Translations under genes and position numbers: made by a program
Notes under the pieces: generated by a model
What the model saw: the letters and a program-made list of their open reading frames with translations, nothing else
Databases searched by the model: none
Told to the model about the DNA's origin: nothing
Shown: positions 1 through 64,000 of the stretch, one piece after another
Position numbering within the stretch: position 1 is the first letter of the stretch
Layout: every line of letters starts with the position of its first letter
From: Escherichia coli
Lineage (GTDB): Bacteria; Pseudomonadota; Gammaproteobacteria; Enterobacterales; Enterobacteriaceae
Length of the DNA: 64,000 nucleotides
Reading direction: 5' to 3' (one strand)
NCBI RefSeq assembly: GCF_003019035.1
Contig: NZ_CP027447.1

Positions 1-192
1 CACACGCCCCTGCTGCGTTCCGACCAGAACGCCGCAACCCGTACCGCAGAAACGGCACGGCGCTTTATCCCATTTAATGGCTTCCTGCTGACCAACAACG
101 GCGCGGGCAACGCCCGGCACGCTGAGACCGGCAGCCGCCGCAGCGGCCGCAACGGCGTTAGCTTTCATAAAGCTACGACGACTGAGTTTCAT
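1..192 (-). CDS. napA: Periplasmic nitrate reductase catalytic subunit NapA, N-terminal 64 codons only (gene continues past window start)
   Basis: Reverse complement of 1..192 translates [28 protein letters not shown]... with a twin-arginine (RRSFMK) Tat signal; ATG at 192..190 overlaps the napD stop (ATGA). Confidence 0.9.
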
Positions 193-452
193 GGTGTTTC
201 CTCACCTTGCTCTTCCTGCTGGTGATAAACCAGCGACACCGCCAGCACGCCCTCTACGTTGCGTACTGACTCAATGGTTTGGATCAGCGTTTCGCTGTCT
301 TCTGCTTCCACCACCACAATCAACTGACCGCTCGGCGCGTCGCTGACAGCAACTTCACAGCCGGTAAAGGCGTTCAGTTGGGTGCTGATGTCTGAAATTC
401 GTTCGCTTTTGGCCTGCACGACCAGGCTGCAAACTTGCCAGTTAGTGTGCAT
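189..452 (-). CDS. napD: NapD, NapA signal-peptide-binding chaperone
   Basis: 87-aa [25 protein letters not shown]...; position between napF and napA. Confidence 0.92.
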
Positions 453-936
453 GGAGATACTCCGCAGTTATGGCTGATACCGGACAGCTGGCTGCACATG
501 CTCCACATCCGTTGCAAAGTTGGCTATTAAGTTGCGGCTGGTAGATCCCGGAGAGCGTCGGGCGAAAGATAATTGCCATTGGCTCACAGCTATCCTGACA
601 GCGGCGGCATTCAACTGACTGATACGCCAGGCACGCGTCCCCAATGGTGAACTGCAAATCCCAGGCCCTGGTGTGGCGCGGAGAAAATAGCGATTCGGGG
701 CAAGCCTGCGCGCAGGCGTAACAGAAGCTGCACTCGTTATTTTTGAAATTAACGCTCGGATAGCCACCCGCGCCGCGTTGCAGAATGTTGTTTTCACAAG
801 CATTAATACAGACATCACAGCGGGTGCAATGGGTCAGAAAATGAGATTCATCACCGGACCAGGGCGGACGGATACCGTTACTGGCTTTGCGCCAGCGACC
901 AGTGAGTATGCCCCGACGGGATGCATCAATCTTCAC
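442..936 (-). CDS. napF: NapF ferredoxin-type iron-sulfur protein
   Basis: 164-aa ORF with several CxxCxxCxxxCP 4Fe-4S motifs; overlaps napD start. Confidence 0.92.
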   Translation of the reverse strand: MKIDASRRGILTGRWRKASNGIRPPWSGDESHFLTHCTRCDVCINACENNILQRGAGGYPSVNFKNNECSFCYACAQACPESLFSPRHTRAWDLQFTIGDACLAYQSVECRRCQDSCEPMAIIFRPTLSGIYQPQLNSQLCNGCGACAASCPVSAITAEYLHAH

Positions 937-1322
937 ATTGACCTTCCATCATTAACGCGCTCTGAAAATTGAGAGCGACCAAATAAACCGCATAATTAAT
1001 AAGCCATTTTTATAGCCGCTAAGATATTAAAGGATGTGTCAAAGATGCATACCCCGATCGGGGTAAAACCTGTAGCAGGATCAAAAGAGTGGCGGGAAGC
1101 GTGGCAAAAACGGGCTTTTGCTCACATTTCAAATGGTTATAAACATATTTATATAGCGATTAATTCGCCAGAGATATTTCTGCTGGTTTGTTTTCTCATC
1201 AGAATTTAACACTAAAAGAGCAGGTAAAATTATCTGAATGTTCTTTAAGTTATTCATAAAGCAAATTAATAAATCTGATGAATATGTTAACCTTCAGCGA
1301 CATCATCGGTGAAAACCTATAA
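937..1322. promoter_or_regulatory. Divergent napF / eco promoter region (AT-rich intergenic)
   Basis: About 390 bp non-coding AT-rich DNA between divergent napF and eco; individual FNR/NarP sites not resolved by eye. Confidence 0.5.
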
Positions 1323-1343
1323 ATGAAGAAGGAAAGCAAAAAA

Positions 1344-1832
1344 ATGAAGACCATTCTACCTGCAGTATTGTTTGCCGCTTTCGCCACCACTTCCGCCTGG
1401 GCGGCAGAAAGCGTCCAGCCACTGGAAAAAATCGCACCTTATCCACAAGCTGAAAAAGGCATGAAGCGTCAGGTGATTCAGTTAACTCCGCAAGAAGATG
1501 AATCTACCCTGAAAGTAGAACTGTTAATCGGTCAGACGCTGGAAGTCGACTGCAATTTGCATCGTCTCGGCGGGAAGCTGGAAAGCAAAACGCTGGAAGG
1601 CTGGGGCTATGATTATTATGTCTTTGATAAAGTTAGCTCGCCGGTTTCCACGATGATGGCTTGCCCGGATGGCAAGAAAGAGAAGAAATTTGTCACCGCG
1701 TATCTGGGCGATGCTGGAATGCTGCGTTACAACAGCAAGCTGCCGATCGTGGTGTATACGCCAGACAATGTGGATGTGAAGTACCGTGTCTGGAAGGCGG
1801 AAGAGAAAATTGACAACGCGGTTGTCCGCTAA
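1344..1832 (+). CDS. eco: Ecotin, periplasmic serine protease inhibitor
   Basis: ORF track starts at 1323 (MKKESKK...); the second ATG at 1344 gives the canonical 162-aa protein [20 protein letters not shown] with signal peptide. Confidence 0.93.
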
Positions 1833-1849
1833 ACTGCTGTGAAGTGCTG

Positions 1850-1980
1850 CAACCTGTAGGCCGAATAAGGCGGTTACGCCGCATCCGACATCTAACGCCC
1901 GAGCCGGTTGCCTGATGCGACGCTGACGCGTCTTATTAGCATACGCCACATCCGGCAAACCATGCCGGATGTGGCACATC
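1850..1980. repeat. REP/BIME palindromic units between eco and mqo
   Basis: Tandem imperfect palindromes of the gccggatg...catccggc / aggcctacag class visible in sequence. Confidence 0.7.
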
Positions 1981-1981
1981 A

Positions 1982-3640
<1,659 letters not shown>

Positions 3641-3845
3641 TTACTTTTAGTCGCTTTATTGCAGGTGAGATTTGCGCGGCATCAACGGTAACACTTAAGT
3701 AACAACATTTAAATAATGTTTATAAATTATATTCTAATTTTAGAAACATTATAATTTCGTTGATTAATTATAGGGTTATTAGAAATGAAGGGATTTTTAG
3801 AATATTGACCTGGCGGCAGCAGTCCGCCAGGTCAGCGTCGAAATA

Positions 3846-5489
3846 TTATGCCGTCCGGGCAACGGCATCACGCGAAGCAGCATCGCGCTCTTCGCCTGTC
3901 AGCTCGCTAAGTTGCCCGTTGCGCATTTCCAGCAGGCGGTCAGCGTGGATAAAGTAATGATCATCATGACTGATGGCGAAAATCGTTTTACCCATCTCCT
4001 GCATCAGCGGTAGCAGCACCTGATAAAACTCACGGCGGAAGTGTGGGTCCTGATCCGCCGCCCATTCATCCAGCAGGATAATATCGCGTTCTTCTGCCAG
4101 CGCCAGCAACAGCGCGACGCGTTTTTTCTGCCCTTTTGATAACTTCAGGTTAACAATACGCCCGTTACTTAACTCAAGCTTATGAGCCATTTTCAGCTGC
4201 GCCAGCCACTTCTCAACCAGTTGCGGGTTAGCGGGTTGCCCCTCCGGCCCCAGCAGTTGATCAAACAGCCAGACATCGGTAAACACTGCCGAAAACAGTT
4301 TGCGATAATCTTCCGGTTGTTCGCCGCTGACAGGTTTGCCATCCAGCAAGATTTCGCCGCTTTGTGGCTGATACAAGCCCGTCAGCAACATCGCCAGCGT
4401 CGATTTTCCGCTACCGTTGCCACCAATCAGAAACAGCAGTTCGCCACGTTTGATGGTGAGGTTAATCGGCCCAACGGAAAACGCGTTATCCTGATAAGCA
4501 AACGTCACGTTACGCAGCTCCAGCGTTTGCCAGTTGGGAAACGCCTGCGGGCGCGGAAACTCTGCTTTGAAAGGCGCGAGCGCGAATTTGTTCAGCTTGT
4601 TAAACGCCACCTGCGCCGTCAGCAGCGTCGGCAATGCGCCAACTGCCGAAAGCAGCGGCGTACGCAGGAATAACAGCGTCAACGAATAGGTCGCGGCAAC
4701 GTTGGTATCAGCCCAACCGAGACTGTTCGCCATCCAGAACACCAGGCCGATAGCGCCCAGCATCATGATGTTTGACCAGTTCACGGCACTAAGATGGAAG
4801 GTGTCTGCGCGGATAATATGATGGCGATACTCTTGCGCATCAGGAATGTAGAGGTTGTTAAACACATACTCGGCGCGTTCCCGGTTCAGAGTCAGCTCTT
4901 TGCGCCCTTCGAGTACGGTTTGAAAATCCGTGTACAGCTTATCTTCGGTTTCACGCAGGGTCGCCATATGTTTGTACACCCGCGCCACCAGCACAAAACC
5001 GCCCCAGATGGTGACTGCCATCCAGATAGCCGTTACCAGCAACATTTTGCCCGACAGCATCCACAAATACGCCGCGGAACCGATAGTGAGAATGATCCCC
5101 TGCACCAGTTCCGGCAGACGCACAAAAGCAATGGTGATATTGCGCACATCGCTGGTTAACCCCGCCAGCAACGAAGCGCTACCAAGTTGTTCAATGCGCT
5201 CGACGTGGGTATCCAGAATCCGCTTGATAAATTCACTACGCAGTCGGTAAACGAAGTGATGCCCCAAAGTGGTGAGCGCCAGTTGCGATCCGAGAGTGAC
5301 TGCCATCAACAGCAACAATAATCCCAGAAACTCCGGCAACACCAGCAGACTGGTATCCGCCGTTTCGATAAGGCGCTGATTGATAAAAGCAATTAAGCCA
5401 ATGCCTAATGCCGCACTGGCGAGGCTTAGCGCCATCACACTGATAAATGGCCAGCGATACTGCCGCCAGACAAGTACAAGAAGTTCCAT
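3846..5489 (-). CDS. yojI: ABC transporter (fused permease/ATPase), microcin J25 efflux type
   Basis: 547-aa ORF; N-terminal TM domain, C-terminal Walker [10 protein letters not shown] and Walker [12 protein letters not shown]. Confidence 0.9.
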
Positions 5490-5564
5490 GCAGAAAACCC
5501 GGACAATGAATTACAGCCCGCAGTTTAAACATCTTCGCGCGCACAGCAATAATAATTCTTATTT

Positions 5565-6215
5565 TTATTCTTTTTTACCTGCCTGACGGAATGTCAGGTT
5601 GTAGCGGCAGTCGGTGGTGAGTGGATGAAACCCCGCTTTCAACGGTTGAATGCCATGATAAAACAGCCGCGATTCACCGCCCCATACCACCACATCGCTA
5701 TGTTCCAACAACAATCTTTTTAGCGGATCATTTCGTTTCAGGCCGCCAAATTGAAAAATCGCGGGTAAGCCCAGAGAAACAGAAACAATTGGCGCGCGCA
5801 GATCCGGTTCGTCTTTATCCTGATGCAGCGACAGTTTCGCGCCAGGAACGTAGCGGTTGATCAAACAGGCATCTGGCTGGAAATCTGGATAGCCCGCCGC
5901 CGTAGCCGCACGTTGGCATAAATCATGAAAACTCTGCGGCATGGCGGGCCACGGTTTATTTGTTTGCGGATCAATGGGCGAATAGAGATAACCTTGCCGA
6001 TGGGTCGTCCAGCCCAGATGCCCACAGTTGGTCATCGCCACCGACATGGTATATCCGCCTGGAGTGACCATCTGGCGAAACGGCGACTGGCTGGCAACGT
6101 CATTAATATCGCGTATCAGTTGCTCCGCAGCGTTAAAAGCAAAACGGTGCAAAATCACCGCTCCAGCCGCCAGTGGTTCTTGCCACGGTTCAGCATCAGC
6201 AAACAGATCCAACAT
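5565..6215 (-). CDS. alkB: AlkB, Fe(II)/2-oxoglutarate-dependent DNA/RNA demethylase
   Basis: 216-aa ORF MLDLFADAEPWQEPLAAGAVIL...; downstream of and overlapping ada. Confidence 0.95.
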   Translation of the reverse strand: MLDLFADAEPWQEPLAAGAVILHRFAFNAAEQLIRDINDVASQSPFRQMVTPGGYTMSVAMTNCGHLGWTTHRQGYLYSPIDPQTNKPWPAMPQSFHDLCQRAATAAGYPDFQPDACLINRYVPGAKLSLHQDKDEPDLRAPIVSVSLGLPAIFQFGGLKRNDPLKRLLLEHSDVVVWGGESRLFYHGIQPLKAGFHPLTTDCRYNLTFRQAGKKE

Positions 6216-7279
6216 TACCTTTCCTCATTTTCAGCTTCGCGGCGCAGCAGTTGCGCTTTGCGCGACACGCCCCAGCGGTAACCGGAAAGTGTGCCATCAC
6301 CACGGACCACCCGATGACAGGGTATTATGATAGCCAGCTTGTTGGCGGCACAGGCACTGGCAACGGCCCGTACCGCTTTCGGTTTGCCGATGGCATTAGC
6401 CAGTTGCTGATAACTGACGGTTTCACCGCAAGGTATCGTGCGCAGGGCCTGCCAGACTTGTTGCTGAAAAGCAGTGCCGCGAATGTCCAGCGGTAACGTC
6501 AGCGGCGTATCGCGTTGATTGAGGCTGGCGATCACTTCACGCACATGTTGCTGAAACGTAAGATCAGCAGGCGCGCTGTCGGCAGCGGGAAACATCTGCT
6601 GCAACTCGCTGATTAATGTCGCGTCATCATCGCCCAGCAATATCGCGCAAATCCCCCGCTCGCTTTCTGCCACCAGGCAACGACCCAGCTCACAATCAGC
6701 CAGCGCGTAACGCACCGCCAGATTTTCGCCACCGTGACGGAATTGTTTAGCCGTCATGCCCAGCGTTTCGTCGGCTTTGCGGTAGTAACTGCTGCTGTCG
6801 GGGAATCCGGCGTTAAGAATAGATGTAGTCACGCTCTCCCCTTTCGCCAGCAATTCGCGCAAACGGCGAGCGCGCCAGGCCTGTTGCCAGGCTTTAGGCG
6901 TCATTCCGGTAGTCGCTTTAAACAACCGATGCAAATGAAATGGACTCATCGCCACCTGGTCGGCTAAGGCTTCCAGCGTTACAGGCGTTTCCTGTTCCAG
7001 AAGTCGGCAGGCGTGGGTAATTTTATCAAGGCGATGTTGCTGGGCATTGGCTTTGTCTGGCTGACAACGTTTGCAGGGGCGAAATCCGGCGGCGAGTGCC
7101 TCGCTGGCATTTGCGTAGAAGGAGACATTTTCCCGCAAGGCATGTCTGGCGCGGCAAGACGGACGGCAAAAGATACCTGTGGTGCGCACGGCGAAAACGA
7201 ATTCGCCGTCGGCATTCGGGTCGCGGGCTAAGACAGATTGCCAGCGTTGATCGTCTGTTAAGCATGTGGCGTTTTTCAT
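6215..7279 (-). CDS. ada: Ada, bifunctional methyltransferase / transcriptional activator
   Basis: 354-aa ORF with N-terminal Cys-rich FCRPSCRAR and C-terminal PCHRV active-site motif. Confidence 0.95.
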   Translation of the reverse strand: MKNATCLTDDQRWQSVLARDPNADGEFVFAVRTTGIFCRPSCRARHALRENVSFYANASEALAAGFRPCKRCQPDKANAQQHRLDKITHACRLLEQETPVTLEALADQVAMSPFHLHRLFKATTGMTPKAWQQAWRARRLRELLAKGESVTTSILNAGFPDSSSYYRKADETLGMTAKQFRHGGENLAVRYALADCELGRCLVAESERGICAILLGDDDATLISELQQMFPAADSAPADLTFQQHVREVIASLNQRDTPLTLPLDIRGTAFQQQVWQALRTIPCGETVSYQQLANAIGKPKAVRAVASACAANKLAIIIPCHRVVRGDGTLSGYRWGVSRKAQLLRREAENEER

Positions 7280-7346
7280 AATCTGCTCCCTGGTTAAGGA
7301 TAGCCTTTAGTCTGCCCGGTCACCATCGCGCAAAAACCAACAATCT

Positions 7347-7359
7347 TGCGCTTTAATTT
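7347..7359 (-). promoter_or_regulatory. Ada box in the ada promoter
   Basis: Reverse complement reads AAATTAAAGCGCA (AAANNAAAGCGCA consensus), about 70 bp upstream of the ada ATG. Confidence 0.7.
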
Positions 7360-8408
7360 TTTTCGCTGATAAGGAAGCTTTTAAACTGCGGCGACATCCA
7401 GGTTTTAAAGCTATCGCCCTCTTTGGTGATCATATAGACCGCCAGCCCTTCCCGGCGAACAACTTCTTTGGCTTTATCCGGCCCGAGCACCATCAAACCT
7501 GTGTCCCAGGCGTCGGCTTCCAGCGCCGTCGGGGCAATCACCGTCACGGATACCAGATTATGTTCAATGGGACGCCCGGTTTGCGGATCGATAACATGAG
7601 AAAGACGTTTGCCGTCCAGTTCGTAATAGTTACGGTAGCTGCCAGAGGTGCTAATGCCATGACCGTTGATATCCACCACGGCCTGAACCGCGTTTTCTTT
7701 ATCGGTTGGTTTTTGAATCGCTACCCGCCACGGCTGGCCTTCACCGTTCATACCACGGCTGTTCAGCGCGCCGCCCACCGACACCAGATAGCGGGAAATC
7801 CCTTCCTGCTCCATCAAGCGTGCCAGATGATCCGCCGCATAGCCTTCGCCGACGGTAGAGAGATCGACATATAAATCCGGCAGGTTTTTTTGCAGATATT
7901 GCTGATGCGACTGATTAATGACCGTCAGGTGCTGTAAGCCGGTTTTGGCTTTCATCGCATCGATCTGTTCCTGACTCGGAATTTGAACCGGCTGTTGTTC
8001 CGGACCGAAACCCCACAGATTCACCAGCGGCCCGACGGTTATATCCATCGCGCCATCGGTCTTCGCGCCAATGCGTAGCGAGGTGGTGACGATATCGGCC
8101 ATCGCTTCACTTACTGGCCACGGCGACAAACTTTGCGAGTCGTTAAAGCGCATCAGCGCGGAATCTTTTTTATAGGTCGAAAGCAGCTGATCGTCGGCGT
8201 CCAGCTGGGTCTGAATCTTTTCTTTAAGTTCGGCACTGCGTTTGGCGTCAATGCCCGGGATGCTGGCACGCCAGAAGGTACCCATAGTTTTGCCTTCAAG
8301 AACGGTAACTTCAGTAGCGTGGGTTTTGGCGGGTTGTGGTTTTTGATCGCAACCAACAAAGAAGAGCGCGGCAGCCAGCAGTGCCACGCGGGTAAAGCTT
8401 ATTTCCAT
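7353..8408 (-). CDS. apbE: FAD:protein FMN transferase lipoprotein (ApbE/Ftp)
   Basis: 351-aa ORF; N-terminus MEISFTRVALLAAALFFVGC has a lipobox (VGC). Confidence 0.9.
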   Translation of the reverse strand: MEISFTRVALLAAALFFVGCDQKPQPAKTHATEVTVLEGKTMGTFWRASIPGIDAKRSAELKEKIQTQLDADDQLLSTYKKDSALMRFNDSQSLSPWPVSEAMADIVTTSLRIGAKTDGAMDITVGPLVNLWGFGPEQQPVQIPSQEQIDAMKAKTGLQHLTVINQSHQQYLQKNLPDLYVDLSTVGEGYAADHLARLMEQEGISRYLVSVGGALNSRGMNGEGQPWRVAIQKPTDKENAVQAVVDINGHGISTSGSYRNYYELDGKRLSHVIDPQTGRPIEHNLVSVTVIAPTALEADAWDTGLMVLGPDKAKEVVRREGLAVYMITKEGDSFKTWMSPQFKSFLISEKN

Positions 8409-8478
8409 ACGTGATTATCCTCATGCGAACGGTCGCAAGAGTACACCAAAAAACTGAGTTTGTACGCTGAAAACAATG

Positions 8479-8502
8479 AAAAAAGGGCCCGCAGGCCCTT
8501 TG
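8479..8502 (-). terminator. Rho-independent terminator of ompC
   Basis: GGGCCTGCGGGCCC hairpin followed by a T-run on the minus strand just after the ompC stop. Confidence 0.8.
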
Positions 8503-8519
8503 TTCGATATAAATCGAGA

Positions 8520-9629
<1,110 letters not shown>

Positions 9630-9719
9630 TTATATGCCTTTATTTGCTTTTTTATGCCACTGCATACTGATTAACCCTCATTAATCAGTCGGCAGGTCCA
9701 TTCTCCCCAAAAATGCAGA

Positions 9720-9800
9720 ATAATCCAACACGAATATGATACTAAAACTTTTAAGATGTTTCATTTATCGCTATAGATGTTTCAAAATGTAAATGCAAGG
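9720..9800 (-). promoter_or_regulatory. ompC promoter with OmpR-binding sites
   Basis: Minus strand reads TTTACATTTTGAAACATCTATAGCGATAAATGAAACATCTTAAAAGTTTTAGTATCAT, matching the ompC OmpR-box region. Confidence 0.7.
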
Positions 9801-9948
9801 GAACTTTTTAAGATTATTGCGGAATGGCGAAATAAGCACCTAACATCAAGCAATAATAATTCAAGGTTAAAATCAATAACTTATTCTTAAGTATTTGACA
9901 GCACTGAATGTCAAAACAAAACCTTCACTCGCAACTAGAATATCTCCC

Positions 9949-10041
9949 GCTATCATCATTAACTTTATTTATTACCGTCATTCATTTCTGAATGTCTGTT
10001 TACCCCTATTTCAACCGGATGCCTCGCATCCGGTTTTTTTT
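9949..10041 (+). ncRNA. micF: MicF antisense sRNA (represses ompF)
   Basis: GCTATCATCATTAACTTTATTTATTACCGTCATTCATTTCTGAATGTCTGTTTACCCCTATTTCAACCGGATGCCTCGCATCCGGTTTTTTTT; divergent from ompC, ends in hairpin plus T-run. Confidence 0.9.
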
Positions 10042-10352
10042 ACCCTTCTTTACACACTTTTCATTATTCTGTGCTACCACAGAAAAACTATAACGCTTGT
10101 TAACTATTTCACAAATAATTAACATCAGCATAATTTCCAGCAATCTTCGTTTATTTGCAATTAATTTCATTGGGCTTTTTGTAGGTTATTTGTACAGCAA
10201 AATGGCGCTTGTACATCTATTTCCCCCAATGCAGGATGATAAATATCACGGGAGAATAGAAAATCATCAATCAGGTAAGAGTCTGGAATTTCACACTGTA
10301 CCCTTTATACTGCCCTATCACTTCGCGAAGTTTTAACAGGTCATAAACACGA

Positions 10353-13025
10353 ATGCGTCAGAAAGAGACAACGGCCACGACCCGCTTTTCACTCCTACCG
10401 GGGAGCATTACCCGCTTCTTTTTACTGTTGATCATTGTGTTACTGGTGACGATGGGGGTAATGGTACAAAGTGCCGTTAACGCCTGGCTGAAAGATAAAA
10501 GTTACCAGATTGTCGACATTACCCACGCAATCCAAAAGCGCGTCGATACCTGGCGTTACGTGACCTGGCAGATCTACGACAACATTGCCGCGACGACCTC
10601 CCCCTCCTCCGGCGAAGGTTTACAAGAGACGCGCCTGAAACAGGATGTCTACTATCTGGAGAAACCACGCCGCAAAACGGAAGCGTTAATCTTTGGCTCT
10701 CACGACAACTCAACGCTTGAGATGACTCAACGGATGTCCACCTATCTGGACACATTGTGGGGCGCAGAAAATGTACCGTGGTCGATGTATTACCTGAATG
10801 GTCAGGATAACAGTCTGGTGCTGATCTCAACCCTGCCCCTCAAAGATCTCACCTCCGGATTTAAAGAATCGACCGTCAGCGACATTGTTGATTCACGTCG
10901 TGCAGAGATGTTGCAACAGGCCAACGCCCTCGATGAACGCGAAAGTTTTTCTAACATGCGCCGCCTGGCCTGGCAGAACGGTCATTACTTTACCTTGCGT
11001 ACCACGTTCAACCAGCCAGGACATCTGGCAACGGTCGTGGCTTTTGATCTGCCGATTAATGATTTGATCCCACCGGGTATGCCGCTGGACAGTTTCCGCC
11101 TTGAGCCAGACGCGACGGCAACGGGAAACAATGATAATGAGAAAGAAGGGACGGATAGCGTCAGTATCCACTTTAACAGTACGAAGATTGAAATCTCCTC
11201 GGCACTCAACTCTACCGATATGCGCCTGGTCTGGCAGGTTCCTTATGGCACCTTATTGCTGGATACGTTGCAAAACATTCTGCTGCCACTGCTGCTGAAC
11301 ATCGGTTTGCTGGCGCTGGCGTTATTTGGCTATACCACATTCCGCCATTTCTCCAGCCGCAGTACAGAAAGCGTCCCCAGCACGGCGGTCAATAACGAAT
11401 TGCGCATTTTACGGGCAATTAATGAAGAGATAGTCTCACTGCTGCCGCTCGGCCTGCTGGTTCACGATCAGGAATCGAACCGCACAGTCATAAGTAACAA
11501 AATTGCCGATCATTTGCTGCCGCATTTGAATCTGCAAAACATCACCACCATGGCGGAACAGCATCAGGGGATTATTCAGGCGACGATCAATAACGAGCTG
11601 TATGAGATCCGCATGTTCCGCAGCCAGGTTGCGCCGCGCACACAAATTTTCATTATTCGCGATCAGGATCGCGAAGTGCTGGTAAACAAGAAACTCAAGC
11701 AGGCGCAGCGTCTGTATGAGAAAAACCAGCAGGGGCGGATGACCTTTATGAAAAACATTGGCGATGCGCTGAAAGAACCCGCACAGTCCCTGGCGGAGAG
11801 CGCGGCTAAACTCAACGCCCCGGAAGGCAAACAACTGGCGAATCAGGCAGATGTGCTGGTGCGGCTGGTCGATGAAATACAGTTAGCGAACATGCTTGCG
11901 GACGATAGCTGGAAAAGTGAGACGGTGCTGTTCTCCGTGCAGGATTTGATTGATGAAGTTGTGCCTTCAGTGTTGCCTGCCATCAAGCGTAAAGGTCTGC
12001 AACTGCTGATTAACAATCATCTGAAAGCACACGATATGCGCCGCGGCGATCGCGATGCCTTACGACGTATTTTGCTGCTACTGATGCAATATGCCGTGAC
12101 CTCAACGCAATTAGGAAAAATCACCCTTGAGGTTGATCAGGATGAGTCCTCCGAAGACCGCCTGACGTTCCGCATTCTGGACACGGGAGAAGGCGTAAAT
12201 ATTCATGAAATGGATAATTTGCACTTCCCGTTTATCAACCAGACCCAAAACGATCGCTATGGCAAGGCGGACCCGCTGGCATTCTGGCTGAGCGATCAAC
12301 TGGCGCGTAAACTGGGCGGTCATTTAAACATCAAAACGCGGGATGGGCTTGGTACACGCTACTCTGTGCATATCAAAATGCTCGCAGCTGACCCGGAAGT
12401 TGAAGAGGAAGAAGAGCGTTTACTGGATGATGTCTGCGTAATGGTGGATGTTACTTCGGCAGAAATTCGGAATATTGTCACTCGCCAGTTAGAAAATTGG
12501 GGTGCAACCTGTATCACACCCGATGAAAGATTAATTAGTCAAGATTATGATATCTTTTTAACGGATAATCCGTCTAATCTTACTGCCTCTGGCTTGCTTT
12601 TAAGCGATGATGAGTCTGGCGTACGGGAAATTGGGCCTGGTCAATTGTGCGTCAACTTCAATATGAGCAACGCTATGCAGGAAGCGGTCTTACAATTAAT
12701 TGAAGTGCAACTGGCGCAGGAAGAGGTGACAGAATCGCCTCTGGGCGGAGATGAAAATGCGCAACTCCATGCCAGCGGCTATTATGCGCTCTTTGTAGAC
12801 ACAGTACCGGATGATGTTAAGAGGCTGTATACTGAAGCAGCAACCAGTGACTTTGCTGCGTTAGCCCAAACGGCTCATCGTCTTAAAGGCGTATTTGCCA
12901 TGCTAAATCTGGTACCCGGCAAGCAGTTATGTGAAACGCTGGAACATCTGATTCGTGAGAAGGATGTTCCAGGAATAGAAAAATACATCAGCGACATTGA
13001 CAGTTATGTCAAGAGCTTGCTGTAG
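10353..13025 (+). CDS. rcsD: RcsD phosphotransfer protein of the Rcs phosphorelay
   Basis: 890-aa ORF MRQKETTATTRFSLLPGSITRFF...; C-terminal HPt domain (AQTAHRLKG). Confidence 0.93.
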   Translation: MRQKETTATTRFSLLPGSITRFFLLLIIVLLVTMGVMVQSAVNAWLKDKSYQIVDITHAIQKRVDTWRYVTWQIYDNIAATTSPSSGEGLQETRLKQDVYYLEKPRRKTEALIFGSHDNSTLEMTQRMSTYLDTLWGAENVPWSMYYLNGQDNSLVLISTLPLKDLTSGFKESTVSDIVDSRRAEMLQQANALDERESFSNMRRLAWQNGHYFTLRTTFNQPGHLATVVAFDLPINDLIPPGMPLDSFRLEPDATATGNNDNEKEGTDSVSIHFNSTKIEISSALNSTDMRLVWQVPYGTLLLDTLQNILLPLLLNIGLLALALFGYTTFRHFSSRSTESVPSTAVNNELRILRAINEEIVSLLPLGLLVHDQESNRTVISNKIADHLLPHLNLQNITTMAEQHQGIIQATINNELYEIRMFRSQVAPRTQIFIIRDQDREVLVNKKLKQAQRLYEKNQQGRMTFMKNIGDALKEPAQSLAESAAKLNAPEGKQLANQADVLVRLVDEIQLANMLADDSWKSETVLFSVQDLIDEVVPSVLPAIKRKGLQLLINNHLKAHDMRRGDRDALRRILLLLMQYAVTSTQLGKITLEVDQDESSEDRLTFRILDTGEGVNIHEMDNLHFPFINQTQNDRYGKADPLAFWLSDQLARKLGGHLNIKTRDGLGTRYSVHIKMLAADPEVEEEEERLLDDVCVMVDVTSAEIRNIVTRQLENWGATCITPDERLISQDYDIFLTDNPSNLTASGLLLSDDESGVREIGPGQLCVNFNMSNAMQEAVLQLIEVQLAQEEVTESPLGGDENAQLHASGYYALFVDTVPDDVKRLYTEAATSDFAALAQTAHRLKGVFAMLNLVPGKQLCETLEHLIREKDVPGIEKYISDIDSYVKSLL

Positions 13026-13041
13026 CAAGGTAGCCTATTAC

Positions 13042-13692
13042 ATGAACAATATGAACGTAATTATTGCCGATGACCATCCGATAGTCTTGTTCGGTATTCG
13101 CAAATCACTTGAGCAAATTGAGTGGGTGAATGTTGTCGGCGAATTTGAAGACTCTACAGCACTGATCAACAACCTGCCGAAACTGGATGCGCATGTGTTG
13201 ATTACCGATCTCTCCATGCCTGGCGATAAGTACGGCGATGGAATTACCTTAATCAAGTACATCAAGCGCCATTTCCCAAGCCTGTCGATCATTGTTCTGA
13301 CCATGAACAACAACCCGGCGATTCTTAGTGCGGTATTGGATCTGGATATCGAGGGGATCGTGCTGAAACAAGGTGCACCGACCGATCTGCCGAAAGCTCT
13401 CGCCGCGCTGCAGAAAGGGAAGAAATTTACCCCGGAAAGCGTTTCTCGCCTGTTGGAAAAAATCAGTGCTGGTGGTTACGGTGACAAGCGTCTCTCGCCA
13501 AAAGAGAGTGAAGTTCTGCGCCTGTTTGCGGAAGGCTTCCTGGTGACCGAGATCGCTAAAAAGCTGAACCGCAGTATTAAAACCATCAGTAGCCAGAAGA
13601 AATCTGCGATGATGAAGCTGGGTGTCGAGAACGATATCGCTCTGCTGAATTATCTCTCTTCAGTGACGTTAAGTCCGGCAGATAAAGACTAA
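13042..13692 (+). CDS. rcsB: RcsB response regulator (LuxR/FixJ family)
   Basis: ORF track starts at 12997; the ATG at 13042 gives the canonical 216-aa MNNMNVIIADDHPIVLFGIRKSLEQ... Confidence 0.93.
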   Translation: MNNMNVIIADDHPIVLFGIRKSLEQIEWVNVVGEFEDSTALINNLPKLDAHVLITDLSMPGDKYGDGITLIKYIKRHFPSLSIIVLTMNNNPAILSAVLDLDIEGIVLKQGAPTDLPKALAALQKGKKFTPESVSRLLEKISAGGYGDKRLSPKESEVLRLFAEGFLVTEIAKKLNRSIKTISSQKKSAMMKLGVENDIALLNYLSSVTLSPADKD

Positions 13693-13694
13693 TC

Positions 13695-13777
13695 ACCTGT
13701 AGGCCAGATAAGACGCGTCAGTGTCTTATCTGGCATTTGCACTGAATGCCAGATGCGGCGTAAACGCCTTATCCGTC
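13695..13777. repeat. REP palindromic units between convergent rcsB and rcsC
   Basis: cctgtaggccagataagacgcg...gccagatgcggcgtaaacgccttatcc imperfect palindromes. Confidence 0.65.
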
Positions 13778-16627
13778 CTACGATTCCCGCGATTTCCTGA
13801 CCCTCTCGGCATATACCGTCAGCGTCTGTTTTATCACATCCAGCGTTACCGGCTTCGACAGGCAGCTGTCCATACCGGACTCCAGACACCGCTGCTTCTC
13901 TTCAGCCAACGCATTAGCAGTTACTCCGATTACCGGCAACGTCAGTCCCAACTGACGAATGCGTTGCGTCAAGCGGTAACCATCCATATTTGGCATGTTG
14001 ACGTCGCTAAGCACGATATCAATATGATTCTTGCTAAGTACATTAAGCGCATCGACGCCATCATTCGCGGTTTTACATTGATAGCCCAACGATCCCAACT
14101 GATCTGCCAGCAGACGCCGGTTAATCGGATGATCATCCACGACCAGAATCATCATATCGTCATTATCGCTGACCGCTTTGTCCGTCGACGGCAGAGCGTT
14201 AGCAGGATCGTCGCTCTCCATCTCGATCAAATAAATACGCGCCAACAATGCCGGTAGCTCATGCGGGGCAGCCACACTGTGTACCCACTCCCCTGGCGCT
14301 TTCTCCAGCGGAATACCAATATGGCGACGACAGAAGGTCACTACCGCTCTACCCTGCCATTTTTTACTCACTACCTCGTCAGTAATTAACACATCTTCGG
14401 GAGTCGGTTCCTGCCCTTCGTATGTTGTAACGACGATGCCGCTGCGCTGCAAACTGGTTTCCAGGAACTGACAGAGCGACGCATTGCGGACCGCCAGCCA
14501 GCAGCGTTTACCACTCAACCCTTCCACGCCTTTTTTCTGCGGGTACTGAGCGCCGTACAACGGAATACGCACGGTAAACTGGCTGCCCATTCCCGGTTCT
14601 GAATCTACCGAGATGTCGCCGTCCATCATGCTGATCAGTTTTTCACAAATCGCCAGACCCAGACCGGTCCCCTGGAAGTTTCGCTGTACGCCCGTTCCGA
14701 CCTGGAAGAAGGGATCAAACAAGCGCACGACTTCTTTCGCCGGAATCCCCACGCCGGTATCGCGAACACGGATAGAGAGATAATCGCCATCAGCGCGAAC
14801 ATGCAAAACTATACAGCCGGTATCGGTGAATTTTATGGCGTTACTCAACAGGTTGGAGATGACCTGCTGTAAACGCATCGGGTCGCCATTTAAGGCCACT
14901 GGCACATCCGGTTCAATAAAGCAGTACAAGCCTAACTGCTTGCGTACCACCAGCGGTAAATAGTTGGCGGTGATGTGGTTCATCACTTCACGCGGTGAAA
15001 ACTCACGCGGTTCGATCTTCAACTGTTCTGATTCAATTTTCGAGAAATCGAGAATATCGCTGATAATTTTCAACAACAGGCTGGAAGAGTTGTTCATTGC
15101 CGTCACCAGACGATCGACGCCTTTCGGTAACTCTTTGGTTTGCAACAGATCCAGGTTACCGATAATGCCATACAGCGGCGTTCGCAGCTCATGACTGACG
15201 GTGGCAAGGAACATCGATTTTGACTGGCTCGCCTGTTCCGCTGCTTGTGCCATCTCCTGCAACGACTCTTCCATCTTCACGCGCGAAGATACATCCACCA
15301 GCACACAAATGGCCACGTTTTCATTACGATAGCGCGAATGGACGAAGCTGATTTGCAGATTGGTATTGTTGCTGGTCAGGACATCAACAAAATTGACCTG
15401 CTGCCCACAGATAATTTGTGTCAGCCGTTGGCGATCCTCATGCGTAAGCATATTGAGATAGGTATGCGCCAGTTCGTTACTTAAAATATTGACGCCATCA
15501 GCGGTACGCAAAATGCAGATACCCACTGGCGCGGAGGCGACAATCTTGCGATTAAACTGCTCATGTTCTTCCAGTCGCAGGGCGTCGCTTTCCGCCGGAA
15601 TGAAAATACGTCGCTCGTACATCCGCGCGAGAGTAAACAATGCAGCTCCGGCAAGCACATTCAGCAAAATTGCGTTAAGGATCAACATGCGAATGCGTTC
15701 CAGCACCTTATCAACCGGCACCGAATACACGATGCTTAGCGATGAGGGTGGCAGATTTTTCTTCAGCACCAGCTCCCGGAACCCTTCCGTATAGCCAAAC
15801 CAGGAGCGTTCCTGCATCCAGCGAGGATCGCCCTTAATTTTGCTTTCTGGTCCGGTAAGCGAAATCAGGGTATGACCATTTTCATCAAGAATGGTAACCC
15901 CCATCGGCAACGTACCAGGTAAGAAAAAGTTCTCCATCCGGATGGTCTGCTCGACACCCAAAAGCGCCTGCAACCGGTTCGCCAGATAAACTGGCGTCAA
16001 CGCGTAAAAATACCCGACGCCAGGGCGCGGACCTTCGCTGATCCAGTAGAGGTTACTGCCACTATCATCTTGTGGTGCATTTCGATATTTATTAATGCGT
16101 TCATGCAACGCTTTTAGCGCGGTATCGCGTTCCACTGGCATATCACGCAGACCGAAATTGGCCATGCAGAGGTTATCGCTGCCGATTAAAAATACCCGGT
16201 TGAGATCGTAAGCCGCAGAAAAATTATCGCGCCAGTAGCGCATAAACCACGCCAATGACTCCAGAGAACCTCGCCAGGTGTTACTCATTGCGGAACAATC
16301 AGAGTCAGCAAACAGCGGTTCAAACGCAGGCACATCCGTCTGCGTTTCTCGTCCACGCGGGGAAAGCACACCGTTTTCTGCCGATAAGCGATTTTCGGCG
16401 ATGTACTTCAGCTCTTTCATCACATCAGAGGTGCGTTGAATAAAGCGCTGAGCCTGATCGGAACTCAGATTAAATTCCTGACGAATTTCCGATTCTCGCT
16501 GATGTAACGCATTAACGATGTAAAAAACGGATGAAAAAGCAATCAACAGCCAGAGCACTAACGCCAATGCTCTGAACATGTAGCGCGAGGCTTTCAGGGT
16601 TGTACGAAAAGAAGCAAGGTATTTCAA
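13778..16627 (-). CDS. rcsC: RcsC hybrid sensor histidine kinase
   Basis: 949-aa ORF MKYLASFRTTLKASRYMFRAL...; HisKA motif SHELRTP and C-terminal receiver domain. Confidence 0.93.
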   Translation of the reverse strand: MKYLASFRTTLKASRYMFRALALVLWLLIAFSSVFYIVNALHQRESEIRQEFNLSSDQAQRFIQRTSDVMKELKYIAENRLSAENGVLSPRGRETQTDVPAFEPLFADSDCSAMSNTWRGSLESLAWFMRYWRDNFSAAYDLNRVFLIGSDNLCMANFGLRDMPVERDTALKALHERINKYRNAPQDDSGSNLYWISEGPRPGVGYFYALTPVYLANRLQALLGVEQTIRMENFFLPGTLPMGVTILDENGHTLISLTGPESKIKGDPRWMQERSWFGYTEGFRELVLKKNLPPSSLSIVYSVPVDKVLERIRMLILNAILLNVLAGAALFTLARMYERRIFIPAESDALRLEEHEQFNRKIVASAPVGICILRTADGVNILSNELAHTYLNMLTHEDRQRLTQIICGQQVNFVDVLTSNNTNLQISFVHSRYRNENVAICVLVDVSSRVKMEESLQEMAQAAEQASQSKSMFLATVSHELRTPLYGIIGNLDLLQTKELPKGVDRLVTAMNNSSSLLLKIISDILDFSKIESEQLKIEPREFSPREVMNHITANYLPLVVRKQLGLYCFIEPDVPVALNGDPMRLQQVISNLLSNAIKFTDTGCIVLHVRADGDYLSIRVRDTGVGIPAKEVVRLFDPFFQVGTGVQRNFQGTGLGLAICEKLISMMDGDISVDSEPGMGSQFTVRIPLYGAQYPQKKGVEGLSGKRCWLAVRNASLCQFLETSLQRSGIVVTTYEGQEPTPEDVLITDEVVSKKWQGRAVVTFCRRHIGIPLEKAPGEWVHSVAAPHELPALLARIYLIEMESDDPANALPSTDKAVSDNDDMMILVVDDHPINRRLLADQLGSLGYQCKTANDGVDALNVLSKNHIDIVLSDVNMPNMDGYRLTQRIRQLGLTLPVIGVTANALAEEKQRCLESGMDSCLSKPVTLDVIKQTLTVYAERVRKSRES

Positions 16628-16793
16628 AGGGGCGAAGCTCCGCCTCAGGTGACCGATGGAGTGTGGTTAAGGTAGCGGTAAAAGCGTGTTACCGCAATGT
16701 TCTCTCTTCTCTGGAATATGATACACCGCCGAGAAATCATCACCTTAACCTCTGATAATCGTCATATACCGGACAAGACTAGTGGATTTCAGC

Positions 16794-18620
16794 ATGCATT
16801 ATATGAAGTGGATTTATCCACGCCGCTTACGCAATCAAATGATCCTGATGGCAATCCTGATGGTCATTGTCCCAACGCTTACTATTGGTTATATCGTAGA
16901 AACGGAAGGACGTTCAGCAGTCTTATCTGAAAAAGAGAAAAAACTTTCTGCCGTGGTCAACCTGCTTAATCAGGCGCTAGGCAATCGCTACGATCTCTAC
17001 ATCGACTTACCGCGTGAGGAGCGTATCCGCGCATTAAATGCAGAACTTGCCCCCATTACCGAAAATATCACTCACGCCTTCCCTGGCATCGGCGCTGGTT
17101 ATTATAACAAAACGCTGGATGCGATAATCACCTACGCGCCTTCAGCGCTATATCAGAATAATGTCGGCGTTACCATTGCCGCAGATCACCCTGGTCGCGA
17201 AGTCATGCGTACAAATACCCCTTTGGTTTATTCAGGCAGGCAGGTGCGCGGCGATATTTTGAATTCAATGATCCCCATTGAGCGTAATGGTGAAATCCTC
17301 GGCTATATCTGGGCCAATGAATTAACCGAAGATATTCGCCGCCAGGCCTGGAAAATGGATGTGAGGATTATCATTGTGCTCACCGCCGGTTTGCTGATAA
17401 GCCTGCTGTTGATTGTCCTTTTCTCCCGTCGCCTGAGCGCCAATATAGATATCATCACCGATGGCCTCTCGACTCTGGCACAAAATATTCCCACTCGATT
17501 ACCACAATTGCCCGGTGAAATGGGGCAAATCAGTCAGAGTGTTAACAACCTCGCCCAGGCACTGCGTGAAACGCGGACACTTAACGATCTGATTATTGAA
17601 AACGCTGCCGATGGCGTCATTGCCATTGACCGCCAGGGTGATGTAACCACCATGAACCCGGCAGCAGAAGTCATCACTGGCTATCAACGTCATGAACTGG
17701 TAGGGCAGCCTTACTCCATGTTGTTCGACAATACTCAGTTCTACAGTCCAGTACTGGATACGCTGGAACATGGCACCGAACATGTAGCGCTGGAGATCAG
17801 TTTTCCAGGCCGTGACCGCACCATTGAACTCAGTGTCACTACCAGTCGTATTCATAACACGCACGGTGAAATGATAGGTGCTTTGGTGATTTTCTCTGAT
17901 TTAACTGCCCGCAAAGAAACCCAGCGCCGCATGGCGCAAGCAGAACGCCTCGCCACACTGGGTGAGCTGATGGCTGGCGTGGCGCATGAAGTACGTAATC
18001 CGCTAACGGCTATTCGTGGTTATGTACAGATCTTGCGCCAACAAACCAGCGACCCAATACATCAGGAATATCTGTCCGTAGTACTCAAAGAAATCGATTC
18101 AATTAACAAAGTTATTCAGCAATTGCTCGAATTTTCACGTCCACGCCACAGTCAATGGCAACAAGTCAGCCTCAATGCATTGGTTGAAGAAACTCTGGTA
18201 CTGGTACAAACCGCCGGCGTACAAGCGCGGGTCGACTTCATAAGCGAACTGGATAATGAATTAAGCCCGATTAACGCCGATCGTGAACTGCTCAAACAGG
18301 TACTACTGAATATCCTGATCAATGCCGTCCAGGCTATCAGTGCACGAGGGAAAATTCGCATTCGAACCTGGCAATACAGCGACTCACAACAGGCCATTTC
18401 GATAGAGGACAACGGCTGTGGCATTGATCTCTCGCTGCAAAAAAAGATCTTCGATCCCTTTTTCACCACCAAAGCCTCAGGAACCGGGCTTGGTCTGGCG
18501 TTAAGTCAACGCATCATTAATGCCCATCAGGGTGATATTCGCGTCGCCAGTTTGCCGGGCTACGGCGCAACCTTCACGCTTATTTTACCGATCAACCCGC
18601 AGGGAAATCAGACTGTATGA
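16794..18620 (+). CDS. atoS: AtoS sensor histidine kinase
   Basis: ORF track begins at a GTG (16782); the ATG at 16794 gives MHYMKWIYPRRLRNQ...; H-box AHEVRNP. Confidence 0.9.
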   Translation: MHYMKWIYPRRLRNQMILMAILMVIVPTLTIGYIVETEGRSAVLSEKEKKLSAVVNLLNQALGNRYDLYIDLPREERIRALNAELAPITENITHAFPGIGAGYYNKTLDAIITYAPSALYQNNVGVTIAADHPGREVMRTNTPLVYSGRQVRGDILNSMIPIERNGEILGYIWANELTEDIRRQAWKMDVRIIIVLTAGLLISLLLIVLFSRRLSANIDIITDGLSTLAQNIPTRLPQLPGEMGQISQSVNNLAQALRETRTLNDLIIENAADGVIAIDRQGDVTTMNPAAEVITGYQRHELVGQPYSMLFDNTQFYSPVLDTLEHGTEHVALEISFPGRDRTIELSVTTSRIHNTHGEMIGALVIFSDLTARKETQRRMAQAERLATLGELMAGVAHEVRNPLTAIRGYVQILRQQTSDPIHQEYLSVVLKEIDSINKVIQQLLEFSRPRHSQWQQVSLNALVEETLVLVQTAGVQARVDFISELDNELSPINADRELLKQVLLNILINAVQAISARGKIRIRTWQYSDSQQAISIEDNGCGIDLSLQKKIFDPFFTTKASGTGLGLALSQRIINAHQGDIRVASLPGYGATFTLILPINPQGNQTV

Positions 18621-20002
18621 CTGCTATTAATCGCATCCTTATTGTGGATGATGAAGATAATGTTCGCCGTATGCTGAGCACCGCTTTTGCACTACAAGGT
18701 TTCGAAACACATTGTGCGAACAACGGACGCACAGCATTACACCTGTTTGCTGATATTCACCCTGACGTGGTGTTGATGGATATCCGCATGCCAGAGATGG
18801 ACGGCATCAAGGCGCTAAAGGAGATGCGCAGTAATGAGACCCGGACACCCGTTATTCTGATGACGGCCTATGCTGAAGTGGAAACCGCCGTCGAAGCGCT
18901 ACGCTGCGGGGCCTTCGACTATGTTATTAAACCGTTTGATCTCGATGAGTTGAATTTAATCGTTCAGCGCGCTTTACAACTCCAGTCAATGAAAAAAGAG
19001 ATCCGTCATCTGCACCAGGCACTGAGCACCAGCTGGCAATGGGGGCACATTCTCACCAACAGCCCGGCGATGATGGATATCTGCAAAGACACCGCCAAAA
19101 TTGCCCTTTCTCAGGCCAGCGTCTTGATTAGCGGTGAAAGCGGCACCGGGAAAGAGTTGATTGCCAGAGCGATTCACTACAATTCGCGGCGGGCAAAGGG
19201 GCCGTTCATTAAAGTCAACTGCGCGGCGCTGCCGGAATCGTTGCTCGAAAGTGAACTGTTTGGTCATGAAAAAGGTGCATTTACTGGTGCACAAACCTTG
19301 CGTCAGGGATTATTTGAACGTGCCAACGAAGGTACTCTGCTCCTCGACGAAATTGGTGAAATGCCGCTGGTACTGCAAGCCAAATTACTACGCATTCTGC
19401 AGGAACGGGAATTTGAACGGATTGGCGGCCATCAGACCATAAAAGTTGATATCCGCCTCATTGCTGCCACCAACCGCGACTTGCAGGCAATGGTGAAAGA
19501 AGGCACCTTCCGTGAAGATCTCTTTTATCGCCTTAACGTTATTCATTTAATACTGCCGCCTCTGCGCGATCGCCGGGAAGATATTTCCCTGTTAGCTAAT
19601 CACTTTTTGCAAAAATTCAGTAGTGAGAATCAGCGCGATATTATCGACATCGATCCGATGGCAATGTCACTGCTTACCGCCTGGTCATGGCCGGGAAATA
19701 TTCGAGAGCTTTCCAACGTTATTGAACGCGCCGTCGTGATGAATTCAGGCCCGATCATTTTTTCTGAGGATCTTCCGCCGCAGATTCGTCAGCCAGTCTG
19801 TAATGCTGGTGAAGCAAAAACAGCCCCTGTCGGTGAGCGTAATTTAAAAGAGGAAATTAAACGCGTCGAAAAACGCATCATTATGGAAGTGCTGGAACAA
19901 CAAGAAGGAAACCGAACCCGCACTGCTTTAATGCTGGGCATCAGTCGCCGTGCATTGATGTATAAACTCCAGGAATACGGTATCGATCCGGCGGATGTAT
20001 AA
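18617..20002 (+). CDS. atoC: AtoC sigma-54-dependent response regulator
   Basis: 461-aa ORF; receiver domain, AAA+ GESGTGKE and GAFTGA motifs, C-terminal HTH; ATGA overlap with atoS. Confidence 0.93.
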   Translation: MTAINRILIVDDEDNVRRMLSTAFALQGFETHCANNGRTALHLFADIHPDVVLMDIRMPEMDGIKALKEMRSNETRTPVILMTAYAEVETAVEALRCGAFDYVIKPFDLDELNLIVQRALQLQSMKKEIRHLHQALSTSWQWGHILTNSPAMMDICKDTAKIALSQASVLISGESGTGKELIARAIHYNSRRAKGPFIKVNCAALPESLLESELFGHEKGAFTGAQTLRQGLFERANEGTLLLDEIGEMPLVLQAKLLRILQEREFERIGGHQTIKVDIRLIAATNRDLQAMVKEGTFREDLFYRLNVIHLILPPLRDRREDISLLANHFLQKFSSENQRDIIDIDPMAMSLLTAWSWPGNIRELSNVIERAVVMNSGPIIFSEDLPPQIRQPVCNAGEAKTAPVGERNLKEEIKRVEKRIIMEVLEQQEGNRTRTALMLGISRRALMYKLQEYGIDPADV

Positions 20003-20136
20003 CGCCAAAACTTGCTATGCAGAAATTTGCACAGTGCGCAATTTTCTGCATAGCCGCTCATTCTCCTTATAAACCCCCATCTAATTTATCCTTTTCTATT
20101 CAATTAGTTAAATAACAACCCCCAATAATCTCATTC

Positions 20137-20151
20137 TGGCACTCCCCTTGC
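20137..20151 (+). promoter_or_regulatory. Sigma-54 (-24/-12) promoter of atoDAEB
   Basis: TGGCACtccccTTGC matches TGGCAC-N5-TTGC, about 45 bp upstream of atoD and downstream of the activator gene atoC. Confidence 0.8.
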
Positions 20152-20197
20152 TATTCCCTGACTGTACCCACAACGGTGTATGCAAGAGGGATAAAAA

Positions 20198-20860
20198 ATG
20201 AAAACAAAATTGATGACATTACAAGACGCCACCGGCTTCTTTCGTGACGGCATGACCATCATGGTGGGCGGATTTATGGGGATTGGCACTCCATCCCGCC
20301 TGGTTGAAGCATTACTGGAATCTGGTGTTCGCGACCTGACATTGATAGCCAATGATACCGCGTTTGTTGATACCGGCATCGGTCCGCTCATCGTCAATGG
20401 TCGAGTCCGCAAAGTGATTGCTTCACATATCGGTACCAACCCGGAAACAGGTCGGCGCATGATTTCTGGTGAGATGGACGTCGTTCTGGTGCCGCAAGGT
20501 ACGCTAATCGAGCAAATTCGCTGTGGTGGAGCTGGACTTGGTGGTTTTCTCACCCCAACAGGTGTCGGTACCGTCGTAGAGGAAGGCAAACAGACACTGA
20601 CACTCGACGGTAAAACCTGGCTGCTCGAACGCCCGCTGCGCGCCGACCTGGCGCTAATTCGCGCTCATCGTTGCGACACACTTGGCAACCTGACCTATCA
20701 ACTTAGCGCCCGCAACTTTAACCCCCTGATAGCCCTTGCGGCTGATATCACGCTGGTAGAGCCAGATGAACTGGTCGAAACCGGCGAGCTACAACCTGAC
20801 CATATTGTCACCCCTGGTGCCGTTATCGACCACATCATCGTTTCACAGGAGAGCAAATAA
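20198..20860 (+). CDS. atoD: Acetate CoA-transferase alpha subunit
   Basis: 220-aa [29 protein letters not shown]... Confidence 0.93.
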
Positions 20861-21510
20861 TGGATGCGAAACAACGTATTGCGCGCCGTGTGGCGCAAGA
20901 GCTTCGTGATGGTGACATCGTTAACTTAGGGATCGGTTTACCCACAATGGTCGCCAATTATTTACCGGAGGATATTCATATCACTCTGCAATCGGAAAAC
21001 GGCTTCCTCGGTTTAGGCCCGGTCACGACAGCGCATCCAGATCTGGTGAACGCTGGCGGACAACCGTGCGGCATTTTACCCGGCGCAGCCATGTTTGATA
21101 GCGCCATGTCATTTGCGCTAATCCGTGGCGGTCATATTGATGCCTGCGTGCTCGGCGGTTTGCAAGTGGACGAAGAAGCAAACCTCGCGAACTGGGTAGT
21201 GCCTGGGAAAATGGTGCCCGGTATGGGTGGCGCGATGGATCTGGTAACCGGGTCGCGCAAAGTGATCATCGCCATGGAACATTGCGCCAAAGATGGTTCA
21301 GCAAAAATTTTGCGCCGCTGCACCATGCCACTCACTGCGCAACATGCGGTGCATATGCTGGTTACTGAACTGGCTGTCTTTCGTTTTATTGACGGCAAAA
21401 TGTGGCTCACCGAAATTGCTGACGGGTGTGATTTAGCCACCGTGCGTGCCAAAACAGAAGCTCGGTTTGAAGTAGCTGCCGATCTGAATACGCAACGGGG
21501 TGATTTATGA
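20860..21510 (+). CDS. atoA: Acetate CoA-transferase beta subunit
   Basis: 216-aa [32 protein letters not shown]...; overlaps atoD stop. Confidence 0.93.
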   Translation: MDAKQRIARRVAQELRDGDIVNLGIGLPTMVANYLPEDIHITLQSENGFLGLGPVTTAHPDLVNAGGQPCGILPGAAMFDSAMSFALIRGGHIDACVLGGLQVDEEANLANWVVPGKMVPGMGGAMDLVTGSRKVIIAMEHCAKDGSAKILRRCTMPLTAQHAVHMLVTELAVFRFIDGKMWLTEIADGCDLATVRAKTEARFEVAADLNTQRGDL

Positions 21511-22829
21511 TTGGTCGCATATCGCGTTTTATGACGCGTTTTGTCAGCCGGTGGCTTCCCGATCCACTGATCTTTGCCATGTTGCTGACATTGCTAACAT
21601 TCGTGATCGCGCTTTGGTTAACACCACAAACGCCGATCAGCATGGTGAAAATGTGGGGTGACGGTTTCTGGAACTTGCTGGCGTTTGGTATGCAGATGGC
21701 GCTTATCATCGTTACCGGTCATGCCCTTGCCAGCTCCGCTCCGGTGAAAAGTTTGCTGCGTACTGCCGCCTCCGCCGCAAAGACGCCCGTACAGGGCGTC
21801 ATGCTGGTTACTTTCTTCGGTTCAGTCGCTTGTGTCATCAACTGGGGATTTGGTTTGGTTGTCGGCGCAATGTTTGCCCGTGAAGTCGCCCGCCGAGTAC
21901 CCGGTTCTGATTATCCGTTGCTCATTGCCTGCGCCTACATTGGTTTTCTCACCTGGGGTGGCGGTTTCTCTGGCTCAATGCCTCTGTTGGCTGCAACACC
22001 GGGCAACCCGGTTGAGCATATCGCCGGGCTGATCCCGGTGGGCGATACTCTGTTCAGTGGTTTTAACATTTTCATCACTGTGGCGTTGATTGTGGTGATG
22101 CCATTTATCACCCGCATGATGATGCCAAAACCGTCTGACGTGGTGAGTATCGATCCGAAACTACTCATGGAAGAGGCTGATTTCCAAAAGCAGCTACCGA
22201 AAGATGCCCCACCATCCGAGCGACTGGAAGAAAGCCGCATTCTGACGTTGATCATCGGCGCACTCGGTATCGCTTACCTTGCGATGTACTTCAGCGAACA
22301 TGGCTTCAACATCACCATCAATACCGTCAACCTGATGTTTATGATTGCGGGTCTGCTGCTACATAAAACGCCAATGGCTTATATGCGTGCTATCAGCGCG
22401 GCAGCACGCAGTACTGCCGGTATTCTGGTGCAATTCCCCTTCTACGCGGGGATCCAACTGATGATGGAGCATTCCGGTCTGGGCGGACTCATTACCGAAT
22501 TCTTCATCAATGTTGCGAACAAAGACACCTTCCCGGTAATGACCTTTTTTAGTTCTGCACTGATTAACTTCGCCGTTCCGTCTGGCGGCGGTCACTGGGT
22601 TATTCAGGGACCTTTCGTGATACCCGCAGCCCAGGCGCTGGGCGCTGATCTCGGTAAATCGGTAATGGCGATCGCCTACGGCGAGCAATGGATGAACATG
22701 GCACAACCATTCTGGGCGCTGCCAGCACTGGCAATCGCCGGACTCGGTGTCCGCGACATCATGGGCTATTGCATCACTGCCCTGCTCTTCTCCGGCGTCA
22801 TTTTCGTCATTGGTTTAACGCTGTTCTGA
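21507..22829 (+). CDS. atoE: Short-chain fatty acid transporter
   Basis: 440-aa polytopic membrane ORF; overlaps atoA stop. Confidence 0.9.
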   Translation: MIGRISRFMTRFVSRWLPDPLIFAMLLTLLTFVIALWLTPQTPISMVKMWGDGFWNLLAFGMQMALIIVTGHALASSAPVKSLLRTAASAAKTPVQGVMLVTFFGSVACVINWGFGLVVGAMFAREVARRVPGSDYPLLIACAYIGFLTWGGGFSGSMPLLAATPGNPVEHIAGLIPVGDTLFSGFNIFITVALIVVMPFITRMMMPKPSDVVSIDPKLLMEEADFQKQLPKDAPPSERLEESRILTLIIGALGIAYLAMYFSEHGFNITINTVNLMFMIAGLLLHKTPMAYMRAISAAARSTAGILVQFPFYAGIQLMMEHSGLGGLITEFFINVANKDTFPVMTFFSSALINFAVPSGGGHWVIQGPFVIPAAQALGADLGKSVMAIAYGEQWMNMAQPFWALPALAIAGLGVRDIMGYCITALLFSGVIFVIGLTLF

Positions 22830-22859
22830 CGGCAACCCTACAGACAGAAGGAATATAAA

Positions 22860-24044
22860 ATGAAAAATTGTGTCATCGTCAGTGCGGTACGTACTGCTAT
22901 CGGTAGTTTTAACGGTTCACTCGCTTCCACCAGCGCCATCGACCTGGGGGCGACAGTAATTAAAGCCGCCATTGAACGTGCAAAAATCGATTCACTACAC
23001 ATTGATGAAGTGATTATGGGTAACGTGTTGCAAGCCGGGCTGGGGCAAAATCCGGCGCGTCAGGCACTGTTAAAAAGCGGGCTGGCAGAAACGGTGTGCG
23101 GATTCACGGTCAATAAAGTGTGTGGTTCGGGTCTTAAAAGTGTGGCGCTTGCCGCCCAGGCAATTCAGGCAGGTCAGGCGCAAAGCATTGTGGCGGGGGG
23201 TATGGAAAATATGAGTTTAGCGCCCTACTTACTCGATGCAAAAGCACGCTCTGGTTATCGTCTTGGAGACGGACAGGTTTATGACGTAATCCTGCGCGAT
23301 GGTCTGATGTGCGCCACTCATGGTTATCATATGGGGATTACCGCCGAGAACGTGGCCAAAGAGTACGGAATTACCCGAGAAATGCAGGATGAACTGGCGC
23401 TACATTCACAGCGTAAAGCGGCAGCCGCAATTGAGTCCGGTGCTTTTACAGCCGAAATCGTCCCGGTAAATATTGTCACCCGGAAGAAAACCTTCGTCTT
23501 CAGTCAAGACGAATTCCCGAAAGCGAATTCAACGGCTGAAGCGTTAGGTGCATTGCGCCCGGCCTTCGATAAAGCAGGAACAGTCACCGCCGGGAACGCG
23601 TCTGGTATTAACGACGGTGCTGCCGCTCTGGTGATTATGGAAGAATCTGCGGCGCTGGCAGCAGGCCTTACCCCCCTGGCTCGCATTAAAAGTTATGCCA
23701 GCGGTGGCGTGCCCCCCGCATTGATGGGTATGGGGCCAGTACCTGCCACGCAAAAAGCGTTACAACTGGCGGGGCTGCAACTGGCGGATATTGATCTCAT
23801 TGAGGCTAATGAAGCATTTGCCGCACAGTTCCTTGCCGTTGGGAAAACCCTGGGCTTTGATTCTGAGAAAGTGAATGTCAACGGCGGGGCCATCGCGCTC
23901 GGGCATCCTATCGGTGCCAGTGGTGCTCGTATTCTGGTCACACTATTACATGCCATGCAGGCACGCGATAAAACGCTGGGGCTGGCAACACTGTGCATTG
24001 GTGGTGGCCAGGGAATTGCGATGGTGATTGAACGGTTGAATTAA
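22860..24044 (+). CDS. atoB: Acetyl-CoA acetyltransferase (thiolase II)
   Basis: 394-aa [24 protein letters not shown]...; thiolase active-site motifs. Confidence 0.95.
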
Positions 24045-24054
24045 CCAATAAAAA

Positions 24055-24090
24055 CACCCGATAGCGAAAGTTATCGGGCGTTTTCTTGAA
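24055..24090. terminator. Bidirectional rho-independent terminator between convergent atoB and yfaP
   Basis: Hairpin CCCGATAGCGAAAGTTATCGGG flanked by T-runs on both strands. Confidence 0.75.
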
Positions 24091-24117
24091 CATCGACGGC
24101 GAAGGTAACCCCATTAA

Positions 24118-24894
24118 TCACCAGTCAAAACTTTTCACCAGCGTCAGCTCGCCAGCATTACGCATCGGTACAATAAATGTTTCCTGTTTCTCATTGACCG
24201 ATCCTTCATCGGTGATCAGCGTCAGTTGGGCGGTGGTTAATTCCGTTTCGCTGCGTCCGCCATAGTAGTTGATATACACCTGATAGCGCCCGTGAACTGG
24301 CGCTGGCATGGCGAAAATCTCGGGGCCGTACCCCGTCGTGACATCCATATCCAGTGCACCACTGTTGTTCAGCACGGTGTTACCGTACCAGGCGTGTTCG
24401 CCATCGGGCGTAACAACGTGAAGGTCGAGGTCGGTATTGTCCGTATCCCACGAGAGAACCAGCCGTAAACGTGCACGAATCGTTCCTGTACCCGGCGTTG
24501 AGTAAAACTGCATTTTTTGCCGGCTTTGCCCATCCGGGCTGATGACCTGCACGCTGTTGCTGCCTTCAGTGAAAATATAAGGGCGTGCAAATGAACCATC
24601 GGATTCAATTCTCTGCGGCATACTGGCACCGTTGACCACCAGCCGGCCCTGCTGAACTTTACCCGCCGCAGCATAATTCTTTATTTTGCCGCGGATCTGC
24701 GCTGAGATATTTTGATCATCTGCCATGTTGACGGACGACGCCGGGTAATTGATCGATTGTGAAAAACTGGCATCTTCGCCCTCTGCCGGATGCCAGCCAG
24801 AGAGCGGTGCATCAATCTCGACTTCCTGCACACCTTCACTGTGAGCGACAGGCGAAAGCGCCACCAGTAACAACGGAAGAAAAATCTTTCGCAT
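24118..24894 (-). CDS. yfaP: YfaP, secreted protein of unknown function (DUF2135-type), last gene of the alpha-2-macroglobulin operon
   Basis: 258-aa ORF with signal peptide MRKIFLPLLLVALSPVAHS. Confidence 0.85.
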   Translation of the reverse strand: MRKIFLPLLLVALSPVAHSEGVQEVEIDAPLSGWHPAEGEDASFSQSINYPASSVNMADDQNISAQIRGKIKNYAAAGKVQQGRLVVNGASMPQRIESDGSFARPYIFTEGSNSVQVISPDGQSRQKMQFYSTPGTGTIRARLRLVLSWDTDNTDLDLHVVTPDGEHAWYGNTVLNNSGALDMDVTTGYGPEIFAMPAPVHGRYQVYINYYGGRSETELTTAQLTLITDEGSVNEKQETFIVPMRNAGELTLVKSFDW

Positions 24895-24898
24895 AGCA

Positions 24899-26548
24899 TT
24901 AGTCCATTAATAATTGTCGGGTCAGCGTTTCGATATAGTTCTCATCAAGCCCGGTGGGATAACCATCAAAGGCCAGGTGCAGATACTCATGGGTTAAATC
25001 CAGCCGATCCTGAAGCGTAAAGAAGTTACGAATAAACAGCCGTTTCTGCTGCCGATCGGTATAGGGGAAACCTGAGACTAAACGACAGACCGCAAACACG
25101 TCTGGTTCGTTGTAGCCCGTCTCGCCTTGCAATATACGCCGCCACTGCGGCATTTTTTTCGCCAGCCAGGCTTTCGCTTTGGGTAATAACTGACAGGTTG
25201 AGCGTGGCGCTCCCCAGCGGCTAAGGCTGTTATCGGGATAAGCAAACGCGAGTATCTGGTCGTAACGCTCTCCCTGCCCCGCCTGGGCCGTGGCTTGCCG
25301 CCAGGAAAGCGTCCCTTCGGTAGCGCGACTGCCGTGATAATGAACCGGATCGCCCGCATAGATAAGATCCTGCGTCCAGGCGGTCATCGTTCGCGCCCCC
25401 GTGGTAGCTGGCGAAGCAGAAACACGCTGCGTGGCGCTGCTGTCAGGGATGGTCAGGCAATCGCCTTCCCGATTGGCATTTTGCTGTAAAAAAGTGCGTA
25501 TCGCCACGGTCATGGCTTTCGCTGCCTCAGGTGGCGTACTTTTCGCCTCACGATCCAGAACTCTGGCAACGTACTCTTCACGATCGAGATGCGACTGCAA
25601 TTTCAGTTTGCCCTTTTCGGTCAGTAAGGTCGTCTCACCGTGGCTGACAAACGTAATGTGGTTACCATTGGCAAACGTCACACGATAGTGCCCATTAAGT
25701 ACGCCGGGTTTTACTGCCGTCGAACTCTTTTCCGCCGTGATTTTCTTCAGCGGATAGCGGGCAAACAGCTCCACCAGGACACATTGCCCACTGGCAACTT
25801 GCGTCGGCACTGGCAAAACCCGATTAAGCACCGTCGCATAACGGGTCAGTACCGTTTTGCTGGTGCCACTGCCAGTCACCCACAGCGGTGTACCATCGGT
25901 TAACCAGCCGGCAAAACCACCCTGACGGATTTCCTGTTTATCATCGGCAAACCAGCTCCAGGTTTTCACCCGTACCCGACTACCGAGCATGGATGCGACA
26001 CCGATTTTCGCCTCGTCCAGCACCACATCCAGTAAGACTTCCTGAGCTTTGTTTTGCGCAGGTAACGTCGCTAATGAATCAAGCAGCGATTTAACCGTTA
26101 CCGAGGTTTCTGGCTTCAGCGTAGTAAGAGACGCTAACCACGCAGGTGCCTGACGCTGTTGCCAGTATTGCCCCCACACATCTGCGCCAATATGCAACCG
26201 CTGCGGCGCAAAATAGAGCCCACAGGAACGTACCAGCGCGGTATCGCGCGTTATACTCTCCCCAGCCTGACAACAATAAACCTCTTCCGGGGAGTTTCCG
26301 CGACACTGGTAGGGCTGCTCCGGTTGATGGGTATCCTCCAGCCAGGCGTAAACATACAGTTTCCATAAACTCCCTAACGGCGTGGTGAGCGTGTCAGGTA
26401 ATGCCGAGACTTTGGTCACGCCTGATGACGACAGCTGATACAGTTGATCGTGCTGCGCGCCCCGCAGCGCCAGTTGTAACGGCGTCTCCTCCGCAAGCGT
26501 TGGCAGAGTAACCAACGCCAATAGCCAGACGATTCTGCGCCAGTTCAC
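24899..26548 (-). CDS. yfaQ: YfaQ, secreted protein of unknown function (DUF2300-type)
   Basis: 549-aa ORF with signal peptide MNWRRIVWLLALVTLPTLA; 4-bp gap to yfaP, abuts yfaS. Confidence 0.85.
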   Translation of the reverse strand: MNWRRIVWLLALVTLPTLAEETPLQLALRGAQHDQLYQLSSSGVTKVSALPDTLTTPLGSLWKLYVYAWLEDTHQPEQPYQCRGNSPEEVYCCQAGESITRDTALVRSCGLYFAPQRLHIGADVWGQYWQQRQAPAWLASLTTLKPETSVTVKSLLDSLATLPAQNKAQEVLLDVVLDEAKIGVASMLGSRVRVKTWSWFADDKQEIRQGGFAGWLTDGTPLWVTGSGTSKTVLTRYATVLNRVLPVPTQVASGQCVLVELFARYPLKKITAEKSSTAVKPGVLNGHYRVTFANGNHITFVSHGETTLLTEKGKLKLQSHLDREEYVARVLDREAKSTPPEAAKAMTVAIRTFLQQNANREGDCLTIPDSSATQRVSASPATTGARTMTAWTQDLIYAGDPVHYHGSRATEGTLSWRQATAQAGQGERYDQILAFAYPDNSLSRWGAPRSTCQLLPKAKAWLAKKMPQWRRILQGETGYNEPDVFAVCRLVSGFPYTDRQQKRLFIRNFFTLQDRLDLTHEYLHLAFDGYPTGLDENYIETLTRQLLMD

Positions 26549-33395
<6,847 letters not shown>

Positions 33396-33504
33396 TGCCA
33401 CATTCCTTGTGTAAAGCCAGCCATTTTTTACGAGCACAGCAAAACTTTACCGCGCCCTAATACGACAAAAGCCCAGACTTTGCAGCCTGGACTTTTCAAT
33501 TCAA

Positions 33505-33530
33505 ACAAGGGAGATATCTCCCTTTTGGCA
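33505..33530 (-). terminator. Putative terminator after gyrA
   Basis: Perfect palindrome AGGGAGATATCTCCCT just past the gyrA stop, with T-rich flank. Confidence 0.5.
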
Positions 33531-33543
33531 TGAAGACGTAAAA

Positions 33544-36171
33544 TTATTCTTCTTCTGGCTCGTCGTCAACGTCCACTTCCGGAGCGATTTCATCGTCCCC
33601 TTCCGCGGCACTGCCGTCGATGGTATCCAGATCTTCCTCGTCAACCGGTTCAGCAACACGTTGCAGACCCACTACGTTTTCATCTTCCGCAGTACGGATG
33701 AGGATCACACCCTGGGTGTTACGGCCCACGATGCTGATTTCTGAAACGCGAGTACGTACCAGCGTACCGGCATCGGTGATCATCATGATCTGGTCGCAGT
33801 CATCTACCTGCACTGCGCCAACCACTAAACCGTTACGTTCGGTAACCTTGATGGAAATAACCCCTTTCGTCGCACGCGACTTGGTTGGGTATTCCGCCAC
33901 TGCGGTACGTTTACCATAACCGTTCTGCGTTGCGGTGAGGATTGCGCCATCACCACGAGGTACGATCAGAGAGACGACTTTATCGCCTTCGCCTAAACGA
34001 ATACCGCGAACACCGGTGGTGTTGCAGCCCATCGCACGGACAGAAGACTCTTTAAAGCGCACCACTTTACCTTCAGCGGAGAACAGCATTACTTCATCTT
34101 CGCCACTGGTCAGGTCAACGCCGATCAGCTCATCGCCTTCAACCAGTTTGATCGCCACTTTACCGGCAGTACGCAGACGGTTGAATTCGGTGAGGACGGT
34201 TTTCTTCACAGTTCCGTTAGCGGTCGCCATGAAGACTTTCACGCCTTCTTCAAACTCGGTCACTGGCAGGATCGCAGTGATACGTTCGTCTTGCTCCAGC
34301 GGCAGCAGGTTGACGATCGGACGACCGCGCGCGCCACGAGTAGCTTCTGGCAACTGGTAGACCTTCATCGAATAGACGCGACCACGGCTGGAGAAGCACA
34401 GAATATGGTCGTGGGTATTCGCCACCAGCAGTCGGTCGATAAAGTCTTCTTCTTTAATACGTGCGGCAGATTTACCTTTACCGCCACGACGCTGCGCTTC
34501 GTATTCAGAAAGCGGCTGATACTTCACGTAGCCCTGGTGAGAGAGCGTCACGACCACATCTTCCTGGGTGATCAGATCTTCCAGGTTGATGTCTGCGCTG
34601 TTGGCGGTGATTTCAGTACGACGTTTGTCACCGAACTGTTCACGAACCAGCTCCAGCTCTTCGCGGATCACTTCCATCAGACGATCGGCGCTACCAAGAA
34701 TACGCAACAGTTCCGCGATCTGATCCAGCAGCTCTTTGTATTCGTCGAGCAGTTTTTCGTGCTCAAGGCCGGTCAGTTTCTGCAGACGCAGATCCAGAAT
34801 CGCCTGAGCTTGCTGTTCGGTCAGGTAGTACAGACCATCGCGCACGCCGAACTCTGGCTCCAGCCATTCCGGACGCGCAGCATCGTCGCCAGCACGTTCC
34901 AGCATCGCGGCAACGTTGCCCAGCTGCCACGGATTAGCAACCAGCGCGGTTTTCGCTTCTGCAGGCGTCGGCGCATGACGGATCAGTTCGATGATCGGGT
35001 CAATGTTCGCCAGCGCCACGGCTAATGCTTCAAGGATATGAGCACGATCGCGAGCTTTACGCAGTTCGAAAATAGTACGACGGGTCACCACTTCACGGCG
35101 GTGACGAACAAACGCCGCGATGATGTCTTTCAGGTTCATGATCTTCGGCTGACCATGGTGCAATGCCACCATGTTAATACCGAAAGAAACCTGCAACTGG
35201 GTCTGGGAGTAGAGGTTGTTGAGCACCACTTCACCGACCGCATCGCGTTTCACTTCAATCACGATGCGCATACCGTCTTTGTCAGACTCGTCACGCAGCG
35301 CGCTGATACCTTCCACGCGTTTTTCTTTTACCAGTTCCGCAATCTTCTCGATCAGGCGCGCTTTGTTCACCTGATACGGAATTTCATGGACGATAATGGT
35401 TTCACGTCCGGTTTTGGCGTCAACTTCCACTTCAGCACGGGCGCGGATATATACCTTGCCGCGACCGGTACGGTAAGCTTCTTCAATACCGCGACGACCA
35501 TTAATGATTGCCGCCGTCGGGAAGTCCGGCCCAGGAATGTGTTCCATCAGCCCTTCAATGCTGATGTCTTCATCATCGATATACGCCAGACAACCGTTGA
35601 TAACTTCCGTCAGGTTGTGCGGCGGGATGTTGGTTGCCATACCTACGGCGATACCGGAGGAACCGTTCACCAGCAGGTTAGGAATTTTGGTTGGCATGAC
35701 GTCCGGAATTTTTTCCGTGCCGTCATAGTTATCAACGAAATCGACCGTCTCTTTTTCGAGATCGGCCATCAGTTCATGGGCAATTTTCGCCAGACGGATT
35801 TCCGTATAACGCATTGCCGCCGCAGAGTCGCCGTCGATGGAACCGAAGTTACCCTGACCGTCTACCAGCATGTAACGCAGCGAGAATGGCTGCGCCATAC
35901 GGACGATCGTGTCATAAACCGCCGAGTCACCATGGGGATGGTATTTACCGATTACGTCACCAACGACACGGGCAGATTTTTTATAGGCTTTGTTCCAGTC
36001 ATTGCCTAGTACGTTCATGGCGTAAAGTACGCGACGGTGTACCGGCTTCAGGCCATCTCGGACATCCGGCAGCGCACGGCCAACAATGACCGACATCGCA
36101 TAATCCAGATAGGAGCTCTTCAGCTCTTCCTCAATGTTGACCGGTGTAATTTCTCTCGCAAGGTCGCTCAT
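33544..36171 (-). CDS. gyrA: DNA gyrase subunit A
   Basis: 875-aa [50 protein letters not shown]...; QRDR reads [10 protein letters not shown] (Ser83 = TCG at 35925..35923, Asp87 = GAC at 35913..35911). Confidence 0.97.
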
Positions 36172-36215
36172 CTAACCGCTATCCCTCTACTGTATCCCGG
36201 ATTCAAAGGTCGGAG

Positions 36216-36221
36216 ATTATA
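36216..36221 (-). promoter_or_regulatory. Candidate gyrA -10 hexamer (TATAAT)
   Basis: Minus strand reads TATAAT about 45 bp upstream of the gyrA ATG; no mapped transcription start. Confidence 0.4.
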
Positions 36222-36429
36222 ACACAATCGCTTGCGGACGGGTAAACGTAATGCAGGCTTCCGGGCGCTGTAGATCTACTGCGTTTTACCCCACCGCCAG
36301 CACACATCGCGCTGGCGGTGAACGACAAAGGAACAAAGACCGCAACACGCTTCCTGTGCCTCAATAAACACCAGAAATAATGGCTATACTCGTCATACTT
36401 CAAGTTGCATGTGCTGCGTCTGCGGGTTA

Positions 36430-36598
36430 TTCGGCCCATCCATGGGCCTCACCCCTTACGGGGCCGCTGCAAGCAGCGTTCAAATCCGCTCCATGCGGAT
36501 TTGTCGCTCACCCCAGTCACTTACTTATGTAAGCTCCTTGGGATTCACTCGCTTGTCGCCTTCCTGCAACTCGAATTATTTAGAGTATATAAATCGCC
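36430..36598. repeat. ERIC-like (enterobacterial repetitive intergenic consensus) element
   Basis: Core at 36505..36548 is the reverse complement of GTGAATCCCaAGGAGCTTACATAAGTAAGTGACTGGGGTGAGCG, the conserved ERIC central inverted repeat; outer boundaries approximate. Confidence 0.7.
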
Positions 36599-36599
36599 G

Positions 36600-37802
36600 T
36601 TATTTGATCACATAGGCAAGATATTGTTGTACGATTTCATCGTTTAATTCCTGACCAAGCCCAGGCAACTCTGGCGCGACATAATAGCCATTCTCGGGTT
36701 GATAATCGTAAGTACAAAGTTCCCGAATACATGCTTTCATCGCATTGGTATGATGTTCATGAATAATAAAGTTAGGTATTGCAGTTTCCATATGCAGCGC
36801 CGCTACTGTTGAAACAGGCCCGCCACAAACATGTACCTGAACGGTTGTGTCATATATATTGGCATAATCACAAATTTTCTTTCCCTCTGTAATGCCACCA
36901 CAAAGACACAAATCAGGTTGAGCTACCGCAATTGATTGTTTTTCCAGTAAATCACGATATCCCCAGCGAGTATAAGAACGCTCACCTGTTGCTATCGGAA
37001 TCGATGTTGAACGGGCAACTTTCTGCATATTATCCGAATTTAATGGATGAATTGGCTCCTCATAGAGAAAAATACGATATTTCTCTATTGCTTTGGCAAA
37101 CTGGATCGCTGAATTTGTTCCTAGAAGAGAATGAATCTCTACAATAATATCAGCATCGTCGCCCATTGCTTCACGCATAGCGGCAATTCTTGTCTCGCCC
37201 ATTTTTAATTGTTCGGCCAGTAATAAGCCAGAGTAATTTCTATTTTTGTTCTGAAAGACACAATCGCCGCCATGCAGATCGATTTCAAGCGGATCAACTT
37301 TTATCGCATTATAACCTTCTGCAATAGCGGCACGCGCTGCCTCTGCATACTCTTCAGGCGTTACTAATATTTGCCTTTTTTCGCCCCAACCAAATTGTAA
37401 CTGACTGGCGTAAGTTCTCAATTTATCGTTAGTCTTTCCCCCCAGTAGTTGATAAACCGGCACGTTTAAATATTTACCTTTAATATCCCATAAGGCAATA
37501 TCAATAGCGCTCATACCTGCGTAAAAAACATTACCACCGCCCATTCCCCAAAATGTTTTCCTGAAGAGGAATTCCCAAATCTTCTCAATGTTCAACGGAT
37601 CTTCACCAATGATGAGAGGGGCTAAATCTCTGATAATACCAACACCAGATTTTGCACCTGCGCCATAGGCTAATCCTACTTCGCCAACACCACTTATTCC
37701 AGCATCGGTATTAACCCGAATAAGTACTGGATTATAAGAGGCCATAGTTTGATCTCTTTTTTTGAGTTCGCAGTCAAAAATTTCTACAGATGTAATCTTC
37801 AT
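36600..37802 (-). CDS. Enolase-superfamily dehydratase (mandelate racemase / galactonate dehydratase-like); substrate unknown
   Basis: 400 aa from the ATG at 37802 (GAGG Shine-Dalgarno 7 nt upstream; ORF track starts at 37814). Motifs ALWDIKGK, QLLGG, EEP, ATGER, QPDL, GGITE shared with DgoD/RhmD-type enzymes. Confidence 0.8.
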   Translation of the reverse strand: MKITSVEIFDCELKKRDQTMASYNPVLIRVNTDAGISGVGEVGLAYGAGAKSGVGIIRDLAPLIIGEDPLNIEKIWEFLFRKTFWGMGGGNVFYAGMSAIDIALWDIKGKYLNVPVYQLLGGKTNDKLRTYASQLQFGWGEKRQILVTPEEYAEAARAAIAEGYNAIKVDPLEIDLHGGDCVFQNKNRNYSGLLLAEQLKMGETRIAAMREAMGDDADIIVEIHSLLGTNSAIQFAKAIEKYRIFLYEEPIHPLNSDNMQKVARSTSIPIATGERSYTRWGYRDLLEKQSIAVAQPDLCLCGGITEGKKICDYANIYDTTVQVHVCGGPVSTVAALHMETAIPNFIIHEHHTNAMKACIRELCTYDYQPENGYYVAPELPGLGQELNDEIVQQYLAYVIK

Positions 37803-37814
37803 AAATAACCTCAT

Positions 37815-39143
37815 TTATTTAGCATGTGAAATAACATTGTCTTTCTGGGCGTTATCTTTTTTATTATCAATTTTCATTGATAACAAAATAGCTACGGCGA
37901 TAAAGCAAAGAATCGCCTCAACAATAAATATCCCCGTGGCTCCATAATGTGTAGAAACATAGCCAAGTGATTTATTGATCAGAAAACCACCCAAACTTGA
38001 ACAAGAGTTAATAAACGCAATACTGATTGCCAGGCCTGATGGTGAAAGTAAAGCTGAGGGTAAAGCCCAGTACGGACCGTAATAACTGAGAATGCCTACA
38101 CCGTATAATGTTAATCCCATCATGCGCAGCGTCATCGAAGGTACAAGTGCGATCATTAAAAAACCGCAACCTGCAACCAACATCGGTAGTGCGGCATGCC
38201 ATTTCCTTTCATTCTTTTTATCGGAATGCCATCCCCATAATGGCATACTGAACATCGCGAAAATAAACGGAATACTCATAATCAAACCGACATCGGTATC
38301 TGTGAAATCCGATGAAAATCCTTTAACCAACCCCGGTAACCAGTAATTTGCCGCCAACGCCGCTGCCTGAATAAACATATAAGCAAATGAGAGTTGTAGT
38401 AATACTGGATTTTTAATGATTGACAGAAAAGATGCATTTGTATTTTTATTTAATGCTGCGGCTTTTTCGTTATCAGAATTAAGTTTATCGACCAATGCGG
38501 TGACTTGCGATGGTGTAAGCCAGCGGGCTTTTTCCGGACGATCTGGCAGTAAATAAAAGGTCAGCGCCCCCAATAACACCGTAGGAATGCCTTCAATAGC
38601 AAAAAGCCAGCGCCATCCTTCATAGTTACCGGTATTCATATGTTCAATAATCCAACCAGACATTGGTGCCGCCAGCACAGATGCAACTGCGATTGATAAC
38701 ATAAAAAAGCTATTCACTTTTCCACGTTCACGCGCCGGGAACCAACATGCCAGGTAGTAAACCATGCCAGGGAAAAAACCCGCTTCAAATATTCCCAAAA
38801 AGACCCGAGCGAGCAATATATGCTGGGTGTCTTTGGCAAAGAAAATTAACGTTGTTACTGTTCCCCAACCAACAATAATGGCGCTAATCCATTTTCTTGC
38901 ACCTAACTTTTGCAATCCAATACTGCTCGGAATTTGAAAAATCAAATAGGACACAAAAAATATTGAAGATATATTAGCAAAATCCTCTGGAGTAATACCA
39001 AGGGATTCATTCATGCGTAAAGCGGCAAATCCGATGTTAACACGATCCATATAGTTAAAAAAATACAGAATAAATGCTAACGGAATAATCTTCCTTTTCA
39101 CAATAGAAATGGCGTCATACAAATCTTTCTGAGGACTGCTCAT
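37815..39143 (-). CDS. MFS transporter, anion:cation symporter family (sugar-acid type)
   Basis: 442-aa polytopic ORF; conserved DRxNIGFA and GIFEAGFFPG motifs as in RhmT/DgoT-type transporters; AAGGTG Shine-Dalgarno; 12-bp gap to the dehydratase gene. Confidence 0.8.
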   Translation of the reverse strand: MSSPQKDLYDAISIVKRKIIPLAFILYFFNYMDRVNIGFAALRMNESLGITPEDFANISSIFFVSYLIFQIPSSIGLQKLGARKWISAIIVGWGTVTTLIFFAKDTQHILLARVFLGIFEAGFFPGMVYYLACWFPARERGKVNSFFMLSIAVASVLAAPMSGWIIEHMNTGNYEGWRWLFAIEGIPTVLLGALTFYLLPDRPEKARWLTPSQVTALVDKLNSDNEKAAALNKNTNASFLSIIKNPVLLQLSFAYMFIQAAALAANYWLPGLVKGFSSDFTDTDVGLIMSIPFIFAMFSMPLWGWHSDKKNERKWHAALPMLVAGCGFLMIALVPSMTLRMMGLTLYGVGILSYYGPYWALPSALLSPSGLAISIAFINSCSSLGGFLINKSLGYVSTHYGATGIFIVEAILCFIAVAILLSMKIDNKKDNAQKDNVISHAK

Positions 39144-39380
39144 TTTGTTTCACCTTTTGTGCTTCAATGAATAAGAGTACTGCCCGAAGTGGATATTACG
39201 TAAAAAATAATCCAGTTCAAAAGGTGATGTGTTATATCTGATATATCAGCTTGATCATTGATTGAAACACTAAGCTACAACAATAAGATATATCATTTTT
39301 GTCATATCTGATATATTAGACACCTTCATTGATAAAATGATTACATATAATGGACCAGCAGCTTAATAAGGGGCAAAGGA

Positions 39381-40079
39381 ATGAGAGATAAAGCGAAACG
39401 TGACTTAAGTCACATATCAATTGAGATACCAAAATCCGTAACACAGGTCATCAAAGAAAAAATCAGGGATATGATAATTCATGGCGATCTCAGTCTTGGG
39501 CAACCGATAAGTGAAAATGAACTTTCGAATATCCTGGCGGTAAGTAAAACACCTATTCGTGAAGCTTTTATTTTACTTAGTCACAATGAAAATCTGATCA
39601 ATATCATTCCACGCAGCGGAACATTCGTTTTTTCCGTAACAGATAAAGATATTAATGACCTCATAAAAATGCGAGTAATTCTGGAGCAGGGTGCAATTCG
39701 TGAAGCAATGGAAAAGAATGAAAACAATGTCATCATTGAATTAAGTAGCATACTATCAAAATCAGCAAAAATTAATGCCGAGCGTGATACTCAGGCTTAT
39801 CTTAAATTGGATCATGATTTTCATTATGTGTTTGTTAAATACGCTGCTAATAAATACATCTCTCAGGCACACCAATTGATATCCGCACGTTTACTTGCTA
39901 TTCGTTATCGACTGGATTTCACTACGGAATATATTACCAATTCAAATCGTGGCCATGCCACTATTTTAGATATGCTAAAAAATAATAACGTTGAAGGTGT
40001 TTGTAATTTTATTACTCATCACGTAAGTAGTGGATTTACCGAGCGTGCACGAAAAATTCTCTCGTTATCTACACAGTAA
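39381..40079 (+). CDS. GntR-family transcriptional regulator (FadR/FCD-type C-terminal domain)
   Basis: 232-aa ORF; N-terminal winged HTH (ENELSNILAVSKTPIREAF); divergent from the MFS-dehydratase pair; AAGGGG Shine-Dalgarno 7 nt upstream. Confidence 0.8.
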   Translation: MRDKAKRDLSHISIEIPKSVTQVIKEKIRDMIIHGDLSLGQPISENELSNILAVSKTPIREAFILLSHNENLINIIPRSGTFVFSVTDKDINDLIKMRVILEQGAIREAMEKNENNVIIELSSILSKSAKINAERDTQAYLKLDHDFHYVFVKYAANKYISQAHQLISARLLAIRYRLDFTTEYITNSNRGHATILDMLKNNNVEGVCNFITHHVSSGFTERARKILSLSTQ

Positions 40080-40156
40080 AATGTGAATGAGTTTATAACA
40101 CTGGCACTTTTCACCTGCTATACTGCCCGACAACCTTTATAGACTCTTATGTAACA

Positions 40157-40879
40157 ATGAACACTGAAAATCTCCTTAAAAACAATAACGTAGACCACGA
40201 AGAGATCGCTAAATTTGAAGCCGTCGCCTCCCGCTGGTGGGATCTTGAAGGTGAGTTCAAACCGCTGCACCGCATTAACCCGCTGCGTCTGGGCTATATT
40301 GCCGAGCGTGCTGGCGGTTTATTTGGCAAAAAGGTGCTCGATGTCGGTTGTGGCGGCGGCATTCTGGCCGAGAGTATGGCGCGCGAAGGCGCGACGGTGA
40401 CCGGTCTGGATATGGGCTTTGAGCCATTGCAGGTGGCAAAGTTGCACGCGCTGGAAAGTGGCATTCAGGTAGAGTACGTGCAGGAAACCGTGGAAGAGCA
40501 CGCGGCAAAACATGCCGGGCAGTATGACGTGGTGACCTGCATGGAGATGCTGGAGCACGTGCCCGATCCGCAGTCAGTGGTCAGAGCCTGTGCGCAACTG
40601 GTGAAACCGGGCGGCGATGTCTTTTTCTCGACGCTTAACCGCAACGGCAAGTCATGGCTGATGGCGGTAGTCGGCGCAGAATATATTTTGCGCATGGTGC
40701 CTAAAGGTACACATGATGTGAAGAAGTTTATTAAACCGGCAGAATTGCTGGGCTGGGTGGATCAGACAAGCCTTAAAGAGCGGCATATGACTGGGCTGCA
40801 TTACAACCCGATCACTAATTCCTTTAAGCTCGGCCCCGGCGTGGATGTGAACTATATGCTGCATACGCAGAATAAGTGA
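40157..40879 (+). CDS. ubiG: UbiG, ubiquinone biosynthesis O-methyltransferase
   Basis: 240-aa ORF with SAM-binding [13 protein letters not shown] motif; N-terminus [16 protein letters not shown] differs from the recalled K-12 N-terminus, the rest is near-identical. Confidence 0.93.
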
Positions 40880-40884
40880 GGTTG

Positions 40885-41015
40885 TTGTTTGGATTCAGCC
40901 GACGACCGAGCCAAGCCTGATGCGACGCTTGCCGCGTCTTATCAGGCCTACAAATGCTCCCGTAGGCCAGATAAGGCGTTTACGCCGCATCCGGCAACAG
41001 TGCCGGTCAGACAGC
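40885..41015. repeat. REP/BIME palindromic units between convergent ubiG and yfaL
   Basis: gcctgatgcgacgcttgccgcgtcttatcaggcctacaa... / ggccagataaggcgtttacgccgcatccggc palindromes; spurious ORFs 40889..41236 and 40920..41114 lie in it. Confidence 0.7.
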
Positions 41016-41017
41016 GA

Positions 41018-44000
41018 TTACCATTTCACTGTCATCGACAAAAACCCTGCCGTCTGGGCAAAATCATCACTCCCTTTCTGCCACGCCACGCTACCACGCA
41101 GCGAAACTCGCTGACTGATATTGCCCGTTATTCCCACTTTTATTTCACCCCGTTGCTTCACCGCATCGTCACTGATAGTGCTGCCATCTTCTTCAATTTC
41201 CGTCGCATGGGGATCGTGATAATAATTCAGATCTAATGTTGGTATGACACCAACCGCGGTACGCCATTCGCTGTGTAAACCCAGCCGCGTTTGAATATCA
41301 TCACCCTGCGATTGTGACACCCGCGCATGGTTAGCAGCGGTGAAATCATCCTGCTGCACGCCCTGATAAATCACCTGCGCCTGTGGTTCAATCACCACTC
41401 CATGCCCCGGTAACCACTGATACCCGGCTTCCAGCGAGGCGATAATCCCCGATGAGTGGTAATGATCCGCGCCATCTTCATGTTCGGAAACATCATTGTT
41501 AAACCACGCGTATTGCAGCCAGCTATCCAGCCAGGCCCCCTGCTTCTGATTACCGTGCTGGAACCAGCTTGAGGTCAGACCAACGGCATAACCGTGGTTC
41601 TGGTTATCGGCGCGAGTTCCGGTCATATTCGAGCGGCTGTCGCCCTGGTTATCACTGTAGCCACCAACCGCCCCAAGCATCCACTCGCCATCCATGCCCC
41701 AGCGCCCGCTAAACAAGTCGCCGCTAAGCTGCACCGTAGAAGTGTCTTCATGCTGAGCCAGTTGCCCCGCTGCTGTGTAATGATAATCTCCGCCGATAAC
41801 ACGTAAATTCAGCGTCTGACCATCGCCACCAGCGTGATCGCGTCGCTCCATCACAAATGCCTGATTTGCCGCACGTAGGTTATTGAGATAGCCACCAACT
41901 TTGGCATTCAGCACCGGCTGGTAGGCAGGCGTAGGGGCTGGAGCCGGGTCGGGTGTTGGATCAGGATCCGGCGTAGGATCAGGATCTGGAGTCGGGTCTG
42001 GATCGGGCGGCGATGGTGGCGTTACTTCTTGCGATCGCAGATACCAGTCGTTGTTATCTTCCACCAGCGTGTAGTCATACGCTCCCATATTGACGTAGCC
42101 GCTGCCCGCCAGACTGAACTGCGCATTGTTTTGAAATTGCGTTGGATCGGCTGCGAAATCAACCACTTTAATGCCCGTAGATGTCGGCTCACCAATACCC
42201 GTAATGGGATTAATTACCACGGTCGTGTTGCCAGCAGTATTACCGTTCAACACCAGTTGGTCGCTTGCCGAGTCATCGCCGTTTAATTCGCTGTCGAGAA
42301 ACAACGTACCGCCACCGGTGTAATCACCGTTTACCGTGAGCGTGTCGCCAGCAACGCCATTTTGCAGACTGACAGCACCGGAAGTATTAGTTAGATCACC
42401 ATTGACCGTCACGTCTGAAAGATAAGTCAGGCTGTCAGTTTCAAGGTTGGTATTAAGCTCGCCTGTCAGCGTCACACCATCGGTGGCATTCACCAACGTA
42501 CCGTCGCCGCTAAACAGCGAGGCATCCAGCGCCTGGTTCGTATCCTGCTGCGTCAATCGCAACACAGTACCATCGGTTATGTCGATATCGCCGCCAGAGG
42601 TGGCATCGATTGAACGAATATCCTGATTTTGCCCGGTTTCAAAAACACCGTCTTCCCCCACCCACAGTGAAGAAACATAAGGAATAATATTCTCCGCTTC
42701 ACCTTTTAGCGTTCCGTCCTCCACACGTACCGCAGACGTCGCAGTGCCGCTGGCGGTCAACTCCAGCGTCCCGCCGCCACTTTTAGTCAACGTGCTTACG
42801 CTATCCAGTTGTTGCCCGGTACTATCCGCCATCAACCCGCCCCATTGCGTATCTACGCCATCCTCAACGTGTATTTCGCCATCAGCGCGCATTTCAATAT
42901 TCCTGCCCTGACCTGTTGTAGCCGAGCGAGTGTCAACATCAGTCGTCACATCCATTTCACTGTGTTGTTGGGGATCTGTGAAGATCACTGAACGGTTGTA
43001 ACTTGTGTCCCCCAATTGCGAATTATCGCTGACTTCAAGCGTACCGGAGGCGATTTGCGTATTACCGAGATAACCGTTGTTATTCGCCAGCGTTACGCGC
43101 TGATCCCCCGCATTAATGACGACATAAACGCCATTCTGGCTGGCATCACTGCCGCCAATATGTAAATCATCGCCACTGCTGATATCAACGACATCATTAC
43201 TACCAATCACTGTCCCCCCGCTGCCGCTGATTTGCAGACCGTCATTGTATGAGCTATCGCCATCCCAGGTGGTGAAATCAGAGAGATCCAATACTCCGCC
43301 ATTTAGCACGATCGATTGCGGATCGCTCTGCATTGCCCGTAAATCGGCCTGATTCCCCGCCAGCGACAATACGGCGTTATCTTCCACCACAATATCGCCG
43401 GTTAATGCCATCGACTGCGCCCCTGTCAGGAGATAGCTGCCATCTTGCGCTACCGTCAACTGTCCTTCACCCTGAATCGAGCCGGAAAAACCGCCCTGGT
43501 TTACGGTAACATTGCCGCCTGCGTCGATATTCAAAATGCCATTAGCAAAACCGGTTAATGAGTGCACAAACGTTTGTTGTGTATTGCCAACATTCAGTTC
43601 TGCCTGATACTCAGAATGAACAGTGCTGCCGACCATCAGACCAAAGCAATCCTGCGGATCGCTCTGACAGTGCGTGTCGCCGACATTCATTAACTCATCG
43701 CTGCGCCCCAACGTCACCTCGCCATTCTGGATACTCATCTCGCCGGTAAACGCATTATTGTCGGCATTGAGGACTAACTCTCCCGCTCCCTCTTTAACGA
43801 TGACTCCCGTTCCGGCAAGAGAATCAATCGCGCCATCGTTGCTGGTATTGCCTATTACCAGCGTTTTATCGGCGGCAATGTTAAATTCAGCCACACTATG
43901 ACCGATATACATAAAGCCCCCCGCCGCTGCCGTCGCCGAATGGTCATATCCCGAGGCGCTGTTATTTTCATCAATCATCACACCATTGTTTTGGTCATAA

Positions 44001-44782
44001 TTATCATCAACAGAAATATCAATAAGATACGGGGATGTGGTGCTGCTGGTATAAATTGCTCCGCCATAACCTTCTGCATAGTTATTGGTAAAGGAGGTAT
44101 TATTAATTATCGTTTTTCCTGAAAGATGTGTGTTATCCGTACTATTATCCGTAACATCAATGGCACCGCCGTCCCCATCACTATAGCTGGTTGATGTATA
44201 TGCCTGATTATTATCAAAAATGACATCACTTAAATAAATATCATTATTGATAGAATAAATAGCGCCACCTTTACCATCATTGGCGATATTATTCGCAAAT
44301 ATTGCATTAGTGATATTTAAATCCATATCACCGGCATCGTTTGTTCCCGCAGAATAGATTGCTCCGCCATAGCCTCCTGCAACGTTACTGTCGAAAATAA
44401 CATTCGCAAGATTTATCATTGAGTTTTCTTTAGCAAAGATAGCTCCGCCATTATTATATTCGCCACTAATCGAGTTATTAGCAAACAGGGTCATCCCTGT
44501 TTCATTTTGTGGTGATATCGTAAATTCAGCACTTTGCTGCAAAAATACGGCGCCACCGCTGGCATTATTGGCCATACCCGAAAAAATCACCCATTGCCCA
44601 TCGGCGATGCTCCAGTCCTGCGTAATGCCTGAAAGGCTTTGCCTGCTGGCCTGACAACTCGCTTTGATATCATATCCCTGGCATGAATCCAAAACCTCCG
44701 CGACACTGTTAACAGAGAAAAGAGATGCAATCATTGACGGGAGTAAAGATAAATACTCCTTGCGTAGAAAAATAATCCGCAT
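41018..44782 (-). CDS. yfaL: YfaL-type autotransporter adhesin (type Va secretion)
   Basis: 1254-aa ORF; N-terminal signal, Gly/Asn/Thr-rich passenger repeats, proline-rich PPSPPDPDPTPDPDPTPDPDPTPDPAPAPTP linker, C-terminal beta-barrel ending ...MTVKW. Confidence 0.88.
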   Translation of the reverse strand: MRIIFLRKEYLSLLPSMIASLFSVNSVAEVLDSCQGYDIKASCQASRQSLSGITQDWSIADGQWVIFSGMANNASGGAVFLQQSAEFTISPQNETGMTLFANNSISGEYNNGGAIFAKENSMINLANVIFDSNVAGGYGGAIYSAGTNDAGDMDLNITNAIFANNIANDGKGGAIYSINNDIYLSDVIFDNNQAYTSTSYSDGDGGAIDVTDNSTDNTHLSGKTIINNTSFTNNYAEGYGGAIYTSSTTSPYLIDISVDDNYDQNNGVMIDENNSASGYDHSATAAAGGFMYIGHSVAEFNIAADKTLVIGNTSNDGAIDSLAGTGVIVKEGAGELVLNADNNAFTGEMSIQNGEVTLGRSDELMNVGDTHCQSDPQDCFGLMVGSTVHSEYQAELNVGNTQQTFVHSLTGFANGILNIDAGGNVTVNQGGFSGSIQGEGQLTVAQDGSYLLTGAQSMALTGDIVVEDNAVLSLAGNQADLRAMQSDPQSIVLNGGVLDLSDFTTWDGDSSYNDGLQISGSGGTVIGSNDVVDISSGDDLHIGGSDASQNGVYVVINAGDQRVTLANNNGYLGNTQIASGTLEVSDNSQLGDTSYNRSVIFTDPQQHSEMDVTTDVDTRSATTGQGRNIEMRADGEIHVEDGVDTQWGGLMADSTGQQLDSVSTLTKSGGGTLELTASGTATSAVRVEDGTLKGEAENIIPYVSSLWVGEDGVFETGQNQDIRSIDATSGGDIDITDGTVLRLTQQDTNQALDASLFSGDGTLVNATDGVTLTGELNTNLETDSLTYLSDVTVNGDLTNTSGAVSLQNGVAGDTLTVNGDYTGGGTLFLDSELNGDDSASDQLVLNGNTAGNTTVVINPITGIGEPTSTGIKVVDFAADPTQFQNNAQFSLAGSGYVNMGAYDYTLVEDNNDWYLRSQEVTPPSPPDPDPTPDPDPTPDPDPTPDPAPAPTPAYQPVLNAKVGGYLNNLRAANQAFVMERRDHAGGDGQTLNLRVIGGDYHYTAAGQLAQHEDTSTVQLSGDLFSGRWGMDGEWMLGAVGGYSDNQGDSRSNMTGTRADNQNHGYAVGLTSSWFQHGNQKQGAWLDSWLQYAWFNNDVSEHEDGADHYHSSGIIASLEAGYQWLPGHGVVIEPQAQVIYQGVQQDDFTAANHARVSQSQGDDIQTRLGLHSEWRTAVGVIPTLDLNYYHDPHATEIEEDGSTISDDAVKQRGEIKVGITGNISQRVSLRGSVAWQKGSDDFAQTAGFLSMTVKW
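41930..42012. repeat. Short imperfect tandem DNA repeat inside yfaL encoding the (D/P)(P/T) linker
   Basis: Repeated ggatc(a/c/t)gg(a/c)gt(a/c/g)gg-type units visible across about 80 bp. Confidence 0.7.
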
Positions 44783-45315
44783 ATTAATCTGACCATCATT
44801 TTCTATAAGACGGCATATTTAATCGCATTATACGATATGGGTTATTTTTCTTTTGTAAATTGTTCAACCCGGTGCAATGGCTATTTTGTTATTATTTCAT
44901 GAATAATATCAGTGCGTCATAATTCAAGTTAATCACCTTAAGGGATATCAGTTATGTTTAAACTGAATTAAAGTAATGAATAATTTTCTTATAATATAAG
45001 GTAAATTAACAAAATGGCTTCGCATTTAACAACAACCGAAGAGAAAACAACCATTTCGACATCAACAATCGCTTACATTCGCTTATATATTGACCATAAC
45101 TGATACATCAGATTATGTGATGACTCGTGCTTAGATCAATTTTTGCAATCATTAGCCAAAAGATTAATAAACCATCTATATCAATTTATCTAACCTATTC
45201 TTCCGTTCAAGAAATCGCCGAACAGTTATTTTTAACAAATTTTTCTCTTCCCATTGACTTTCCCGGACACCTTGTCTGACCTAAGGTGCGCGAAAGCCAC
45301 TTTTTCCTTCCTGAG

Positions 45316-45324
45316 TTATCCACA
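45316..45324 (+). promoter_or_regulatory. DnaA box in the nrdAB promoter region
   Basis: Exact TTATCCACA consensus. Confidence 0.7.
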
Positions 45325-45353
45325 AAGTTATGCACTTGCAAGAGGGCCATTTT

Positions 45354-45400
45354 CACACTATCTTGCAGTGAATCCCAAACATACCCCCTATATATAGTGT
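45354..45400 (+). promoter_or_regulatory. Pair of NrdR boxes in the nrdAB promoter
   Basis: CACACTATCTTGCAGTG and CCCCTATATATAGTGT, partial palindromes of the acaCwAtATaTwGtgt type, centres about 31 bp apart and about 90 bp upstream of the nrdA ATG. Confidence 0.65.
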
Positions 45401-45477
45401 TCTAAGCAGCTTCCCTCACTACAGGTAGTCTGCATGAAACTATTGCGGAAAGAATTCCAAAAACAGGTACGACATAC

Positions 45478-47763
45478 ATGAATCAGAATCTGCTGGTGAC
45501 AAAGCGCGACGGTAGCACAGAGCGCATCAATCTCGACAAAATCCATCGCGTTCTGGATTGGGCGGCAGAAGGACTGCATAACGTTTCGATTTCCCAGGTC
45601 GAACTGCGCTCCCACATTCAGTTTTATGACGGTATCAAGACCTCTGACATCCACGAAACCATTATCAAGGCTGCCGCAGACCTGATCTCCCGTGATGCGC
45701 CGGATTATCAGTATCTCGCCGCGCGCCTGGCGATCTTCCACCTGCGTAAAAAAGCCTACGGCCAGTTTGAGCCGCCTGCGCTGTACGACCACGTGGTGAA
45801 AATGGTCGAGATGGGCAAATACGATAATCATCTGCTGGAAGACTACACGGAAGAAGAGTTCAAGCAGATGGACACGTTTATCGATCACGACCGTGATATG
45901 ACCTTCTCTTATGCTGCCGTTAAGCAGCTGGAAGGCAAATATCTGGTGCAGAACCGTGTGACCGGCGAAATCTACGAAAGCGCCCAGTTCCTTTATATTC
46001 TGGTTGCCGCGTGCCTGTTCTCGAACTACCCGCGTGAAACGCGCCTGCAATACGTGAAGCGTTTTTACGACGCGGTTTCCACATTTAAAATTTCGCTGCC
46101 GACGCCAATCATGTCCGGCGTGCGTACCCCGACTCGTCAGTTCAGCTCCTGCGTACTGATCGAGTGCGGCGACAGCCTGGATTCCATCAACGCCACCTCC
46201 AGCGCGATTGTTAAATACGTTTCCCAGCGTGCCGGGATCGGCATCAACGCCGGGCGTATTCGTGCGCTGGGTAGCCCGATTCGCGGTGGCGAAGCGTTCC
46301 ATACCGGTTGTATTCCGTTCTATAAGCATTTCCAGACAGCGGTGAAATCCTGCTCTCAGGGCGGTGTGCGTGGCGGTGCGGCTACGCTGTTCTACCCGAT
46401 GTGGCATCTGGAAGTTGAAAGCCTGCTGGTGTTGAAAAACAACCGTGGGGTGGAAGGCAACCGCGTGCGTCATATGGACTACGGGGTACAAATCAACAAA
46501 CTGATGTATACCCGTCTGCTGAAAGGTGAAGATATCACTCTGTTCAGCCCGTCCGACGTACCGGGGTTGTACGACGCGTTCTTCGCCGATCAGGAAGAGT
46601 TTGAACGCCTGTATACCAAATATGAGAAAGACGACAGCATCCGCAAGCAGCGTGTGAAAGCCGTTGAGCTGTTCTCGCTGATGATGCAGGAACGTGCGTC
46701 TACCGGTCGTATCTATATTCAGAACGTTGACCACTGCAATACCCATAGCCCGTTTGATCCGGTCATCGCGCCAGTGCGCCAGTCTAACCTGTGCCTGGAA
46801 ATCGCCCTGCCGACCAAACCGCTGAACGACGTCAACGACGAGAACGGTGAAATCGCGCTGTGTACGCTGTCTGCTTTCAACCTGGGCGCAATTAACAGCC
46901 TGGATGAACTGGAAGAGCTGGCAATTCTGGCGGTTCGCGCACTCGACGCACTGCTGGATTATCAGGATTACCCGATCCCGGCCGCTAAACGTGGAGCGAT
47001 GGGGCGTCGTACGCTGGGTATTGGTGTGATCAACTTCGCTTACTACCTGGCGAAGCACGGTAAACGCTACTCCGACGGCAGCGCCAACAACCTGACGCAT
47101 AAAACCTTCGAAGCCATTCAGTATTACCTGCTGAAAGCGTCTAATGAGCTGGCGAAAGAGCAAGGCGCGTGCCCGTGGTTTAACGAAACCACTTACGCGA
47201 AAGGGATCCTGCCGATCGATACCTATAAGAAAGATCTGGATGCCATCGCTAATGAGCCGCTGCATTACGACTGGGAAGCACTGCGTGAGTCAATCAAAAC
47301 GCACGGCCTGCGTAACTCCACGCTTTCTGCTCTGATGCCGTCAGAGACTTCTTCGCAGATCTCTAACGCCACTAACGGTATTGAACCGCCGCGTGGTTAC
47401 GTCAGCATCAAAGCGTCGAAAGACGGTATTCTGCGCCAGGTGGTGCCGGACTACGAGCATCTGCACGACGCCTATGAGCTGCTGTGGGAAATGCCGGGTA
47501 ACGATGGCTATCTGCAACTGGTGGGTATCATGCAGAAATTTATCGATCAGTCGATCTCTGCTAACACCAACTACGATCCATCACGTTTCCCGTCAGGAAA
47601 AGTGCCGATGCAGCAGTTGCTGAAAGACCTGCTCACCGCCTACAAATTCGGGGTCAAAACGCTGTATTATCAGAACACCCGTGACGGTGCTGAAGACGCA
47701 CAAGACGATCTGGTGCCGTCAATCCAGGACGATGGCTGCGAAAGCGGCGCATGTAAGATCTGA
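45478..47763 (+). CDS. nrdA: Ribonucleoside-diphosphate reductase 1 alpha subunit
   Basis: 761-aa ORF MNQNLLVTKRDGSTERINLDKIHRVLDWAAEGL... Confidence 0.97.
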   Translation: MNQNLLVTKRDGSTERINLDKIHRVLDWAAEGLHNVSISQVELRSHIQFYDGIKTSDIHETIIKAAADLISRDAPDYQYLAARLAIFHLRKKAYGQFEPPALYDHVVKMVEMGKYDNHLLEDYTEEEFKQMDTFIDHDRDMTFSYAAVKQLEGKYLVQNRVTGEIYESAQFLYILVAACLFSNYPRETRLQYVKRFYDAVSTFKISLPTPIMSGVRTPTRQFSSCVLIECGDSLDSINATSSAIVKYVSQRAGIGINAGRIRALGSPIRGGEAFHTGCIPFYKHFQTAVKSCSQGGVRGGAATLFYPMWHLEVESLLVLKNNRGVEGNRVRHMDYGVQINKLMYTRLLKGEDITLFSPSDVPGLYDAFFADQEEFERLYTKYEKDDSIRKQRVKAVELFSLMMQERASTGRIYIQNVDHCNTHSPFDPVIAPVRQSNLCLEIALPTKPLNDVNDENGEIALCTLSAFNLGAINSLDELEELAILAVRALDALLDYQDYPIPAAKRGAMGRRTLGIGVINFAYYLAKHGKRYSDGSANNLTHKTFEAIQYYLLKASNELAKEQGACPWFNETTYAKGILPIDTYKKDLDAIANEPLHYDWEALRESIKTHGLRNSTLSALMPSETSSQISNATNGIEPPRGYVSIKASKDGILRQVVPDYEHLHDAYELLWEMPGNDGYLQLVGIMQKFIDQSISANTNYDPSRFPSGKVPMQQLLKDLLTAYKFGVKTLYYQNTRDGAEDAQDDLVPSIQDDGCESGACKI

Positions 47764-47764
47764 T

Positions 47765-47905
47765 TTTGAGATGCCGGATGCGGCGTGAACGCCTTATCTG
47801 GCCTACGGCTCGGTTTGTAGGCCTGATAAGACGCGCCAGCGTCGCATCAGGCACAGGATGCGGCGTAAAATGCCTTATCCGGCATTAAACTCCCAACAGG
47901 ACACA
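47765..47905. repeat. REP/BIME palindromic units between nrdA and nrdB
   Basis: gccggatgcggcgtgaacgccttatctggcctac... and aggcctgataagacgcgccagcgtcgcatcagg palindromes; spurious ORF 47654..47854 and the 5' extension of the nrdB track ORF lie in it. Confidence 0.75.
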
Positions 47906-47908
47906 TTC

Positions 47909-49039
47909 ATGGCATATACCACCTTTTCACAGACGAAAAATGATCAGCTGAAAGAACCGATGTTCTTTGGTCAGCCGGTCAACGTGGCTCGCTACGATCA
48001 GCAAAAATATGACATCTTCGAAAAGCTGATCGAAAAGCAGCTCTCTTTCTTCTGGCGTCCGGAAGAAGTTGACGTTTCTCGTGACCGTATCGATTACCAG
48101 GCACTACCTGAACACGAAAAACACATCTTTATCAGCAACCTGAAATATCAGACGCTGCTGGACTCCATTCAGGGTCGCAGCCCGAACGTGGCACTGCTGC
48201 CGCTGATCTCGATCCCGGAACTGGAAACCTGGGTAGAAACCTGGGCGTTCTCAGAAACGATTCATTCCCGCTCCTATACCCATATCATCCGTAATATCGT
48301 TAACGATCCGTCGGTTGTGTTTGACGATATCGTCACTAACGAGCAGATCCAGAAACGTGCGGAAGGGATCTCCAGCTATTACGATGAACTGATCGAAATG
48401 ACCAGCTACTGGCATCTGCTGGGCGAAGGCACCCACACCGTCAACGGTAAAACCGTGACCGTTAGCCTACGTGAGCTGAAGAAAAAACTGTATCTCTGCC
48501 TGATGAGCGTTAACGCGCTGGAAGCGATTCGTTTCTATGTCAGCTTTGCTTGTTCTTTCGCATTTGCGGAACGCGAACTGATGGAAGGCAACGCCAAGAT
48601 TATTCGCTTGATTGCCCGTGACGAAGCCCTACACCTGACCGGCACCCAGCATATGCTGAATCTGCTGCGCAGCGGCGCGGATGATCCGGAGATGGCGGAA
48701 ATTGCCGAAGAATGTAAGCAGGAGTGCTATGACCTGTTTGTCCAGGCGGCACAGCAAGAGAAAGACTGGGCGGATTATCTGTTCCGTGATGGTTCGATGA
48801 TTGGTCTGAATAAAGACATCCTCTGCCAGTACGTTGAATACATCACCAATATCCGTATGCAGGCAGTCGGTTTGGATCTGCCGTTCCAGACGCGCTCCAA
48901 CCCGATCCCGTGGATCAACACCTGGCTGGTGTCTGATAACGTGCAGGTTGCTCCGCAGGAAGTGGAAGTCAGTTCTTATCTGGTCGGTCAGATTGACGCG
49001 GAAGTGGACACCGACGATTTGAGTAACTTCCAGCTCTGA
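47909..49039 (+). CDS. nrdB: Ribonucleoside-diphosphate reductase 1 beta subunit
   Basis: ORF track starts at 47858 inside REP DNA; the ATG at 47909 gives the canonical 376-aa [22 protein letters not shown]... Confidence 0.95.
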
Positions 49040-49293
49040 TGGCCCGCGTTACCCTGCGCATTACTGGCACACAACTGCTGTGCCAGGATGAACACCCTTC
49101 CCTTCTGGCGGCGCTGGAATCCCACAATGTGGCGGTTGAGTACCAGTGCCGCGAAGGTTACTGCGGCTCCTGTCGCACCCGACTGGTCGCAGGCCAGGTG
49201 GACTGGATTGCCGAACCGTTAGCTTTTATTCAGCCGGGGGAAATTTTGCCCTGTTGTTGCCGGGCAAAAGGCGATATTGAAATCGAGATGTGA
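49039..49293 (+). CDS. yfaE: YfaE 2Fe-2S ferredoxin (NrdB cofactor maintenance)
   Basis: 84-aa ORF with CREGYCGSC and CCC Cys clusters; ATGA overlap with the nrdB stop. Confidence 0.9.
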   Translation: MARVTLRITGTQLLCQDEHPSLLAALESHNVAVEYQCREGYCGSCRTRLVAGQVDWIAEPLAFIQPGEILPCCCRAKGDIEIEM

Positions 49294-49295
49294 AT

Positions 49296-49346
49296 TGGTT
49301 TTAACGCCAGATACGACGCTTATACGTCTTATCTGGCCTACAACGA
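49296..49346. repeat. REP-like palindrome between yfaE and inaA
   Basis: cgccagatacgacgcttatacgtcttatctggcctaca. Confidence 0.55.
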
Positions 49347-49997
49347 TTACATAGCGTAGTAATATGCTTTCACCTGCTCCCAGTCCGCTTTGGGGATCGG
49401 CTCCAGATATTTTTCCAGCTGGCGGAAGTCATGATTAATCGCTTTATCACGACGCAAGCGGCGACGACTTTTCTCCAGGTCAAGAAATCCAGCTTCTGCC
49501 TTACCTTCTGTTTTCACATAGATATGGCGAACATAACAACAGCCATGCTGACGATTAACGCTATGCATTTTCTTAAACGCCAGCGCCACTGCTTTCAACA
49601 TGGCTTGCCGTACTTCGTCAGAATAAGGCGATACTGCATGCCGGGCATACCAGTCAGCAATGCTGATGAACCCCGCCATATCTTCAGTCACCAGCAACGC
49701 GCGCCATTCCCCCTCAATTTTCACCGCTTCACCAAAAACGATCTTCGGCACGATGACACCAGCCCGTTCCAGTTCTTTAATTACCGCAACCTCACGGACA
49801 ATCGTTGGTCGACCGAACGGATAACGTACGGAATGAAACAGATGATGCGTCATGCGCTTTACATATAGCTTTTTGCCGTTGCGCTCGACGCATTGCACCC
49901 CGCTCATACCATTACGGCGATAGTTAGGCTCTTCAACCCAGTCGCCCTCTGTTGCCCACCAGTGATTAAATTCGTCGTGCTTTGCTGAAACTGCCAT
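49347..49997 (-). CDS. inaA: InaA, acid-inducible Kdo/WaaP-family kinase-like protein
   Basis: 216-aa ORF MAVSAKHDEFNHWWATEGDWVEEPNYRRNGMSGVQ... Confidence 0.9.
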   Translation of the reverse strand: MAVSAKHDEFNHWWATEGDWVEEPNYRRNGMSGVQCVERNGKKLYVKRMTHHLFHSVRYPFGRPTIVREVAVIKELERAGVIVPKIVFGEAVKIEGEWRALLVTEDMAGFISIADWYARHAVSPYSDEVRQAMLKAVALAFKKMHSVNRQHGCCYVRHIYVKTEGKAEAGFLDLEKSRRRLRRDKAINHDFRQLEKYLEPIPKADWEQVKAYYYAM

Positions 49998-50077
49998 ACC
50001 CTATCGCCTGTCATTTTTTATTTACGACAATGACTATAGGTGGTTACCTGCGAAAAATCTTAATGAAACGTGTCGTA

Positions 50078-51268
50078 TTAATGAATTTCTTTTGCCGCTA
50101 CTAGCATGACACCGCTTTTGCCCTTCATTTGCAGCGCATAGACTCCACCAGCCACTACCACTAATAGTGCACCCAGCAGATAAATCATTCGGTAGCCAGT
50201 ATGTGCAACCATCATCCCCATCACACAGGCTCCCAGCGCCAGGCCTGCATCCATCGCATTGAAGAAGAGGGAGTTTGCGACACCGATTTTATGCGGTTCC
50301 ACTGAACTGATAATCTGCGTCTGAAAAACTGGCGTCACGGAACCATACCCGATACCAATCAACGCGCCAGAAACAACCATCATTATGCTTCCCTGGGTGT
50401 AGCCGAGAACCACCAGTCCAACCGTAAAGAACACAAGGCAAGGGTAAACCACATATTTCGGTCCTTTTTTGTCGCAGACATTGCCGGTAAAGGTACGGCA
50501 GATCATCAGGAAGATAGCGTAGCAAAGCAGGAAATTACTGGCTGCCGACATCAGGTTAAGTTCGCGTGCATAAAGCGCCAGAAAAGCAGAAACCCCGGCA
50601 TACGAAAAGGTCATAAAAAAGGTGACCATCGCAAATGGCAACGCCGCGCGATCGAACATGGCGGCGAAGCCCATTTTCGGCGTTGAACCATCAGCATGGC
50701 TGATAACCGGCGGCACTGTCATAATCAGCGACAGAATAATCCCCACCGCTGCCACGCCGGTGCATAACCAGAAAGCCATATTAAAGGCCTCCCAGCGCGC
50801 CATATTCAGGCCAATCCACGGCCCGACCACCATTGCCAGCCCCATTGCCAGAGAGAAAAAACTGATGCCCTCCCCACGTCGGGAGGCCGGGATCAGCCGC
50901 GCGGAAATCGTTCCTTTTACCGTAGTGATAACCCCGAAGGTAATACCATGAAGCACCCGAATAAAAAGCAGTGATTCAATTGAGTGGCAAAAAGGATACA
51001 GCGCAGTGACCACCAAGAAGGCCAGAGAAGAGAGCCCCAGAATAGTTTTATTCGAATATTTGCCCACCCATTGCCCGGCAAAGGGGCGAATAACAATGGC
51101 GGCAATTAAAAATAAAGTCACCAACAAACCTGCTTTATCAGGAGAGGCATGCAAGCGGTCTGAGATATAAATTGGCAACAATGTTAGTAAAACATAAAAG
51201 ACGAAGAAAATAATAAAACTGATGATGGTTATTGCCCAAAAATCCTTCGTCCATAACTTCTCTTTCAT
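50078..51268 (-). CDS. MFS transporter (12-TM, efflux-type)
   Basis: 396-aa polytopic ORF MKEKLWTKDFWAITIISFIIFFVF...; divergent from the adjacent LysR gene. Confidence 0.8.
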   Translation of the reverse strand: MKEKLWTKDFWAITIISFIIFFVFYVLLTLLPIYISDRLHASPDKAGLLVTLFLIAAIVIRPFAGQWVGKYSNKTILGLSSLAFLVVTALYPFCHSIESLLFIRVLHGITFGVITTVKGTISARLIPASRRGEGISFFSLAMGLAMVVGPWIGLNMARWEAFNMAFWLCTGVAAVGIILSLIMTVPPVISHADGSTPKMGFAAMFDRAALPFAMVTFFMTFSYAGVSAFLALYARELNLMSAASNFLLCYAIFLMICRTFTGNVCDKKGPKYVVYPCLVFFTVGLVVLGYTQGSIMMVVSGALIGIGYGSVTPVFQTQIISSVEPHKIGVANSLFFNAMDAGLALGACVMGMMVAHTGYRMIYLLGALLVVVAGGVYALQMKGKSGVMLVAAKEIH

Positions 51269-51419
51269 ACCCTACCGCCTGTCAGGATGACGCACGCAGA
51301 CAACACTCCCGTTACTGCGGTTGCGTCAAATTGTGATGTACTTTGCAGAACAGAAGTATAAATGGCGGCATGCTATTAGAGAAATTAATCGTTTTAATAT
51401 TATTGATTAGCAAACTCTA

Positions 51420-52319
51420 ATGACTCTTACCCAAATAAATTCTTTACTCGCCGTGCTGGATTACGGTGGCTTTACTGAAGCCAGCAAGCGATTGTTCATG
51501 ACGCAGTCGGCGGTAAGTCAGGCAATTGCTGCCCTCGAACAAGAACTTGGCGTGAATATACTGTTACGCGATCGCCGTAAAGCTATACAACTGACCTCTG
51601 CAGGTCACCGCATTATGCATCATCTGCGCGCCATTAATCGGGAAGTGAACGCAGTAAAAGAGATAGCCGAGCAGGAAAAGCAGAACCCTCAAAGAACGCT
51701 GAGACTTGGTTGTTTCCCCAGCGTCTGCGCCTGTATCTTACCGGCTGTGATTCGCTACTTTGAAATTCATCATCCGAATATAAAAATTATTCCTTTTGAG
51801 GAAAATAGCACAGCGATTATTGATTCCCTTCAGAATGAATCCATTGATGCCGGTTTTGTTCATTTTCCGGTGAGCGGAATGTACTCCGTGCCCATTTATC
51901 AGGATAAATTCACCGTAGTGTTACCGCCCAACCATGCTCTGGCAAAAAACAGCACTATTACAGTGGAAGAGTTAATGGGTGAACCATTAATTATTAGTAA
52001 AGGACGCTATGAATTAAGCATTATGGCACTATTTAAAGAAAAGAATATTACCCCACAGATAAAATATGAATTTAATCACCCGGATACAGCGATCAGTTTT
52101 ATTCGACAGGGATTAGGCATCGCCTTATTACCAGAGTTAACGCTGAAAACCATTGCAGATGAATTGTGTTCCGTTCCTCTCGAACCAACCTTCTATCGAC
52201 AGATTTCGTTGCTGACTAAAGAAAAGCCGGTAGAAGGCAGTCCACTGTTTTTACTACAAATGTGCACAGAACAATTAGTGGAGAGTGGAAAATTTGATAT
52301 GAGACAGGATGGCGCATGA
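51420..52319 (+). CDS. yfaH: LysR-family transcriptional regulator (full-length counterpart of the K-12 yfaH fragment)
   Basis: 299-aa ORF with N-terminal HTH (FTEASKRLFMTQSAVSQAIAALE) and LysR substrate-binding domain. Confidence 0.8.
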   Translation: MTLTQINSLLAVLDYGGFTEASKRLFMTQSAVSQAIAALEQELGVNILLRDRRKAIQLTSAGHRIMHHLRAINREVNAVKEIAEQEKQNPQRTLRLGCFPSVCACILPAVIRYFEIHHPNIKIIPFEENSTAIIDSLQNESIDAGFVHFPVSGMYSVPIYQDKFTVVLPPNHALAKNSTITVEELMGEPLIISKGRYELSIMALFKEKNITPQIKYEFNHPDTAISFIRQGLGIALLPELTLKTIADELCSVPLEPTFYRQISLLTKEKPVEGSPLFLLQMCTEQLVESGKFDMRQDGA

Positions 52320-52338
52320 ACGCCATCCTGCAGTAGCA

Positions 52339-53415
52339 TTACTCTTTATTAAGGAATTTTACTGCCTTATCAGGGAAATCAGTAAACAGCCCATTTACAC
52401 CCGCTTTGTTATACAGAGCATCATATAACTGATTCACATCAGTAGTGTATTCAGGCAGCTTATCTGACCGCACGGTGTAAGGATGTACTACCAGTTTATT
52501 CTGCTGAGCATCCTGCACCATGCCAGTGAGTTTGATATTACCCGGCTGCGATGTCTCCTCAATCAACATATGGTAATCCGGACCAATACCATCAGCATAT
52601 TCCGCCACCTGTTTCATGGCCCCCGGCGTAAACATCCAGTCGTAGTTGTAATTAACCCAGCTTCCGTCCGGTTGTTTCTGCTGAGTTTCGTTCCAGTCGG
52701 TATAGGCAATCAGCTGTACCAGATTGAGGTCCATGCCCATTTTAGGTTCCAGCTCATTCTTAATACGCTTCAGTTCATCGGCATCAAAACATTGCAAATA
52801 AACTTTGTCGTCCTTATCGGTGTAACCATATTTCTTCAGCACTTCCAGCGTTTTTGCCGCAATATCCTTCCCCTCCTGATGATGGAACCACGGCGCTTTA
52901 ATTTCTGGATAGATACCGATATTTTTCCCGGTAGAGTGATTTAACCCCTGAACAAATTCAATCTCTTCTTCGAAAGTGTGTACCCGGAAGTCAGATTTAC
53001 CCATCGGGAAACGCCCCGGATAAGTCTGTACTTTCTTACCGTTTTCAATATCGAAACCTTCGGTAAATTTCAGTGACTTAATTTCATCGAGCGTGAAATC
53101 TATCGCGTAGTAACGACCGTCTTTGCGCGCCCGATCCGGGAAACGATCGGCAACATCAGTAACACGATCGAGATAATGGTCATGCAGAACAACCAGATGG
53201 TCGTCTTTGGTCATCACCAAATCCTGTTCCAGATAATCCGCTCCCTGCGCATACGCCATCGCTTTTGCTGGCAGCGTATGCTCCGGCAAATATCCACTGG
53301 CACCGCGATGGGCGATGACTATTTTTTCGTTGCTGTCCGCCGCCATTGCACTGCTTCCCATGATCATTCCACTCATCATGATCGCCATGCTAAGGTTTTT
53401 CAGCGTCAATTTCAT
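52339..53415 (-). CDS. glpQ: Periplasmic glycerophosphodiester phosphodiesterase
   Basis: ORF track starts at 53472; the ATG at 53415 gives the canonical 358-aa MKLTLKNLSMAIMMSGMIMGSSAMA... (signal peptide). Confidence 0.93.
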   Translation of the reverse strand: MKLTLKNLSMAIMMSGMIMGSSAMAADSNEKIVIAHRGASGYLPEHTLPAKAMAYAQGADYLEQDLVMTKDDHLVVLHDHYLDRVTDVADRFPDRARKDGRYYAIDFTLDEIKSLKFTEGFDIENGKKVQTYPGRFPMGKSDFRVHTFEEEIEFVQGLNHSTGKNIGIYPEIKAPWFHHQEGKDIAAKTLEVLKKYGYTDKDDKVYLQCFDADELKRIKNELEPKMGMDLNLVQLIAYTDWNETQQKQPDGSWVNYNYDWMFTPGAMKQVAEYADGIGPDYHMLIEETSQPGNIKLTGMVQDAQQNKLVVHPYTVRSDKLPEYTTDVNQLYDALYNKAGVNGLFTDFPDKAVKFLNKE

Positions 53416-53419
53416 GCCA

Positions 53420-54778
53420 TTAGCCTCCGTTGCGTTTTTGCAGTAATTCCTGATGGCGACGTTTTTCGCCAATCATCACAACAATCAACAAGATAACCGC
53501 CAGAATGCTGCCGCCAATCATTACCATAAAGCCGCCATCCCAGCCGAAGAAGTCCACGGTGTAGCCAACAATCGCGCTCGCCGCCACCGAACCGCCCAGG
53601 TAACCAAACAGCCCGGTAAAGCCCGCTGCCGTACCTGCCGCTTTTTTCGGTGCCAGTTCCAGCGCATGCAGACCGATCAGCATCACAGGGCCGTAGATCA
53701 GGAAGCCGATAACAATCATACAAATCATATCTACGGTTGGGTTACCTGCCGGGTTCATCCAGTAAACGATAGTCGCGATGGTCACCAGTGTCATAAAGAA
53801 GACGCCGGTGGCCCCACGGTTGCCACGGAAGACTTTATCCGACATCCAGCCGCACAGCAGGGTGCCCGGAATGCCCGCATACTCATAGAAGAAGTAGGCC
53901 CAGGAGGATTTATCCAGCGCGAAGTGTTTCACCTCTTTCAGATAAGTCGGTGACCAGTCGAGGATGCCGTAACGCAGCAGATAAACGAACACGTTGGCGA
54001 TAGCGATGTACCACAGCAGTTTGTTCGGCAGCACGTACTGCATGAAGATTTGCTTCGCCGTCAGCTCCTGTTCCGCTTTTTCGTTATAGTCGTCCGGATA
54101 ATCATTTTTGTACTCTTCGATCGGCGGCAGGCCACAGGATTGCGGGGTATCGCGCATCATCGCAAAGGCGAACAGTGCCACCAGAATGGCGCAGAAAGCG
54201 GGCATATAGAGCGCCGCGTGCCAGTCATTGAACCAGGCCATCCCCAGCAGGAACAGCAGCGGCGGAATACCACCACCGACGTTGTGCGCACAGTTCCACA
54301 CTGACACAATGCCGCCACGTTCTTTCTGCGACCACCAGTGCACCATAGTACGACCGCACGGCGGCCATCCCATCCCCTGGAACCAACCGCAGAGGAACAA
54401 CAGTACAAACATCACCGCGATGCTCGACGTCGCCCACGGCACAAAGCCCATAAACAACATCACTGCCGCCGCCAGAATCAAACCTGCGGGCAGGAAAACG
54501 CGCGGATTCGAGCGATCCGATACCGAACCCATGATGAATTTCGAAAATCCATAAGCAATCGAGATCCCCGAAAGGGCAAAACCTAAATCACCGCGTGAGA
54601 ATCCCTGCTCAACCAGATAAGGCATAGCGAGCGCAAAGTTCTTACGAACCAAATAGTAAGCAGCATAGCCAAAGAATATCCCCAGGAAAATTTGCCAGCG
54701 CAATCGACGATAAGTCGGATCGATCTCCGCGGCAGGTAAGCGCGCTTTGTGTGGCGCTGGTTTAAAAATACTCAACAT
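53420..54778 (-). CDS. glpT: Glycerol-3-phosphate:phosphate antiporter
   Basis: 452-aa [37 protein letters not shown]... Confidence 0.95.
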
Positions 54779-55050
54779 TGATAGCCTCCGTGGCCCGTGG
54801 TCTTATTTATGATTAACAGCCTGATTCAGTGGGAGAACCTGCCGTTTCTTGAGTTGCCGCGATGTTAAGAAAACATTCATAAATTAAATGTGAATTACCG
54901 CACACATTATTAAATACGATGGTTTAAATGTTCAGAATGACGCATGAAATCACGTTTCACTTTCGAATTGTGAGCGAATATGCGCGAAATCAAACAATTC
55001 ATGTTTTTACTATGGCTAAATGGTAAAAAACGAACTTCAGAGGGATAACA
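54779..55050. promoter_or_regulatory. Divergent glpTQ / glpACB control region
   Basis: Intergenic between divergent operons; contains a CRP-like site and repeated aATGTTC / TTTCGAA-like half-sites consistent with GlpR operators. Confidence 0.7.
54889..54904. promoter_or_regulatory. CRP-binding site
   Basis: TGTGAattaccGCACA matches TGTGA-N6-TCACA at 9 of 10 half-site positions. Confidence 0.65.
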
Positions 55051-59115
<4,065 letters not shown>

Positions 59116-59128
59116 ACTCCTTTCTGAT

Positions 59129-59162
59129 GCCCGGTAAGCATGTTGTTACCGGGCATTTTTGC
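59129..59162 (+). terminator. Rho-independent terminator of glpACB
   Basis: GCCCGGTAAgcatgttgTTACCGGGC hairpin followed by ATTTTTG. Confidence 0.8.
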
Positions 59163-59307
59163 GTACACGATTCCGTGCCCAATGTATACGTTGCAACGCA
59201 GTGAAAATTCCTCTGAAAACGTCTCGCAAAGGCTGAAACTGGCAGATGTCAAAGGCCCGGGATAACCGTAATGTCGCGTCATCATAAATATCAGGTGACG
59301 GACAACC

Positions 59308-60222
59308 ATGACCGAATCAACAACCTCCTCCCCGCATGATGCGGTATTTAAAACCTTTATGTTCACACCCGAAACCGCACGGGATTTTCTGGAAATACAT
59401 CTACCAGAGCCGCTGCGCAAGCTTTGCAACCTGCAAACCTTACGCCTGGAACCCACCAGTTTTATTGAAAAAAGTTTACGCGCTTACTACTCGGATGTTT
59501 TGTGGTCTGTGGAAACCAGCGACGGTGACGGCTATATCTACTGCGTGATTGAACATCAAAGCTCTGCAGAAAAGAATATGGCTTTTCGGCTAATGCGCTA
59601 TGCCACTGCCGCCATGCAACGTCATCTGGACAAAGGCTATGACAGAGTCCCGCTGGTGGTACCATTGCTGTTTTATCATGGCGAAACCTCGCCCTACCCG
59701 TACTCACTCAACTGGCTGGATGAGTTTGACGATCCGCAACTTGCCCGGCAGTTGTACACCGAAGCTTTTCCGTTGGTGGATATCACCATCGTACCTGACG
59801 ATGAGATCATGCAACATCGGCGTATAGCTCTGCTGGAACTGATTCAAAAGCATATTCGCGACCGCGATTTAATCGGTATGGTCGACAGGATCACCACGCT
59901 TTTGGTTAGAGGCTTCACTAATGACAGCCAGCTACAAACACTGTTTAATTATCTGCTGCAATGCGGCGATACCTCCCGTTTCACCCGTTTTATTCAGGAG
60001 ATTGCCGAACGTTCACCACTACAAAAGGAGAGATTAATGACTATTGCTGAACGGCTACGGCAGGAAGGACATCAAATTGGCTGGCAGGAGGGTAAATTAG
60101 AAGGCATGCATGAACAAGCCATTAAAATTGCCTTGCGCATGCTGGAACAGGGCATTGATCGTGACCAGGTGCTCGCGGCCACTCAGCTAAGCGAAGCCGA
60201 TCTGGCAGCGAATAACCACTAA
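59308..60222 (+). CDS. yfaD: Rpn-family recombination-promoting nuclease / putative transposase (YfaD/RpnE)
   Basis: 304-aa [39 protein letters not shown]... (Rpn/YhgA-like N-terminus). Confidence 0.85.
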
Positions 60223-60262
60223 TTAACACAGGCCCACAGCCGATCCCCATGGGCCTTTGATA

Positions 60263-61066
60263 TCAATAACTACCTTTTACGCGTGGCCCATTTTTGCCTG
60301 ATTCAAACATCGCCAGTCGTTGATCCAGGGCATCGCTGTAGAGCATCGTGTCAACGCCAACAGCGACAAAGTTCGCTCCCCACGCCAGGCATTGCTGCGC
60401 CATATCAGGAGCCACAGCCAGAAAACCAGCAGCTTTACCCGCAGCACGGATCCGCCGAATACTGGTTTCAATAATTCGCTGCACTTCCGGGTGCCCGGCG
60501 TTATCCGGGTAGCCCAACGACGCAGAAAGATCCGCAGGTCCAATAAACACGCCATCAATCCCTTCGACGTCGAGGATTTCGTCCAGGTTATCCAGTGCCG
60601 TCTTACTTTCCACCTGCACCAACAGACAAAGCGAATCGTTGACGTGCGCCATGTAATTCTCAATGCGTCCCCAGCGAGCAGCCCGTGCCACACTGGCCCC
60701 AACACCACGCTCACCGTAGGGAGGATAGCGCGTGGCAGACACCACCTGACGTGCCTGATCGGCAGTATCGACCATCGGGATCAGTAGAGTTTGCGCGCCA
60801 ATATCCAGGACTTGTTTAATCAGCGACTTACTGGCTTCCACCGGACGGATCACGGGTTGGCTGGCATAGGGCGCTACCGCCTGTAGCTGGTGATAAAGAT
60901 CCTGAATGGTGTTTGGCGCGTGCTCCCCGTCAATCAGCAACCAGTCATAACCGGAGGTGGCGGCAATTTCTGCCATATAAGAAGTAGTCGAGCTTAACCA
61001 CAGACCAATTTGCACTTCGCCCTTGCGTAAACGTTCTTTAAAGGGATTGCTTAATAATGCGTTCAT
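60263..61066 (-). CDS. rhmA: 2-keto-3-deoxy-L-rhamnonate aldolase
   Basis: ORF track over-extends to 61369; the ATG at 61066 gives the canonical 267-aa [26 protein letters not shown]... (HpcH/HpaI aldolase family). Confidence 0.92.
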
Positions 61067-61083
61067 CGTGTTCCTTAACCTAT

Positions 61084-62373
61084 TTAATGATGTGCCACGT
61101 CGGTCTGCGCAACAGTGCGATTTACACGCAGAGTGAAAATAATCAGCGAACCGATGACCGCCACCGCTGCCAGCGTCAGTAATCCCGCCGCATCGCTGGA
61201 AAATAACGTTTCTGCTTTCACGCGCAGGATCGGGGCAATAAACCCGCCCACTGCACCAAACAGGTTTACAAAACCAATCCCCGCAGCCAGCGCCGTACCG
61301 GAAAGCAGTTGTGTCGGCATCGTCCAGAACACCGGCTGCACGGCAATAAACCCGATGGCTGCAACACACAGCGCTACGATCGCCAGTACTGGAGAAAGCA
61401 GCCCGGACAGACCAATACCAATGCCCGCCGCCAGTAATGTCAGCGCTGCGACATTACGCCGTTCGCCGGTTTTATCGGAATAGCGCGGAATAAGCCAGGT
61501 TCCAAACAAGGCCGCAACCCACGGAATGGCGGTGACCACCGACGCCGTAAAGCCCACTTTTGTCCCCAGCAATGCAGCAACCTGGGTCGGCAGGAAGAAA
61601 ATTAATCCGTAAACCGCTACCTGAATGGTCAGGTAGATAATCGCCAGTTGCCAGACTCGCCCATTACGCAGCGCATCGCTCAGTCGGGAAGTCACTTTCT
61701 GTTGTTCTTCACTTGCCAGTTGGTTGATAAGCAACGTTTTTTCTTCTTTACTCAGAAAACGTGCCTGCTCCGGTGTGTCATCAAGCCAAAAGAATGTGAA
61801 TACCCCAGCGCCGACTGCCAACAATCCTTCAATAACAAACATCCAGAACCAGCCGGGATGCCCCATAAATCCATGCATCTCCAGCAGCGCGCCAGAAAGC
61901 GGTGATCCCAGTGTTAACGCCAGCGGTGCGCCCATATAGAACAGCCCCATAATGCTGGCGCGATTACGCTGCGGAAACCATTGCGAGGTGAGATAAATCA
62001 TACCAGGGAAAAACCCAGCCTCCGCAGCACCAAGCAGAGTGCGAACAATCAGAAATTTCGCTTCAGTATCGGCCCATGCCATGGCAGCCGAAAGAAATCC
62101 CCACAGCAGTGTTGTCGTACCAATCCAGGTTCTTGCCCCCAGTTTGCGCATCAAAAGATTCGCCGGAACCCCCAGAAACGCGTATACCACAAAGAAAATG
62201 CCTGCTCCCAGCGCATAAGCTTCATTACTCAGCCCGGTATCAATCTGGTAGGTCTGTTTGGCAAAACCAATATTCGAACGGTCGAGAAACGCCAGCACAT
62301 ACAGCGCCAACATAAACGGAATTAAACGCGCGCGGTTTTTCTTCACCACGGCGTCAAGCAAAGCGGTGCTCAT
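61084..62373 (-). CDS. rhmT: L-rhamnonate MFS transporter
   Basis: ORF track starts at 62412; the ATG at 62373 with AAGGAG Shine-Dalgarno gives 429 aa [22 protein letters not shown]... Confidence 0.9.
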
Positions 62374-62429
62374 AAAAAGCTCCTTAGAATATGTGGGCGT
62401 TACCGTTGTCACAGCAACGCCCGGAGTGA

Positions 62430-63635
62430 TTAGTGGCTGTAGGGGCGTTTCAAATTGCAGTCACGATTGAGTTCGACGCCGAAACCGGGTTTATCAAGCA
62501 CTGATTTATGAATACGACCATTCACCGGAACCGGCTCATTAAGCAGAATCGGATCAAATTGCGGACGCATCGTTGAACAATCCGGGCTGGTCATCAGGAA
62601 TTCACTGAATGGCGTATTGGTGAAGGTGATCACCGCATGGTGGGAGTAAACAGACGAACCGTGCGGCACCACCAGTTGCCCTCTGGATTTGGCGATTGCG
62701 GCAATTTCCACCAGCGTGGTTAAGCCACCGCACCAGCCAACATCCGGCTGCATAATGTCGATACCGGTTTCTGAAAGCGTACGGAAAGATTGCAATGTGC
62801 CGTGGTGCTCACCGCTGGTGACCATCATCCCCGCTGGTGCGTTGCGTTTCAGTTCGCGATAACCTTCATACTGCTGTGGCGGCAGGCACTCTTCGATCCA
62901 TTTCAGGTTATAGGGCGCGCAAGCGTGGGCCAGTTTGGTGGCATAGTTCACGTCCTGACTCATCCAGCAGTCGAGCATTAACCAGAAATCCTCACCGCAT
63001 TTTTCACGCATATCCGCGACCATAGCGGCATCTTTGCGGATCCCCGCATCGCCATCATGTGGCCCCCAGTGCGTCGGCATTTTGCCACCGATAAAGCCCA
63101 TCTCTTTTGCCAGATCCGGACGCGCACCTGTGGCGTAGAACTGAATCTCATCACGAACCGCGCCGCCTAAAAGTTTATAAACCGGAAGCCCAACCACTTT
63201 GCCGAACAGATCCCACAGAGCCAGATCGACACAGGAAATCGTATTCATCACCAGGCCACCAGAGCCGGAGTAATACAGGGTGGCATTGAGCATTTGATCG
63301 TGGATCAGTTTGATATCACTGACACATTTACCCTCAATGAAACGGTTAAGGTGTTTTTCGACAATAAAACAGCCCATTTCACCGGCTGTCGAAACGGCGA
63401 ATCCGGTCTGGCCGTTTTCTGCTTCGACTTCAACAATCAACGTGCCAAGAACGTTAATGCCAAATGACTGGCGTGACTGCTCATAATCGCGGTATTTACT
63501 CATCGGGGTGGCAATATGATCGTCAATCCAGTGATTCGCCCCCTGGTCGTGATAATCACCGCCGCCAGCGCCTTTTTCTGCTGTCGCACCGCCAGTAAAC
63601 CAGGCGCGAACCTGTTTGATTTTTGGTAGGGTCAT
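62430..63635 (-). CDS. rhmD: L-rhamnonate dehydratase (enolase superfamily)
   Basis: ORF track starts at 63647; the ATG at 63635 is preceded by GGAGAA and gives 401 aa [30 protein letters not shown]... Confidence 0.92.
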
Positions 63636-63649
63636 GCTGTTCTCCATTG

Positions 63650-64000
63650 TTATGAGGCCTGTAAGTCAAAGGGACTTTTCCATCCCAACAGACGTGAAAT
63701 ATCCCTGGCGCAGGCAATGGCCTTGCCCGCCAGATAATCACGGTATTCTTCATTGATTTGTAAGCGGGTACCGACCACCGAGATCGCAGCGGTAAGCTCG
63801 TTATTGGCGTTAAACACCGGCGCAGCGACACAACGGACATCGGCGTAATCTTCGCCGTTGTCATAGCTCCAGCCCTGACGGCGAATACGCGCCAGTTCTT
63901 CGTGAAGTTGCTGTGGATGAGTAATCGTTGTGGGTGTCGCCTGCTCCCAGATCAGCCCTTCGATAATACTTTGCTGTACAGCTGCAGGTTGCCAGGCAAG
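63650..64000 (-). CDS. rhmR: IclR-family regulator RhmR, C-terminal 116 codons (gene starts beyond window end)
   Basis: Hand translation of the reverse complement of 63650..64000 gives ...[116 protein letters not shown], an IclR effector domain; not present in the ORF track. Confidence 0.85.

Follow-up and report, generated by a model that had tools for sequence, protein, structure and literature searches.

We analyzed a 64-kb stretch of Escherichia coli DNA, referred to here as the window, in which ompC, apbE, ada, alkB, and yojI follow one another on the minus strand (Table 1). The calls for apbE, ada, and alkB agree with the RefSeq annotation of matching E. coli genomes. A spacer of 73 bp separates apbE from ada, the ada start codon is preceded by a Shine-Dalgarno sequence rated good (GGGAG, 7290-7286, minus strand), and the ada stop shares one base with the alkB start. 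The Ada open reading frame carries C38, C42, C69, C72, R45, R71, F114, H115, R118, and C321; among these are Cys38, which accepts the methyl group, the zinc cysteines, and all residues with reported A or B box contacts (R45, R71, F114, H115, and R118). Residues 1 to 139 match PDB entry 1ZGW with an E value of 1.7e-90, and the protein also matches 1U8B, 1WPK, and 1SFE; 1ZGW, 1U8B, and 1WPK are solved structures of N-Ada.

A strong terminator-like hairpin lies on the 3' side of ompC (8501-8482, minus strand). Because apbE starts only ~74 bp past it, the apbE promoter must fall in that gap. Another strong terminator-like hairpin is found upstream of ompC on the other strand (10013-10035, plus strand), which we take to be the place where micF is expected. 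Terminator prediction returned no terminator-like site between 7100 and 7600 or farther down to yojI, including the alkB-yojI interval (5489-5565). A tiling-array study found a transcript induced by MNNG that spans ada, alkB, and yojI (PMC6505713); together with the lack of a predicted terminator between alkB and yojI, this transcript suggests that yojI, a microcin J25 efflux transporter gene, may be coinduced by alkylation damage.

Table 1 Features of the apbE-ada region in window coordinates; genes are given from start to stop
Feature	Position	Strand	Basis
ompC	9614 to 8520	-	
apbE (FAD:protein FMN transferase), 351 aa	8408 to 7353	-	NF007774 equivalog, 724 bits; PDB 2O18/4XGV match; RefSeq
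Ada box, older 13-mer form	7347-7359	-	Unique exact match; same in K-12
A box AAT, apbE codon 351 (Asn), last sense codon	7356-7358	-	Register; A box definition (PMC4437013)
apbE stop TAA, three A/T pairs adjoining the A box	7353-7355	-	Conservation; contacts (PMC4437013)
Inverted repeat GCGCAAGA / TTTTGCGC, RNA hairpin, 8-bp stem, 8-nt loop, no U tract	7328-7351	-	
B box GCAA, intergenic, 6 nt past the A box	7346-7349	-	AATTAAAGCGCAA match; GCAAG in 80/80 species
GGTTTTT block between the Ada site and the probable -35	7332-7338	-	82 to 100% conserved in 80 species
Candidate -35 (TTGCGC, 7333-7328) and candidate -10 (TAAAGG, 7309-7304)	7304-7333	-	Putative
ada (bifunctional regulator/O6-methylguanine-DNA methyltransferase), 354 aa	7279 to 6215	-	NF011964, 750 bits
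alkB (DNA oxidative demethylase), second operon gene	6215 to 5565	-	NCBIfam equivalog, 378 bits
yojI	5489 to 3846	-	

The end of apbE coincides with a sequence of the Ada box type. The 13-mer AAATTAAAGCGCA, read from 7359 to 7347 on the minus strand, occurs exactly once in the window, compared to 0.01 exact matches expected from dinucleotide shuffles, and the ada start codon (7279) lies 68 to 80 nt downstream of it. It matches exactly the older Ada box consensus AAANNAAAGCGCA, as quoted in PMC6505713. In addition, AATTAAAGCGCAA (7358 to 7346, minus strand) conforms to the definition derived from N-Ada/DNA structures, in which an A box (AAT) is separated by 6 nt from a B box (GCAA) (summarized in PMC4437013, PMC3788762, and PMC6505713).

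Relaxed forms of the motif are not enriched in the window: two 13-mers with up to two mismatches were found versus 3.2 expected, and the degenerate pattern AAT-N6-GCAA occurred 9 times versus 17 expected. The second relaxed match, AAATTAAAGCGCC (52892-52904, minus strand), has one mismatch to the Ada box and lies in a glpQ-like coding sequence (52339-53472, minus strand; peptide ...YPEIKAPWF...); we judged it to be a chance occurrence, as it is inside a coding sequence and without a GCAA B box. The lack of enrichment would also suit a chance origin of AAATTAAAGCGCA itself, but with 0.01 exact copies expected, we rejected this explanation, which we consider scarcely credible. The exact 13-mer, its location upstream of ada, and its conservation (see below) together indicate that the site at 7347-7359 is not random.

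The reading register confirms an initial annotation of this DNA, which had placed the Ada box at these coordinates, overlapping the co-directional apbE gene and its stop codon. That annotation spoke of the "last codons" of apbE; the overlap is real, but it consists of the Asn351 codon and the stop, preceded by a single base of Lys350. Position 7359 is the third base of Lys350 (AAA, 7361-7359), and the next six bases are AAT and TAA, so that the apbE reading frame, stop included, covers 7 of the 13 operator bases; the other 6 (AGCGCA, 7352-7347, minus strand) are intergenic. In the N-Ada/DNA complex, the A box is hydrogen bonded by R45, and the three A/T pairs adjoining it are contacted by R45, through its main chain, and by R71, whose partners are the second and third of these pairs (PMC4437013). 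The bases contacted by R45 and R71, AAT-T-AA, are thus exactly the Asn351 codon and the TAA stop.

We compared this junction within E. coli and Escherichia. A 351-nt junction query found matches in 5,421 of 5,426 complete E. coli genomes, all with apbE and ada as the annotated flanking genes, and in strain SCU-172, the match is 100% identical; the window is thus E. coli chromosomal DNA. Relative to K-12, differences at the junction are few and scattered, and none falls in the operator or its immediate surroundings: no change occurs in the region that begins ~14 nt before the 13-mer and extends to the candidate -35, and the strain of the window differs at four spacer positions, all downstream of the operator (e.g., 7328 C/T and 7311 A/C). 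Among eight aligned Escherichia sequences, the operator is invariant except for one spacer single-nucleotide polymorphism in one strain, E. coli UID2309220013. This G-to-T change in the N6 spacer (AAATCGCAA versus AAAGCGCAA) breaks the older 8-mer core AAAGCGCA but affects neither the A box nor the B box. In the 3' arm of the junction hairpin, this lineage carries GTGC, versus GCGC or GCGT.

A scan with the Ada protein, taking one genome per species, gave 80 loci from Enterobacteriaceae, in genera including Escherichia, Citrobacter, Salmonella, Kluyvera, Enterobacter, Klebsiella, Raoultella, Kosakonia, Lelliottia, and Trabulsiella. The apbE gene is directly upstream of ada in all 80, and the spacer measures 66 to 83 bp in all but two loci, which have insertions of ~150 bp. 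These two, from Citrobacter sedlakii (L024:2270-2500) and Klebsiella indica (L080:2263-2500), have spacers of 227 and 234 bp; their insertions are downstream of the conserved operator/promoter block and could represent small mobile elements or repeats within the ada leader. When alignment columns are numbered from the apbE stop codon, the pattern AAT-TAA-A-NN-GCAAG keeps the same register to that stop in 79 of the 80 species. Columns -3 to +3 (AATTAAA) are invariant save for one A-to-C change at -3, columns +6 to +10 (GCAAG) are invariant throughout, and columns +17 to +23 form the GGTTTTT block. Variation is unrestricted elsewhere in the spacer and at the third positions of apbE codons. Operator columns are therefore fixed among flanking synonymous and intergenic sites that change, a conservation beyond the neutral expectation.

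The codons of apbE that lie within the operator behave differently from those that do not. Where the last residue is Asn, it is encoded by AAT in 79 of 79 cases and never by AAC, whereas AAT makes up only 41% of the other Asn codons of the same genes (n = 862). Nearby Phe codons that are fully conserved at the protein level split synonymously 53/27, 38/42, and 25/54. All 80 species stop apbE with TAA, while ada in the same genomes ends with TAA in 53, TGA in 22, and TAG in 5; the species are related by descent, so that these counts are not independent events, a dependence that the neighboring synonymous-site controls, which share the same tree, mitigate without removing. The protein itself varies just before its end: residues -5 to -2 are variable, and the penultimate one is K, Q, A, R, P, or N or is replaced by a stop. 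The distant ApbE structures 6NXI and 5MGY, a weaker substitute for ApbE C termini from outside the apbE-ada synteny, align only up to residue 346 or 342 of 351, suggesting that the tail is outside the conserved fold. A protein database search with ApbE gave, among the best 120 matches listed, only Enterobacteriaceae proteins of at least 76% identity.

In "Escherichia sp. ESNIH1" (L077), an in-frame TAG stops apbE one codon early (about 2411-2428), and AATTAA is kept as noncoding DNA, which naturally uncouples the operator from the coding sequence. Enterobacter asburiae INSAq146 is the sole exception in the A box, with CAT (His) in place of AAT; its Ada response may be weakened. The fixity of AAT and TAA against the codon and stop controls, the variable residues that precede them, and the retention of AATTAA after uncoupling all point to the operator as what freezes these bases. 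On this comparative evidence, we conclude that the six bases AAT-TAA are held by DNA-level selection for the Ada operator and not by ApbE function.

Downstream of the operator, the GGTTTTT block probably belongs to the region of promoter/RNA polymerase contact. In most genera (columns of 7332-7345, minus strand, in loci L003 to L082), the B box and an inverted copy of it form GCAA-GA-TTGC, which is followed by GGGTTTTT; Escherichia has TTGT where most genera have TTGC after the B box. We positioned the candidate -35 and -10 elements and a start site near 7297-7300 after what we take to be the published ada promoter. A sigma-70 consensus scan of the junction found no sigma-70-like promoter, which fits a promoter that depends on an activator. 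In published coordinates, the Ada operator presumably spans positions of about -60 to -47 relative to the start of transcription, and methylated Ada is said to protect roughly -63 to -31 of the ada promoter, a footprint that would include the operator if transcription starts near 7297-7300. DNase footprints of the ada promoter were reportedly obtained by Teo (1986), Sakumi and Sekiguchi (1989), and Landini and Volkert (1995). One independent pointer to this start comes from the tiling array, in which a minus-strand apbE segment classed as "similarly expressed" ends at K-12 position 2308447 (PMC6505713, Supplementary Table S4). By arithmetic from the row coordinates, this boundary lies ~21 nt upstream of the ada ATG, and beyond it runs the MNNG-induced ada-alkB-yojI transcript (PMC6505713).

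The same conserved stretch, AATTAAA...GGTTTTT, could alternatively serve apbE as a terminator or as a translation-termination context. In most genera, a short palindrome, GCAAGATTGC, sits between an A-rich run and a T run, and Escherichia has the 8-bp hairpin GCGCAAGA-N8-TTTTGCGC. However, the latter is specific to Escherichia, its arms vary within E. coli, and it lacks a U tail; with a centroid energy of -11.2 kcal/mol and a region z-score of 0.49, it is no better than shuffled sequences. Stems measure only 3 to 4 bp in most species, including those of other genera; the median minimum free energy is -6 kcal/mol for 44 nt, and no hairpin followed by a U tract is conserved in the apbE-ada spacer among the 80 species. 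Nor does the apbE-ada junction of the window contain a G+C-rich hairpin with a following U tract, the signature of an intrinsic (Rho-independent) terminator, or a match to any Rfam family at an E value of ≤1. The invariant columns correspond exactly to the A box with its A/T extension and to the B box, which argues against a role in termination, and AATTAA persists in "Escherichia sp. ESNIH1," in which it is no longer the end of the reading frame. With no terminator call, no U tail, and short stems elsewhere, we rejected this alternative, which, like a chance match of the 13-mer, hardly deserves belief.

The initial annotation further proposed that apbE read-through and occupancy of the ada promoter may each disturb the other. 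The absence of a predicted terminator between apbE and ada makes read-through structurally plausible. Transcripts of apbE that continue into ada could account for part, or even the larger share, of the basal expression that does not require Ada (~1 molecule per cell) and that prepares cells for the adaptive response. We regard this idea as doubtful. No intrinsic terminator is predicted from the apbE stop to ada or yojI, whereas ompC has a strong one; the 80 species have no conserved hairpin with a U tract in the spacer; and the ada Shine-Dalgarno sequence would support translation of such a message. Basal ada expression has been modeled as a constant Ada-independent rate, of unassigned origin, that dictates the delay of the response, with the Poisson noise of basal Ada setting this delay (PMC6818145). 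On the other hand, a full-text literature search yielded no report of an apbE-ada cotranscript, and the SMRT-Cappable-seq supplements have no entry for apbE or alkB. Basal Ada is, moreover, extremely low, which argues for little translatable read-through, and Rho-dependent termination or RNA processing may occur at the Escherichia hairpin (7351-7328).

A second way in which the overlap could matter is as a lacI/O3-like roadblock. If methylated Ada, or Ada with RNA polymerase at the ada promoter, stopped apbE polymerases a few codons before the stop, the products would be nonstop apbE mRNA and trans-translation, and ApbE would decrease under alkylation stress; in the other direction, Ada would be displaced by polymerases elongating through apbE. 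In favor of this idea, the operator covers the 3' end of an upstream gene transcribed in the same direction, with no predicted terminator in between; as it starts with the last sense codon and contains the stop, a stalled polymerase would not have transcribed the stop. There is also precedent, as the lac operator on the end of lacI raises trans-translation of LacI and coupled transcription-translation is blocked by DNA-binding proteins (bioRxiv 10.64898/2026.05.06.723219; PMC3985003). In one condition, the tiling signal of apbE is slightly reduced (10.34 versus 9.98 log2), but the gene is classed as similarly expressed with and without MNNG (PMC6505713), which speaks against a large effect on apbE. 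Ada is also an activator of modest affinity and no tight repressor, and operator constraint within a short spacer fully accounts for the conserved overlap. We consider both the roadblock and its consequences for ApbE very improbable.

Taken as one proposal, the overlap would be a functional coupling point at which read-through provides the basal ada mRNA that sets the stochastic waiting time and bound methylated Ada truncates apbE transcripts before their stop, as at lacI/O3; we think this unlikely. If it were true, the coupling would link flavoprotein maturation to alkylation stress. Some 20 to 30% of cells are slow to mount the adaptive response (PMC6818145), and if read-through feeds basal Ada, it could, speculatively, be the source of the noise behind these cells.

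The reading that we prefer, at a probability of roughly 90%, is that the site at 7347-7359 represents the canonical E. coli operator of the ada-alkB promoter, which Ada activates. The Ada box is among the best-characterized activator sites in E. coli, and thus its presence upstream of ada is expected. This identity, as proposed in the initial annotation, is borne out by the 13-mer, the A and B boxes, the identity to K-12, and the presence of the cognate regulator. Following the binding chemistry and activation described in the literature, Ada methylated at Cys38 would bind the operator through its N-terminal domain, with R45 and R71 reading the A/T pairs of AAT-TAA and F114, H115, and R118 reading GCAA, and would recruit RNA polymerase to a weak core promoter. 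The ada-alkB operon, running on into yojI, would then be transcribed from ~20 nt upstream of the ada ATG. Because the spacer is only 73 bp long, the upstream half-site falls on the last sense codon of apbE and its TAA stop, and the demonstrable outcome is evolutionary, in that the operator sets the terminal residue of ApbE and the choice of its stop codon throughout the Enterobacteriaceae. The overlap itself probably has no dedicated regulatory role, which is an argument from lack of evidence.

The operator is an already known element, and the overlap can be read from any annotated E. coli genome; a full-text literature search combining apbE, ada, and alkB returned no paper discussing the apbE-ada junction. 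The family-wide freezing of AAT-TAA is a small comparative addition, new here. It provides a clean example of a transcription factor site that constrains the terminal codon and the stop codon choice of a neighboring gene across a bacterial family, and it may be useful in teaching and as a warning for analyses of codon usage or stop codons.

Compared with known systems, the closest is the ada operator of E. coli K-12, which is the same element in another strain: the operator, the ada-alkB operon, and the regulator residues are identical, and there is no substantive difference, only the four spacer positions downstream of the operator. The K-12 operator is reportedly described by Teo et al. (1986), Landini and Volkert (1995), and He et al. 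(2005; PDB 1ZGW/1U8B). The E. coli alkA and aidB promoters and the Pseudomonas putida alkA-ada promoter follow the same logic, with an A box (AAT or ATT), six nucleotides, and a B box (GCAA) (PMC3788762). Relative to ada, their spacing from the core promoter is different, as is the base 5' of the B box; at ada this base is a C, a difference that confers roughly 10-fold-higher affinity there (PMC3788762). No overlap with an upstream coding sequence has been described for them.

The likeness to lacI and the lac operator is in the arrangement, with the regulator site for a downstream operon on the last codons of a co-directional gene and no terminator in between. In the lac case, the gene acted on is that of the tight repressor itself, and experiments have shown both truncated transcripts and tagging. 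The SsrA tagging of LacI is reportedly the work of Abo et al. (2000). The ada case differs in that the regulator is an activator and the upstream gene is an unrelated one, encoding a flavin transferase. The apbE-ada junction is, in sum, no new kind of system.

Follow-up and report, generated by a model that had tools for sequence, protein, structure and literature searches.

The DNA at positions 20136–20152 of the analysed stretch is, with a probability of roughly 0.96, the sigma-54 (RpoN)-dependent promoter of the Escherichia coli atoDAEB operon. It is already known as the characterized sigma-54 promoter of that operon, and is an ordinary one. The stretch, hereafter the window, comprises 64,000 nucleotides of an E. 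coli chromosome. The first-pass annotation had placed a canonical sigma-54 promoter upstream of atoD in the 15-mer TGGCACTCCCCTTGC, and this location proved exact: the 15-mer occupies 20137–20151 on the plus strand, inside the 195-bp atoC–atoD intergenic region (20003–20197), with the −24 GG and the −12 GC in the GG-N10-GC spacing. Laid out as TGGCAC TCCCC TTGC T (20137–20152), the element also satisfies the extended TTGCW consensus, because base 20152 is T. It lies on the coding strand, and the last base of its GC is 47 nt 5′ of the atoD ATG (20198). The RefSeq annotation holds no regulatory feature at the atoC–atoD promoter. The features discussed below are collected in Table 1.

Table 1 Features of the ato locus in the window and −24/−12 elements upstream of atoD in other genomes
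Feature	Coordinates	Strand	Sequence, evidence or remarks
atoS, sensor kinase	16782..18620	+	NCBIfam NF008468 equivalog, 998 bits (cut-off 646)
atoC, NtrC-family sigma-54 enhancer-binding response regulator	18617..20002	+	NF008469 equivalog, 1000 bits (cut-off 714)
AtoC enhancer (UAS), left half-site	20014..20033	+	GCTATGCAGAAATTTGCACA; −184 to −165 from atoD ATG; inverted repeat
AtoC enhancer (UAS), right half-site	20035..20054	−	GCTATGCAGAAAATTGCGCA; −163 to −144 from atoD ATG; inverted repeat
IHF-like site	20098..20110	+	ATTCAATTAGTTA; consensus WATCAANNNNTTR with a single mismatch; halfway from enhancer to promoter
Sigma-54 −24/−12 element	20136..20152	+	CTGGCACTCCCCTTGCT; 17-mer; GG 20138–20139, GC 20150–20151
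Expected transcription start zone	20160..20164	+	Predicted
Shine-Dalgarno sequence	20186..20190	+	GAGGG; 7 nt 5′ of atoD ATG
atoD, acetate/acetoacetate CoA-transferase alpha, first operon gene	20198..20860	+	NF007394, 445 bits (cut-off 315)
atoA, CoA-transferase beta	20860..21510	+	TIGR02428, 307 bits (cut-off 243.55); RefSeq annotation of identical strains
atoE, short-chain fatty acid transporter	21507..22829	+	TIGR00366, 749 bits; K-12 annotation agrees
atoB, acetyl-CoA acetyltransferase (thiolase II), last operon gene	22860..24044	+	TIGR01930, 494 bits (cut-off 240.55); K-12 annotation
atoD −24/−12 element, Escherichia sp. E1V33 and E. coli E69			Same sequence as in the window
atoD −24/−12 element, Symbiopectobacterium and contig labelled Serratia			CTGGCACCCGCCTTGCT
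atoD −24/−12 element, Morganella psychrotolerans			TTGGCATGCCACTTGCT
atoD −24/−12 element, Photorhabdus bodei (locus L005)	about 4254–4270 of L005		TTGGCATACCTATTGCT; 18.4 bits, strongest of all

At the scale of the window the motif alone is not significant, because 0.36 exact cores and 4.4 matrix hits are expected by chance. The exact core TGGCAC-N5-TTGC has a single match on the two strands of the window, and at least one such core occurred in 30 of 100 shuffled windows; when one mismatch was allowed, 7 cores were observed against 7.1 expected. A sigma-54 matrix scan, proposed as a check in the first-pass annotation, was carried out with a leave-one-out matrix, built on the remaining 134 ChIP-seq sites that Bonocora et al. 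2015 list for sigma-54 (PMC4591121). The scan detected the atoD site at 13.0 bits, but only as rank 3 in the window and at a score that is expected to be reached or exceeded 4.4 times per random 64 kb. This score corresponds to the 27th percentile of the known sigma-54 ChIP sites. We accordingly dropped the motif score as sole evidence for a promoter, since the exact core and the matrix both fail at window scale. The two 17-mers that outscore the atoD promoter, both intragenic, are TTGGCGTGGTTTATGCG at 16239–16255 on the minus strand, inside rcsC, and TTGGCATAAATCATGAA at 5913–5929 on the plus strand; neither is among the 135 high-stringency K-12 ChIP-seq sites (PMC4591121).

The result is different when the search is restricted to context. 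The plus-strand core arose in only 8 of 20,000 dinucleotide shuffles of the 195-bp atoC–atoD intergenic region (~4e-4), and the core is significant there, unlike at window scale. This position-aware probability argues against the view that the 17-mer is a chance motif with no promoter role, and that expression of atoDAEB relies on a different promoter or on transcripts running through from atoSC. That view draws on the 0.36 exact cores expected per window and on a matrix score that chance beats about four times per 64 kb. A scan of 19900–20300 bears on it in both directions. No intrinsic terminator was detected on the plus strand after atoC, so that some read-through from atoSC is possible; the same scan yielded no sigma-70-like promoter from which the operon might be expressed instead.

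Binding of sigma-54 to this element has been reported for K-12. Bonocora et al. reported a ChIP-seq peak, OS21, upstream of K-12 atoD, whose motif CTGGCACTCCCCTTGCT equals window positions 20136–20152 letter for letter (PMC4591121). In genomic SELEX with reconstituted RpoN holoenzyme, Shimada et al. obtained a peak in the same atoC>atoD spacer (PMC8743547). Published binding to an identical sequence speaks against a chance motif, and the assignment of the promoter to atoD in the first-pass annotation is borne out by both data sets. OS21 is also flagged ‘C’, experimentally confirmed in EcoCyc (PMC4591121 Table 1). Its occupancy is modest (FAT 5) and its published PSSM score is low (9.39; PMC4591121), which places the atoD site among the weaker intergenic sigma-54 ChIP sites. 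The label ‘canonical’ thus fits the core of the element but neither its −24/−12 spacer, which is C-rich (TCCCC) and atypical, nor its low rank among the intergenic ChIP sites.

Function as well as binding has been described. According to Pilalis et al., who cite Matta et al. 2007, AtoC binding activates sigma-54-dependent atoDAEB expression (PMC3118216), and literature cited in the same paper reports that acetoacetate induction is lost upon point mutation of the GG/GC or deletion of rpoN (PMC3118216). The response of Pato reporters to acetoacetate requires both atoS and atoC (PMC7618054).

The genes around the element supply the rest of a sigma-54 circuit. The first-pass annotation had stated that atoC lies directly upstream and encodes a sigma-54 activator with a GAFTGA motif; the equivalog match in Table 1 agrees, and the AtoC translation carries the GAFTGA loop as EKGAFTGAQ. 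The gene overlaps atoS by 4 nt. As listed, the atoS reading frame starts at a GTG at 16782; the K-12 annotation is 4 codons shorter (608 aa). Downstream, atoA overlaps atoD by 1 nt and atoE overlaps atoA by 4 nt. Elsewhere in the window, two RNAs scored above the Rfam gathering threshold: the MicF antisense RNA at 9948–10041 on the plus strand (116.8 bits), and naRNA4, a nucleoid-associated RNA, at 13702–13778 on the minus strand (64.8 bits), just 3′ of rcsC.

The search for inverted-repeat AtoC enhancer sites suggested in the first-pass annotation was run and uncovered a palindrome at 20014–20054, composed of two 20-bp arms around a single central G (20034), with 18 of 20 arm positions complementary. 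A palindrome of equal quality appeared in none of 2000 shuffles of the atoC–atoD intergenic region. Both arms match the AtoC sites in Table 5 of Pilalis et al. letter for letter, positions included: GCTATGCAGAAATTTGCACA on the plus strand (−184 to −165) and GCTATGCAGAAAATTGCGCA on the minus strand (−163 to −144), sites that were ChIP-verified in vivo (PMC3118216). The center of the palindrome is 110 bp 5′ of the center of the sigma-54 motif, within the enhancer range of about 80–150 bp. The IHF-like site between the two is probably a DNA-bending site, with IHF as the candidate protein; its position is retained in other genera, and the Serratia-labelled locus L009 has the full consensus, AATCAACTCGTTG, at the aligned position. 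The window shows no enrichment of the IHF pattern (66 observed, 56 expected), which is too common to serve as evidence alone. Since the window contains the kinase and activator genes, the enhancer, a probable bending site, the promoter and the operon, the earlier statement that the whole circuit is readable from the window stands.

These neighbors bear on another reading, in which sigma-54 holoenzyme binds the element but is mainly inert there or acts as a roadblock, while AtoC induction proceeds through another sigma factor. Bonocora et al. stressed that binding sites for sigma-54 are not necessarily promoters (PMC4591121), and the modest occupancy (FAT 5) of OS21 would be compatible with such a site. 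The element, however, is intergenic, reads in the sense direction some 35 nt ahead of atoD, and carries the EcoCyc confirmation flag. It is accompanied by the gene for a cognate GAFTGA activator and by a verified activator palindrome at enhancer distance, and there is no alternative sigma-70-like promoter in the scanned region. NtrC-family AAA+ activators are not known to be able to activate the sigma-70 holoenzyme. We consider an inert site very improbable.

To follow the element beyond E. coli, one genome per species was searched with a degenerate pattern of 10 protein letters taken from the coding region of atoD, which gave a small sample of 12 loci. Because the search pattern was atoD coding sequence, these hits are independent of the promoter. 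A strong −24/−12 element, its first base 57–67 nt 5′ of the ATG, was found in every Enterobacterales locus with enough upstream sequence. In the Affinibrenneria locus (L012), no −24/−12 site was found in the 109 nt upstream of atoD that were examined. Three alphaproteobacterial homologues without an activator gene served as negative controls, and none had a −24/−12 element near the atoD ATG. The genes upstream of atoD in loci L007, L008 and L009 are AtoC equivalogs (842–930 bits). In an alignment, all five genera share TGGCA, a single C of the spacer and TTGCTA, and differ in the remainder of the spacer. Invariance of the element amid variable neighboring spacers, and its recurrence at a matching distance from atoD in four more genera, both argue against a chance motif, which in view of all these data we regard as exceedingly improbable.

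The enhancer is likewise conserved in position. The core TTTGCRCA-N-TGYGCAAA is common to Escherichia, Symbiopectobacterium and Morganella. The outer 10 bp of the half-sites shift symmetrically by lineage, reading GCTATGCAGAA in Escherichia and Morganella and TGAGAAGGAA in Symbiopectobacterium (L007, about 2050–2086). The comparison suggests, at low probability, that AtoC may read mainly the inner core, and that the enhancer and the DNA-binding domain of AtoC may have co-evolved or the outer arms be otherwise used. Apart from this, the strain-specific substitutions in the spacer between the IHF-like site and the −24 element could tune inducibility.

Two loci of this sample merit separate description. 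In Photorhabdus bodei (L005), an enhancer-like sequence, GTGCACACCTGTGCAAGATTTTGCAC, lies upstream of atoD at about 4130–4160. No GAFTGA-encoding gene was found in the 11 kb of this locus; in Photorhabdus bodei the gene for the activator must therefore lie elsewhere. In the second locus, on a contig that bears the label Serratia marcescens (strain 1001295B; L009 4242–4469), there is an atoC–atoD promoter region almost identical to that of Candidatus Symbiopectobacterium (L007 2021–2248, and L011), a likeness that could reflect mislabelling or recent transfer.

Within E. coli the element is equally constant. Positions 1–25000 of the window are 100% identical to strain SCU-301, and the window is also identical to strains such as SCU-172. 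Of 5426 complete E. coli genomes, only 3923 contain the atoC–atoD intergenic region; the ato locus is therefore absent or disrupted in about 28% of them. All 3921 E. coli genomes that cover the 41-mer at 20126–20166 carry it with at most 2 mismatches, and the intergenic region as a whole is only 80–95% identical in 1778 of the carrier genomes. Among four Escherichia lineages (the window, K-12, E69 and Escherichia sp. E1V33), variable positions number 0 of 17 in the sigma-54 17-mer and 3 of 41 in the palindrome; the two long spacers vary at 27 of 43 and 11 of 25 positions. One natural deletion runs into the element. In E. coli CUVM53, a pig isolate, the match to the window (L014 3001–3141, corresponding to about 20005–20145) stops inside the −24/−12 element; atoD is annotated there as a pseudogene with its N-terminus missing, and the deletion takes the −12 half together with the atoD start.

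From 19900 to 20300 the window is 97.3% identical to genomes of the K-12 lineage (O16:H48). The aligned stretch 5′ of atoD contains 13 differences, 12 of them intergenic and 1 in the atoC stop codon. The promoter could be real but functionally altered in this strain relative to K-12 by these 13 substitutions, which cluster in the spacers at 20074–20121 and at 20156; example candidates are the C-run at 20119–20124, between the IHF-like site and the −24 element, and the C instead of G at 20156. Yet all 13 lie outside the palindrome, the 17-mer and the IHF-like site, and every recognized element is identical to that of K-12. Moreover, the 41-mer allele of the window recurs letter for letter in 1846 genomes and is thus a common natural variant. 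Altered function in this strain is therefore unlikely.

Bonocora et al. place the start at the motif center plus 19, with a ‘distance’ of 35 for atoD (PMC4591121 Table 1). Applied to the 17-mer, this rule predicts a start at 20163 and a 35-nt leader before the ATG at 20198. Matta et al. 2007 (J Bacteriol 189:6324) reportedly found an AtoC footprint from −146 to −107 and a requirement for IHF; these coordinates would put +1 at about 20160, 3 nt nearer the GC than canonical −12 numbering. A full-text literature search for AtoC footprint coordinates returned no match. Within the Shine-Dalgarno region, AGGGA is invariant in the five-genus alignment. The segment from the −12 element to the ATG (20153–20197) is well kept between Escherichia and Symbiopectobacterium, reading GTACCCAC..CGG.GTAT.CAA.GGGA. 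We also considered an RNA element in this conserved leader and rejected it: the single-sequence fold is weaker than those of shuffled sequences (z = +1.15), and the alignment fold contains no pairs.

A mechanism may be proposed from these elements. Sigma-54 RNA polymerase would sit on the GG (−24) and GC (−12) in a closed complex unable to open the DNA alone; binding of this kind was shown on the identical K-12 sequence by ChIP-seq (PMC4591121) and SELEX (PMC8743547). Acetoacetate would activate the membrane kinase AtoS, which would phosphorylate AtoC, a signaling route that is established and cited in PMC3118216 and PMC7618054. Phosphorylated AtoC would then occupy the 41-bp palindrome at 20014–20054, ~110 bp 5′ of the promoter. 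As judged from sequence and positional conservation, IHF may bend the DNA around 20098–20110 (near 20104) and so loop AtoC to the polymerase. Through its GAFTGA loop, the AAA+ domain of AtoC would couple ATP hydrolysis to the remodelling of sigma-54 and to promoter opening. Remodelling of the sigma-54 closed complex by AAA+ domains bearing GAFTGA is a general property of this activator family. Transcription would start near 20160–20164 and yield an atoD-atoA-atoE-atoB mRNA with a predicted unstructured leader of ~35 nt.

The closest known system, K-12 atoDp, represents this very locus. It agrees fully with the window in the 17-mer, in the pair of 20-bp AtoC half-sites, in the IHF-like and Shine-Dalgarno sequences and in their spacing from the ATG; the two differ by the 13 single-base changes 5′ of atoD, all outside recognized elements. 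The glnAp2/NtrC system shares the GG-N10-GC core, an NtrC-family GAFTGA regulator and an enhancer roughly 110–140 bp upstream, and it is of a family in which activation involves looping of the DNA and hydrolysis of ATP; with the NtrC model, AtoC reaches 475 bits. The systems differ in the signal, which is acetoacetate via AtoS for ato and nitrogen status for glnAp2, and in the enhancer, a single 41-bp palindrome in ato and several NtrC sites in glnAp2. The ato promoter also has an IHF-like site between enhancer and promoter and a C-rich spacer (TCCCC). The prpBCDE operon with PrpR is likewise a sigma-54 catabolic operon for a short-chain fatty acid (propionate) with an adjacent gene for an enhancer-binding protein. 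Only 2 of 17 positions distinguish its K-12 prpB site OS01, GTGGCACACCCCTTGCT, from the sigma-54 17-mer of atoD, and both have the atypical C-rich spacer (PMC4591121 Table 1). The two operons diverge in activator class (PrpR is without a receiver domain), in enhancer sequence and in locus.

Beyond annotation the finding is of little importance. For genome scans it carries a caution: a perfect −24/−12 core is insignificant alone in 64 kb, and it is context and conservation that pick out the real promoter. As a by-product, the comparison across genera gave a small footprint of the core of the AtoC enhancer. The analysis confirms that the AtoS-AtoC/sigma-54/atoDAEB circuit is readable in the window, a circuit that governs the use of acetoacetate and short-chain fatty acids and is employed as an acetoacetate biosensor.

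Follow-up and report, generated by a model that had tools for sequence, protein, structure and literature searches.

Ser83 and Asp87 of the Escherichia coli GyrA protein sit on helix alpha-4. Fluoroquinolones dock into the gyrase-DNA cleavage complex through a water-Mg2+ bridge that reaches the keto-acid of the drug. Both S83 and, four positions further on, the acidic residue D87 have been described as anchors of this water-metal ion bridge in the E. coli enzyme (PMC9917921), and according to two studies target-mediated resistance usually stems from substitutions of S83 and D87 (PMC9917921; PMC3632122). The E. coli gyrA substitutions collected by PointFinder comprise A51V, A67S, G81C, D82G, S83L/W/A/V/I, A84P/V, D87N/G/Y/H/V, Q106H/R and A196E (PMC5890747). 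In the present analysis, Table 1 of that publication has served as the resistance catalogue, with the GyrA protein of K-12 MG1655, on which PointFinder also relies, as the quinolone-susceptible reference.

The gene considered here is located on the minus strand, at 33544..36171, of a 64,000-nucleotide stretch of E. coli DNA that was analysed as a whole and is referred to as the window. With great confidence, it can be regarded as an ordinary, intact, wild-type E. coli gyrA, from which no gyrase-based fluoroquinolone resistance would be predicted. The result is a routine negative with a textbook quinolone-resistance-determining region (QRDR).

The quinolone-resistance-determining region

According to the list of open reading frames and their translations, gyrA, which encodes DNA gyrase subunit A, starts with an ATG at 36171 and comprises 875 amino acids followed by a stop codon; its first four codons are ATG AGC GAC CTT. 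A one-to-one alignment with the gyrA gene of K-12 MG1655 (b2231; 2628 nt in both cases) contains no gaps, and the reading frame is intact, with neither an indel nor a premature stop codon. Codon n starts at position 36171-3(n-1). Since the alignment is gap-free, this numbering is that of standard E. coli gyrA, and a miscounting of codons has been ruled out. Chance is not an issue either, because the gene shares 97.8% DNA identity with its K-12 counterpart and the two proteins differ in 1 of 875 residues. Long plus-strand reading frames running across the gene (for example 35038..36009) were set aside as antisense artefacts of a coding region.

The first-pass annotation had described wild-type codons at positions 83 and 87, surrounded by a 13-residue susceptible peptide, and both the reading of the sequence and the alignment bear this out to the exact coordinate. 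Codon 83 is TCG (35925..35923, minus strand) and encodes the serine that anchors the water-metal ion bridge, while codon 87 is GAC (35913..35911, minus strand) and encodes the aspartate that constitutes its acidic anchor (PMC9917921). Across this part of the gene the minus strand reads cat ccc cat ggt gac TCG gcg gtt tat GAC acg atc gtc, and the peptide is found in the translation. The QRDR in its entirety (codons 67-106; 35854..35973, minus strand) has the amino acid sequence of the K-12 MG1655 protein, with no substitution at the other positions about which the annotation had expressed a reservation, such as 81 and 84. The differences from K-12 inside the region are silent and occur at codon 85 (GTC>GTT), codon 91 (CGC>CGT) and codon 100 (TAT>TAC); a further silent change, TCT>TCC, is located just beyond it, at codon 111. 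When the positions of the catalogue are considered, A51, A67, G81, D82, S83, A84, D87, Q106 and A196 are all wild type, and so is A119. Hidden substitutions at further QRDR or catalogue positions have been ruled out, with D678E being the only amino-acid change in the protein.

The prediction that gyrA mediates no fluoroquinolone resistance, which was also part of the first-pass annotation, is supported by the wild-type residues at all PointFinder positions. With both anchors intact and no catalogued substitution, the drug would be expected to bind gyrase and poison it normally, so that gyrA should contribute no resistance of its own. For genotyping, the gyrase encoded here would count as a normal fluoroquinolone target, with no resistance flag for the locus. 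The prediction covers the target genotype alone, and a genotype cannot prove susceptibility. It is a correct negative of small practical value, which brings no new insight into gyrase or resistance.

The genome of SCU-301 and determinants outside the window

The window corresponds to the reverse complement of positions 1696766..1760765 of the E. coli SCU-301 chromosome (NZ_CP051751.1), from which it departs at 3 of its 64,000 bases. The three differences are located at 46890 (silent, in nrdA), at 29172 (in an alpha-2-macroglobulin gene, where D631G results relative to SCU-301) and at 25478 (silent, in yfaQ). In view of these, the source of the window is a very close relative of SCU-301 or a resequenced version of it, as opposed to the deposited record. 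SCU-301 is a commensal obtained from a rectal swab of a healthy college student. It has been assigned to phylogroup F and sequence type ST967 (PMC11251922). Its gyrA gene (HHJ43_RS08080, WP_001281251.1) is 100% identical in DNA sequence to that of the window, and this exact allele is present in 1 of 5,426 complete E. coli genomes, namely SCU-301, with the next best match reaching 98.9%. The 24 kb flanking the gene show the same ceiling of 98.9% when compared with further strains of phylogroup F, SMS-3-5 among them. A local recombination patch has therefore been ruled out as the source of the rare allele, and because the surroundings share the ceiling, its rarity reflects the lineage, the rare ST967, and not gyrA itself.

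A wild-type gyrA could still be carried by a non-susceptible isolate if resistance arose through parC, parE or gyrB, through qnr or aac(6')-Ib-cr, or through up-regulated efflux, in which case the gyrA finding would be true yet misleading about the phenotype. The genes parC, parE, gyrB, marR, acrR and soxR all lie outside the window, and the parC check was made in SCU-301 as a proxy, a genome at least 3 SNPs away from that of the window and not demonstrably from the same isolate. Against this route to resistance, parC, parE and gyrB of SCU-301 are without catalogued mutations. Compared with K-12, D475E is the only change in parC and T172A the only one in parE, while gyrB has S492N, A618T and E656D; each of these is uncatalogued in PointFinder. 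For parC D475E alone, 475 susceptible and 7 resistant cases have been recorded (PMC7067475). The plasmid pSCU-301-1, a 5.9 kb mobilisable replicon of the ColE1 type and the sole plasmid of the strain as far as adjacent accessions show, is free of qnr, aac(6')-Ib-cr, qepA, oqxAB and other resistance genes, and the annotation of the 64-kb window likewise contains no quinolone-resistance gene.

More general considerations also speak against such determinants. Clinically relevant resistance in E. coli almost always begins at gyrA S83, and SCU-301 is a commensal of a healthy student. Wild-type gyrA alleles come overwhelmingly from susceptible genomes, with susceptible to resistant counts of 179:2, 152:1 and 637:3 (PMC7067475). 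Non-susceptibility brought about from outside gyrA is regarded as very improbable. A susceptible phenotype is the preferred reading, to which the resistance catalogue, the published allele-phenotype counts and the wild-type parC, parE and gyrB of SCU-301 all point. The gyrA call itself fits the origin of this near-identical strain as a commensal of a healthy person and the wild-type state of its three other target genes.

D678E and the DNA upstream of gyrA

Between the gyrA genes of the window and K-12 there are 58 nucleotide differences, 57 of which are silent. The alignment places the only amino-acid difference at codon 678 (34138..34140, minus strand), which is GAA, for Glu, in the window and GAC, for Asp, in K-12. 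This residue is outside the QRDR, in the C-terminal DNA-wrapping domain, and a long way from the pocket that helix alpha-4 and the cleaved DNA form for the drug. The substitution is absent from the PointFinder catalogue (PMC5890747). It has been found to track the sequence types ST405, ST38 and ST1193 in clinical collections, with or without S83L/D87N (PMC10638923), and since it accompanies S83L/D87N in these types in the manner of a lineage marker, D678E is a background polymorphism. A machine-learning study of the pan-genome counted the D678E-only allele in 152 susceptible E. coli genomes as against 1 resistant one, and singled it out as linked to susceptibility (PMC7067475). A different view has been expressed in a study where D678E appeared in one strain after stepwise exposure to enrofloxacin and was labelled resistance-inducing, without allelic-exchange evidence (PMC11721436). 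This constitutes a weak dissent, contradicted by the 152:1 ratio of susceptible to resistant genomes.

Homology with K-12 extends over 32751..36226, where it starts at yfaA, spans gyrA and ends 55 nt before the gyrA ATG, and it resumes inside ubiG at 40180. Near the end of the homologous stretch, TGTTATAAT (36216..36224, minus strand) is identified, by its identity with the K-12 upstream sequence, as the extended -10 of a putative gyrA promoter. What is known of this promoter in K-12 suggests a promoter function for TGTTATAAT here as well. TTTACC, located upstream of TGTTATAAT, and the 37-nt leader are conserved in the alignment with K-12. A generic scan for the sigma-70 consensus left the gyrA promoter uncalled because its -35 is poor, and the -10 was placed through the K-12 alignment. 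The discriminator that directly follows the -10 (36210..36215, minus strand) reads TATAATCTCCGACC, as opposed to TATAATTTGCGACC in K-12, with the remaining leader identical. At the other end of the gene, 20 nt past the stop codon, a pattern scan detected a terminator-like hairpin, AAGGGAGATATCTCCCTT (33507..33524, minus strand), as a match to the consensus only. No structured RNA of an Rfam family was detected in 33000..41000 at the gathering threshold.

In place of the 114-bp spacer that separates gyrA from ubiG in K-12, the window has an island of 3,953 bp (36227..40179), which at a coverage of at least 80% occurs in only 140 of the 5,426 complete E. coli genomes. It contains a frameshifted gene for a GntR-family regulator (39337..40079), a gene for an MFS transporter (37815..39143, minus strand) and a gene for an enzyme of the mandelate racemase/muconate-lactonizing family, of the enolase superfamily (36600..37802, minus strand). 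The two intact genes are located upstream of gyrA and have the same direction. An ERIC repeat is situated at about 36385..36590, between the enzyme gene, which is the last of the island, and the gyrA promoter. The ERIC2 primer sequence has an exact match at 36505..36526 (minus strand), and the ERIC1R sequence matches with one mismatch at 36527..36548 (plus strand). With a length of about 200 bp, the element appears to be a long form with an internal insertion, and it is because of this repeat that the island region gives multi-copy matches in every genome. Closer to the gene, the stretch 36293..36321 (minus strand), which lies roughly 70 nt ahead of the gyrA -10, contains a perfect inverted repeat of 10 bp, CACCGCCAGC-N9-GCTGGCGGTG, with no T-run after it. 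This repeat may represent a REP-like hairpin or a barrier to transcription that separates the island operon from gyrA.

These features, together with D678E, have to be weighed against the reading of a plain wild-type target. It could be argued that D678E, or the changed sequence ahead of the promoter, lowers quinolone susceptibility in spite of a wild-type QRDR. Such an argument can draw on the listing of D678E among "substitutions inducing resistance" after enrofloxacin exposure (PMC11721436), on the presence of the island and the ERIC repeat where K-12 has its gyrA-ubiG spacer, beyond about -55 from the ATG, and on the two bases directly 3' of the gyrA -10, which differ between the window (TATAATCTCC) and K-12 (TATAATTTGC). 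The allele counts and the behaviour of D678E as an uncatalogued lineage marker oppose the first of these points. For the upstream DNA, we know of no gyrA promoter variant that has been catalogued as a resistance determinant. Lowered susceptibility from either source is considered extremely improbable. In a milder form, the island and ERIC context or D678E could have a subtle effect on gyrA expression, supercoiling homeostasis or the quinolone response without any QRDR mutation; this is judged very improbable. The surroundings of the gene, namely the island, the ERIC repeat, the promoter and the terminator, have no bearing on the QRDR call, which remains that of a wild-type gyrase.

Gene identity and comparison with known gyrA alleles

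The assignment of the gene to gyrA has been made with the help of several family criteria. The protein scores 1309.7 bits with TIGR01063, the NCBIfam equivalog model for GyrA, where the cutoff is 877. It matches the E. coli GyrA structures 6rks and 7z9c over its full length, and its C-terminal domain matches structure 1zi0 over residues 535-841. Tyr122 of GyrA is the catalytic residue; in the translation, both Arg121 and Tyr122 are present in the winged-helix domain, with codon 122 at 35806..35808 (minus strand). The GyrA box, which separates GyrA from ParC and for which the pattern Q(R/K)RGG(R/K)G was used, is found as QRRGGKG at residues 560-566 (34474..34494, minus strand), in the C-terminal beta-pinwheel domain. 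The gene order is ubiG-gyrA-yfaA. The proposal that the gene is instead its paralogue parC, the gene for subunit A of topoisomerase IV, whose similar motif HPHGDSACYE shares HPHGDS with GyrA and to which the codon numbering would not apply, can be dismissed, since the protein scores 581.5 with the parC_Gneg model TIGR01062, under its cutoff of 628.9, passes the GyrA model, has 875 residues as opposed to 752 in ParC, contains the GyrA box within the ubiG-gyrA-yfaA synteny and is one residue away from K-12 GyrA.

As GyrA, the protein would be expected to have supercoiling activity together with GyrB, given the 874 of 875 residues shared with the K-12 enzyme. In a megablast search, the gene had a match in 5,425 of 5,426 complete E. 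coli genomes, and an annotated gyrA was present in all 30 of the matches listed. Among the 5,431 matches in this collection, a single one belongs to a record labelled as plasmid, and a single genome of the 5,426 is without a match; both are probably oddities of assembly or classification.

SCU-301, with its identical gyrA, is among the closest known systems. K-12 MG1655 GyrA (b2231, NP_416734.1) likewise has 875 amino acids and is identical in 874 of them and throughout residues 67-106, and its gene has the start codon, the -10 element and the last 37 nt ahead of the ATG in common with the window. It differs in having Asp678 and in retaining its own spacer beyond about -55, where the window has the 3.95 kb island. 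The "gyrA-1" class of Hyun et al. 2020 (PMC7067475) carries D678E alone relative to K-12, as does the allele of the window, the likeness being one of substitution pattern. Resistant alleles with S83L or S83L+D87N, as in ST131, ST410, ST405 and ST1193, are alleles of the same gene and in some cases have the D678E background as well. The window allele differs from them in lacking S83L and D87N, the bridge-breaking substitutions of the resistant alleles.

Follow-up and report, generated by a model that had tools for sequence, protein, structure and literature searches.

The nearest described counterpart of the locus analysed here is STM2273-STM2275 of Salmonella enterica (Typhimurium LT2), for which the literature uses the names dehydratase (STM2273), MFS transporter (STM2274) and regulator (STM2275); our literature search returned no paper giving this trio a function. 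Similar components are found in two E. coli clusters. The dgoRKADT operon combines a GntR/FCD repressor, the anion:cation symporter DgoT (an MFS transporter) and the enolase-superfamily dehydratase DgoD with a kinase and an aldolase of its own, and the L-rhamnonate cluster rhmRDTA (yfaXWVU) pairs an acid-sugar dehydratase of the enolase superfamily with an MFS transporter, an aldolase and an IclR-type regulator. The rhm genes are found in this same part of the K-12 chromosome. In its arrangement, the locus also recalls the mutS-rpoS region, where a small polymorphic gene block without mobility genes, missing from K-12, occupies a fixed junction of core genes in Salmonella as well as in certain E. 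coli lineages.

Here we describe a three-gene islet between gyrA and ubiG in a 64-kb window of E. coli DNA, the whole stretch that was analysed. We give a probability of about 0.8 to the reading that it is a compact, self-contained catabolic module for the repressor-controlled uptake and dehydration of an acid sugar, orthologous to STM2273-STM2275 and carried on a derived, ancient insertion allele. The islet is neither a new kind of element nor particular to this genome: sequence comparison shows that STM2273-STM2275, which occupy the same site, are its Salmonella orthologs, and this makes it an old accessory locus that is already annotated. Both loci have the order and orientation ubiG-GntR-MFS-dehydratase-gyrA; the STM2273-STM2275 proteins are 92%, 89% and 87% identical to those of the islet, and the Salmonella locus matches it in the sequence of the operator-like sites and in the position of an ERIC-like repeat. 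The GC content of the Salmonella module is likewise low (41%). The two copies nevertheless differ by ~20% at the nucleotide level, and the E. coli islet allele, unlike the Salmonella locus, also changes the first 11 codons of ubiG. The islet is a minority allele in E. coli; within S. enterica it was found in subsp. enterica, whereas the loci examined from subsp. arizonae lacked it. From mutS-rpoS it differs in locus and genes, and here the short allele is ancestral by outgroup comparison.

Site and base composition of the islet

The left core flank, gyrA (33544..36171, minus strand; named by PGAP in the identical strain SCU-301), starts at 36171 on the complement, and the right flank, ubiG (40157..40879, plus strand; PGAP name), starts at 40157. 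The interval between them (36172-40156) measures 3,985 bp, exactly as originally predicted, and 146 bp in a K-12-derived genome, where about 150 bp had been expected; the three genes are absent from K-12, as predicted. Open reading frames, annotation and NCBIfam matches agree with the predicted positions and strands of the dehydratase gene (36600..37802, minus), the MFS transporter gene (37815..39143, minus) and the divergent GntR regulator gene (39381..40079, plus).

Base composition and codon usage set the islet apart from the core. GC content was 0.34-0.43 across 36500-40250 and ~0.52 on both sides in 500-bp windows, and 38.8% for the module vs 51.3% for the remainder of the 64-kb window; GC3 of the three genes was 0.28-0.37, compared to a mean of 0.56 (sd 0.05) in 37 other long open reading frames (z = -3.8 to -5.5). 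The claim that the islet is more AT-rich than its flanks holds for ~3.45 kb, about the size of the foreign unit, but not for the leftmost ~430 bp (36172-36599), which consist of old spacer, a hairpin and an ERIC repeat.

The islet junctions lie at 36255 and 40092. On the left, gyrA was 97.8% identical to K-12 and 85.7% to Salmonella at the nucleotide level, with a 5' end that is E. coli-typical as far as the junction. The gyrA leader and core promoter (36172..36226, minus strand) are common to all alleles and differ from K-12 by 2 mismatches in 55 nt, with homology breaking at 36226/36227. Within this segment, TGTGTTATAAT (the reverse complement of 36216-36226) is an extended -10-like element that we take, by eye, to be a putative gyrA promoter. 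Next to this segment lies what is left of the ancestral gyrA-ubiG spacer on this side, in a diverged, islet-type form (36227..36255, ...GGGTAAACGTAATGCA), which aligns with Salmonella and outgroup spacers through GGTAAAC..AATGCA. On the right, the islet-type region upstream of ubiG (40080..40156, plus strand) contains a candidate promoter whose -10-like hexamer, TATACT, is TG-extended and ends at 40124. This region shows ~67% identity to the Salmonella islet allele and 43-55% to empty-type spacers, and appears to take the place of the ancestral ubiG promoter and leader. By alignment to K-12 and to strain WB61, the first 11 codons of ubiG (40157..40189, plus strand) have an islet-type form that differs over these residues from the usual UbiG N-terminus, MNAEKSPVNHN, and is unique among 120 UbiG cluster representatives; the diverged haplotype ends here on its right-hand side. 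The sequence ATGAACACTGAAAA in the ubiG start region is common to the E. coli islet allele and Salmonella. From nucleotide 34 on, ubiG is 96.1% identical to K-12.

The short spacer is ancestral and the islet old

Compared with the spacers of three enterobacteria that lack the islet, the K-12-type spacer showed 82%, 65% and 60% identity, and a short spacer of the ancestral type was also found in a fourth islet-less genus and in S. enterica subsp. arizonae. The islet-type flanks showed 38-47% identity to the same three spacers and 49-55% to that of K-12. Because the K-12 spacer is orthologous to those of islet-less enterobacteria and arizonae, the short form is ancestral and the islet form a derived insertion, the direction implied when the genes were first described as inserted.

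The opposite polarity, in which the common ancestor of E. coli and Salmonella already had the trio and a deletion produced the short K-12 spacer of most E. coli, would fit the core-like divergence of the two copies and the ERIC-like sequence at the same place in both genera. Deletion does occur: strain WB61 lacks the islet and keeps islet-type flanks, with 0.00% divergence from the carrier MS1718 over five flanking segments, and thus shows a recent islet deletion and that loss by this route can happen. WB61, however, shows what an actual scar looks like, and the K-12 spacer is only ~50% identical to the islet-type flanks expected from deletion; its full-length alignment with the spacers of the four islet-less genera and arizonae extends through the promoter, leader and first codons of ubiG. 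We therefore regard ancestral presence followed by loss as improbable.

The derived insertion is ancient, since the islets of E. coli and Salmonella have diverged as core genes have. Nucleotide identity between the genera was 79-82% for the islet genes and 79-86% for ubiG and gyrA; dS was 1.5-2.3 for the islet genes and 0.7-2.3 for six neighbouring core genes, and dN/dS of the islet genes was ~0.03. Junction characters are common to the E. coli islet and Salmonella. It could still be supposed that this strain or its close ancestors lately took the islet from Salmonella or another donor, given the AT-rich DNA, the lack of the islet in most E. coli and a gene set shared with Salmonella. With an identity of only 79-82%, synonymous sites saturated as in the core flanks, E. 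coli copies up to 1.7% apart in different flanking backgrounds, and no closer donor among the proteins searched (the next relatives were 87% and 78% identical), recent transfer is highly improbable. GC3 is still 0.28-0.41 despite saturated synonymous change. Islet-bearing and short alleles occur in each genus, even though the islet alleles of the two have diverged to the extent of core genes; the proposed history accounts for these patterns only in part.

Distribution and spread in E. coli

The islet was present in 140 of 5,426 complete E. coli genomes (~2.6%, about 1 in 40), in all 140 carriers as a single chromosomal copy at the gyrA-ubiG site. The other 97.4% of the genomes lack it, in line with the original observation. 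Carrier flanks include K-12-like, B2-like and O157-like types, and E. coli islet copies differ from each other by 0.1-1.7%. Because the junctions are identical in all copies examined and flanking alleles are shuffled relative to islet status, we infer that the islet spreads between E. coli lineages as an allele, via homologous recombination in gyrA and ubiG. Most simply, such recombination in the core flanks would be the acquisition mechanism that had seemed to be missing, and mobility genes would not be needed.

For the original insertion we keep one rather unlikely rival, in which a classical mobile element, for instance an integrative island or a transposon, brought the trio in and later lost its mobility genes. 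The trio does lie at different chromosomal sites in different lineages, recurring as a stand-alone unit in enterobacterium L047, Budvicia, Morganella and Caballeronia, and the Morganella copy sits in an integrase island, a low-GC stretch where it adjoins a phage-type integrase and AlpA. At the gyrA-ubiG site, however, neither the ORF list nor the annotation of the interval contained an integrase or transposase, as predicted, and we found no tRNA at the site and no terminal direct or inverted repeats at the islet ends. In L047, where the trio lies between yhjC-like and yhjD-like genes, similarity stops exactly at the three genes and the flanks are unrelated.

Proposed function of the three genes

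The preferred reading of the islet as a catabolic module is based on its gene products, which suggest that its function is probably the import and dehydration of a sugar acid. In the proposed mechanism, a GntR/FCD repressor (39381-40079) would be transcribed divergently from a two-gene operon for an MFS symporter that couples organic-anion uptake to protons (39143-37815) and for an enolase-superfamily dehydratase (37802-36600), and would bind two conserved 16-bp palindromic candidate sites, ATATCTGATATATYAG, in the shared promoter. The substrate or a derivative would release the repressor, the transporter would bring in an acid sugar (an aldonate-type hydroxy-carboxylate) and the Mg-dependent dehydratase would turn it into a 2-keto-3-deoxy acid. 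We assume that this product would be passed to a housekeeping kinase and aldolase encoded elsewhere, because neither gene lies beside the trio at any trio locus; this also distinguishes the islet from the dgo operon. In support of this reading, the trio of transporter, dehydratase and GntR/FCD regulator recurs as a unit in the other lineages named above, and more distant homologs adjoin organic-acid transporters or sugar/polyol dehydrogenases.

The dehydratase (400 aa, MR/MLE type, GalD/ManD-like; STM2273 ortholog) is 92% identical to PDB 4E6M and 2GL5, each deposited as 'putative dehydratase'. After this Salmonella ortholog, its nearest solved relatives are enolase-superfamily structural genomics entries such as 2O56, 2OX4 and 2POZ (274-498 bits). 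All bear the deposited name 'putative dehydratase' or else 'putative mandelate racemase', and they offer no lead to the substrate. The nearest NCBIfam families are galactonate, gluconate and mannonate dehydratases, and the dehydratase reached none of the curated isofunctional NCBIfam thresholds: the best match was galactonate dehydratase (248.9 bits, cut-off 311), with 239.1 bits for the gluconate/galactonate dehydratase family (cut-off 750), 203.6 for ManD (cut-off 550) and 125 for L-rhamnonate dehydratase (cut-off 393), a difference from rhm. Pfam MR_MLE_N and MR_MLE_C were found on an ortholog. The predicted metal-ligand and acid/base motifs occur in the expected order (E222-x-H224, E248/E249, E274, D297, H324), with roles that we assign from general knowledge of the superfamily. 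The dN/dS of the gene was 0.032 vs Salmonella and 0.08 within E. coli.

The transporter (442 aa, anion:cation symporter type, DgoT-like; STM2274 ortholog), first gene of the operon, has 88.9% amino acid identity to Salmonella. It aligns with E. coli DgoT (6E9N), the only solved structure that it matched, and keeps the YxDR and GIFEA motifs (Asp-Arg, Glu). The D-galactonate transporter subfamily TIGR00893 scored 269.7 bits (cut-off 395) and HpaX 270.7 bits, also below cut-off. The DgoD and DgoT families are the nearest NCBIfam families for the islet enzyme and transporter; because both fall below these family cut-offs (248.9 vs 311 and 269.7 vs 395 bits), the substrate is probably not D-galactonate.

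The regulator (232 aa, GntR family with an FCD ligand domain; STM2275 ortholog) is 87.4% identical to the 231-aa Salmonella form, with a conserved N-terminus. NCBIfam matches span residues 11-218, and cluster representatives carry Pfam GntR and FCD. The region between the divergent genes (39144..39380, 34-36% GC) is patchily conserved with Salmonella and contains two direct-repeat copies, 70 bp apart, of a candidate GntR operator: ATATCTGATATATCAG at 39234..39249, with the perfect palindrome CTGATATATCAG, and ATATCTGATATATTAG at 39304..39319. Both are identical in Salmonella although their flanks have diverged. The two are the only exact copies in the 64 kb, where 0.01 would be expected, and in L047, Budvicia and Morganella the module is preceded by related motifs.

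Alternatively, the E. coli trio could be functionless today, a set of pseudogenes that is silent or decaying. All E. coli copies examined carry the PGAP label 'frameshifted' on the regulator, the transporter is frameshifted in strain AF3, carriers are rare (2.6%), and DNA this AT-rich is likely to be silenced by H-NS. The regulator reading frame is nevertheless intact, spans both domains, has its own Shine-Dalgarno sequence and fits the 220-231 aa of the homologs found; a PGAP-annotated Salmonella record gives the regulator as a 294-aa form, which we infer to be the reference behind the frameshift flag. All three genes are full-length in 6 of 7 E. coli loci, and with pS of 2-5% and pN/pS of 0.05-0.13 within E. 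coli they are under purifying selection. Decay is thus quite unlikely, and we retain the interpretation of a functional module, although the flag and the AF3 frameshift leave some doubt about gene integrity.

Repeats between gyrA and the dehydratase gene

A repeat search identified a perfect 10-bp inverted repeat, CACCGCCAGC / GCTGGCGGTG, with a 9-nt loop at 36292..36320; no T-run follows it. The hairpin is present in all islet-bearing E. coli examined, with a loop 3 nt shorter in strain A22. Next to the dehydratase gene, an ERIC repeat element (36385..36589) carries an internal insert of ~79 bp (about 36425-36503) and is bounded by a terminal inverted repeat (36385-36409 / 36565-36589). The classic ERIC2 and ERIC1R primer sequences match 36505-36526 with 0 mismatches and 36527-36548 with 1 mismatch, where 0 chance matches are expected. 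An ERIC-like sequence occupies the corresponding place in Salmonella, and among islet-bearing strains the element varies in presence and size, giving spacers of 224, 347, 428 or 499 bp.

A three-gene AT-rich module separates gyrA from ubiG

The original prediction was that an AT-rich islet of three genes, accompanied by no mobility gene, has been inserted between gyrA and ubiG, and its description held in every detail that could be checked, including coordinates, gene identities and AT-richness. gyrA (33544-36171, minus) and ubiG (40157-40879) are 3,985 bp apart here, compared to 146 bp in a K-12-derived genome. The three long ORFs lie exactly where they had been placed: a dehydratase (36600-37802, minus), an MFS transporter (37815-39143, minus) and a GntR/FCD regulator (39381-40079, plus). 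NCBIfam names agree with the PGAP names in SCU-301, a strain with 100% identity to the window, where the genes are called MR/MLE-family protein, MFS transporter and GntR family regulator. GC content is 0.34-0.43 over 36500-40250 against about 0.52 outside (38.8% for the module and 51.3% for the rest of the window), and GC3 of the trio is 0.28-0.37 compared to a mean of 0.56 (sd 0.05) for the 37 other long ORFs of the window (z = -3.8 to -5.5). Base composition thus deviates from that of the host, as in classical genomic islands. Only the trio is annotated in the interval, which encodes no integrase or transposase, its remaining ORFs all being 80 aa or shorter; there is no tRNA gene in 30000-46000, no terminal direct or inverted repeat at the islet, and no credible target-site duplication or microhomology of the original insertion at its junctions. 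Of the features of a classical genomic island, the islet displays composition alone and lacks the integrase or transposase, the tRNA/tmRNA target and the flanking direct repeats.

The gyrA-proximal ~430 bp are not AT-rich. They contain a piece of the old spacer, a perfect hairpin (36292-36320; 10-bp arms, 9-nt loop, no T-run after it; A22 has a loop shorter by 3 nt) and an ERIC repeat (36385-36589), matched at 36505-36548 by the ERIC2 and ERIC1R primer sequences. This spacer downstream of the dehydratase gene shows a nested insertion polymorphism among the window and the other islet-bearing E. coli loci (L036-L041): spacers of 224/225 bp have no ERIC, those of 347/350 bp carry a plain ERIC, the 428-bp spacer of the window has an ERIC with an internal insert of ~79 bp, and a 499-bp spacer has a second internal insert in addition. 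Two sub-threshold Rfam matches, of which one fell on the ERIC repeat, were taken as chance. A scan for promoters and terminators found promoters not enriched over shuffled sequence and no convincing terminator downstream of the dehydratase.

The trio is orthologous to Salmonella STM2273-STM2275

A protein search of genome contigs with the dehydratase returned only relatives of at most 78% identity and no E. coli or Salmonella locus; Salmonella and outgroup loci were reached through protein clusters and exact-protein contig matches. The 90%-identity clusters of both the dehydratase and the transporter include Salmonella enterica proteins, and the dehydratase is 92% identical to PDB entries 4E6M and 2GL5, both titled "putative dehydratase". 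Salmonella contigs carry ubiG, GntR/FCD, MFS, MR/MLE dehydratase, gyrA and rcsC in the order and orientation of the window, and a PGAP-annotated Salmonella record gives matching gene names. The literature lists STM2273 as the dehydratase, STM2274 as the MFS transporter and STM2275 as the regulator. With the genes, their order, the flanking genes and derived characters at both junctions (AATGCA on the left, CACCTGCTATACTGCC with ATGAACACTGAAAA on the right) all shared, the trio is the ortholog of STM2273-STM2275. The Salmonella module is likewise low in GC (41% versus 53% outside) and carries a partial ERIC-like sequence in the equivalent position downstream of the dehydratase gene.

Nucleotide identity between the window and Salmonella is 79-82% for the trio, 86% for gyrA and 79% for ubiG. 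We compared divergence by the Nei-Gojobori method with that of the core genes rcsB, rcsC, gyrA, ubiG, nrdA and nrdB: dS is 1.5-2.3 for the islet genes and 0.7-2.3 for the neighbouring core genes, dN 0.046-0.072 and 0.004-0.072, and dN/dS about 0.03 and 0.004-0.073, respectively. Since identity and dS are core-like, the E. coli and Salmonella copies split about as long ago as the genera and, judged by this divergence, a recent transfer between them is excluded. In both hosts the module has kept a GC3 of 0.28-0.41, although synonymous change is saturated.

A plasmid database match of the dehydratase, to three Salmonella records of ~500 kb at 92% identity, was read as chromosomal pieces and not as plasmid carriage. 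These PLSDB "plasmids" come from Salmonella single-cell assemblies, and the one inspected (L049, NZ_CP148876.1) has gyrA, rcsC, nrdA and ubiG aboard. A 444-bp Terrisporobacter petrolearius contig (L023, NZ_JAHZMO010000189.1) is 99% identical to the dehydratase and is probably enterobacterial contamination.

The short spacer is ancestral

On the gyrA side, homology of the window to K-12 breaks off at 36226/36227, a position just upstream of the TGTGTTATAAT element of gyrA, and it resumes at about codon 11 of ubiG. The core-like divergence from Salmonella made us at first favour an ancestral islet lost in most E. coli, a reading that was dropped when outgroup and S. enterica subsp. arizonae spacers showed the K-12 form to be ancestral. 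In four islet-less enterobacterial lineages, one of them Atlantibacter hermannii according to its source, gyrA and ubiG are adjacent with spacers of 146-184 bp. The K-12 spacer aligns over its full length with three of the outgroup spacers (82%, 65% and 60% identity over ~121 nt), and the aligned stretch covers the promoter-like TATACT of ubiG, its GGAG ribosome site and the MNAEK start. Islet-type flanks, that is, the diverged spacer and ubiG start that accompany the trio, share only 38-47% identity with these three spacers and 49-55% with that of K-12, against 67% between the E. coli and Salmonella flanks. Furthermore, the short ancestral spacer is present in contigs of S. enterica subsp. 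arizonae (UbiG is named so by the source), whose gyrA shares 96.5% identity with the S. enterica gene. Because the outgroup and subsp. arizonae spacers match the K-12 type, the short spacer is ancestral and the islet allele a derived insertion, as the word "inserted" in the original prediction implied.

Both allele classes occur in both genera, yet divergence between the two islet alleles is as great as in core genes. The sharing of classes may reflect an ancient recombinational exchange between the genera, or it may represent a very long-lived polymorphism. One speculative and rather unlikely scenario is that short-spacer and islet alleles have coexisted or recombined in both genera since about the genus split, kept by niche-dependent selection for an enzyme of undescribed substrate specificity.

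The islet-type UbiG N-terminus is unique among 120 UbiG cluster representatives. Codons 5-13 of the islet-type ubiG (40170-40194) are 80% identical over 25 nt to 39970-39994, a stretch 200 bp upstream that lies close to the GntR gene's 3' end; the resemblance in translation is LLKNNNV versus MLKNNNV. This similarity may point to a short templated conversion that gave rise to the unusual UbiG N-terminus, or the A-rich DNA may have produced it by chance.

Loss of the islet, and its probable spread as a chromosomal allele

Among 5,426 complete E. coli genomes, 140 have the whole interval, with one chromosomal copy each, always between gyrA and ubiG, and no plasmid carriage; the sources of these carriers are humans, poultry, pigs, cattle, wildlife and water. 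Identity of these copies to the window is 98.8-100%. Detailed comparison covered seven carrier loci, the window included, whose islets differ pairwise by 0.1-1.7%; synonymous differences within E. coli are 2-5% and pN/pS is 0.05-0.13. All ORFs of the trio are intact in six of the seven loci, the exception being AF3 with a frameshifted transporter. The flanking backgrounds of carriers vary: A34 and 2014C-3061 have K-12-like gyrA (0.3-0.7% different), 2014C-3061 lacks the ato operon like O157:H7, and A22 has several flanking protein alleles in common with the B2 strain NC101. Among the carriers compared, islet status is uncoupled both from gyrA alleles and from ubiG alleles past codon 11, and the junctions are identical in all copies examined while the flanking alleles are shuffled. 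As the islet has no mobility genes, tRNA or repeats, has identical junctions and lies between shuffled flanks, we infer that homologous recombination in gyrA and ubiG carries it as an allele from one E. coli lineage to another. On this reading, an AT-rich islet that lacks mobility genes can be an old allele spread by homologous recombination and not a recent import.

Partial matches to the interval were found in only two genomes of the complete E. coli set, one of which is WB61. This strain has islet-type flanks on both sides of a 143-bp interval with the junction GGGCGCTGTA|CTGCTATACTGCC, and it shows 0.00% divergence from the carrier MS1718 across five flanking segments, ~14 kb in all. From the sequence, WB61 is a recent deletion of the islet, with junction microhomology of at most 4 bp. 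WB61 displays a real deletion scar at the site, whereas K-12 has no such scar. MS1718 and WB61 therefore form a natural near-isogenic pair, with and without the trio, for phenotyping.

In another enterobacterium, the trio lies between yhjC-like and yhjD-like genes at 72.6% nucleotide identity, with similarity stopping exactly at the three genes, and it also stands alone in Budvicia, Morganella and Caballeronia. In view of this recurrence at different sites in other lineages, the three-gene unit has been a travelling cassette over long time spans. In Morganella morganii (L034, 6853-10570) the trio sits in a stretch of 38-39% GC near phage-type integrase and AlpA-like genes, the only mobility-gene context found.

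Predicted function in acid-sugar catabolism

The two-domain architecture of the enolase superfamily (MR/MLE; N-terminal capping domain PF02746 and C-terminal barrel domain PF13378) is present on the 92%-identical Salmonella ortholog of the dehydratase and on all close homologs, and the match to solved dehydratase-like structures runs the full length of the protein. By motif reading, residues E222-I-H224, E248/E249, E274, D297 and H324 occur in the order expected for galactonate/mannonate-type dehydratases; by analogy with GalD/ManD-type enzymes, these are presumably the metal ligands and acid/base residues. The best curated NCBIfam families are the galactonate, gluconate/galactonate and mannonate dehydratases, and the protein scores below the isofunctional cut-off of each: 248.9 bits for DgoD (PRK14017, cut-off 311), 239.1 for gluconate/galactonate (750) and 203.6 for ManD (550).

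The transporter, presumably of the anion:cation symporter type (DgoT-like), comes closest to two families and scores 269.7 bits against the D-galactonate transporter subfamily TIGR00893 (cut-off 395) and an equal 270.7 against HpaX (cut-off 615). In DgoT, the Asp-Arg pair of TM1 and the Glu of TM4 serve proton coupling and carboxylate binding. Both are kept in the alignment to the DgoT structure 6E9N, in which YMDRVN of the transporter corresponds to YVDRAN of DgoT and GIFEAGFFP to GIFEAPAFP. More distant homologs adjoin either anion-symporter/TRAP transporters and GntR/FCD regulators or sugar/polyol dehydrogenases, neighbourhoods that indicate a substrate class only (organic or sugar acid) and no specific compound.

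The most likely mechanism for the trio is repressor-controlled uptake and dehydration of an acid sugar, a substrate class that we regard as reasonably supported. The GntR/FCD repressor would control the operon, the MFS symporter would import an acid sugar in a proton-coupled manner, the dehydratase would convert it to a 2-keto-3-deoxy acid, and housekeeping enzymes would take over this product. Our literature search found no enzyme assay, no functional study of the trio and no account of the gyrA-ubiG islet. The module is an ordinary accessory catabolic locus, already annotated in many genomes, with an enzyme already crystallised from Salmonella. The most useful leads are the substrate of this orphan enzyme and the natural deletion pair: the substrate of an enzyme with two crystal structures, if found, would be one more carbon source by which Salmonella and some E. 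coli differ from K-12.

A probably intact regulator and candidate operators

The regulator combines a GntR winged helix with an FCD domain (PF00392 and PF07729 on its 98%-identical cluster representative and on the Salmonella ortholog); NCBIfam matches extend over residues 11-218, and the nearest structures are GntR/FCD proteins. In all E. coli copies examined (loci L001 and L036-L041), the gene (39337-40079) carries the PGAP tag "frameshifted". In the PGAP-annotated Salmonella record the regulator is 294 aa long, extending into the promoter region, and PGAP apparently measures the E. coli gene against this form. The start codon of the 232-aa E. coli ORF is homologous to that of a 231-aa Salmonella call; the ORF is preceded by an AAGGGG ribosome site of its own, spans both domains and is close to its homologs in length (220-231 aa). 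On these grounds we treated the regulator as intact, and its ORF looks complete. The tag thus exposes a systematic annotation problem, shared by all E. coli copies examined.

The divergent promoter between the regulator and transporter genes carries two palindrome-containing ATATCTGATATATYAG sites, the 16-mers ATATCTGATATATCAG (39234-39249) and ATATCTGATATATTAG (39304-39319). Both are identical in Salmonella amid diverged surroundings, no further exact copy occurs in the 64-kb window, and related motifs lie upstream of the trio in three further lineages. The trio thus yields a candidate operator sequence.

Other variable loci in the window

A second accessory pair, an MFS transporter (minus) and a LysR regulator (plus, GC3 0.41), occupies the inaA-glpQ gap (50078-52319). 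The window, ECCNB12-2, AF3, MS1718, WB61 and O157:H7 have it intact; it is reduced to pseudogene fragments in K-12, A34 and 2014C-3061, and A22 and NC101 lack it. In S. enterica subsp. arizonae a similar pair comes after yfaE, as does an MFS gene in the outgroup locus L051; on this basis, K-12 seems to have the degraded state. The yfaS-type alpha-2-macroglobulin ORF at 26549-31168 is intact (1,539 aa), and a K-12-derived record has an internal stop there. A further AT-rich segment (43750-45250, GC 0.30-0.43) comprises the 5' end of yfaL and the spacer between yfaL and nrdA; annotations of other strains place ypaB there.

Follow-up and report, generated by a model that had tools for sequence, protein, structure and literature searches.

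Two families of repeated sequences in Escherichia coli are among the closest described relatives of the locus reported here. The ERIC element, also known as IRU or RU-1, is a 127-bp enterobacterial MITE. It was reportedly described by Sharples and Lloyd in 1990, by Hulton and colleagues in 1991 and by Wilson and Sharp in 2006. ERICs with internal insertions of about 70 bp are said to have been the subject of work by Cromie, Collins and Leach in 1997 and by Sharp in 1997 (Mol Microbiol 24:1311-1315), both cited in PMC3696847. With these longer forms the copy reported here reportedly shares inserts of 71-78 bp, fixed internal sites and a well-folded structure that is kept. The second family, known as tRNA-linked repeats (TLRs) or RtT RNA and situated downstream of tRNA, tmRNA and 5S genes, reportedly appears in work by Egan and Landy in 1978, Bosl and Kersten in 1991 and Rudd in 1999. 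TLRs were first described in 1978; 22 of them are found at ten loci of K-12, and they have no established function (PMC8144298). Each of the K-12 TLRs has as its last 18-19 bp a copy of the tRNA or rRNA 3' end that lies upstream of it; three members from rRNA operons (RrA/B/F) undergo processing and, in vitro, bind both Hfq and CsrA (PMC8144298). The family is represented by the RtT RNA model RF00391 (Stenum et al., 2021, PMC8144298).

The locus lies in a 64-kb window (the whole stretch of E. coli DNA that was analysed), in the spacer between gyrA and a dehydratase gene. It is occupied by an ordinary ERIC in its known long form. The exact core, arms of 96-99% identity, an intergenic position at the 3' end of a gene, a multicopy distribution and presence that varies between strains are all shared with ERIC/IRU. 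The window copy differs in its length of 205 bp, which is due to internal insertion, and in an empty-site junction without a clean TA duplication. A 78-bp insert at 36425-36503 splits what is otherwise a canonical ERIC of 127 bp, and no gene is carried by the element. There is a high probability that 36385-36589 is a long-form ERIC/IRU that arrived after the surrounding gene islet, carries a module related to RtT/TLR, is dispensable and did not make the islet junction.

The ERIC copy and its setting between gyrA and ubiG

The gene order in the window is ompC-micF-rcsDBC-ato-yfaPQSTA-gyrA, followed by three extra genes and then ubiG-yfaL-nrdAB. The gyrA-ubiG spacer of K-12 is only 146 bp long and is without the three genes. 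These genes have a GC content of 35-41%, compared with 54% in gyrA and ubiG, and 141 of the 5426 complete E. coli genomes carry the islet that they form. By BLAST, the match to K-12 breaks off at 36226 and resumes at 40180 within ubiG, so that the islet occupies about 36227-40179; a GGTAAAC motif at 36242-36248 is also conserved with K-12, beyond the end of BLAST homology. The dehydratase is annotated in RefSeq as a mandelate racemase/muconate lactonizing enzyme family protein, and against NCBIfam it is galactonate-dehydratase-like, under the equivalog cut-offs. The features of the region are as follows.

33544-36171, minus strand: gyrA.
36217-36246, minus strand: putative gyrA core promoter, read from the sequence and its conservation with K-12.
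36227-36384, no strand: islet-side spacer, from where K-12 homology ends up to the ERIC.
36385-36589, minus strand: the whole long-form ERIC, TATACTCG...GAGTATA, 205 bp, delimited by a five-locus alignment.
36385-36424, minus strand: the 3' (outer) arm of the ERIC, which pairs with 36549-36589 in the predicted fold.
36425-36503, minus strand: the nested module A, 79 nt replacing one canonical T (net +78), not in the CE10 allele.
36504-36589, minus strand: the 5' arm and central inverted repeat of the ERIC, from the core match and alignment with CE10 and SMS-3-5.
36590-36602, minus strand: a 10-bp gap and the stop codon of the dehydratase gene, from the list of open reading frames.
36600-37814, minus strand: islet gene for an enolase-superfamily acid-sugar dehydratase, from the same list, with its stop codon at 36600-36602.
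37815-39143, minus strand: islet gene for an ACS-type MFS transporter.
39381-40079, plus strand: islet gene for a GntR-family regulator.

The 44-nt central inverted repeat of ERIC, which is the region of the ERIC1R/ERIC2 primers, is found at 36505-36548 on the minus strand with 44/44 bases and no mismatches. It is matched by 0 of 100 shuffles, and it is the sole copy in the window. The first-pass annotation had proposed an ERIC-like repeat with its core at this place in reverse orientation, and had staked the identification on alignment beyond the 44-bp core. The exact match agrees with that proposal, and about 36385-36590 matches ERICs at 96-99% identity; since the similarity extends past the core, the ERIC identity stands. 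Of the 5426 complete E. coli genomes, 5425 contain copies that match this region, and the median number of places is 6 per genome. Most matches are split in two, together about 128-136 nt long, and leave out 36425-36503 (megablast with a 449-bp query across the gyrA-dehydratase spacer; query 214-419/426). A stretch in the middle of 36385-36590 is therefore not ERIC.

The strand of the element is that of the consensus core, and also that of the flanking dehydratase and gyrA genes. Its ends were set where the flanks diverge between this locus and the ERICs at yqfE-rpiA, yehL-yehK, preT-yeiS and yajO-dxs. These limits replace the earlier span of 36430-36598, which omitted the outer arm, overshot by 9 bp and did not see the insert. 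The distance of about 50 bp from the dehydratase 3' end that had been given is correct for the core and incorrect for the element, which ends 10 bp from the stop codon. The core carries a variant T at 36540, CCTTGGGAT compared with the usual CCTGGGGAT. In CE10, the allele at the gyrA locus is exactly 127 bp long and forms one long hairpin when folded.

On the gyrA side, the minus strand contains TATAAT (36217-36222) and TTTACC (36241-36246), which are 18 bp apart and conserved with K-12. They are probably the -10 and -35 of gyrA, as judged from their sequence, and would mark the true left edge of the islet. A promoter/terminator consensus scan of 36100-36700 called nothing, the gyrA promoter included; since even this promoter was missed, the scan is uninformative on read-through. 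The 158-bp spacer at 36227-36384 is common to all islet alleles, ERIC-free ones included, and its GC content of 52% sets it apart from the islet genes (35-41%). An inverted repeat with a 10-bp stem lies in this spacer at about 36303-36331 (CACCGCCAGC-N9-GCTGGCGGTG), with the ERIC on one side and the gyrA promoter on the other; it is found in all islet alleles and has a U tract on neither strand.

Several side observations were made on the islet and the window. The right junction of the islet falls within the first ~8 codons of ubiG (window 40157-40180). These codons and the whole upstream region differ from K-12, where the protein starts MNAEKSPVNH.., and therefore the ubiG promoter and 5' end differ in islet strains. 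RefSeq calls a frameshift in the islet GntR-family regulator in every islet genome inspected (annotated span 39337-40079). In the window the open reading frame is 232 aa long with its start at 39381, and the regulator may be truncated or mis-called; because it is annotated as frameshifted, the islet may be decaying. At gathering thresholds, Rfam finds only two RNAs in the window, both away from the ERIC: MicF at 9948-10041 on the plus strand, upstream of ompC, and naRNA4, a REP325-type nucleoid-associated RNA, at 13702-13778 on the minus strand, between rcsB and rcsC.

Alleles of the gyrA-dehydratase spacer

The alleles at this spacer were counted among the 141 islet-bearing genomes out of the 5426 complete E. 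coli genomes. Four states were found.

Empty site, 42/141 genomes: spacer of 224-225 bp, ...AATAATGGC-CT-TAAATCGC, in at least two haplotypes.
Bare ERIC of 127 bp, 66/141 genomes: CE10 and IAI39 among them.
ERIC with module A only, 205 bp, 1/141 genomes: the strain of the window.
ERIC with modules A and B, 276 bp, at least 31/141 genomes: SMS-3-5 among them.

Module A is thus present at this locus in 33 genomes, the window's strain and 32 others, at least 31 of which carry module B too. The query for the empty-site junction found 20 genomes; the PD23/Z30 haplotype was read directly, as its SNPs break the megablast seeds. When the 99 filled sites are compared with the 42 empty ones, a 'CT' is seen to be replaced, in place of a clean TA duplication, and for this reason an imprecise event or a later mutation must be assumed. 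At yqfE-rpiA the K-12 site is cleanly empty, with an overlap of TATA, when set against the ERIC with modules A and B of E2348/69. In SCU-301, the window's strain, the interval from argP to rpiA contains four additional genes, which code for a ferredoxin reductase, a DUF1471 protein, an azoreductase and a full-length LysR. K-12 has only the yqfE pseudogene remnant there, which makes it another small variable region.

ERIC-free islets have the lowest identity to the window (98.8-98.9%), and ERIC-bearing islets have 99.1-100%. Because some islet genomes have an empty site and others have a bare or a module-bearing ERIC, the ERIC post-dates the islet and is dispensable. The simplest reading of these sequences is that the ERIC entered the spacer of a pre-existing islet, or at least did so independently of it. 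The rare core T (CCTTGGGAT) of the window ERIC is common to five bare-ERIC alleles with 100.0% identical flanks. The module A of the window is one base off the A of the local alleles that carry both modules, and it is identical to the A of E2348/69 elsewhere. A second copy of module A that could have served as a donor was not found in the window's genome, where the spacer upstream of rpiA is without an ERIC. The step between the bare ERIC and the ERIC with A is not a simple indel, as one T stands against 79 nt, and the same odd junction between ERIC and A is found in all E. coli and E. albertii copies.

The allelic series bears directly on the proposal that this ERIC marks the core/islet junction and acted as a recombination substrate or hotspot when the islet was acquired. 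As a dispersed repeat, an ERIC could serve ectopic recombination, and this one is near the gyrA-proximal end of a low-GC islet. The first-pass annotation had placed it exactly at the core/islet boundary. The boundary is elsewhere: homology to K-12 gives out at about 36227-36250, immediately upstream of where the gyrA -35 is placed and 135-158 bp away from the element, and the ERIC lies in islet-side DNA because this homology stops at 36226 (GGTAAAC extending to 36248). When the junction is compared in genomes with and without the islet, as the annotation had advised, K-12 lacks both the islet and any ERIC between gyrA and ubiG. The core scan of the 64-kb window revealed no second ERIC at the ubiG end, where the junction is inside the first ubiG codons. 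The 42 empty-site genomes have the islet, the same junction and the same spacer. As ERIC-free alleles share the spacer, and as neither K-12 nor the ubiG end has an ERIC, the element does not lie at the junction, and the junction does not require it. Since it is post-islet and dispensable, the hotspot idea is unsupported and we consider it extremely improbable. The ERIC does not explain how the gyrA-ubiG islet was acquired.

Relatives of the nested module

Module A sits just outside the central inverted repeat, directly after ...GGGGTGAGCGA on the minus strand. On the sense strand its four hairpins read CAAAUCCGC..GCGGAUUUG-AACG-CUGCUUGCAG-CG-GCCCCGUAAGGGGU-GAG-GCCCAUGGAUGGGC-CGAAUAACC. Module B is 71 bp long and is inserted after ...GCGAGTGA, before ATCCCC. 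The two have the same orientation and the same hairpin layout, with compensatory differences between them. Among the E. coli genomes, A is found in 648 and B in 616, each at a median of one copy per genome. Module A is also present in the ERICs at yqfE-rpiA, yehL-yehK, preT-yeiS and yajO-dxs, and its site is always the same.

A species-wide scan of one genome per species, with a motif from the centre of the insert, returned at least 120 DNA stretches with at least 128 motif copies. Among the matches listed, about 80 copies are inside Enterobacterales ERICs at the same site. More than 35 of the ERIC-nested copies among these matches belong to Serratia oryzae, and the other hosts listed with ERIC-nested copies include Dickeya, Pectobacterium, Yersinia, Citrobacter and E. 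albertii. The rest of the copies among the matches listed are outside ERICs. In other Gammaproteobacteria and in a Mariprofundus genome, the module is found just downstream of an intact tRNA-Ser, tRNA-Arg or tmRNA gene. In these places a duplicated T arm and 3' end of that gene surround it (...GGTTCGA / module / ATCC...NCCA). An insertion into a live T loop, or a T-loop intron, was also considered; it is rejected because the interrupted piece is a duplicate of the 3' end only, and because both ARAGORN and Rfam detect an intact tRNA or tmRNA gene upstream. Similarly, an integrase-borne mini-island was dismissed, as no consistent integrase or transposase neighbour was found at 19 non-enteric copies.

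Other arrangements of the module were seen in single genomes or groups. In Enterobacter sp. Ag1, the module splits a duplicate of the 5S rRNA 3' end (..CATGCGA / module / GTAGGGAACTGCCAGGCAT), and the rrn terminator comes next; this 5S-linked module is the counterpart of the E. coli rrA/rrB/rrF TLRs. An Oceanospirillales MAG and another genome have tandem arrays downstream of tRNA-Arg and tRNA-Ser. Each array unit combines a tRNA 3' end with a terminator hairpin, with a second hairpin of the form GGAYGAGAACC..GGTTCGA and with the module, so that it carries its own terminator, and one array carries two modules back to back. These arrays look like the product of serial integration or unequal crossing-over. 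Multicopy repeats of Pseudomonas spp. retain only the centre of the module (TTGAACG-hairpin-CGGCCCCGAAGGGGTGAG-CGNAGCGAAT) within other flanking repeat sequence.

In an alignment of 46 diverse modules, 94.8% of the cells are paired and 14 pairs are changed on both sides. The covariation score is 0.366, compared with 0.116 for shuffles and about 0.04 for slid partners, and the covariation is located in hairpins 1, 2 and 4. The central 35 nt are conserved by construction because the loci were collected with the motif of the window insert; evidence independent of this selection comes from hairpins 1 and 4, from module B and from the RtT units of K-12. A custom covariance model (R1) was built from the 46-module alignment. 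It matches the window insert at 36427-36509 on the minus strand with 92.6 bits (E 4e-25), and with filters off it has no further match in the window between 30 and 45 kb. Among sequences that were not selected by the motif, it matches module B with 42 bits (E 2e-10) and four units of K-12 tyrT/tyrV with 23-27 bits (E 6e-6 to 7e-5). R1 finds a fourth RtT-type module in the tyrT-tyrV spacer of K-12, besides the three 178-bp units past tyrV.

Rfam's RF00391 (RtT), with a gathering score of 45 bits, has no match at E<=10 on 36150-36700, and it matches the tRNA- and tmRNA-linked copies at 36-43 bits. The family link between the module and RtT comes from the custom model R1 and from intermediates, and not from Rfam's own RtT model. 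RF02902, the model of the Aggregatibacter sRNA candidate AaHKsRNA22, matches the window at 36392-36512 on the minus strand over its full length with 29.1 bits (E 9e-4 to 2e-3), below its gathering score of 39.8; it matches the motif-collected copies of Pasteurellaceae at 67-79 bits. The insert has the same hairpin layout as AaHKsRNA22 over model positions 1-101, whereas taxon and context differ.

The likeness to RtT/TLR lies in the order of the four hairpins and in the linkers ..UUGAACG.., ..CGGCCCC-GGGGYGAG.. and ..CGAGUAA. The RtT units of K-12 tyrT-tyrV have the same parts in the same order as the tRNA-linked copies of the module. The hallmarks of a TLR, which are a location in a stable-RNA operon and the 18-19-bp copy of a tRNA or rRNA 3' end, are absent from the window module, as is the TLR 5' part GGAUGAGAAcc..GGUUCGA; the module is embedded in an ERIC instead. 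On its 3' side stands an ERIC arm (..GAAUAACC / CGCAGACGCAGC..) and not ..AUCC...NCCA, and ARAGORN finds no tRNA or tmRNA gene in the 64-kb window. The insert shares the core module of TLRs but lacks the location and the 3'-end copy that define them, and it falls short of the Rfam threshold. In the library of papers searched, none relevantly joins RtT/rttR with ERIC; the link between the ERIC insert and TLR/RtT is the sole part of these findings that may be new.

Origin and possible role of the module

The origin of the module can be read in two ways. It could be an active, site-specific mobile element whose insertion into the ERIC already present in the window's strain was recent, a reading that we find unlikely. 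Its target would be ...YGA^A... in hairpin-forming DNA (TTCGA^ATCC of the T loop; GAGTGA^ATCCCC or GAGCGA^AC of the ERIC core), an assignment that is equally unlikely. Such mobility is suggested by the fact that the closest alleles, those with identical flanks and the shared core T, are without the module, and by the same site and orientation in every ERIC examined (about 80 of at least 128 copies among the matches listed). Two related modules at two similar sites of one ERIC point the same way, and so does the splitting of copies of tRNA, tmRNA and 5S 3' ends outside enterics. The module lacks terminal inverted repeats and a target duplication and has subterminal hairpins, in which it resembles elements moved as single-stranded DNA. 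Against a mobile module, the window's genome has no donor copy, the step from one T to 79 nt is not a simple indel, the 19 loci inspected lack a consistent transposase or integrase neighbour, and the copy number in E. coli is low. Moreover, every E. coli locus and E. albertii show one and the same idiosyncratic junction, which is expected if one composite of ERIC and A spread or converted other copies. Gene conversion, or spread of this composite, fits the alleles at least as well as a fresh insertion of the module does. The most likely source of the differing module content of the alleles is gene conversion, acting between ERIC copies or between alleles, or else some site-specific mechanism. 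More broadly, the ~70-bp ERIC insertions and the TLRs might be one entity, an autonomous four-hairpin module of about 75 nt, kept with compensatory changes in Gamma- and other Proteobacteria, that is mobile or spread by conversion; we regard this as a tentative possibility and on balance doubt it. With the same reserve, the module would always take one orientation, at the ...YGA^A... step of hairpin-forming sequence, and would have colonised two unrelated hosts. Its sites would perhaps comprise the TTCGA^ATCC of the T loop, the 5S 3' end and the two sites of the ERIC core, in which case the gyrA alleles might have caught the change of state.

A second question is whether the ERIC with its module acts on the transcripts around it. 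Most likely, the element would form the 3' untranslated part of the transcript of the MFS-dehydratase operon. The predicted fold of this part is a long ERIC stem with small hairpins as its cap, which could alter the 3'-end processing or decay of the operon mRNA; the ERIC would also separate this operon from the putative gyrA promoter 135 bp further on. The annotation had recommended folding of the minus-strand RNA, and in the predicted fold the ERIC arms still pair around the insert, with four small interior hairpins. The predicted minimum free energy of the window element as transcribed-strand RNA is -99 kcal/mol (z -7.8); when the three allele lengths of 127, 205 and 276 bp are folded alongside each other, the values are -52.9, -92.6 and -128.5 kcal/mol. 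A role as a structured 3'-UTR element, which the annotation had suggested in the form of a transcript-stabilising 3' element, is plausible for the ERIC on these models. A stronger proposal is that the ERIC and its module are a selected regulator, either an mRNA stabiliser or RNase-processing structure, or an insulator of the gyrA promoter from read-through; this seems to us fairly improbable. In its favour, the ERIC starts 10 bp past the dehydratase stop codon on the strand of both the operon and gyrA, the predicted fold is very stable, and among its TLR relatives RrA/B/F undergo processing and show in vitro binding to Hfq and CsrA (PMC8144298). According to reviews, Yersinia ERICs alter the levels of upstream transcripts in an orientation-dependent manner via an RNase E site. 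However, four states, absence included, exist at one site in islets that are otherwise at least 98.8% identical, and therefore a required function is not suggested. No intrinsic (U-tract) terminator is predicted between the operon and the gyrA promoter, in a scan of 36100-36700 that missed the gyrA promoter too, and the frameshift annotated in the islet GntR regulator, with the islet perhaps in decay, also speaks against selection.

The insert ties two repeat families of E. coli whose function is unknown to one structured module that is found Proteobacteria-wide. If this link is absent from the older literature, it would narrow the module to a processing signal, a protein- or RNA-binding structure or a mobile element. 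The series of four states next to gyrA, in near-identical DNA, is a natural test bed for the effects of the ERIC and its inserts on mRNA 3' ends and on the promoter.

Follow-up and report, generated by a model that had tools for sequence, protein, structure and literature searches.

What is the function of the three-gene, low-GC islet that separates gyrA from ubiG in a minority of Escherichia coli strains? We addressed this question in a 64,000-nucleotide stretch of E. coli DNA (hereafter the window). A preliminary description of the letters had viewed the islet as a sugar-acid module made up of a regulator, a transporter and a dehydratase. The follow-up analysis shows that the islet is real and intact, that it is a module of an ordinary kind which E. 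coli has in common with Salmonella, and that its architecture is unsurprising. We consider it probable that the islet forms a self-contained catabolic cassette, inducible by a ligand, which imports an acid and dehydrates it to a 2-keto-3-deoxy acid, the remaining steps being carried out by enzymes encoded elsewhere.

Boundaries and gene layout

The gyrA-ubiG interval contains a low-GC segment of 3.9 kb (GC of 0.34-0.43 vs. about 0.52 in the flanks) with three genes, all intact in an open reading frame check and located where the preliminary description had placed them (Table 1). Homology to K-12 ends at 36226 and restarts near 40186, within codon 10 of ubiG; the segment takes in the ubiG promoter and the first nine or so ubiG codons. 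The K-12 gyrA-ubiG gap is only 146 bp long. Within the islet, the MFS gene is followed by the dehydratase gene 12 nt further on, and the regulator gene is divergent. Since the spacer carries a GAGG Shine-Dalgarno sequence, the MFS and dehydratase genes are likely to be co-transcribed. Although the dehydratase reading frame stays open as far as 37814, its start was placed at 37802 (MKITS), since this position has the Shine-Dalgarno sequence and agrees with both the RefSeq CDS and the PDB orthologue. No aldolase was found among the islet reading frames, as the preliminary description had noted.

The sequence separating gyrA from the 3' end of the dehydratase gene contains an ERIC/IRU repeat. It is the one part of the segment that matches elsewhere in nearly every genome (2-12 places in 5425 of 5426), and the two ERIC PCR primers match once each, at 36505-36548. 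A search of Rfam gave a sub-threshold match only, on this element. The preliminary description was silent on the repeat, as it was on the Salmonella orthology and structures, the apparently vertical history, the operator palindromes and the RefSeq flag on the regulator.

Table 1. Features of the islet and the rhm comparators (window coordinates)
Feature	Position	Strand	Basis
Variable segment, absent from K-12-type E. coli	36227..40185	.	K-12 homology, genome count, low GC
ERIC/IRU intergenic repeat	36385..36598	.	repeat matches, primer sequences
Enolase-superfamily dehydratase (mandelate racemase subgroup, GalD-like), 400 aa	36600..37802	-	PDB match, residues, NCBIfam
12-nt spacer with GAGG Shine-Dalgarno sequence	37803..37814	-	sequence reading
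MFS anion:cation symporter (ACS/SLC17-like), 442 aa	37815..39143	-	NCBIfam, PDB, RhmT identity
Divergent control region, 237 bp, between both start codons	39144..39380	.	ORF starts
Operator candidate 1, TGTTATATCTGATATATCAG	39230..39249	.	palindrome; identical in Salmonella
Operator candidate 2, TGTCATATCTGATATATTAG	39300..39319	.	conserved in Salmonella; 70 bp from candidate 1
GntR-family regulator with FCD ligand domain (FadR subfamily), 232 aa	39381..40079	+	Pfam, PDB, dN/dS
rhmA (60263-61066), rhmT (61084-62373), rhmD (62430-63647), comparators	60263..63647	-	window ORFs

Orthology with Salmonella and history of the segment

The gyrA-ubiG interval of Salmonella contains the three genes with the same flanks, order and divergent orientation; in Salmonella enterica this region presumably corresponds to STM2273-STM2275. 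The amino acid identity is 92% for the dehydratase, 89% for the MFS protein and 87% for the regulator, and the nucleotide identity of 79-82% is at the level of divergence between the species. All three genes are under purifying selection (dN/dS of 0.023-0.032 vs. Salmonella). Their dS of 1.4-2.8 is comparable to that of ubiG (2.6). Recent horizontal acquisition is ruled out, because the segment has diverged from Salmonella to the same extent as the neighbouring ubiG. The Salmonella gyrA-dehydratase spacer is 409 bp long. The exact Salmonella protein was found in 33,100 collection blocks, and we assume that the module is universal or nearly so in that genus. By comparison of these sequences, the segment probably dates back to before Escherichia and Salmonella separated, most E. 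coli lineages having lost it since: only 2.6% of complete E. coli genomes (141 of 5426) carry it.

Regulator and control region

In the regulator, a winged helix-turn-helix and an FCD domain are recognised by Pfam (GntR and FCD, on the Salmonella orthologue) and by PDB matches to GntR/FCD proteins that span residues 21-222. RefSeq tags this gene as 'frameshifted' in SCU-301, IAI39 and OkiPb01700. The 2-bp difference between E. coli and Salmonella, however, falls upstream of the ATG at 39381. In the Salmonella regulator call, this ATG corresponds to a Met inside the protein. A Shine-Dalgarno sequence precedes it in both species, and conservation between the two begins only there. The flag thus looks like a start-codon artefact. 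That the regulator is a pseudogene is ruled out by the position of the 2-bp difference, by a dN/dS of 0.023 and by the intact 232-aa proteins deposited in many records.

A broader reading would make the E. coli copy a decaying remnant with a broken regulator and an unregulated or silent operon. Apart from the RefSeq flag, it can draw on the loss of the islet from 97% of complete E. coli genomes and on one carrier genome in which an IS1 has deleted the MFS gene together with parts of the genes on either side. Nevertheless, we regard decay as very improbable: the regulator frame encodes a complete winged helix-turn-helix and FCD domain, neither the dehydratase nor the MFS gene is disrupted in any of the three annotated genomes that were checked, and all carriers but one (140 of 141) still have 80% or more of the islet, with 95-100% identity.

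When the control region is compared with that of Salmonella, only the operator blocks are perfectly conserved and their flanks have diverged. The region contains the conserved palindrome CTGAYATRTCAG. The core of operator candidate 1, CTGATATATCAG, is a perfect palindrome, and candidate 2 is located just downstream of a promoter-like site at 39262-39289 on the plus strand. Palindromes related to candidate 1 occur in the equivalent region of 8 out of 12 orthologous loci, with a 64-fold enrichment in density; the GC-rich versions from Cupriavidus and deltaproteobacteria read CTGACATGTCAG. A simple promoter and terminator scan detected no operon terminator and no strong sigma-70 promoter. The scan was uninformative, with 16 promoter-like sites vs. 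13 expected by chance.

Transporter

The MFS protein scores about 270 bits with both the HpaX and the D-galactonate-transporter subfamily models of NCBIfam, below cut-off in each case. The match to the TIGR00893 subfamily is full-length (model positions 1-396 of 399) and reaches 269.7 bits vs. a cut-off of 395. The closest solved structure is DgoT (6E9N), a weak match of 76 bits. The preliminary description had pointed to motifs shared with RhmT, and these are indeed present: DRVNIGFA, with the D-R pair of TM1, corresponds to DRSNIGFA in RhmT, and GIFEAGFFPG, with the Glu of TM4, is likewise matched. The alignment was made with RhmT; in DgoT, the D-R pair and the Glu are D46, R47 and E133.

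Dehydratase

The orthologue of the islet dehydratase is Salmonella Q8ZNH1 (PDB 2GL5/4E6M, "putative dehydratase"; E-value of the PDB match 4e-259). Pfam MR_MLE_N and MR_MLE_C, found on this 92%-identical protein and on all homologues, correspond to the capping domain and the modified TIM barrel. The preliminary description had named missing catalytic residues as a reason to doubt an enzymatic role. They are not missing: E222, H224, E248, E274, D297 and H324 occur without exception in 19 bacterial and fungal homologues, whose identity to the islet dehydratase is 57-87%. Three carboxylate metal ligands at strands 3, 4 and 5 (E222, E248 and E274) align with D226, E252 and E280 of RhmD, the first being Glu where Asp is usual. 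The Asp-His dyad of strands 6 and 7 is represented by D297 (in a QPD motif), which aligns with RhmD D302, and by the invariant H324; as the BLAST register near H324 is offset by 3 residues from RhmD H329, the His was assigned by invariance and motif.

As the preliminary description stated, the enzyme belongs to the same enolase superfamily as RhmD (25% identity, E-value 1e-22). Its subgroup is that of mandelate racemase; at the finer level, the protein stays below every curated NCBIfam cut-off (DgoD, ManD, RhmD). The best match is DgoD (NF010624) with 248.9 bits vs. a cut-off of 311, and the archaeal gluconate/galactonate dehydratase model gives 239 bits. ManD (NF043051) reaches 203.6 bits vs. 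550, and RhmD (NF011968) 125.2 bits vs. 393. All these nearest curated families are acid-sugar dehydratases.

The membership in the mandelate racemase subgroup, the conserved Asp-His dyad and an invariant Lys168 close to where strand 2 should end would also suit a racemase or epimerase of a 2-hydroxy acid that performs a 1,1-proton transfer of the mandelate racemase type. Genes for D-2-hydroxyacid dehydrogenases stand beside relatives at at least seven loci, and the tandem paralogue pairs of Firmicutes could be epimerase/dehydratase pairs. On the other hand, the sequence around Lys168 is IKVD, with no KxK motif, the nearest curated families are without exception dehydratases, and the E-x-H motif mirrors the D-x-H of galactonate and mannonate dehydratases, in which the His is the acid expelling the 3-OH. 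A racemase therefore seems quite improbable.

Comparison with the rhm and dgo systems

The islet was originally described as paralogous in layout to rhmRDTA, which lies 20 kb away in the same window. The distance is correct (20-23 kb), and so is the likeness at the superfamily level: both systems have an enolase-superfamily dehydratase with alignable metal ligands and an ACS-family MFS protein, the latter sharing 31% identity over the full length (E-value 1e-70). Paralogy in layout is an overstatement, as the identities are 25-31%, the gene order is D-T-A in rhm and T-D in the islet, and the rhm regulator is of the IclR type instead of GntR/FCD. The rhm system has its own HpcH/HpaI aldolase; the islet has none. 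On these alignments, the similarity is ancient. A recent or local duplication of rhm is ruled out by the identities of 25% between the dehydratase and RhmD and 31% between the MFS protein and RhmT.

The dgoRKADT system of E. coli shares three protein families with the islet (DgoD, DgoT and the GntR/FCD repressor DgoR), as well as a common repressor logic. The active sites have a (D/E)-x-H, E, E, D, H pattern in common. The differences are that the islet dehydratase falls below the DgoD cut-off and has Glu, not Asp, as its first metal ligand, that the match of the MFS protein to DgoT is weak, and that the islet lacks a kinase or aldolase gene.

Proposed function

The proposed mechanism builds on what was observed directly: the anatomy of the islet, the conservation of residues, of operators and of the gene set, purifying selection and Salmonella orthology. 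From knowledge of the protein families, we infer the repression logic and the direction of transport. The GntR/FCD protein would bind two CTGATATATCAG-type palindromes and, as long as it is free of substrate or product, keep its own gene and the MFS-dehydratase operon repressed. The MFS protein would act as a proton-coupled importer of organic anions of the DgoT/RhmT type. The dehydratase is predicted to be Mg2+-dependent, with a GalD-like site composed of three carboxylates, a His two residues past the first ligand and the Asp-His dyad. Like related enzymes, it may take the alpha proton from a 2-hydroxy acid, presumably an aldonate or aldarate, and expel the beta-hydroxyl to give a 2-keto-3-deoxy acid. 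The finishing enzymes could be an HpcH/HpaI aldolase (RhmA, GarL), a DapA-type aldolase, or the KdgK/Eda or DgoK/DgoA pairs. This follow-on pathway is assumed rather than seen, because most close relatives, among the matches listed, have no adjacent aldolase or kinase.

Cassettes in other relatives

A scan of a genome collection yielded a sample of at least 80 loci. Their neighbour genes were called by a crude longest-ORF finder, whose calls are unreliable where GC is high. Among the matches listed, the regulator-dehydratase pair, usually with an MFS gene, forms a self-contained cassette across beta-, gamma- and deltaproteobacteria, and in most contexts no aldolase adjoins it. Complete cassettes of GntR, dehydratase and MFS genes occur at other chromosomal sites in Budvicia, Caballeronia, Morganella and two Pseudomonas genomes. 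Together with the Salmonella locus, they answer the doubt, raised in the preliminary description, that the three genes might not be co-conserved.

Several neighbourhoods fit a sugar acid. In a relative from the deltaproteobacteria, genes for a LarA-type 2-hydroxy-acid isomerase and an HpcH/HpaI (RhmA-family) aldolase lie immediately upstream, in line with the earlier suggestion that an RhmA-like aldolase encoded elsewhere would complete the pathway in E. coli. In Pseudoalteromonas and related genera (54% identity), a class II aldolase-family gene, an aldose-dehydrogenase-like SDR and a lactonase-like amidohydrolase adjoin, and some relatives adjoin epimerase genes. The context of a Synergistaceae relative includes a TRAP transporter.

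Other relatives stand near C-S lyases, amino-acid-type transporters (HAAAP, APC, polar amino-acid ABC) and sulfite or sulfide oxidation genes, which the model of the preliminary description does not predict. The cassette of P. fluorescens PS900 is inside a sulfur island with an Lrp-type regulator, a cystathionine beta-lyase, an APC permease, two SQR-type enzymes, a SoxC-type sulfite dehydrogenase (580 bits, cut-off 420) and a persulfide dioxygenase/sulfurtransferase. In Gilliamella, the operon runs from the dehydratase to a Ser/Thr-type HAAAP transporter and a cystathionine beta-lyase (443 bits, cut-off 366), and the Morganella cassette adjoins a PatB C-S lyase and an HAAAP transporter.

These neighbours leave room for a minority reading in which the enzyme is a one-step lyase that converts a small 2-hydroxy acid, one bearing a leaving group at the beta position, into a central metabolite, no aldolase being needed. 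Examples are 3-sulfolactate to pyruvate and sulfite, 3-mercaptolactate to pyruvate and H2S, and a tartrate isomer to oxaloacetate. The chemistry would be the same, alpha-proton abstraction and beta-elimination, and the repeated occurrence of a regulator, a transporter and one enzyme in unrelated contexts would be accounted for. We know of no sulfo-lyase in the enolase superfamily. (2R)-sulfolactate sulfo-lyase, SuyAB, also performs beta-elimination from a 2-hydroxy acid to pyruvate in a one-enzyme pathway, typically near sulfite-handling genes. Its superfamily, UxaA/GarD (PMC6336799), has no relationship to the enolase superfamily. The Oxalobacter gene is succeeded by genes for a two-subunit enzyme of the UxaA/GarD type, and SuyAB is likewise heteromeric (PMC6336799); the large subunit, however, matches only galactarate dehydratase, and weakly (133 bits). 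Moreover, there are no nearby sulfur genes in E. coli, Salmonella, Budvicia or Caballeronia, the aldolase, lactonase, SDR and epimerase genes beside other relatives are typical of sugar acids, and the sets of C-S lyase, transporter and Lrp/AsnC regulator may be independent cysteine-utilisation modules that merely adjoin. We therefore hold a one-step lyase to be unlikely, and its organosulfur version, a beta-elimination lyase of 3-sulfolactate or 3-mercaptolactate, somewhat more unlikely still. If true, the latter would explain the one-enzyme cassette and the relatives among C-S lyases, sulfide:quinone reductases, sulfite dehydrogenase and SuyAB-like genes, and would mean a new chemistry for the superfamily and a new enteric route to gut sulfonates or thiols.

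Significance of the enzyme family

As a sugar-acid cassette, the islet is an 'orphan' acid-sugar-type catabolic system of enteric bacteria, carried by Salmonella and by a minority lineage of E. coli to which IAI39, a phylogroup F reference strain, belongs. Its dehydratase family is tightly conserved from Proteobacteria to fungi and has been crystallised twice. The searchable literature on STM2273, 2GL5, 4E6M and Q8ZNH1 contains no functional or activity data and no published substrate for any enzyme of the family; a VNTR paper is the one hit for STM2273. Identification of the substrate would yield a marker of nutrient niche, setting Salmonella and some E. coli apart from the rest, and would annotate thousands of homologues. 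Fungal homologues with 60-66% identity bear the name 'galactonate dehydratase', which is, by name only, a lead towards the characterised DgdA/DgdB of A. niger.

The Islet and Its Salmonella Orthologue

Salmonella carries the same three genes in unchanged order between ubiG and gyrA, and the E. coli islet is the orthologue of this known, structurally characterised Salmonella module. The chromosomal order in the window is yfaA-gyrA-islet-ubiG-yfaL-nrdA, and the islet is 100% identical to that of strain SCU-301. The preliminary description of the islet was correct in outline.

Genes of the islet and its flanks, with E. coli vs. Salmonella comparison
Feature	Coordinates	Strand	Type	Length (aa)	Nucleotide identity	dS	dN/dS
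gyrA	33544-36171	-	islet flank		85.7%	0.67	0.072
Dehydratase (enolase superfamily)	36600-37802	-	ORF	400	82.4%	1.4	0.032
MFS protein	37815-39143	-	ORF	442	78.6%	2.2	0.032
GntR-family protein	39381-40079	+	ORF	232	79.2%	2.8	0.023
ubiG	40157-40879	+	islet flank		79.0%	2.6	0.022

Judging from these identity and dS values as compared to those of the flanking genes, the islet looks as old as the Escherichia-Salmonella split, and its coding sequences are under strong purifying selection in both organisms. A much older foreign origin is suggested by its low GC content (0.34-0.43, as against about 0.52 in the flanking DNA). The islet was found in 141 of 5426 complete E. coli genomes, IAI39 among them, always chromosomal, single-copy and with 95-100% identity. 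Its simplest history would be retention in a minority lineage and loss elsewhere. In E. coli AF57 (locus L095, NZ_OZ546943), an IS1 insertion has taken out the MFS gene together with the 5' portion of the dehydratase gene and the greater part of the regulator gene, which shows that the islet is still being lost within E. coli.

The gyrA-ubiG gap in K-12 is only 146 bp. Identity to K-12 stops at 36226 and restarts near 40186, so that the variable segment takes in the ubiG promoter and the first ~9 ubiG codons; by this alignment it extends into an essential gene, past its start codon. Over that stretch (40102-40185) the window is unlike K-12 (16 residues vs. MNAEKSPVNHNVDHEE). The 9-mer TTATAACAC occurs at both islet edges (36218-36226 and 40093-40101), with a single K-12 copy at the junction; the pair may be what a deletion across two short direct repeats left behind, or may be due to chance.

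An ERIC/IRU repeat is located at 36385-36598, between gyrA and the dehydratase stop codon. On its own, this segment is matched at 2-12 places in practically every E. coli genome, and the two classical ERIC primer sequences both match at 36505-36548. The gyrA-dehydratase spacer differs in length among islet-positive strains (225, 350 and 428 bp).

The Dehydratase

The dehydratase ORF is open from 37814, and the better start in it is the ATG at 37802, which is preceded by GAGG, is the RefSeq start and gives an N-terminus that matches the crystallised orthologue. This leaves a gap of 12 nt to the transporter gene, so the two genes almost certainly form one operon, divergent from the regulator.

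The protein matches PDB entries 4E6M and 2GL5, each deposited as 'putative dehydratase protein', with E of about 1e-259. Both are structures of Salmonella Q8ZNH1, for which the sources give only the names 'Dehydratase protein' or 'mandelate racemase/muconate lactonizing enzyme family protein'; a literature search found no paper assigning a function to the dehydratase. The best NCBIfam models are acid-sugar dehydratases without exception, and among these the protein falls under every curated cut-off: DgoD (249 bits vs. 311), archaeal gluconate/galactonate dehydratase (239 vs. 750), ManD (204 vs. 550) and RhmD (125 vs. 393).

The catalytic residues, whose absence would have refuted the preliminary description, are present. 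E222, E248 and E274 align to the RhmD metal ligands D226, E252 and E280, and D297 to RhmD D302. Together with H224 and H324, these residues are invariant in all 19 aligned family members (57-87% identity to the window protein; Proteobacteria, Synergistota and fungi). On the strength of this alignment and invariance, the catalytic apparatus is intact. H224 sits two residues past the first metal ligand, E222; a D-x-H pattern at this ligand occurs in galactonate and mannonate dehydratases.

Transporter, Regulator and the Rhm Genes

The MFS protein is an anion:cation symporter. The HpaX and D-galactonate-transporter subfamily models of NCBIfam reach ~270 bits, under cut-off, and the closest solved structure is DgoT. 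The regulator, a member of the GntR family, has an FCD domain.

The islet had been likened to the L-rhamnonate genes rhmA, rhmT and rhmD, which do lie 20-23 kb away, and the motifs quoted for the two transporters are present. The proposed local paralogy turned out to be superfamily kinship only. The islet MFS protein shares 31% identity with RhmT end to end (E 1e-70) and the dehydratase 25% with RhmD (E 1e-22). The gene order (transporter-dehydratase vs. dehydratase-transporter-aldolase) and the regulator family differ. The longest ORF over rhmA (60263-61369, 368 aa) is overlong and runs into rhmT; the true RhmA (MNALLSNPF...) starts near 61066.

All three E. coli RefSeq records examined have the regulator flagged as a frameshifted pseudogene, its start annotated 44 nt upstream. 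In the alignment of the region 39337-39381, E. coli and Salmonella differ by 2 bp upstream of the ATG at 39381, which aligns to a Met inside the long gene call of Salmonella. Conservation starts at this ATG, and a Shine-Dalgarno sequence precedes it in both organisms. The 232-aa protein has complete domains and is deposited in many GenBank records as intact. Since the 2-bp difference lies upstream of the ATG, the domains are complete, selection is purifying and intact deposits exist, the flag is probably an artefact of an over-long reference model.

Recurrence of the Cassette and Clues to the Substrate

Co-conservation of the three genes, the lack of which would also have refuted the preliminary description, extends from the same locus in Salmonella to other positions elsewhere. 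The GntR, dehydratase and MFS genes are found together at unrelated chromosomal positions in Budvicia (between gltI and lnt), in Morganella (adjoining an integrase), and in at least three Caballeronia and at least two Pseudomonas genomes. Of the three, just the regulator and dehydratase genes are present in Cupriavidus.

The genome contexts fall into two groups, those favouring a sugar or hydroxy acid and those outside the prediction of a sugar-acid model. A sugar-acid dehydratase seems the most likely reading, and we regard it as reasonably probable. Among the matches listed, about 20 loci of Pseudoalteromonas, Arsukibacterium, Colwellia and related organisms (53-55% identity) have a class II aldolase-family gene (349 bits against a cut-off of 207) ahead of the dehydratase gene, and most of these loci also have an aldose-dehydrogenase-like SDR and a weakly fuconolactonase-like amidohydrolase facing it. 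In a deltaproteobacterium, a nickel-pincer isomerase of the LarA type (479 bits against a cut-off of 400) and an aldolase of the HpcH/HpaI family, to which RhmA and GarL belong, precede the dehydratase. A TRAP transporter is paired with it in Synergistaceae, and D-2-hydroxyacid dehydrogenase genes recur in the neighbourhood among the matches listed. All these contexts favour a sugar or hydroxy acid.

The main rival, a lyase acting in one step on an organosulfur compound or a small acid, is regarded as unlikely. The second group of contexts is not predicted by the sugar-acid model. The Gilliamella apis operon (L010, 7064-11767) comprises the dehydratase, a Ser/Thr-type HAAAP transporter and a cystathionine beta-lyase. 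In Morganella (L009, 6853-14973), a PatB C-S lyase, an HAAAP transporter orthologous to that of Gilliamella and an AsnC-type regulator adjoin the cassette. In P. fluorescens PS900 (L015, 1-21200), the cassette is part of a sulfur-metabolism island and lies between two sulfur gene sets: one with an Lrp-type regulator, a cystathionine beta-lyase, an APC permease and an SQR, the other with a SoxC-type sulfite dehydrogenase with cytochrome c, a sulfurtransferase-SQR fusion, a persulfide dioxygenase and a putative TauE-like membrane protein (by sequence reading, without an NCBIfam match). Oxalobacter has the dehydratase with a polar amino-acid ABC transporter, a tautomerase and a two-subunit UxaA/GarD-type enzyme. 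In Firmicutes, among the matches listed, it often occurs with an APC permease and tandem paralogues; the latter suggest substrate diversification or hetero-oligomers.

The C-S lyases of Gilliamella (MetC-type) and Morganella (PatB-type) are non-homologous, each accompanied by the orthologous HAAAP transporter. PS900 has a second, distant cassette of GntR, enolase-family and MFS genes 8 kb off. In six Firmicutes loci (L017, L022, L023, L056, L060 and L065), relatives at 45-59% identity stand as two to four tandem paralogues, often with an APC-type permease or a TRAP transporter among them.

Candidate Operator

Within the control region (237 bp), a 20-nt sequence, TGTYATATCTGATATATYAG, is directly repeated at 39230 and 39300; its core, CTGATATATCAG, is a perfect palindrome. 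Both copies are perfectly kept in Salmonella, while the surrounding DNA has diverged. Palindromes within two mismatches of the core occur in the equivalent control region of 8 of 12 orthologous loci; their density is 12 in 4.9 kb of control regions vs. 8 in 209 kb of other sequence, and thus 64-fold higher. Among them is the form CTGACATGTCAG, seen in the GC-rich loci of Cupriavidus and the deltaproteobacterium. There is thus good comparative evidence for these palindromes as the candidate operator of the GntR protein, and in motif form the putative operator reads CTGAYATRTCAG.

Two further copies of the core with one mismatch each, where about 0.1 would be expected in 64 kb at equal base frequencies, are CTGATACATCAG at 45100-45111, inside a longer imperfect palindrome in the AT-rich region upstream of yfaL, and CTGAAATATCAG at 48140-48151.

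Follow-up and report, generated by a model that had tools for sequence, protein, structure and literature searches.

The unusual ubiG start beside a gyrA-ubiG islet in Escherichia coli is very probably the homologous 5' end of an islet-bearing haplotype

The window, a stretch of 64,000 nucleotides of an Escherichia coli chromosome, has the order gyrA, AT-rich interval, ubiG and yfaL, and its ubiG gene begins with codons that differ from those of K-12. This odd start reflects ordinary natural variation, affecting a protein tail that is predicted to be disordered and the presumed promoter, and the gene was not disrupted by an insertion. Very probably, the variant codons are the ubiG 5' end that belongs to an islet-bearing haplotype of the gyrA-ubiG interval. 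The cargo of this haplotype comprises 3.85 kb and three genes, encoding a dehydratase, an MFS transporter and a GntR regulator (Table 1). The odd N-terminal codons would represent the right-hand end of an alternative haplotype in which the cassette lies inside the ancestral ubiG promoter, and the -10 element, the leader and ubiG codons 1-8/10 would be the haplotype's own ubiG 5' region, diverged yet homologous.

Table 1. Coordinates of the features of the gyrA-ubiG locus in the window
Feature	Position	Strand	Basis or remark
gyrA	33544..36171	-	left flank of the locus; ORF list, RefSeq annotation
Left-hand block of the islet haplotype, gyrA promoter discriminator to -35	36213..36261	-	K-12/Salmonella alignment
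AT-rich cargo (GC content about 40%) that interrupts the ancestral spacer of gyrA and ubiG	36262..40113		left edge approximate; composition, alignments
ERIC element in the cargo	about 36386-36596
Enolase-superfamily dehydratase, cargo gene	36600..37814	-	ORF, RefSeq annotation
MFS transporter, cargo gene	37815..39143	-	ORF, RefSeq annotation
GntR/FCD regulator, cargo gene	39381..40079	+	ORF, RefSeq annotation
GntR 3' stretch encoding DMLKNNNVE	39970..39994	+	20/25 identical to ubiG 40170..40194 (NLLKNNNVD)
Putative promoter core and leader of ubiG in the islet haplotype	40114..40156	+	conservation of TGnTATACT
Putative extended -10 of ubiG	TG 40116-40117, TATACT 40119-40124	+	conservation, scanner match
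Mini start-stop ORF ATGTAA in the ubiG leader	40149-40154	+
ubiG CDS, 240 aa, intact	40157..40879	+	ORF list; RefSeq annotates ubiG in the identical strain SCU-301
Variant ubiG codons 1-10	40157..40184	+	alignments to K-12 and Salmonella
yfaL	41018..44782	-	ORF list

The original prediction had stated that the N-terminal codons of UbiG are unlike those of K-12. This was borne out, and the K-12 start on which it relied was correct: UbiG of K-12 MG1655 (locus L001; also PDB 4KDC) begins MNAEKSPVNHNVDHEE, whereas the UbiG of the window begins otherwise. Pairwise alignment to the MG1655 ubiG 5' region revealed 12 mismatches within the first 28 nt of the gene (40162, 40163, 40165, 40171-40174, 40176-40179 and 40184), followed by a single difference from 40185 to 40440. 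Identity to K-12 holds up to 36212 and again from 40185, with strong divergence between these positions. The variant block itself is composite. Nucleotides 1-14 of ubiG are those of Salmonella ubiG (14/14), nucleotides 15-24 (AAT CTC CTT AAA, codons 5-8) are unlike both K-12 and Salmonella, and nucleotides 25-28 are K-12-like apart from C>A at 40184. The ubiG gene of the window is thus a mosaic, in which codons 1-10 are variant, nucleotides 29-284 are K-12-like and the remainder is about 6% diverged from K-12. The 3' two-thirds of the gene (40441..40879) are unusually diverse in E. coli, most genomes being 93.6-96% identical to the window in this part.

Of the 5426 complete E. coli genomes searched, 142 (2.6%) had the variant ubiG 5' block. 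Recovery of the same 28-nt block in so many genomes showed that the variant start is not a sequencing artefact; among seven sampled carriers the block was invariant, apart from one SNP in GF131. An insertion at the gyrA-ubiG site splits the variant block in 141 of the 142 genomes, 140 of which hold at least 80% of the islet, and WB61 is the sole genome with the variant block and without the islet. Conversely, no islet beside a K-12-type ubiG start was found among the 5426 complete genomes. The carriers include IAI39 and CE10, early-branching reference strains of phylogroup F. Within E. coli, the islet copies differ from the window copy by 1.5-2.7%. In megablast searches, alignments of K-12-type genomes began at window position 40179-40180 and did not match across the variant block; in a minority class (e.g., INSC1002) the alignment reached back to 40155 at 96% identity. 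The carriers have at least three downstream ubiG haplotypes and differing gyrA flanks, together with one common block edge at ubiG nucleotide 28, which indicates recombination in the flanks. We infer that such recombination with ordinary E. coli alleles would reach ubiG nucleotides 25-29 and would be unable to cross a block that is only about 50% alike. The diverged ubiG 3' haplotype of the window was found at 99% identity or more in 45 genomes, and 45 islet carriers matched 40000-40879 at this level, so that this 3' haplotype appears to be confined to carriers.

Outside E. coli, searches with a degenerate nucleotide pattern that covers the variant start of UbiG gave no match in 100,044 species representatives and only two contigs, both from E. 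coli, in metagenomes; the exact variant N-terminus was on record for no other species in either collection. A protein search with the first 47 UbiG residues returned short fragments only, with the variants MNTDNLL.. and MNTENIL.., and no donor.

The edges of the cargo were located by two comparisons, of islet-free genera with Salmonella and of WB61 with the window. The gyrA-ubiG spacers of the islet-free Kosakonia, Atlantibacter and two further Enterobacteriaceae (including locus L018) were compared with that of K-12 and found to be colinear with it, sharing TGTTATAAT (the gyrA -10), GGTAAAC, GCTTTATTC, (G)CCTGATATACT, GGAGTA and ATGAATGCC. Being common to the islet-free genera, the K-12-type spacer is ancestral. 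In the Salmonella enterica locus L020, assigned to this organism by exact protein matches (Q8ZNH1_SALTY and Q8ZNG9_SALTY), the gene order is rcsC-gyrA-dehydratase-MFS-GntR-ubiG-nrdAB with the cassette in the same order and orientation as in the window, and here the cassette sits between GCTTTATTC and CCTGCTATACT. These comparisons place the right edge of the window cargo at about 40113/40114, 43 bp before the ubiG ATG. If TGnTATACT is the extended -10 of ubiG, as its conservation suggests, the cassette would lie inside the ubiG promoter, between GCTTTATTC and the -10.

WB61 (locus L004, 5990..6003) differs by a deletion of 3842 bp, corresponding to window positions 36273..40114, with no microhomology at the junction; its ubiG-side junction is at most 1 nt from the cargo edge. 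Its spacer measures 143 bp, compared with 146 bp in K-12. An ancestral empty site in WB61 was ruled out, as Salmonella shares the islet arrangement and the WB61 block is 100% identical to that of islet-bearing copies. Because of this shared arrangement, the identical flanks and about 11 nt of the left end of the islet (CGGGCGCTGTA) that WB61 still holds, the strain has most plausibly lost the cassette by a secondary deletion.

The 70-bp stretch 40114-40184 is part of the islet-bearing haplotype and retains the layout of a ubiG 5' region. TGnTATACT is found 32 nt before the ATG, as against 34 nt in K-12, the start codon is kept, and ten residues precede the invariant NVD as in K-12 (NVDHEE). 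The variant also fits MNxE[KN], the pattern of the family in a set of about 120 UbiG clusters. The window has CACCTGCTATACTGCCC and ATGAACACTGAAAA in common with Salmonella, where ubiG starts ATGAACACTGAAAA as well and the TGCTATACTGCCC box is likewise shared; beyond this point Salmonella UbiG continues with the K-12-like KPSVAH and the window UbiG with NLLKNN. The leader of the variant is 60% identical to that of Salmonella and 46% identical to that of K-12, and the gyrA-side block (36213..36256) matches Salmonella at 35 of 44 positions and K-12 at 24 of 44. Moreover, BLAST aligned window 36601..40300 with L020 3443..7144 at 79% in one piece, which begins in the dehydratase gene, spans the spacer between GntR and ubiG and ends within ubiG.

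The insertion breakpoint had originally been predicted to lie within the first 10 or so codons of ubiG, with the 5' end, promoter and ribosome-binding site of the gene replaced by islet DNA. In that case, unrelated islet DNA would by chance have supplied a promoter, a ribosome-binding site, a start codon and an N-terminus. Typical E. coli sequence does resume only at ubiG nucleotides 25-29, the 70 bp upstream are as low in GC as the islet, and the -35 region, the leader and the ribosome-binding region do differ from those of K-12. These 70 bp are nevertheless homologous to ubiG 5' regions in the distance of TGnTATACT, the start, the 10-residue length and MNxE, and the first 14 nt are those of the Salmonella ubiG start. 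An insertion within the coding sequence would have left cargo abutting the retained gene with a non-homologous 5' end, whereas both comparisons place the cargo edge upstream of the ATG. The junction in the first codons is therefore a junction between alleles and the replacement is itself a homologous ubiG 5' region, which makes an insertion inside codons 1-10 most improbable. The Salmonella-type ubiG 5' end was not found beside the cassette at three other loci examined.

Codons 5-8 stand out within the homologous 5' end. These 10 nt match K-12 and Salmonella at only one or two positions each, whereas the neighbouring bases match one or the other, so that simple orthologous divergence is not a full explanation. 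The ubiG stretch 40170..40194 is identical at 20 of 25 positions to a GntR stretch that has the same orientation and lies upstream at a distance of exactly 200 bp (P about 3e-4 under a Markov null and 7e-4 under a codon shuffle, for a 25-nt frame chosen post hoc), and the equivalent K-12 and Salmonella sequences reach only the background of 15/25. In addition to the haplotype, a short patch templated by GntR might accordingly have rewritten codons 5-10, through ectopic micro-conversion or a template switch; the anomalous codons between matching bases would fit such an event. After correction for about 50 frames, however, P rises to roughly 0.01-0.03. Moreover, ten bases of the match belong to native ubiG sequence and agree by chance, five mismatches are left, AT-rich genes often encode runs of Asn and Lys, and the UbiG tail is hypervariable anyway. 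Such a patch thus appears doubtful, although it would leave the assignment of the block to the islet-bearing haplotype in place. Two compensating frameshifts within codons 5-10 (-1 in GAAAAA and +1 in TAAAC, placed by eye) were rejected, as this route needs two indels and five substitutions, passes through TAA and is no better than plain substitution.

Regarding the haplotype's own ubiG 5' region, its expression context may be altered. TGnTATACT is conserved in K-12, Kosakonia, Atlantibacter, L018, Salmonella and the window. In K-12, GCTTTATTC lies directly upstream of the -10 and GGAG lies 11 nt before the ATG; GCTTTATTC is presumed to be the -35 region of the ancestral ubiG promoter. In the window, a simple sigma-70 scanner reported ATAACA-18-TATACT with the TG, where ATAACA comes from the cassette end and the ancestral GCTTTATTC box is gone. 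As the same scanner found no site in K-12, Salmonella or WB61, the evidence for the putative ubiG promoter is conservation. The GGAG box is conserved in five islet-free genera, reads GGAA in Salmonella and is absent from the window. The ubiG leader of the window is 32 nt long, and leader plus first codons are predicted to fold at -0.8 kcal/mol, compared with -7.4 kcal/mol for the more structured K-12 leader. No terminator-like site was found between the GntR stop and ubiG, so that read-through from GntR into ubiG is possible. In carriers, ubiG would be transcribed from the TGCTATACT box or by GntR read-through. The consequences of the variant are therefore likely to be regulatory, as judged from these elements: a new, cassette-supplied -35 region, loss of the presumed ribosome-binding GGAG, and an A/U-rich, unstructured leader. 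Nothing relevant was found in the literature on the mapping of the ubiG promoter or on the spacer between gyrA and ubiG.

The gyrA promoter (36213..36240, minus strand) is affected too. Mismatches to K-12 begin with 36213 and 36215; two bases of the discriminator differ, which reads CTCC rather than TTGC just downstream of TATAAT. GTTTACC and the extended -10 TGTTATAAT are kept at 19-nt spacing in the islet haplotype, and the spacer between -10 and -35 is wholly different.

In both islet-bearing species, a conserved upstream ATG precedes the ubiG start by 8 nt. It forms ATGTAA in the E. coli window, and in Salmonella (L020 about 6990..7001) it opens an ORF of 3 codons, ATG TAC TCA TGA, with its stop overlapping the ubiG ATG (ATGA). 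The GGAA box of Salmonella is spaced for this upstream ATG.

UbiG of the window was compared with solved and modelled structures. It aligned with PDB 4KDC over residues 1-240 (phmmer, E=1.5e-158), i.e., over its full length, and is 96% identical to K-12 UbiG overall, with three further substitutions outside the N-terminal block. The SAM-binding motif DVGCGGG and the membrane-binding insertion 165-187, whose role has been described (PMC4796655), are present and identical to K-12, and the core of the methyltransferase as a whole matches K-12 exactly or almost exactly. Residues 3-10 are hypervariable between genera, and the length of the N-terminal decapeptide is constant across about 120 clusters. 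The N-terminal 9 residues were untraceable in the UbiG crystal, a count that may include tag residues (PMC4796655). In an AlphaFold model of the variant, calculated from a shallow alignment of 26 sequences and scoring low in two internal segments too, residues 1-9 had pLDDT <50. According to this model, residues 3-10 probably form a disordered tail outside the methyltransferase fold, and enzyme function would be kept as a consequence. Because the ORF is intact in the 142 genomes, seven of which were read over their full ubiG, and the tail is hypervariable in any case, we infer that altered UbiG enzyme function is unlikely. The gene had been termed essential, which is too strong. UbiG is required for ubiquinone synthesis and respiratory growth, yet ubiG is not strictly essential.

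The content of the islet varies among carriers. The ERIC/IRU repeat (about 36386..36596), in the left part of the islet, has the two classical primer sites of ERIC elements. It is absent from 2014C-3061, has the standard size in MS 21-1, GF131 and LR-28, carries one internal insertion in the window and two in strain 165, and has left a remnant at the corresponding place in Salmonella. An E. coli-like, islet-bearing metagenome contig (OGRO01003671.1; L005 1..3912) has two extra AT-rich ORFs left of the dehydratase, which replace the ERIC region. They encode 588 aa and 683 aa, the latter with what looks, by eye, like a phospholipase-D-like nuclease domain followed by helicase motifs. As these ORFs resemble defence-type cargo, the content of the site is variable. 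In MS 21-1 (L012 6371..10035 and 3167..4494), RefSeq marks an internal stop in yfaL and a frameshift in the islet MFS gene, and this annotation suggests cassette decay in some lineages. In all E. coli carriers examined, RefSeq also labels GntR (39337..40079) a pseudogene, "frameshifted". The ORF of 232 aa is intact, however: 229 of its residues align with positions 64-292 of Salmonella GntR, which has 294 aa, and Salmonella has annotated versions of 231 aa too. The pseudogene label is thus probably an annotation artefact arising from an overlong reference start.

The Salmonella enterica locus is the ortholog of the islet-bearing locus, being alike in the three genes, their order and orientation, the flanking genes and the low GC. 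Its cassette proteins, encoded by STM2273-STM2275, are 92, 89 and 88.6% identical to those of the window. It differs from the E. coli variant in that it keeps GCTTTATTC on the gyrA side and the GGAA remnant of the ribosome-binding box, both of which the variant lacks. The locus is apparently common in Salmonella: the UniRef cluster of its GntR bears the label n=142 Tax=Salmonella, and at least 1000 contigs encode exactly this protein, compared with 2.6% of complete genomes that have the locus in E. coli. The Salmonella dehydratase has been solved (PDB 2GL5 and 4E6M, deposited as "putative dehydratase").

At the nucleotide level, the window and Salmonella are 82.4% identical in the dehydratase, 78.7% in the MFS transporter and 79.5% in GntR, compared with 79.2% in ubiG and 85.7% in gyrA. 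The cassette is thus as far from that of Salmonella as the core genes are, and recent transfer from S. enterica is excluded. No donor or sister lineage other than Salmonella, whose DNA is only 79-82% identical, was found. Dehydratase homologs outside Salmonella were detected in L007 (87%), Budvicia (78%) and L009 (74%), each with the same three-gene module at an unrelated locus; no ubiG-like flank lies beside the module in any of them, so that they were uninformative as a guide to the ubiG 5' end. A peptide scan of genome contigs for GntR revealed no relative, a result that is unreliable because Salmonella GntR (88.6% identical) itself contains two of the eight-residue query peptides (DHDFHYVF and DMLKNNNV).

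Candidate sources of the islet are import from an unsampled lineage that has the locus, or very old vertical inheritance. Under the latter, the haplotype was never imported and has persisted in E. coli since the common ancestor with Salmonella, as an old polymorphism beside the islet-free type. The divergence of the islet genes, equal to that of ubiG and gyrA, would fit this history, and so would the 1.5-2.7% differences between islet copies, similar to species-wide core diversity, and the presence of IAI39 and CE10 among the carriers. On the other hand, the ancestral K-12-type spacer is not derivable from the variant by deletion, so that both types would have had to coexist roughly since the genus arose, and the carriers amount to just 2.6% of genomes. 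Taken together, an exclusively vertical history seems unlikely. A joint reading, in which a polymorphism as old as the Escherichia-Salmonella split was kept in both versions in E. coli and codons 5-8 were in addition templated from GntR, is rather more doubtful. If it were true, the old polymorphism would consist of two kept versions that differ in the promoters of two important genes.

Whatever its source, the islet-bearing haplotype belongs to a known type of variation. Horizontal regulatory switching is said to have been treated by Oren et al. in 2014. Divergent "switched" intergenic regions between conserved genes are an established concept (Thorpe et al., 2018, Piggy; PMC5890482). The locus shares with such regions two highly divergent sequences at one place between conserved genes, and by analogy an effect on expression of the downstream gene would be expected. 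gyrA and ubiG flank both alleles, which align only in the shared flanks, and identity to K-12 in the left block (24/44) and in the leader (46%) is below the 90% used by Piggy. Unlike in a pure spacer switch, the divergent sequence enters the coding sequence by 28 nt and alters 7 residues, both divergent promoters (gyrA and ubiG) are affected, and the switch is tied to the 3.85-kb cassette. The variant is thus a switched intergenic allele of a known class, here tied to a cassette and extending 28 nt into the CDS.

As a caution, a core gene with a seemingly replaced 5' end can carry a homologous allele of an islet-linked haplotype. The islet also corresponds, in E. coli, to a Salmonella locus that has been well sampled and whose "putative dehydratase" has been solved. 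Within a single species, the two alleles offer naturally paired control regions of ubiG (and of gyrA), one with a conserved putative -35 box and GGAG, the other split by the cassette and without GGAG, and this pair may be used to ask what weight these elements carry in expression of the ubiquinone pathway.
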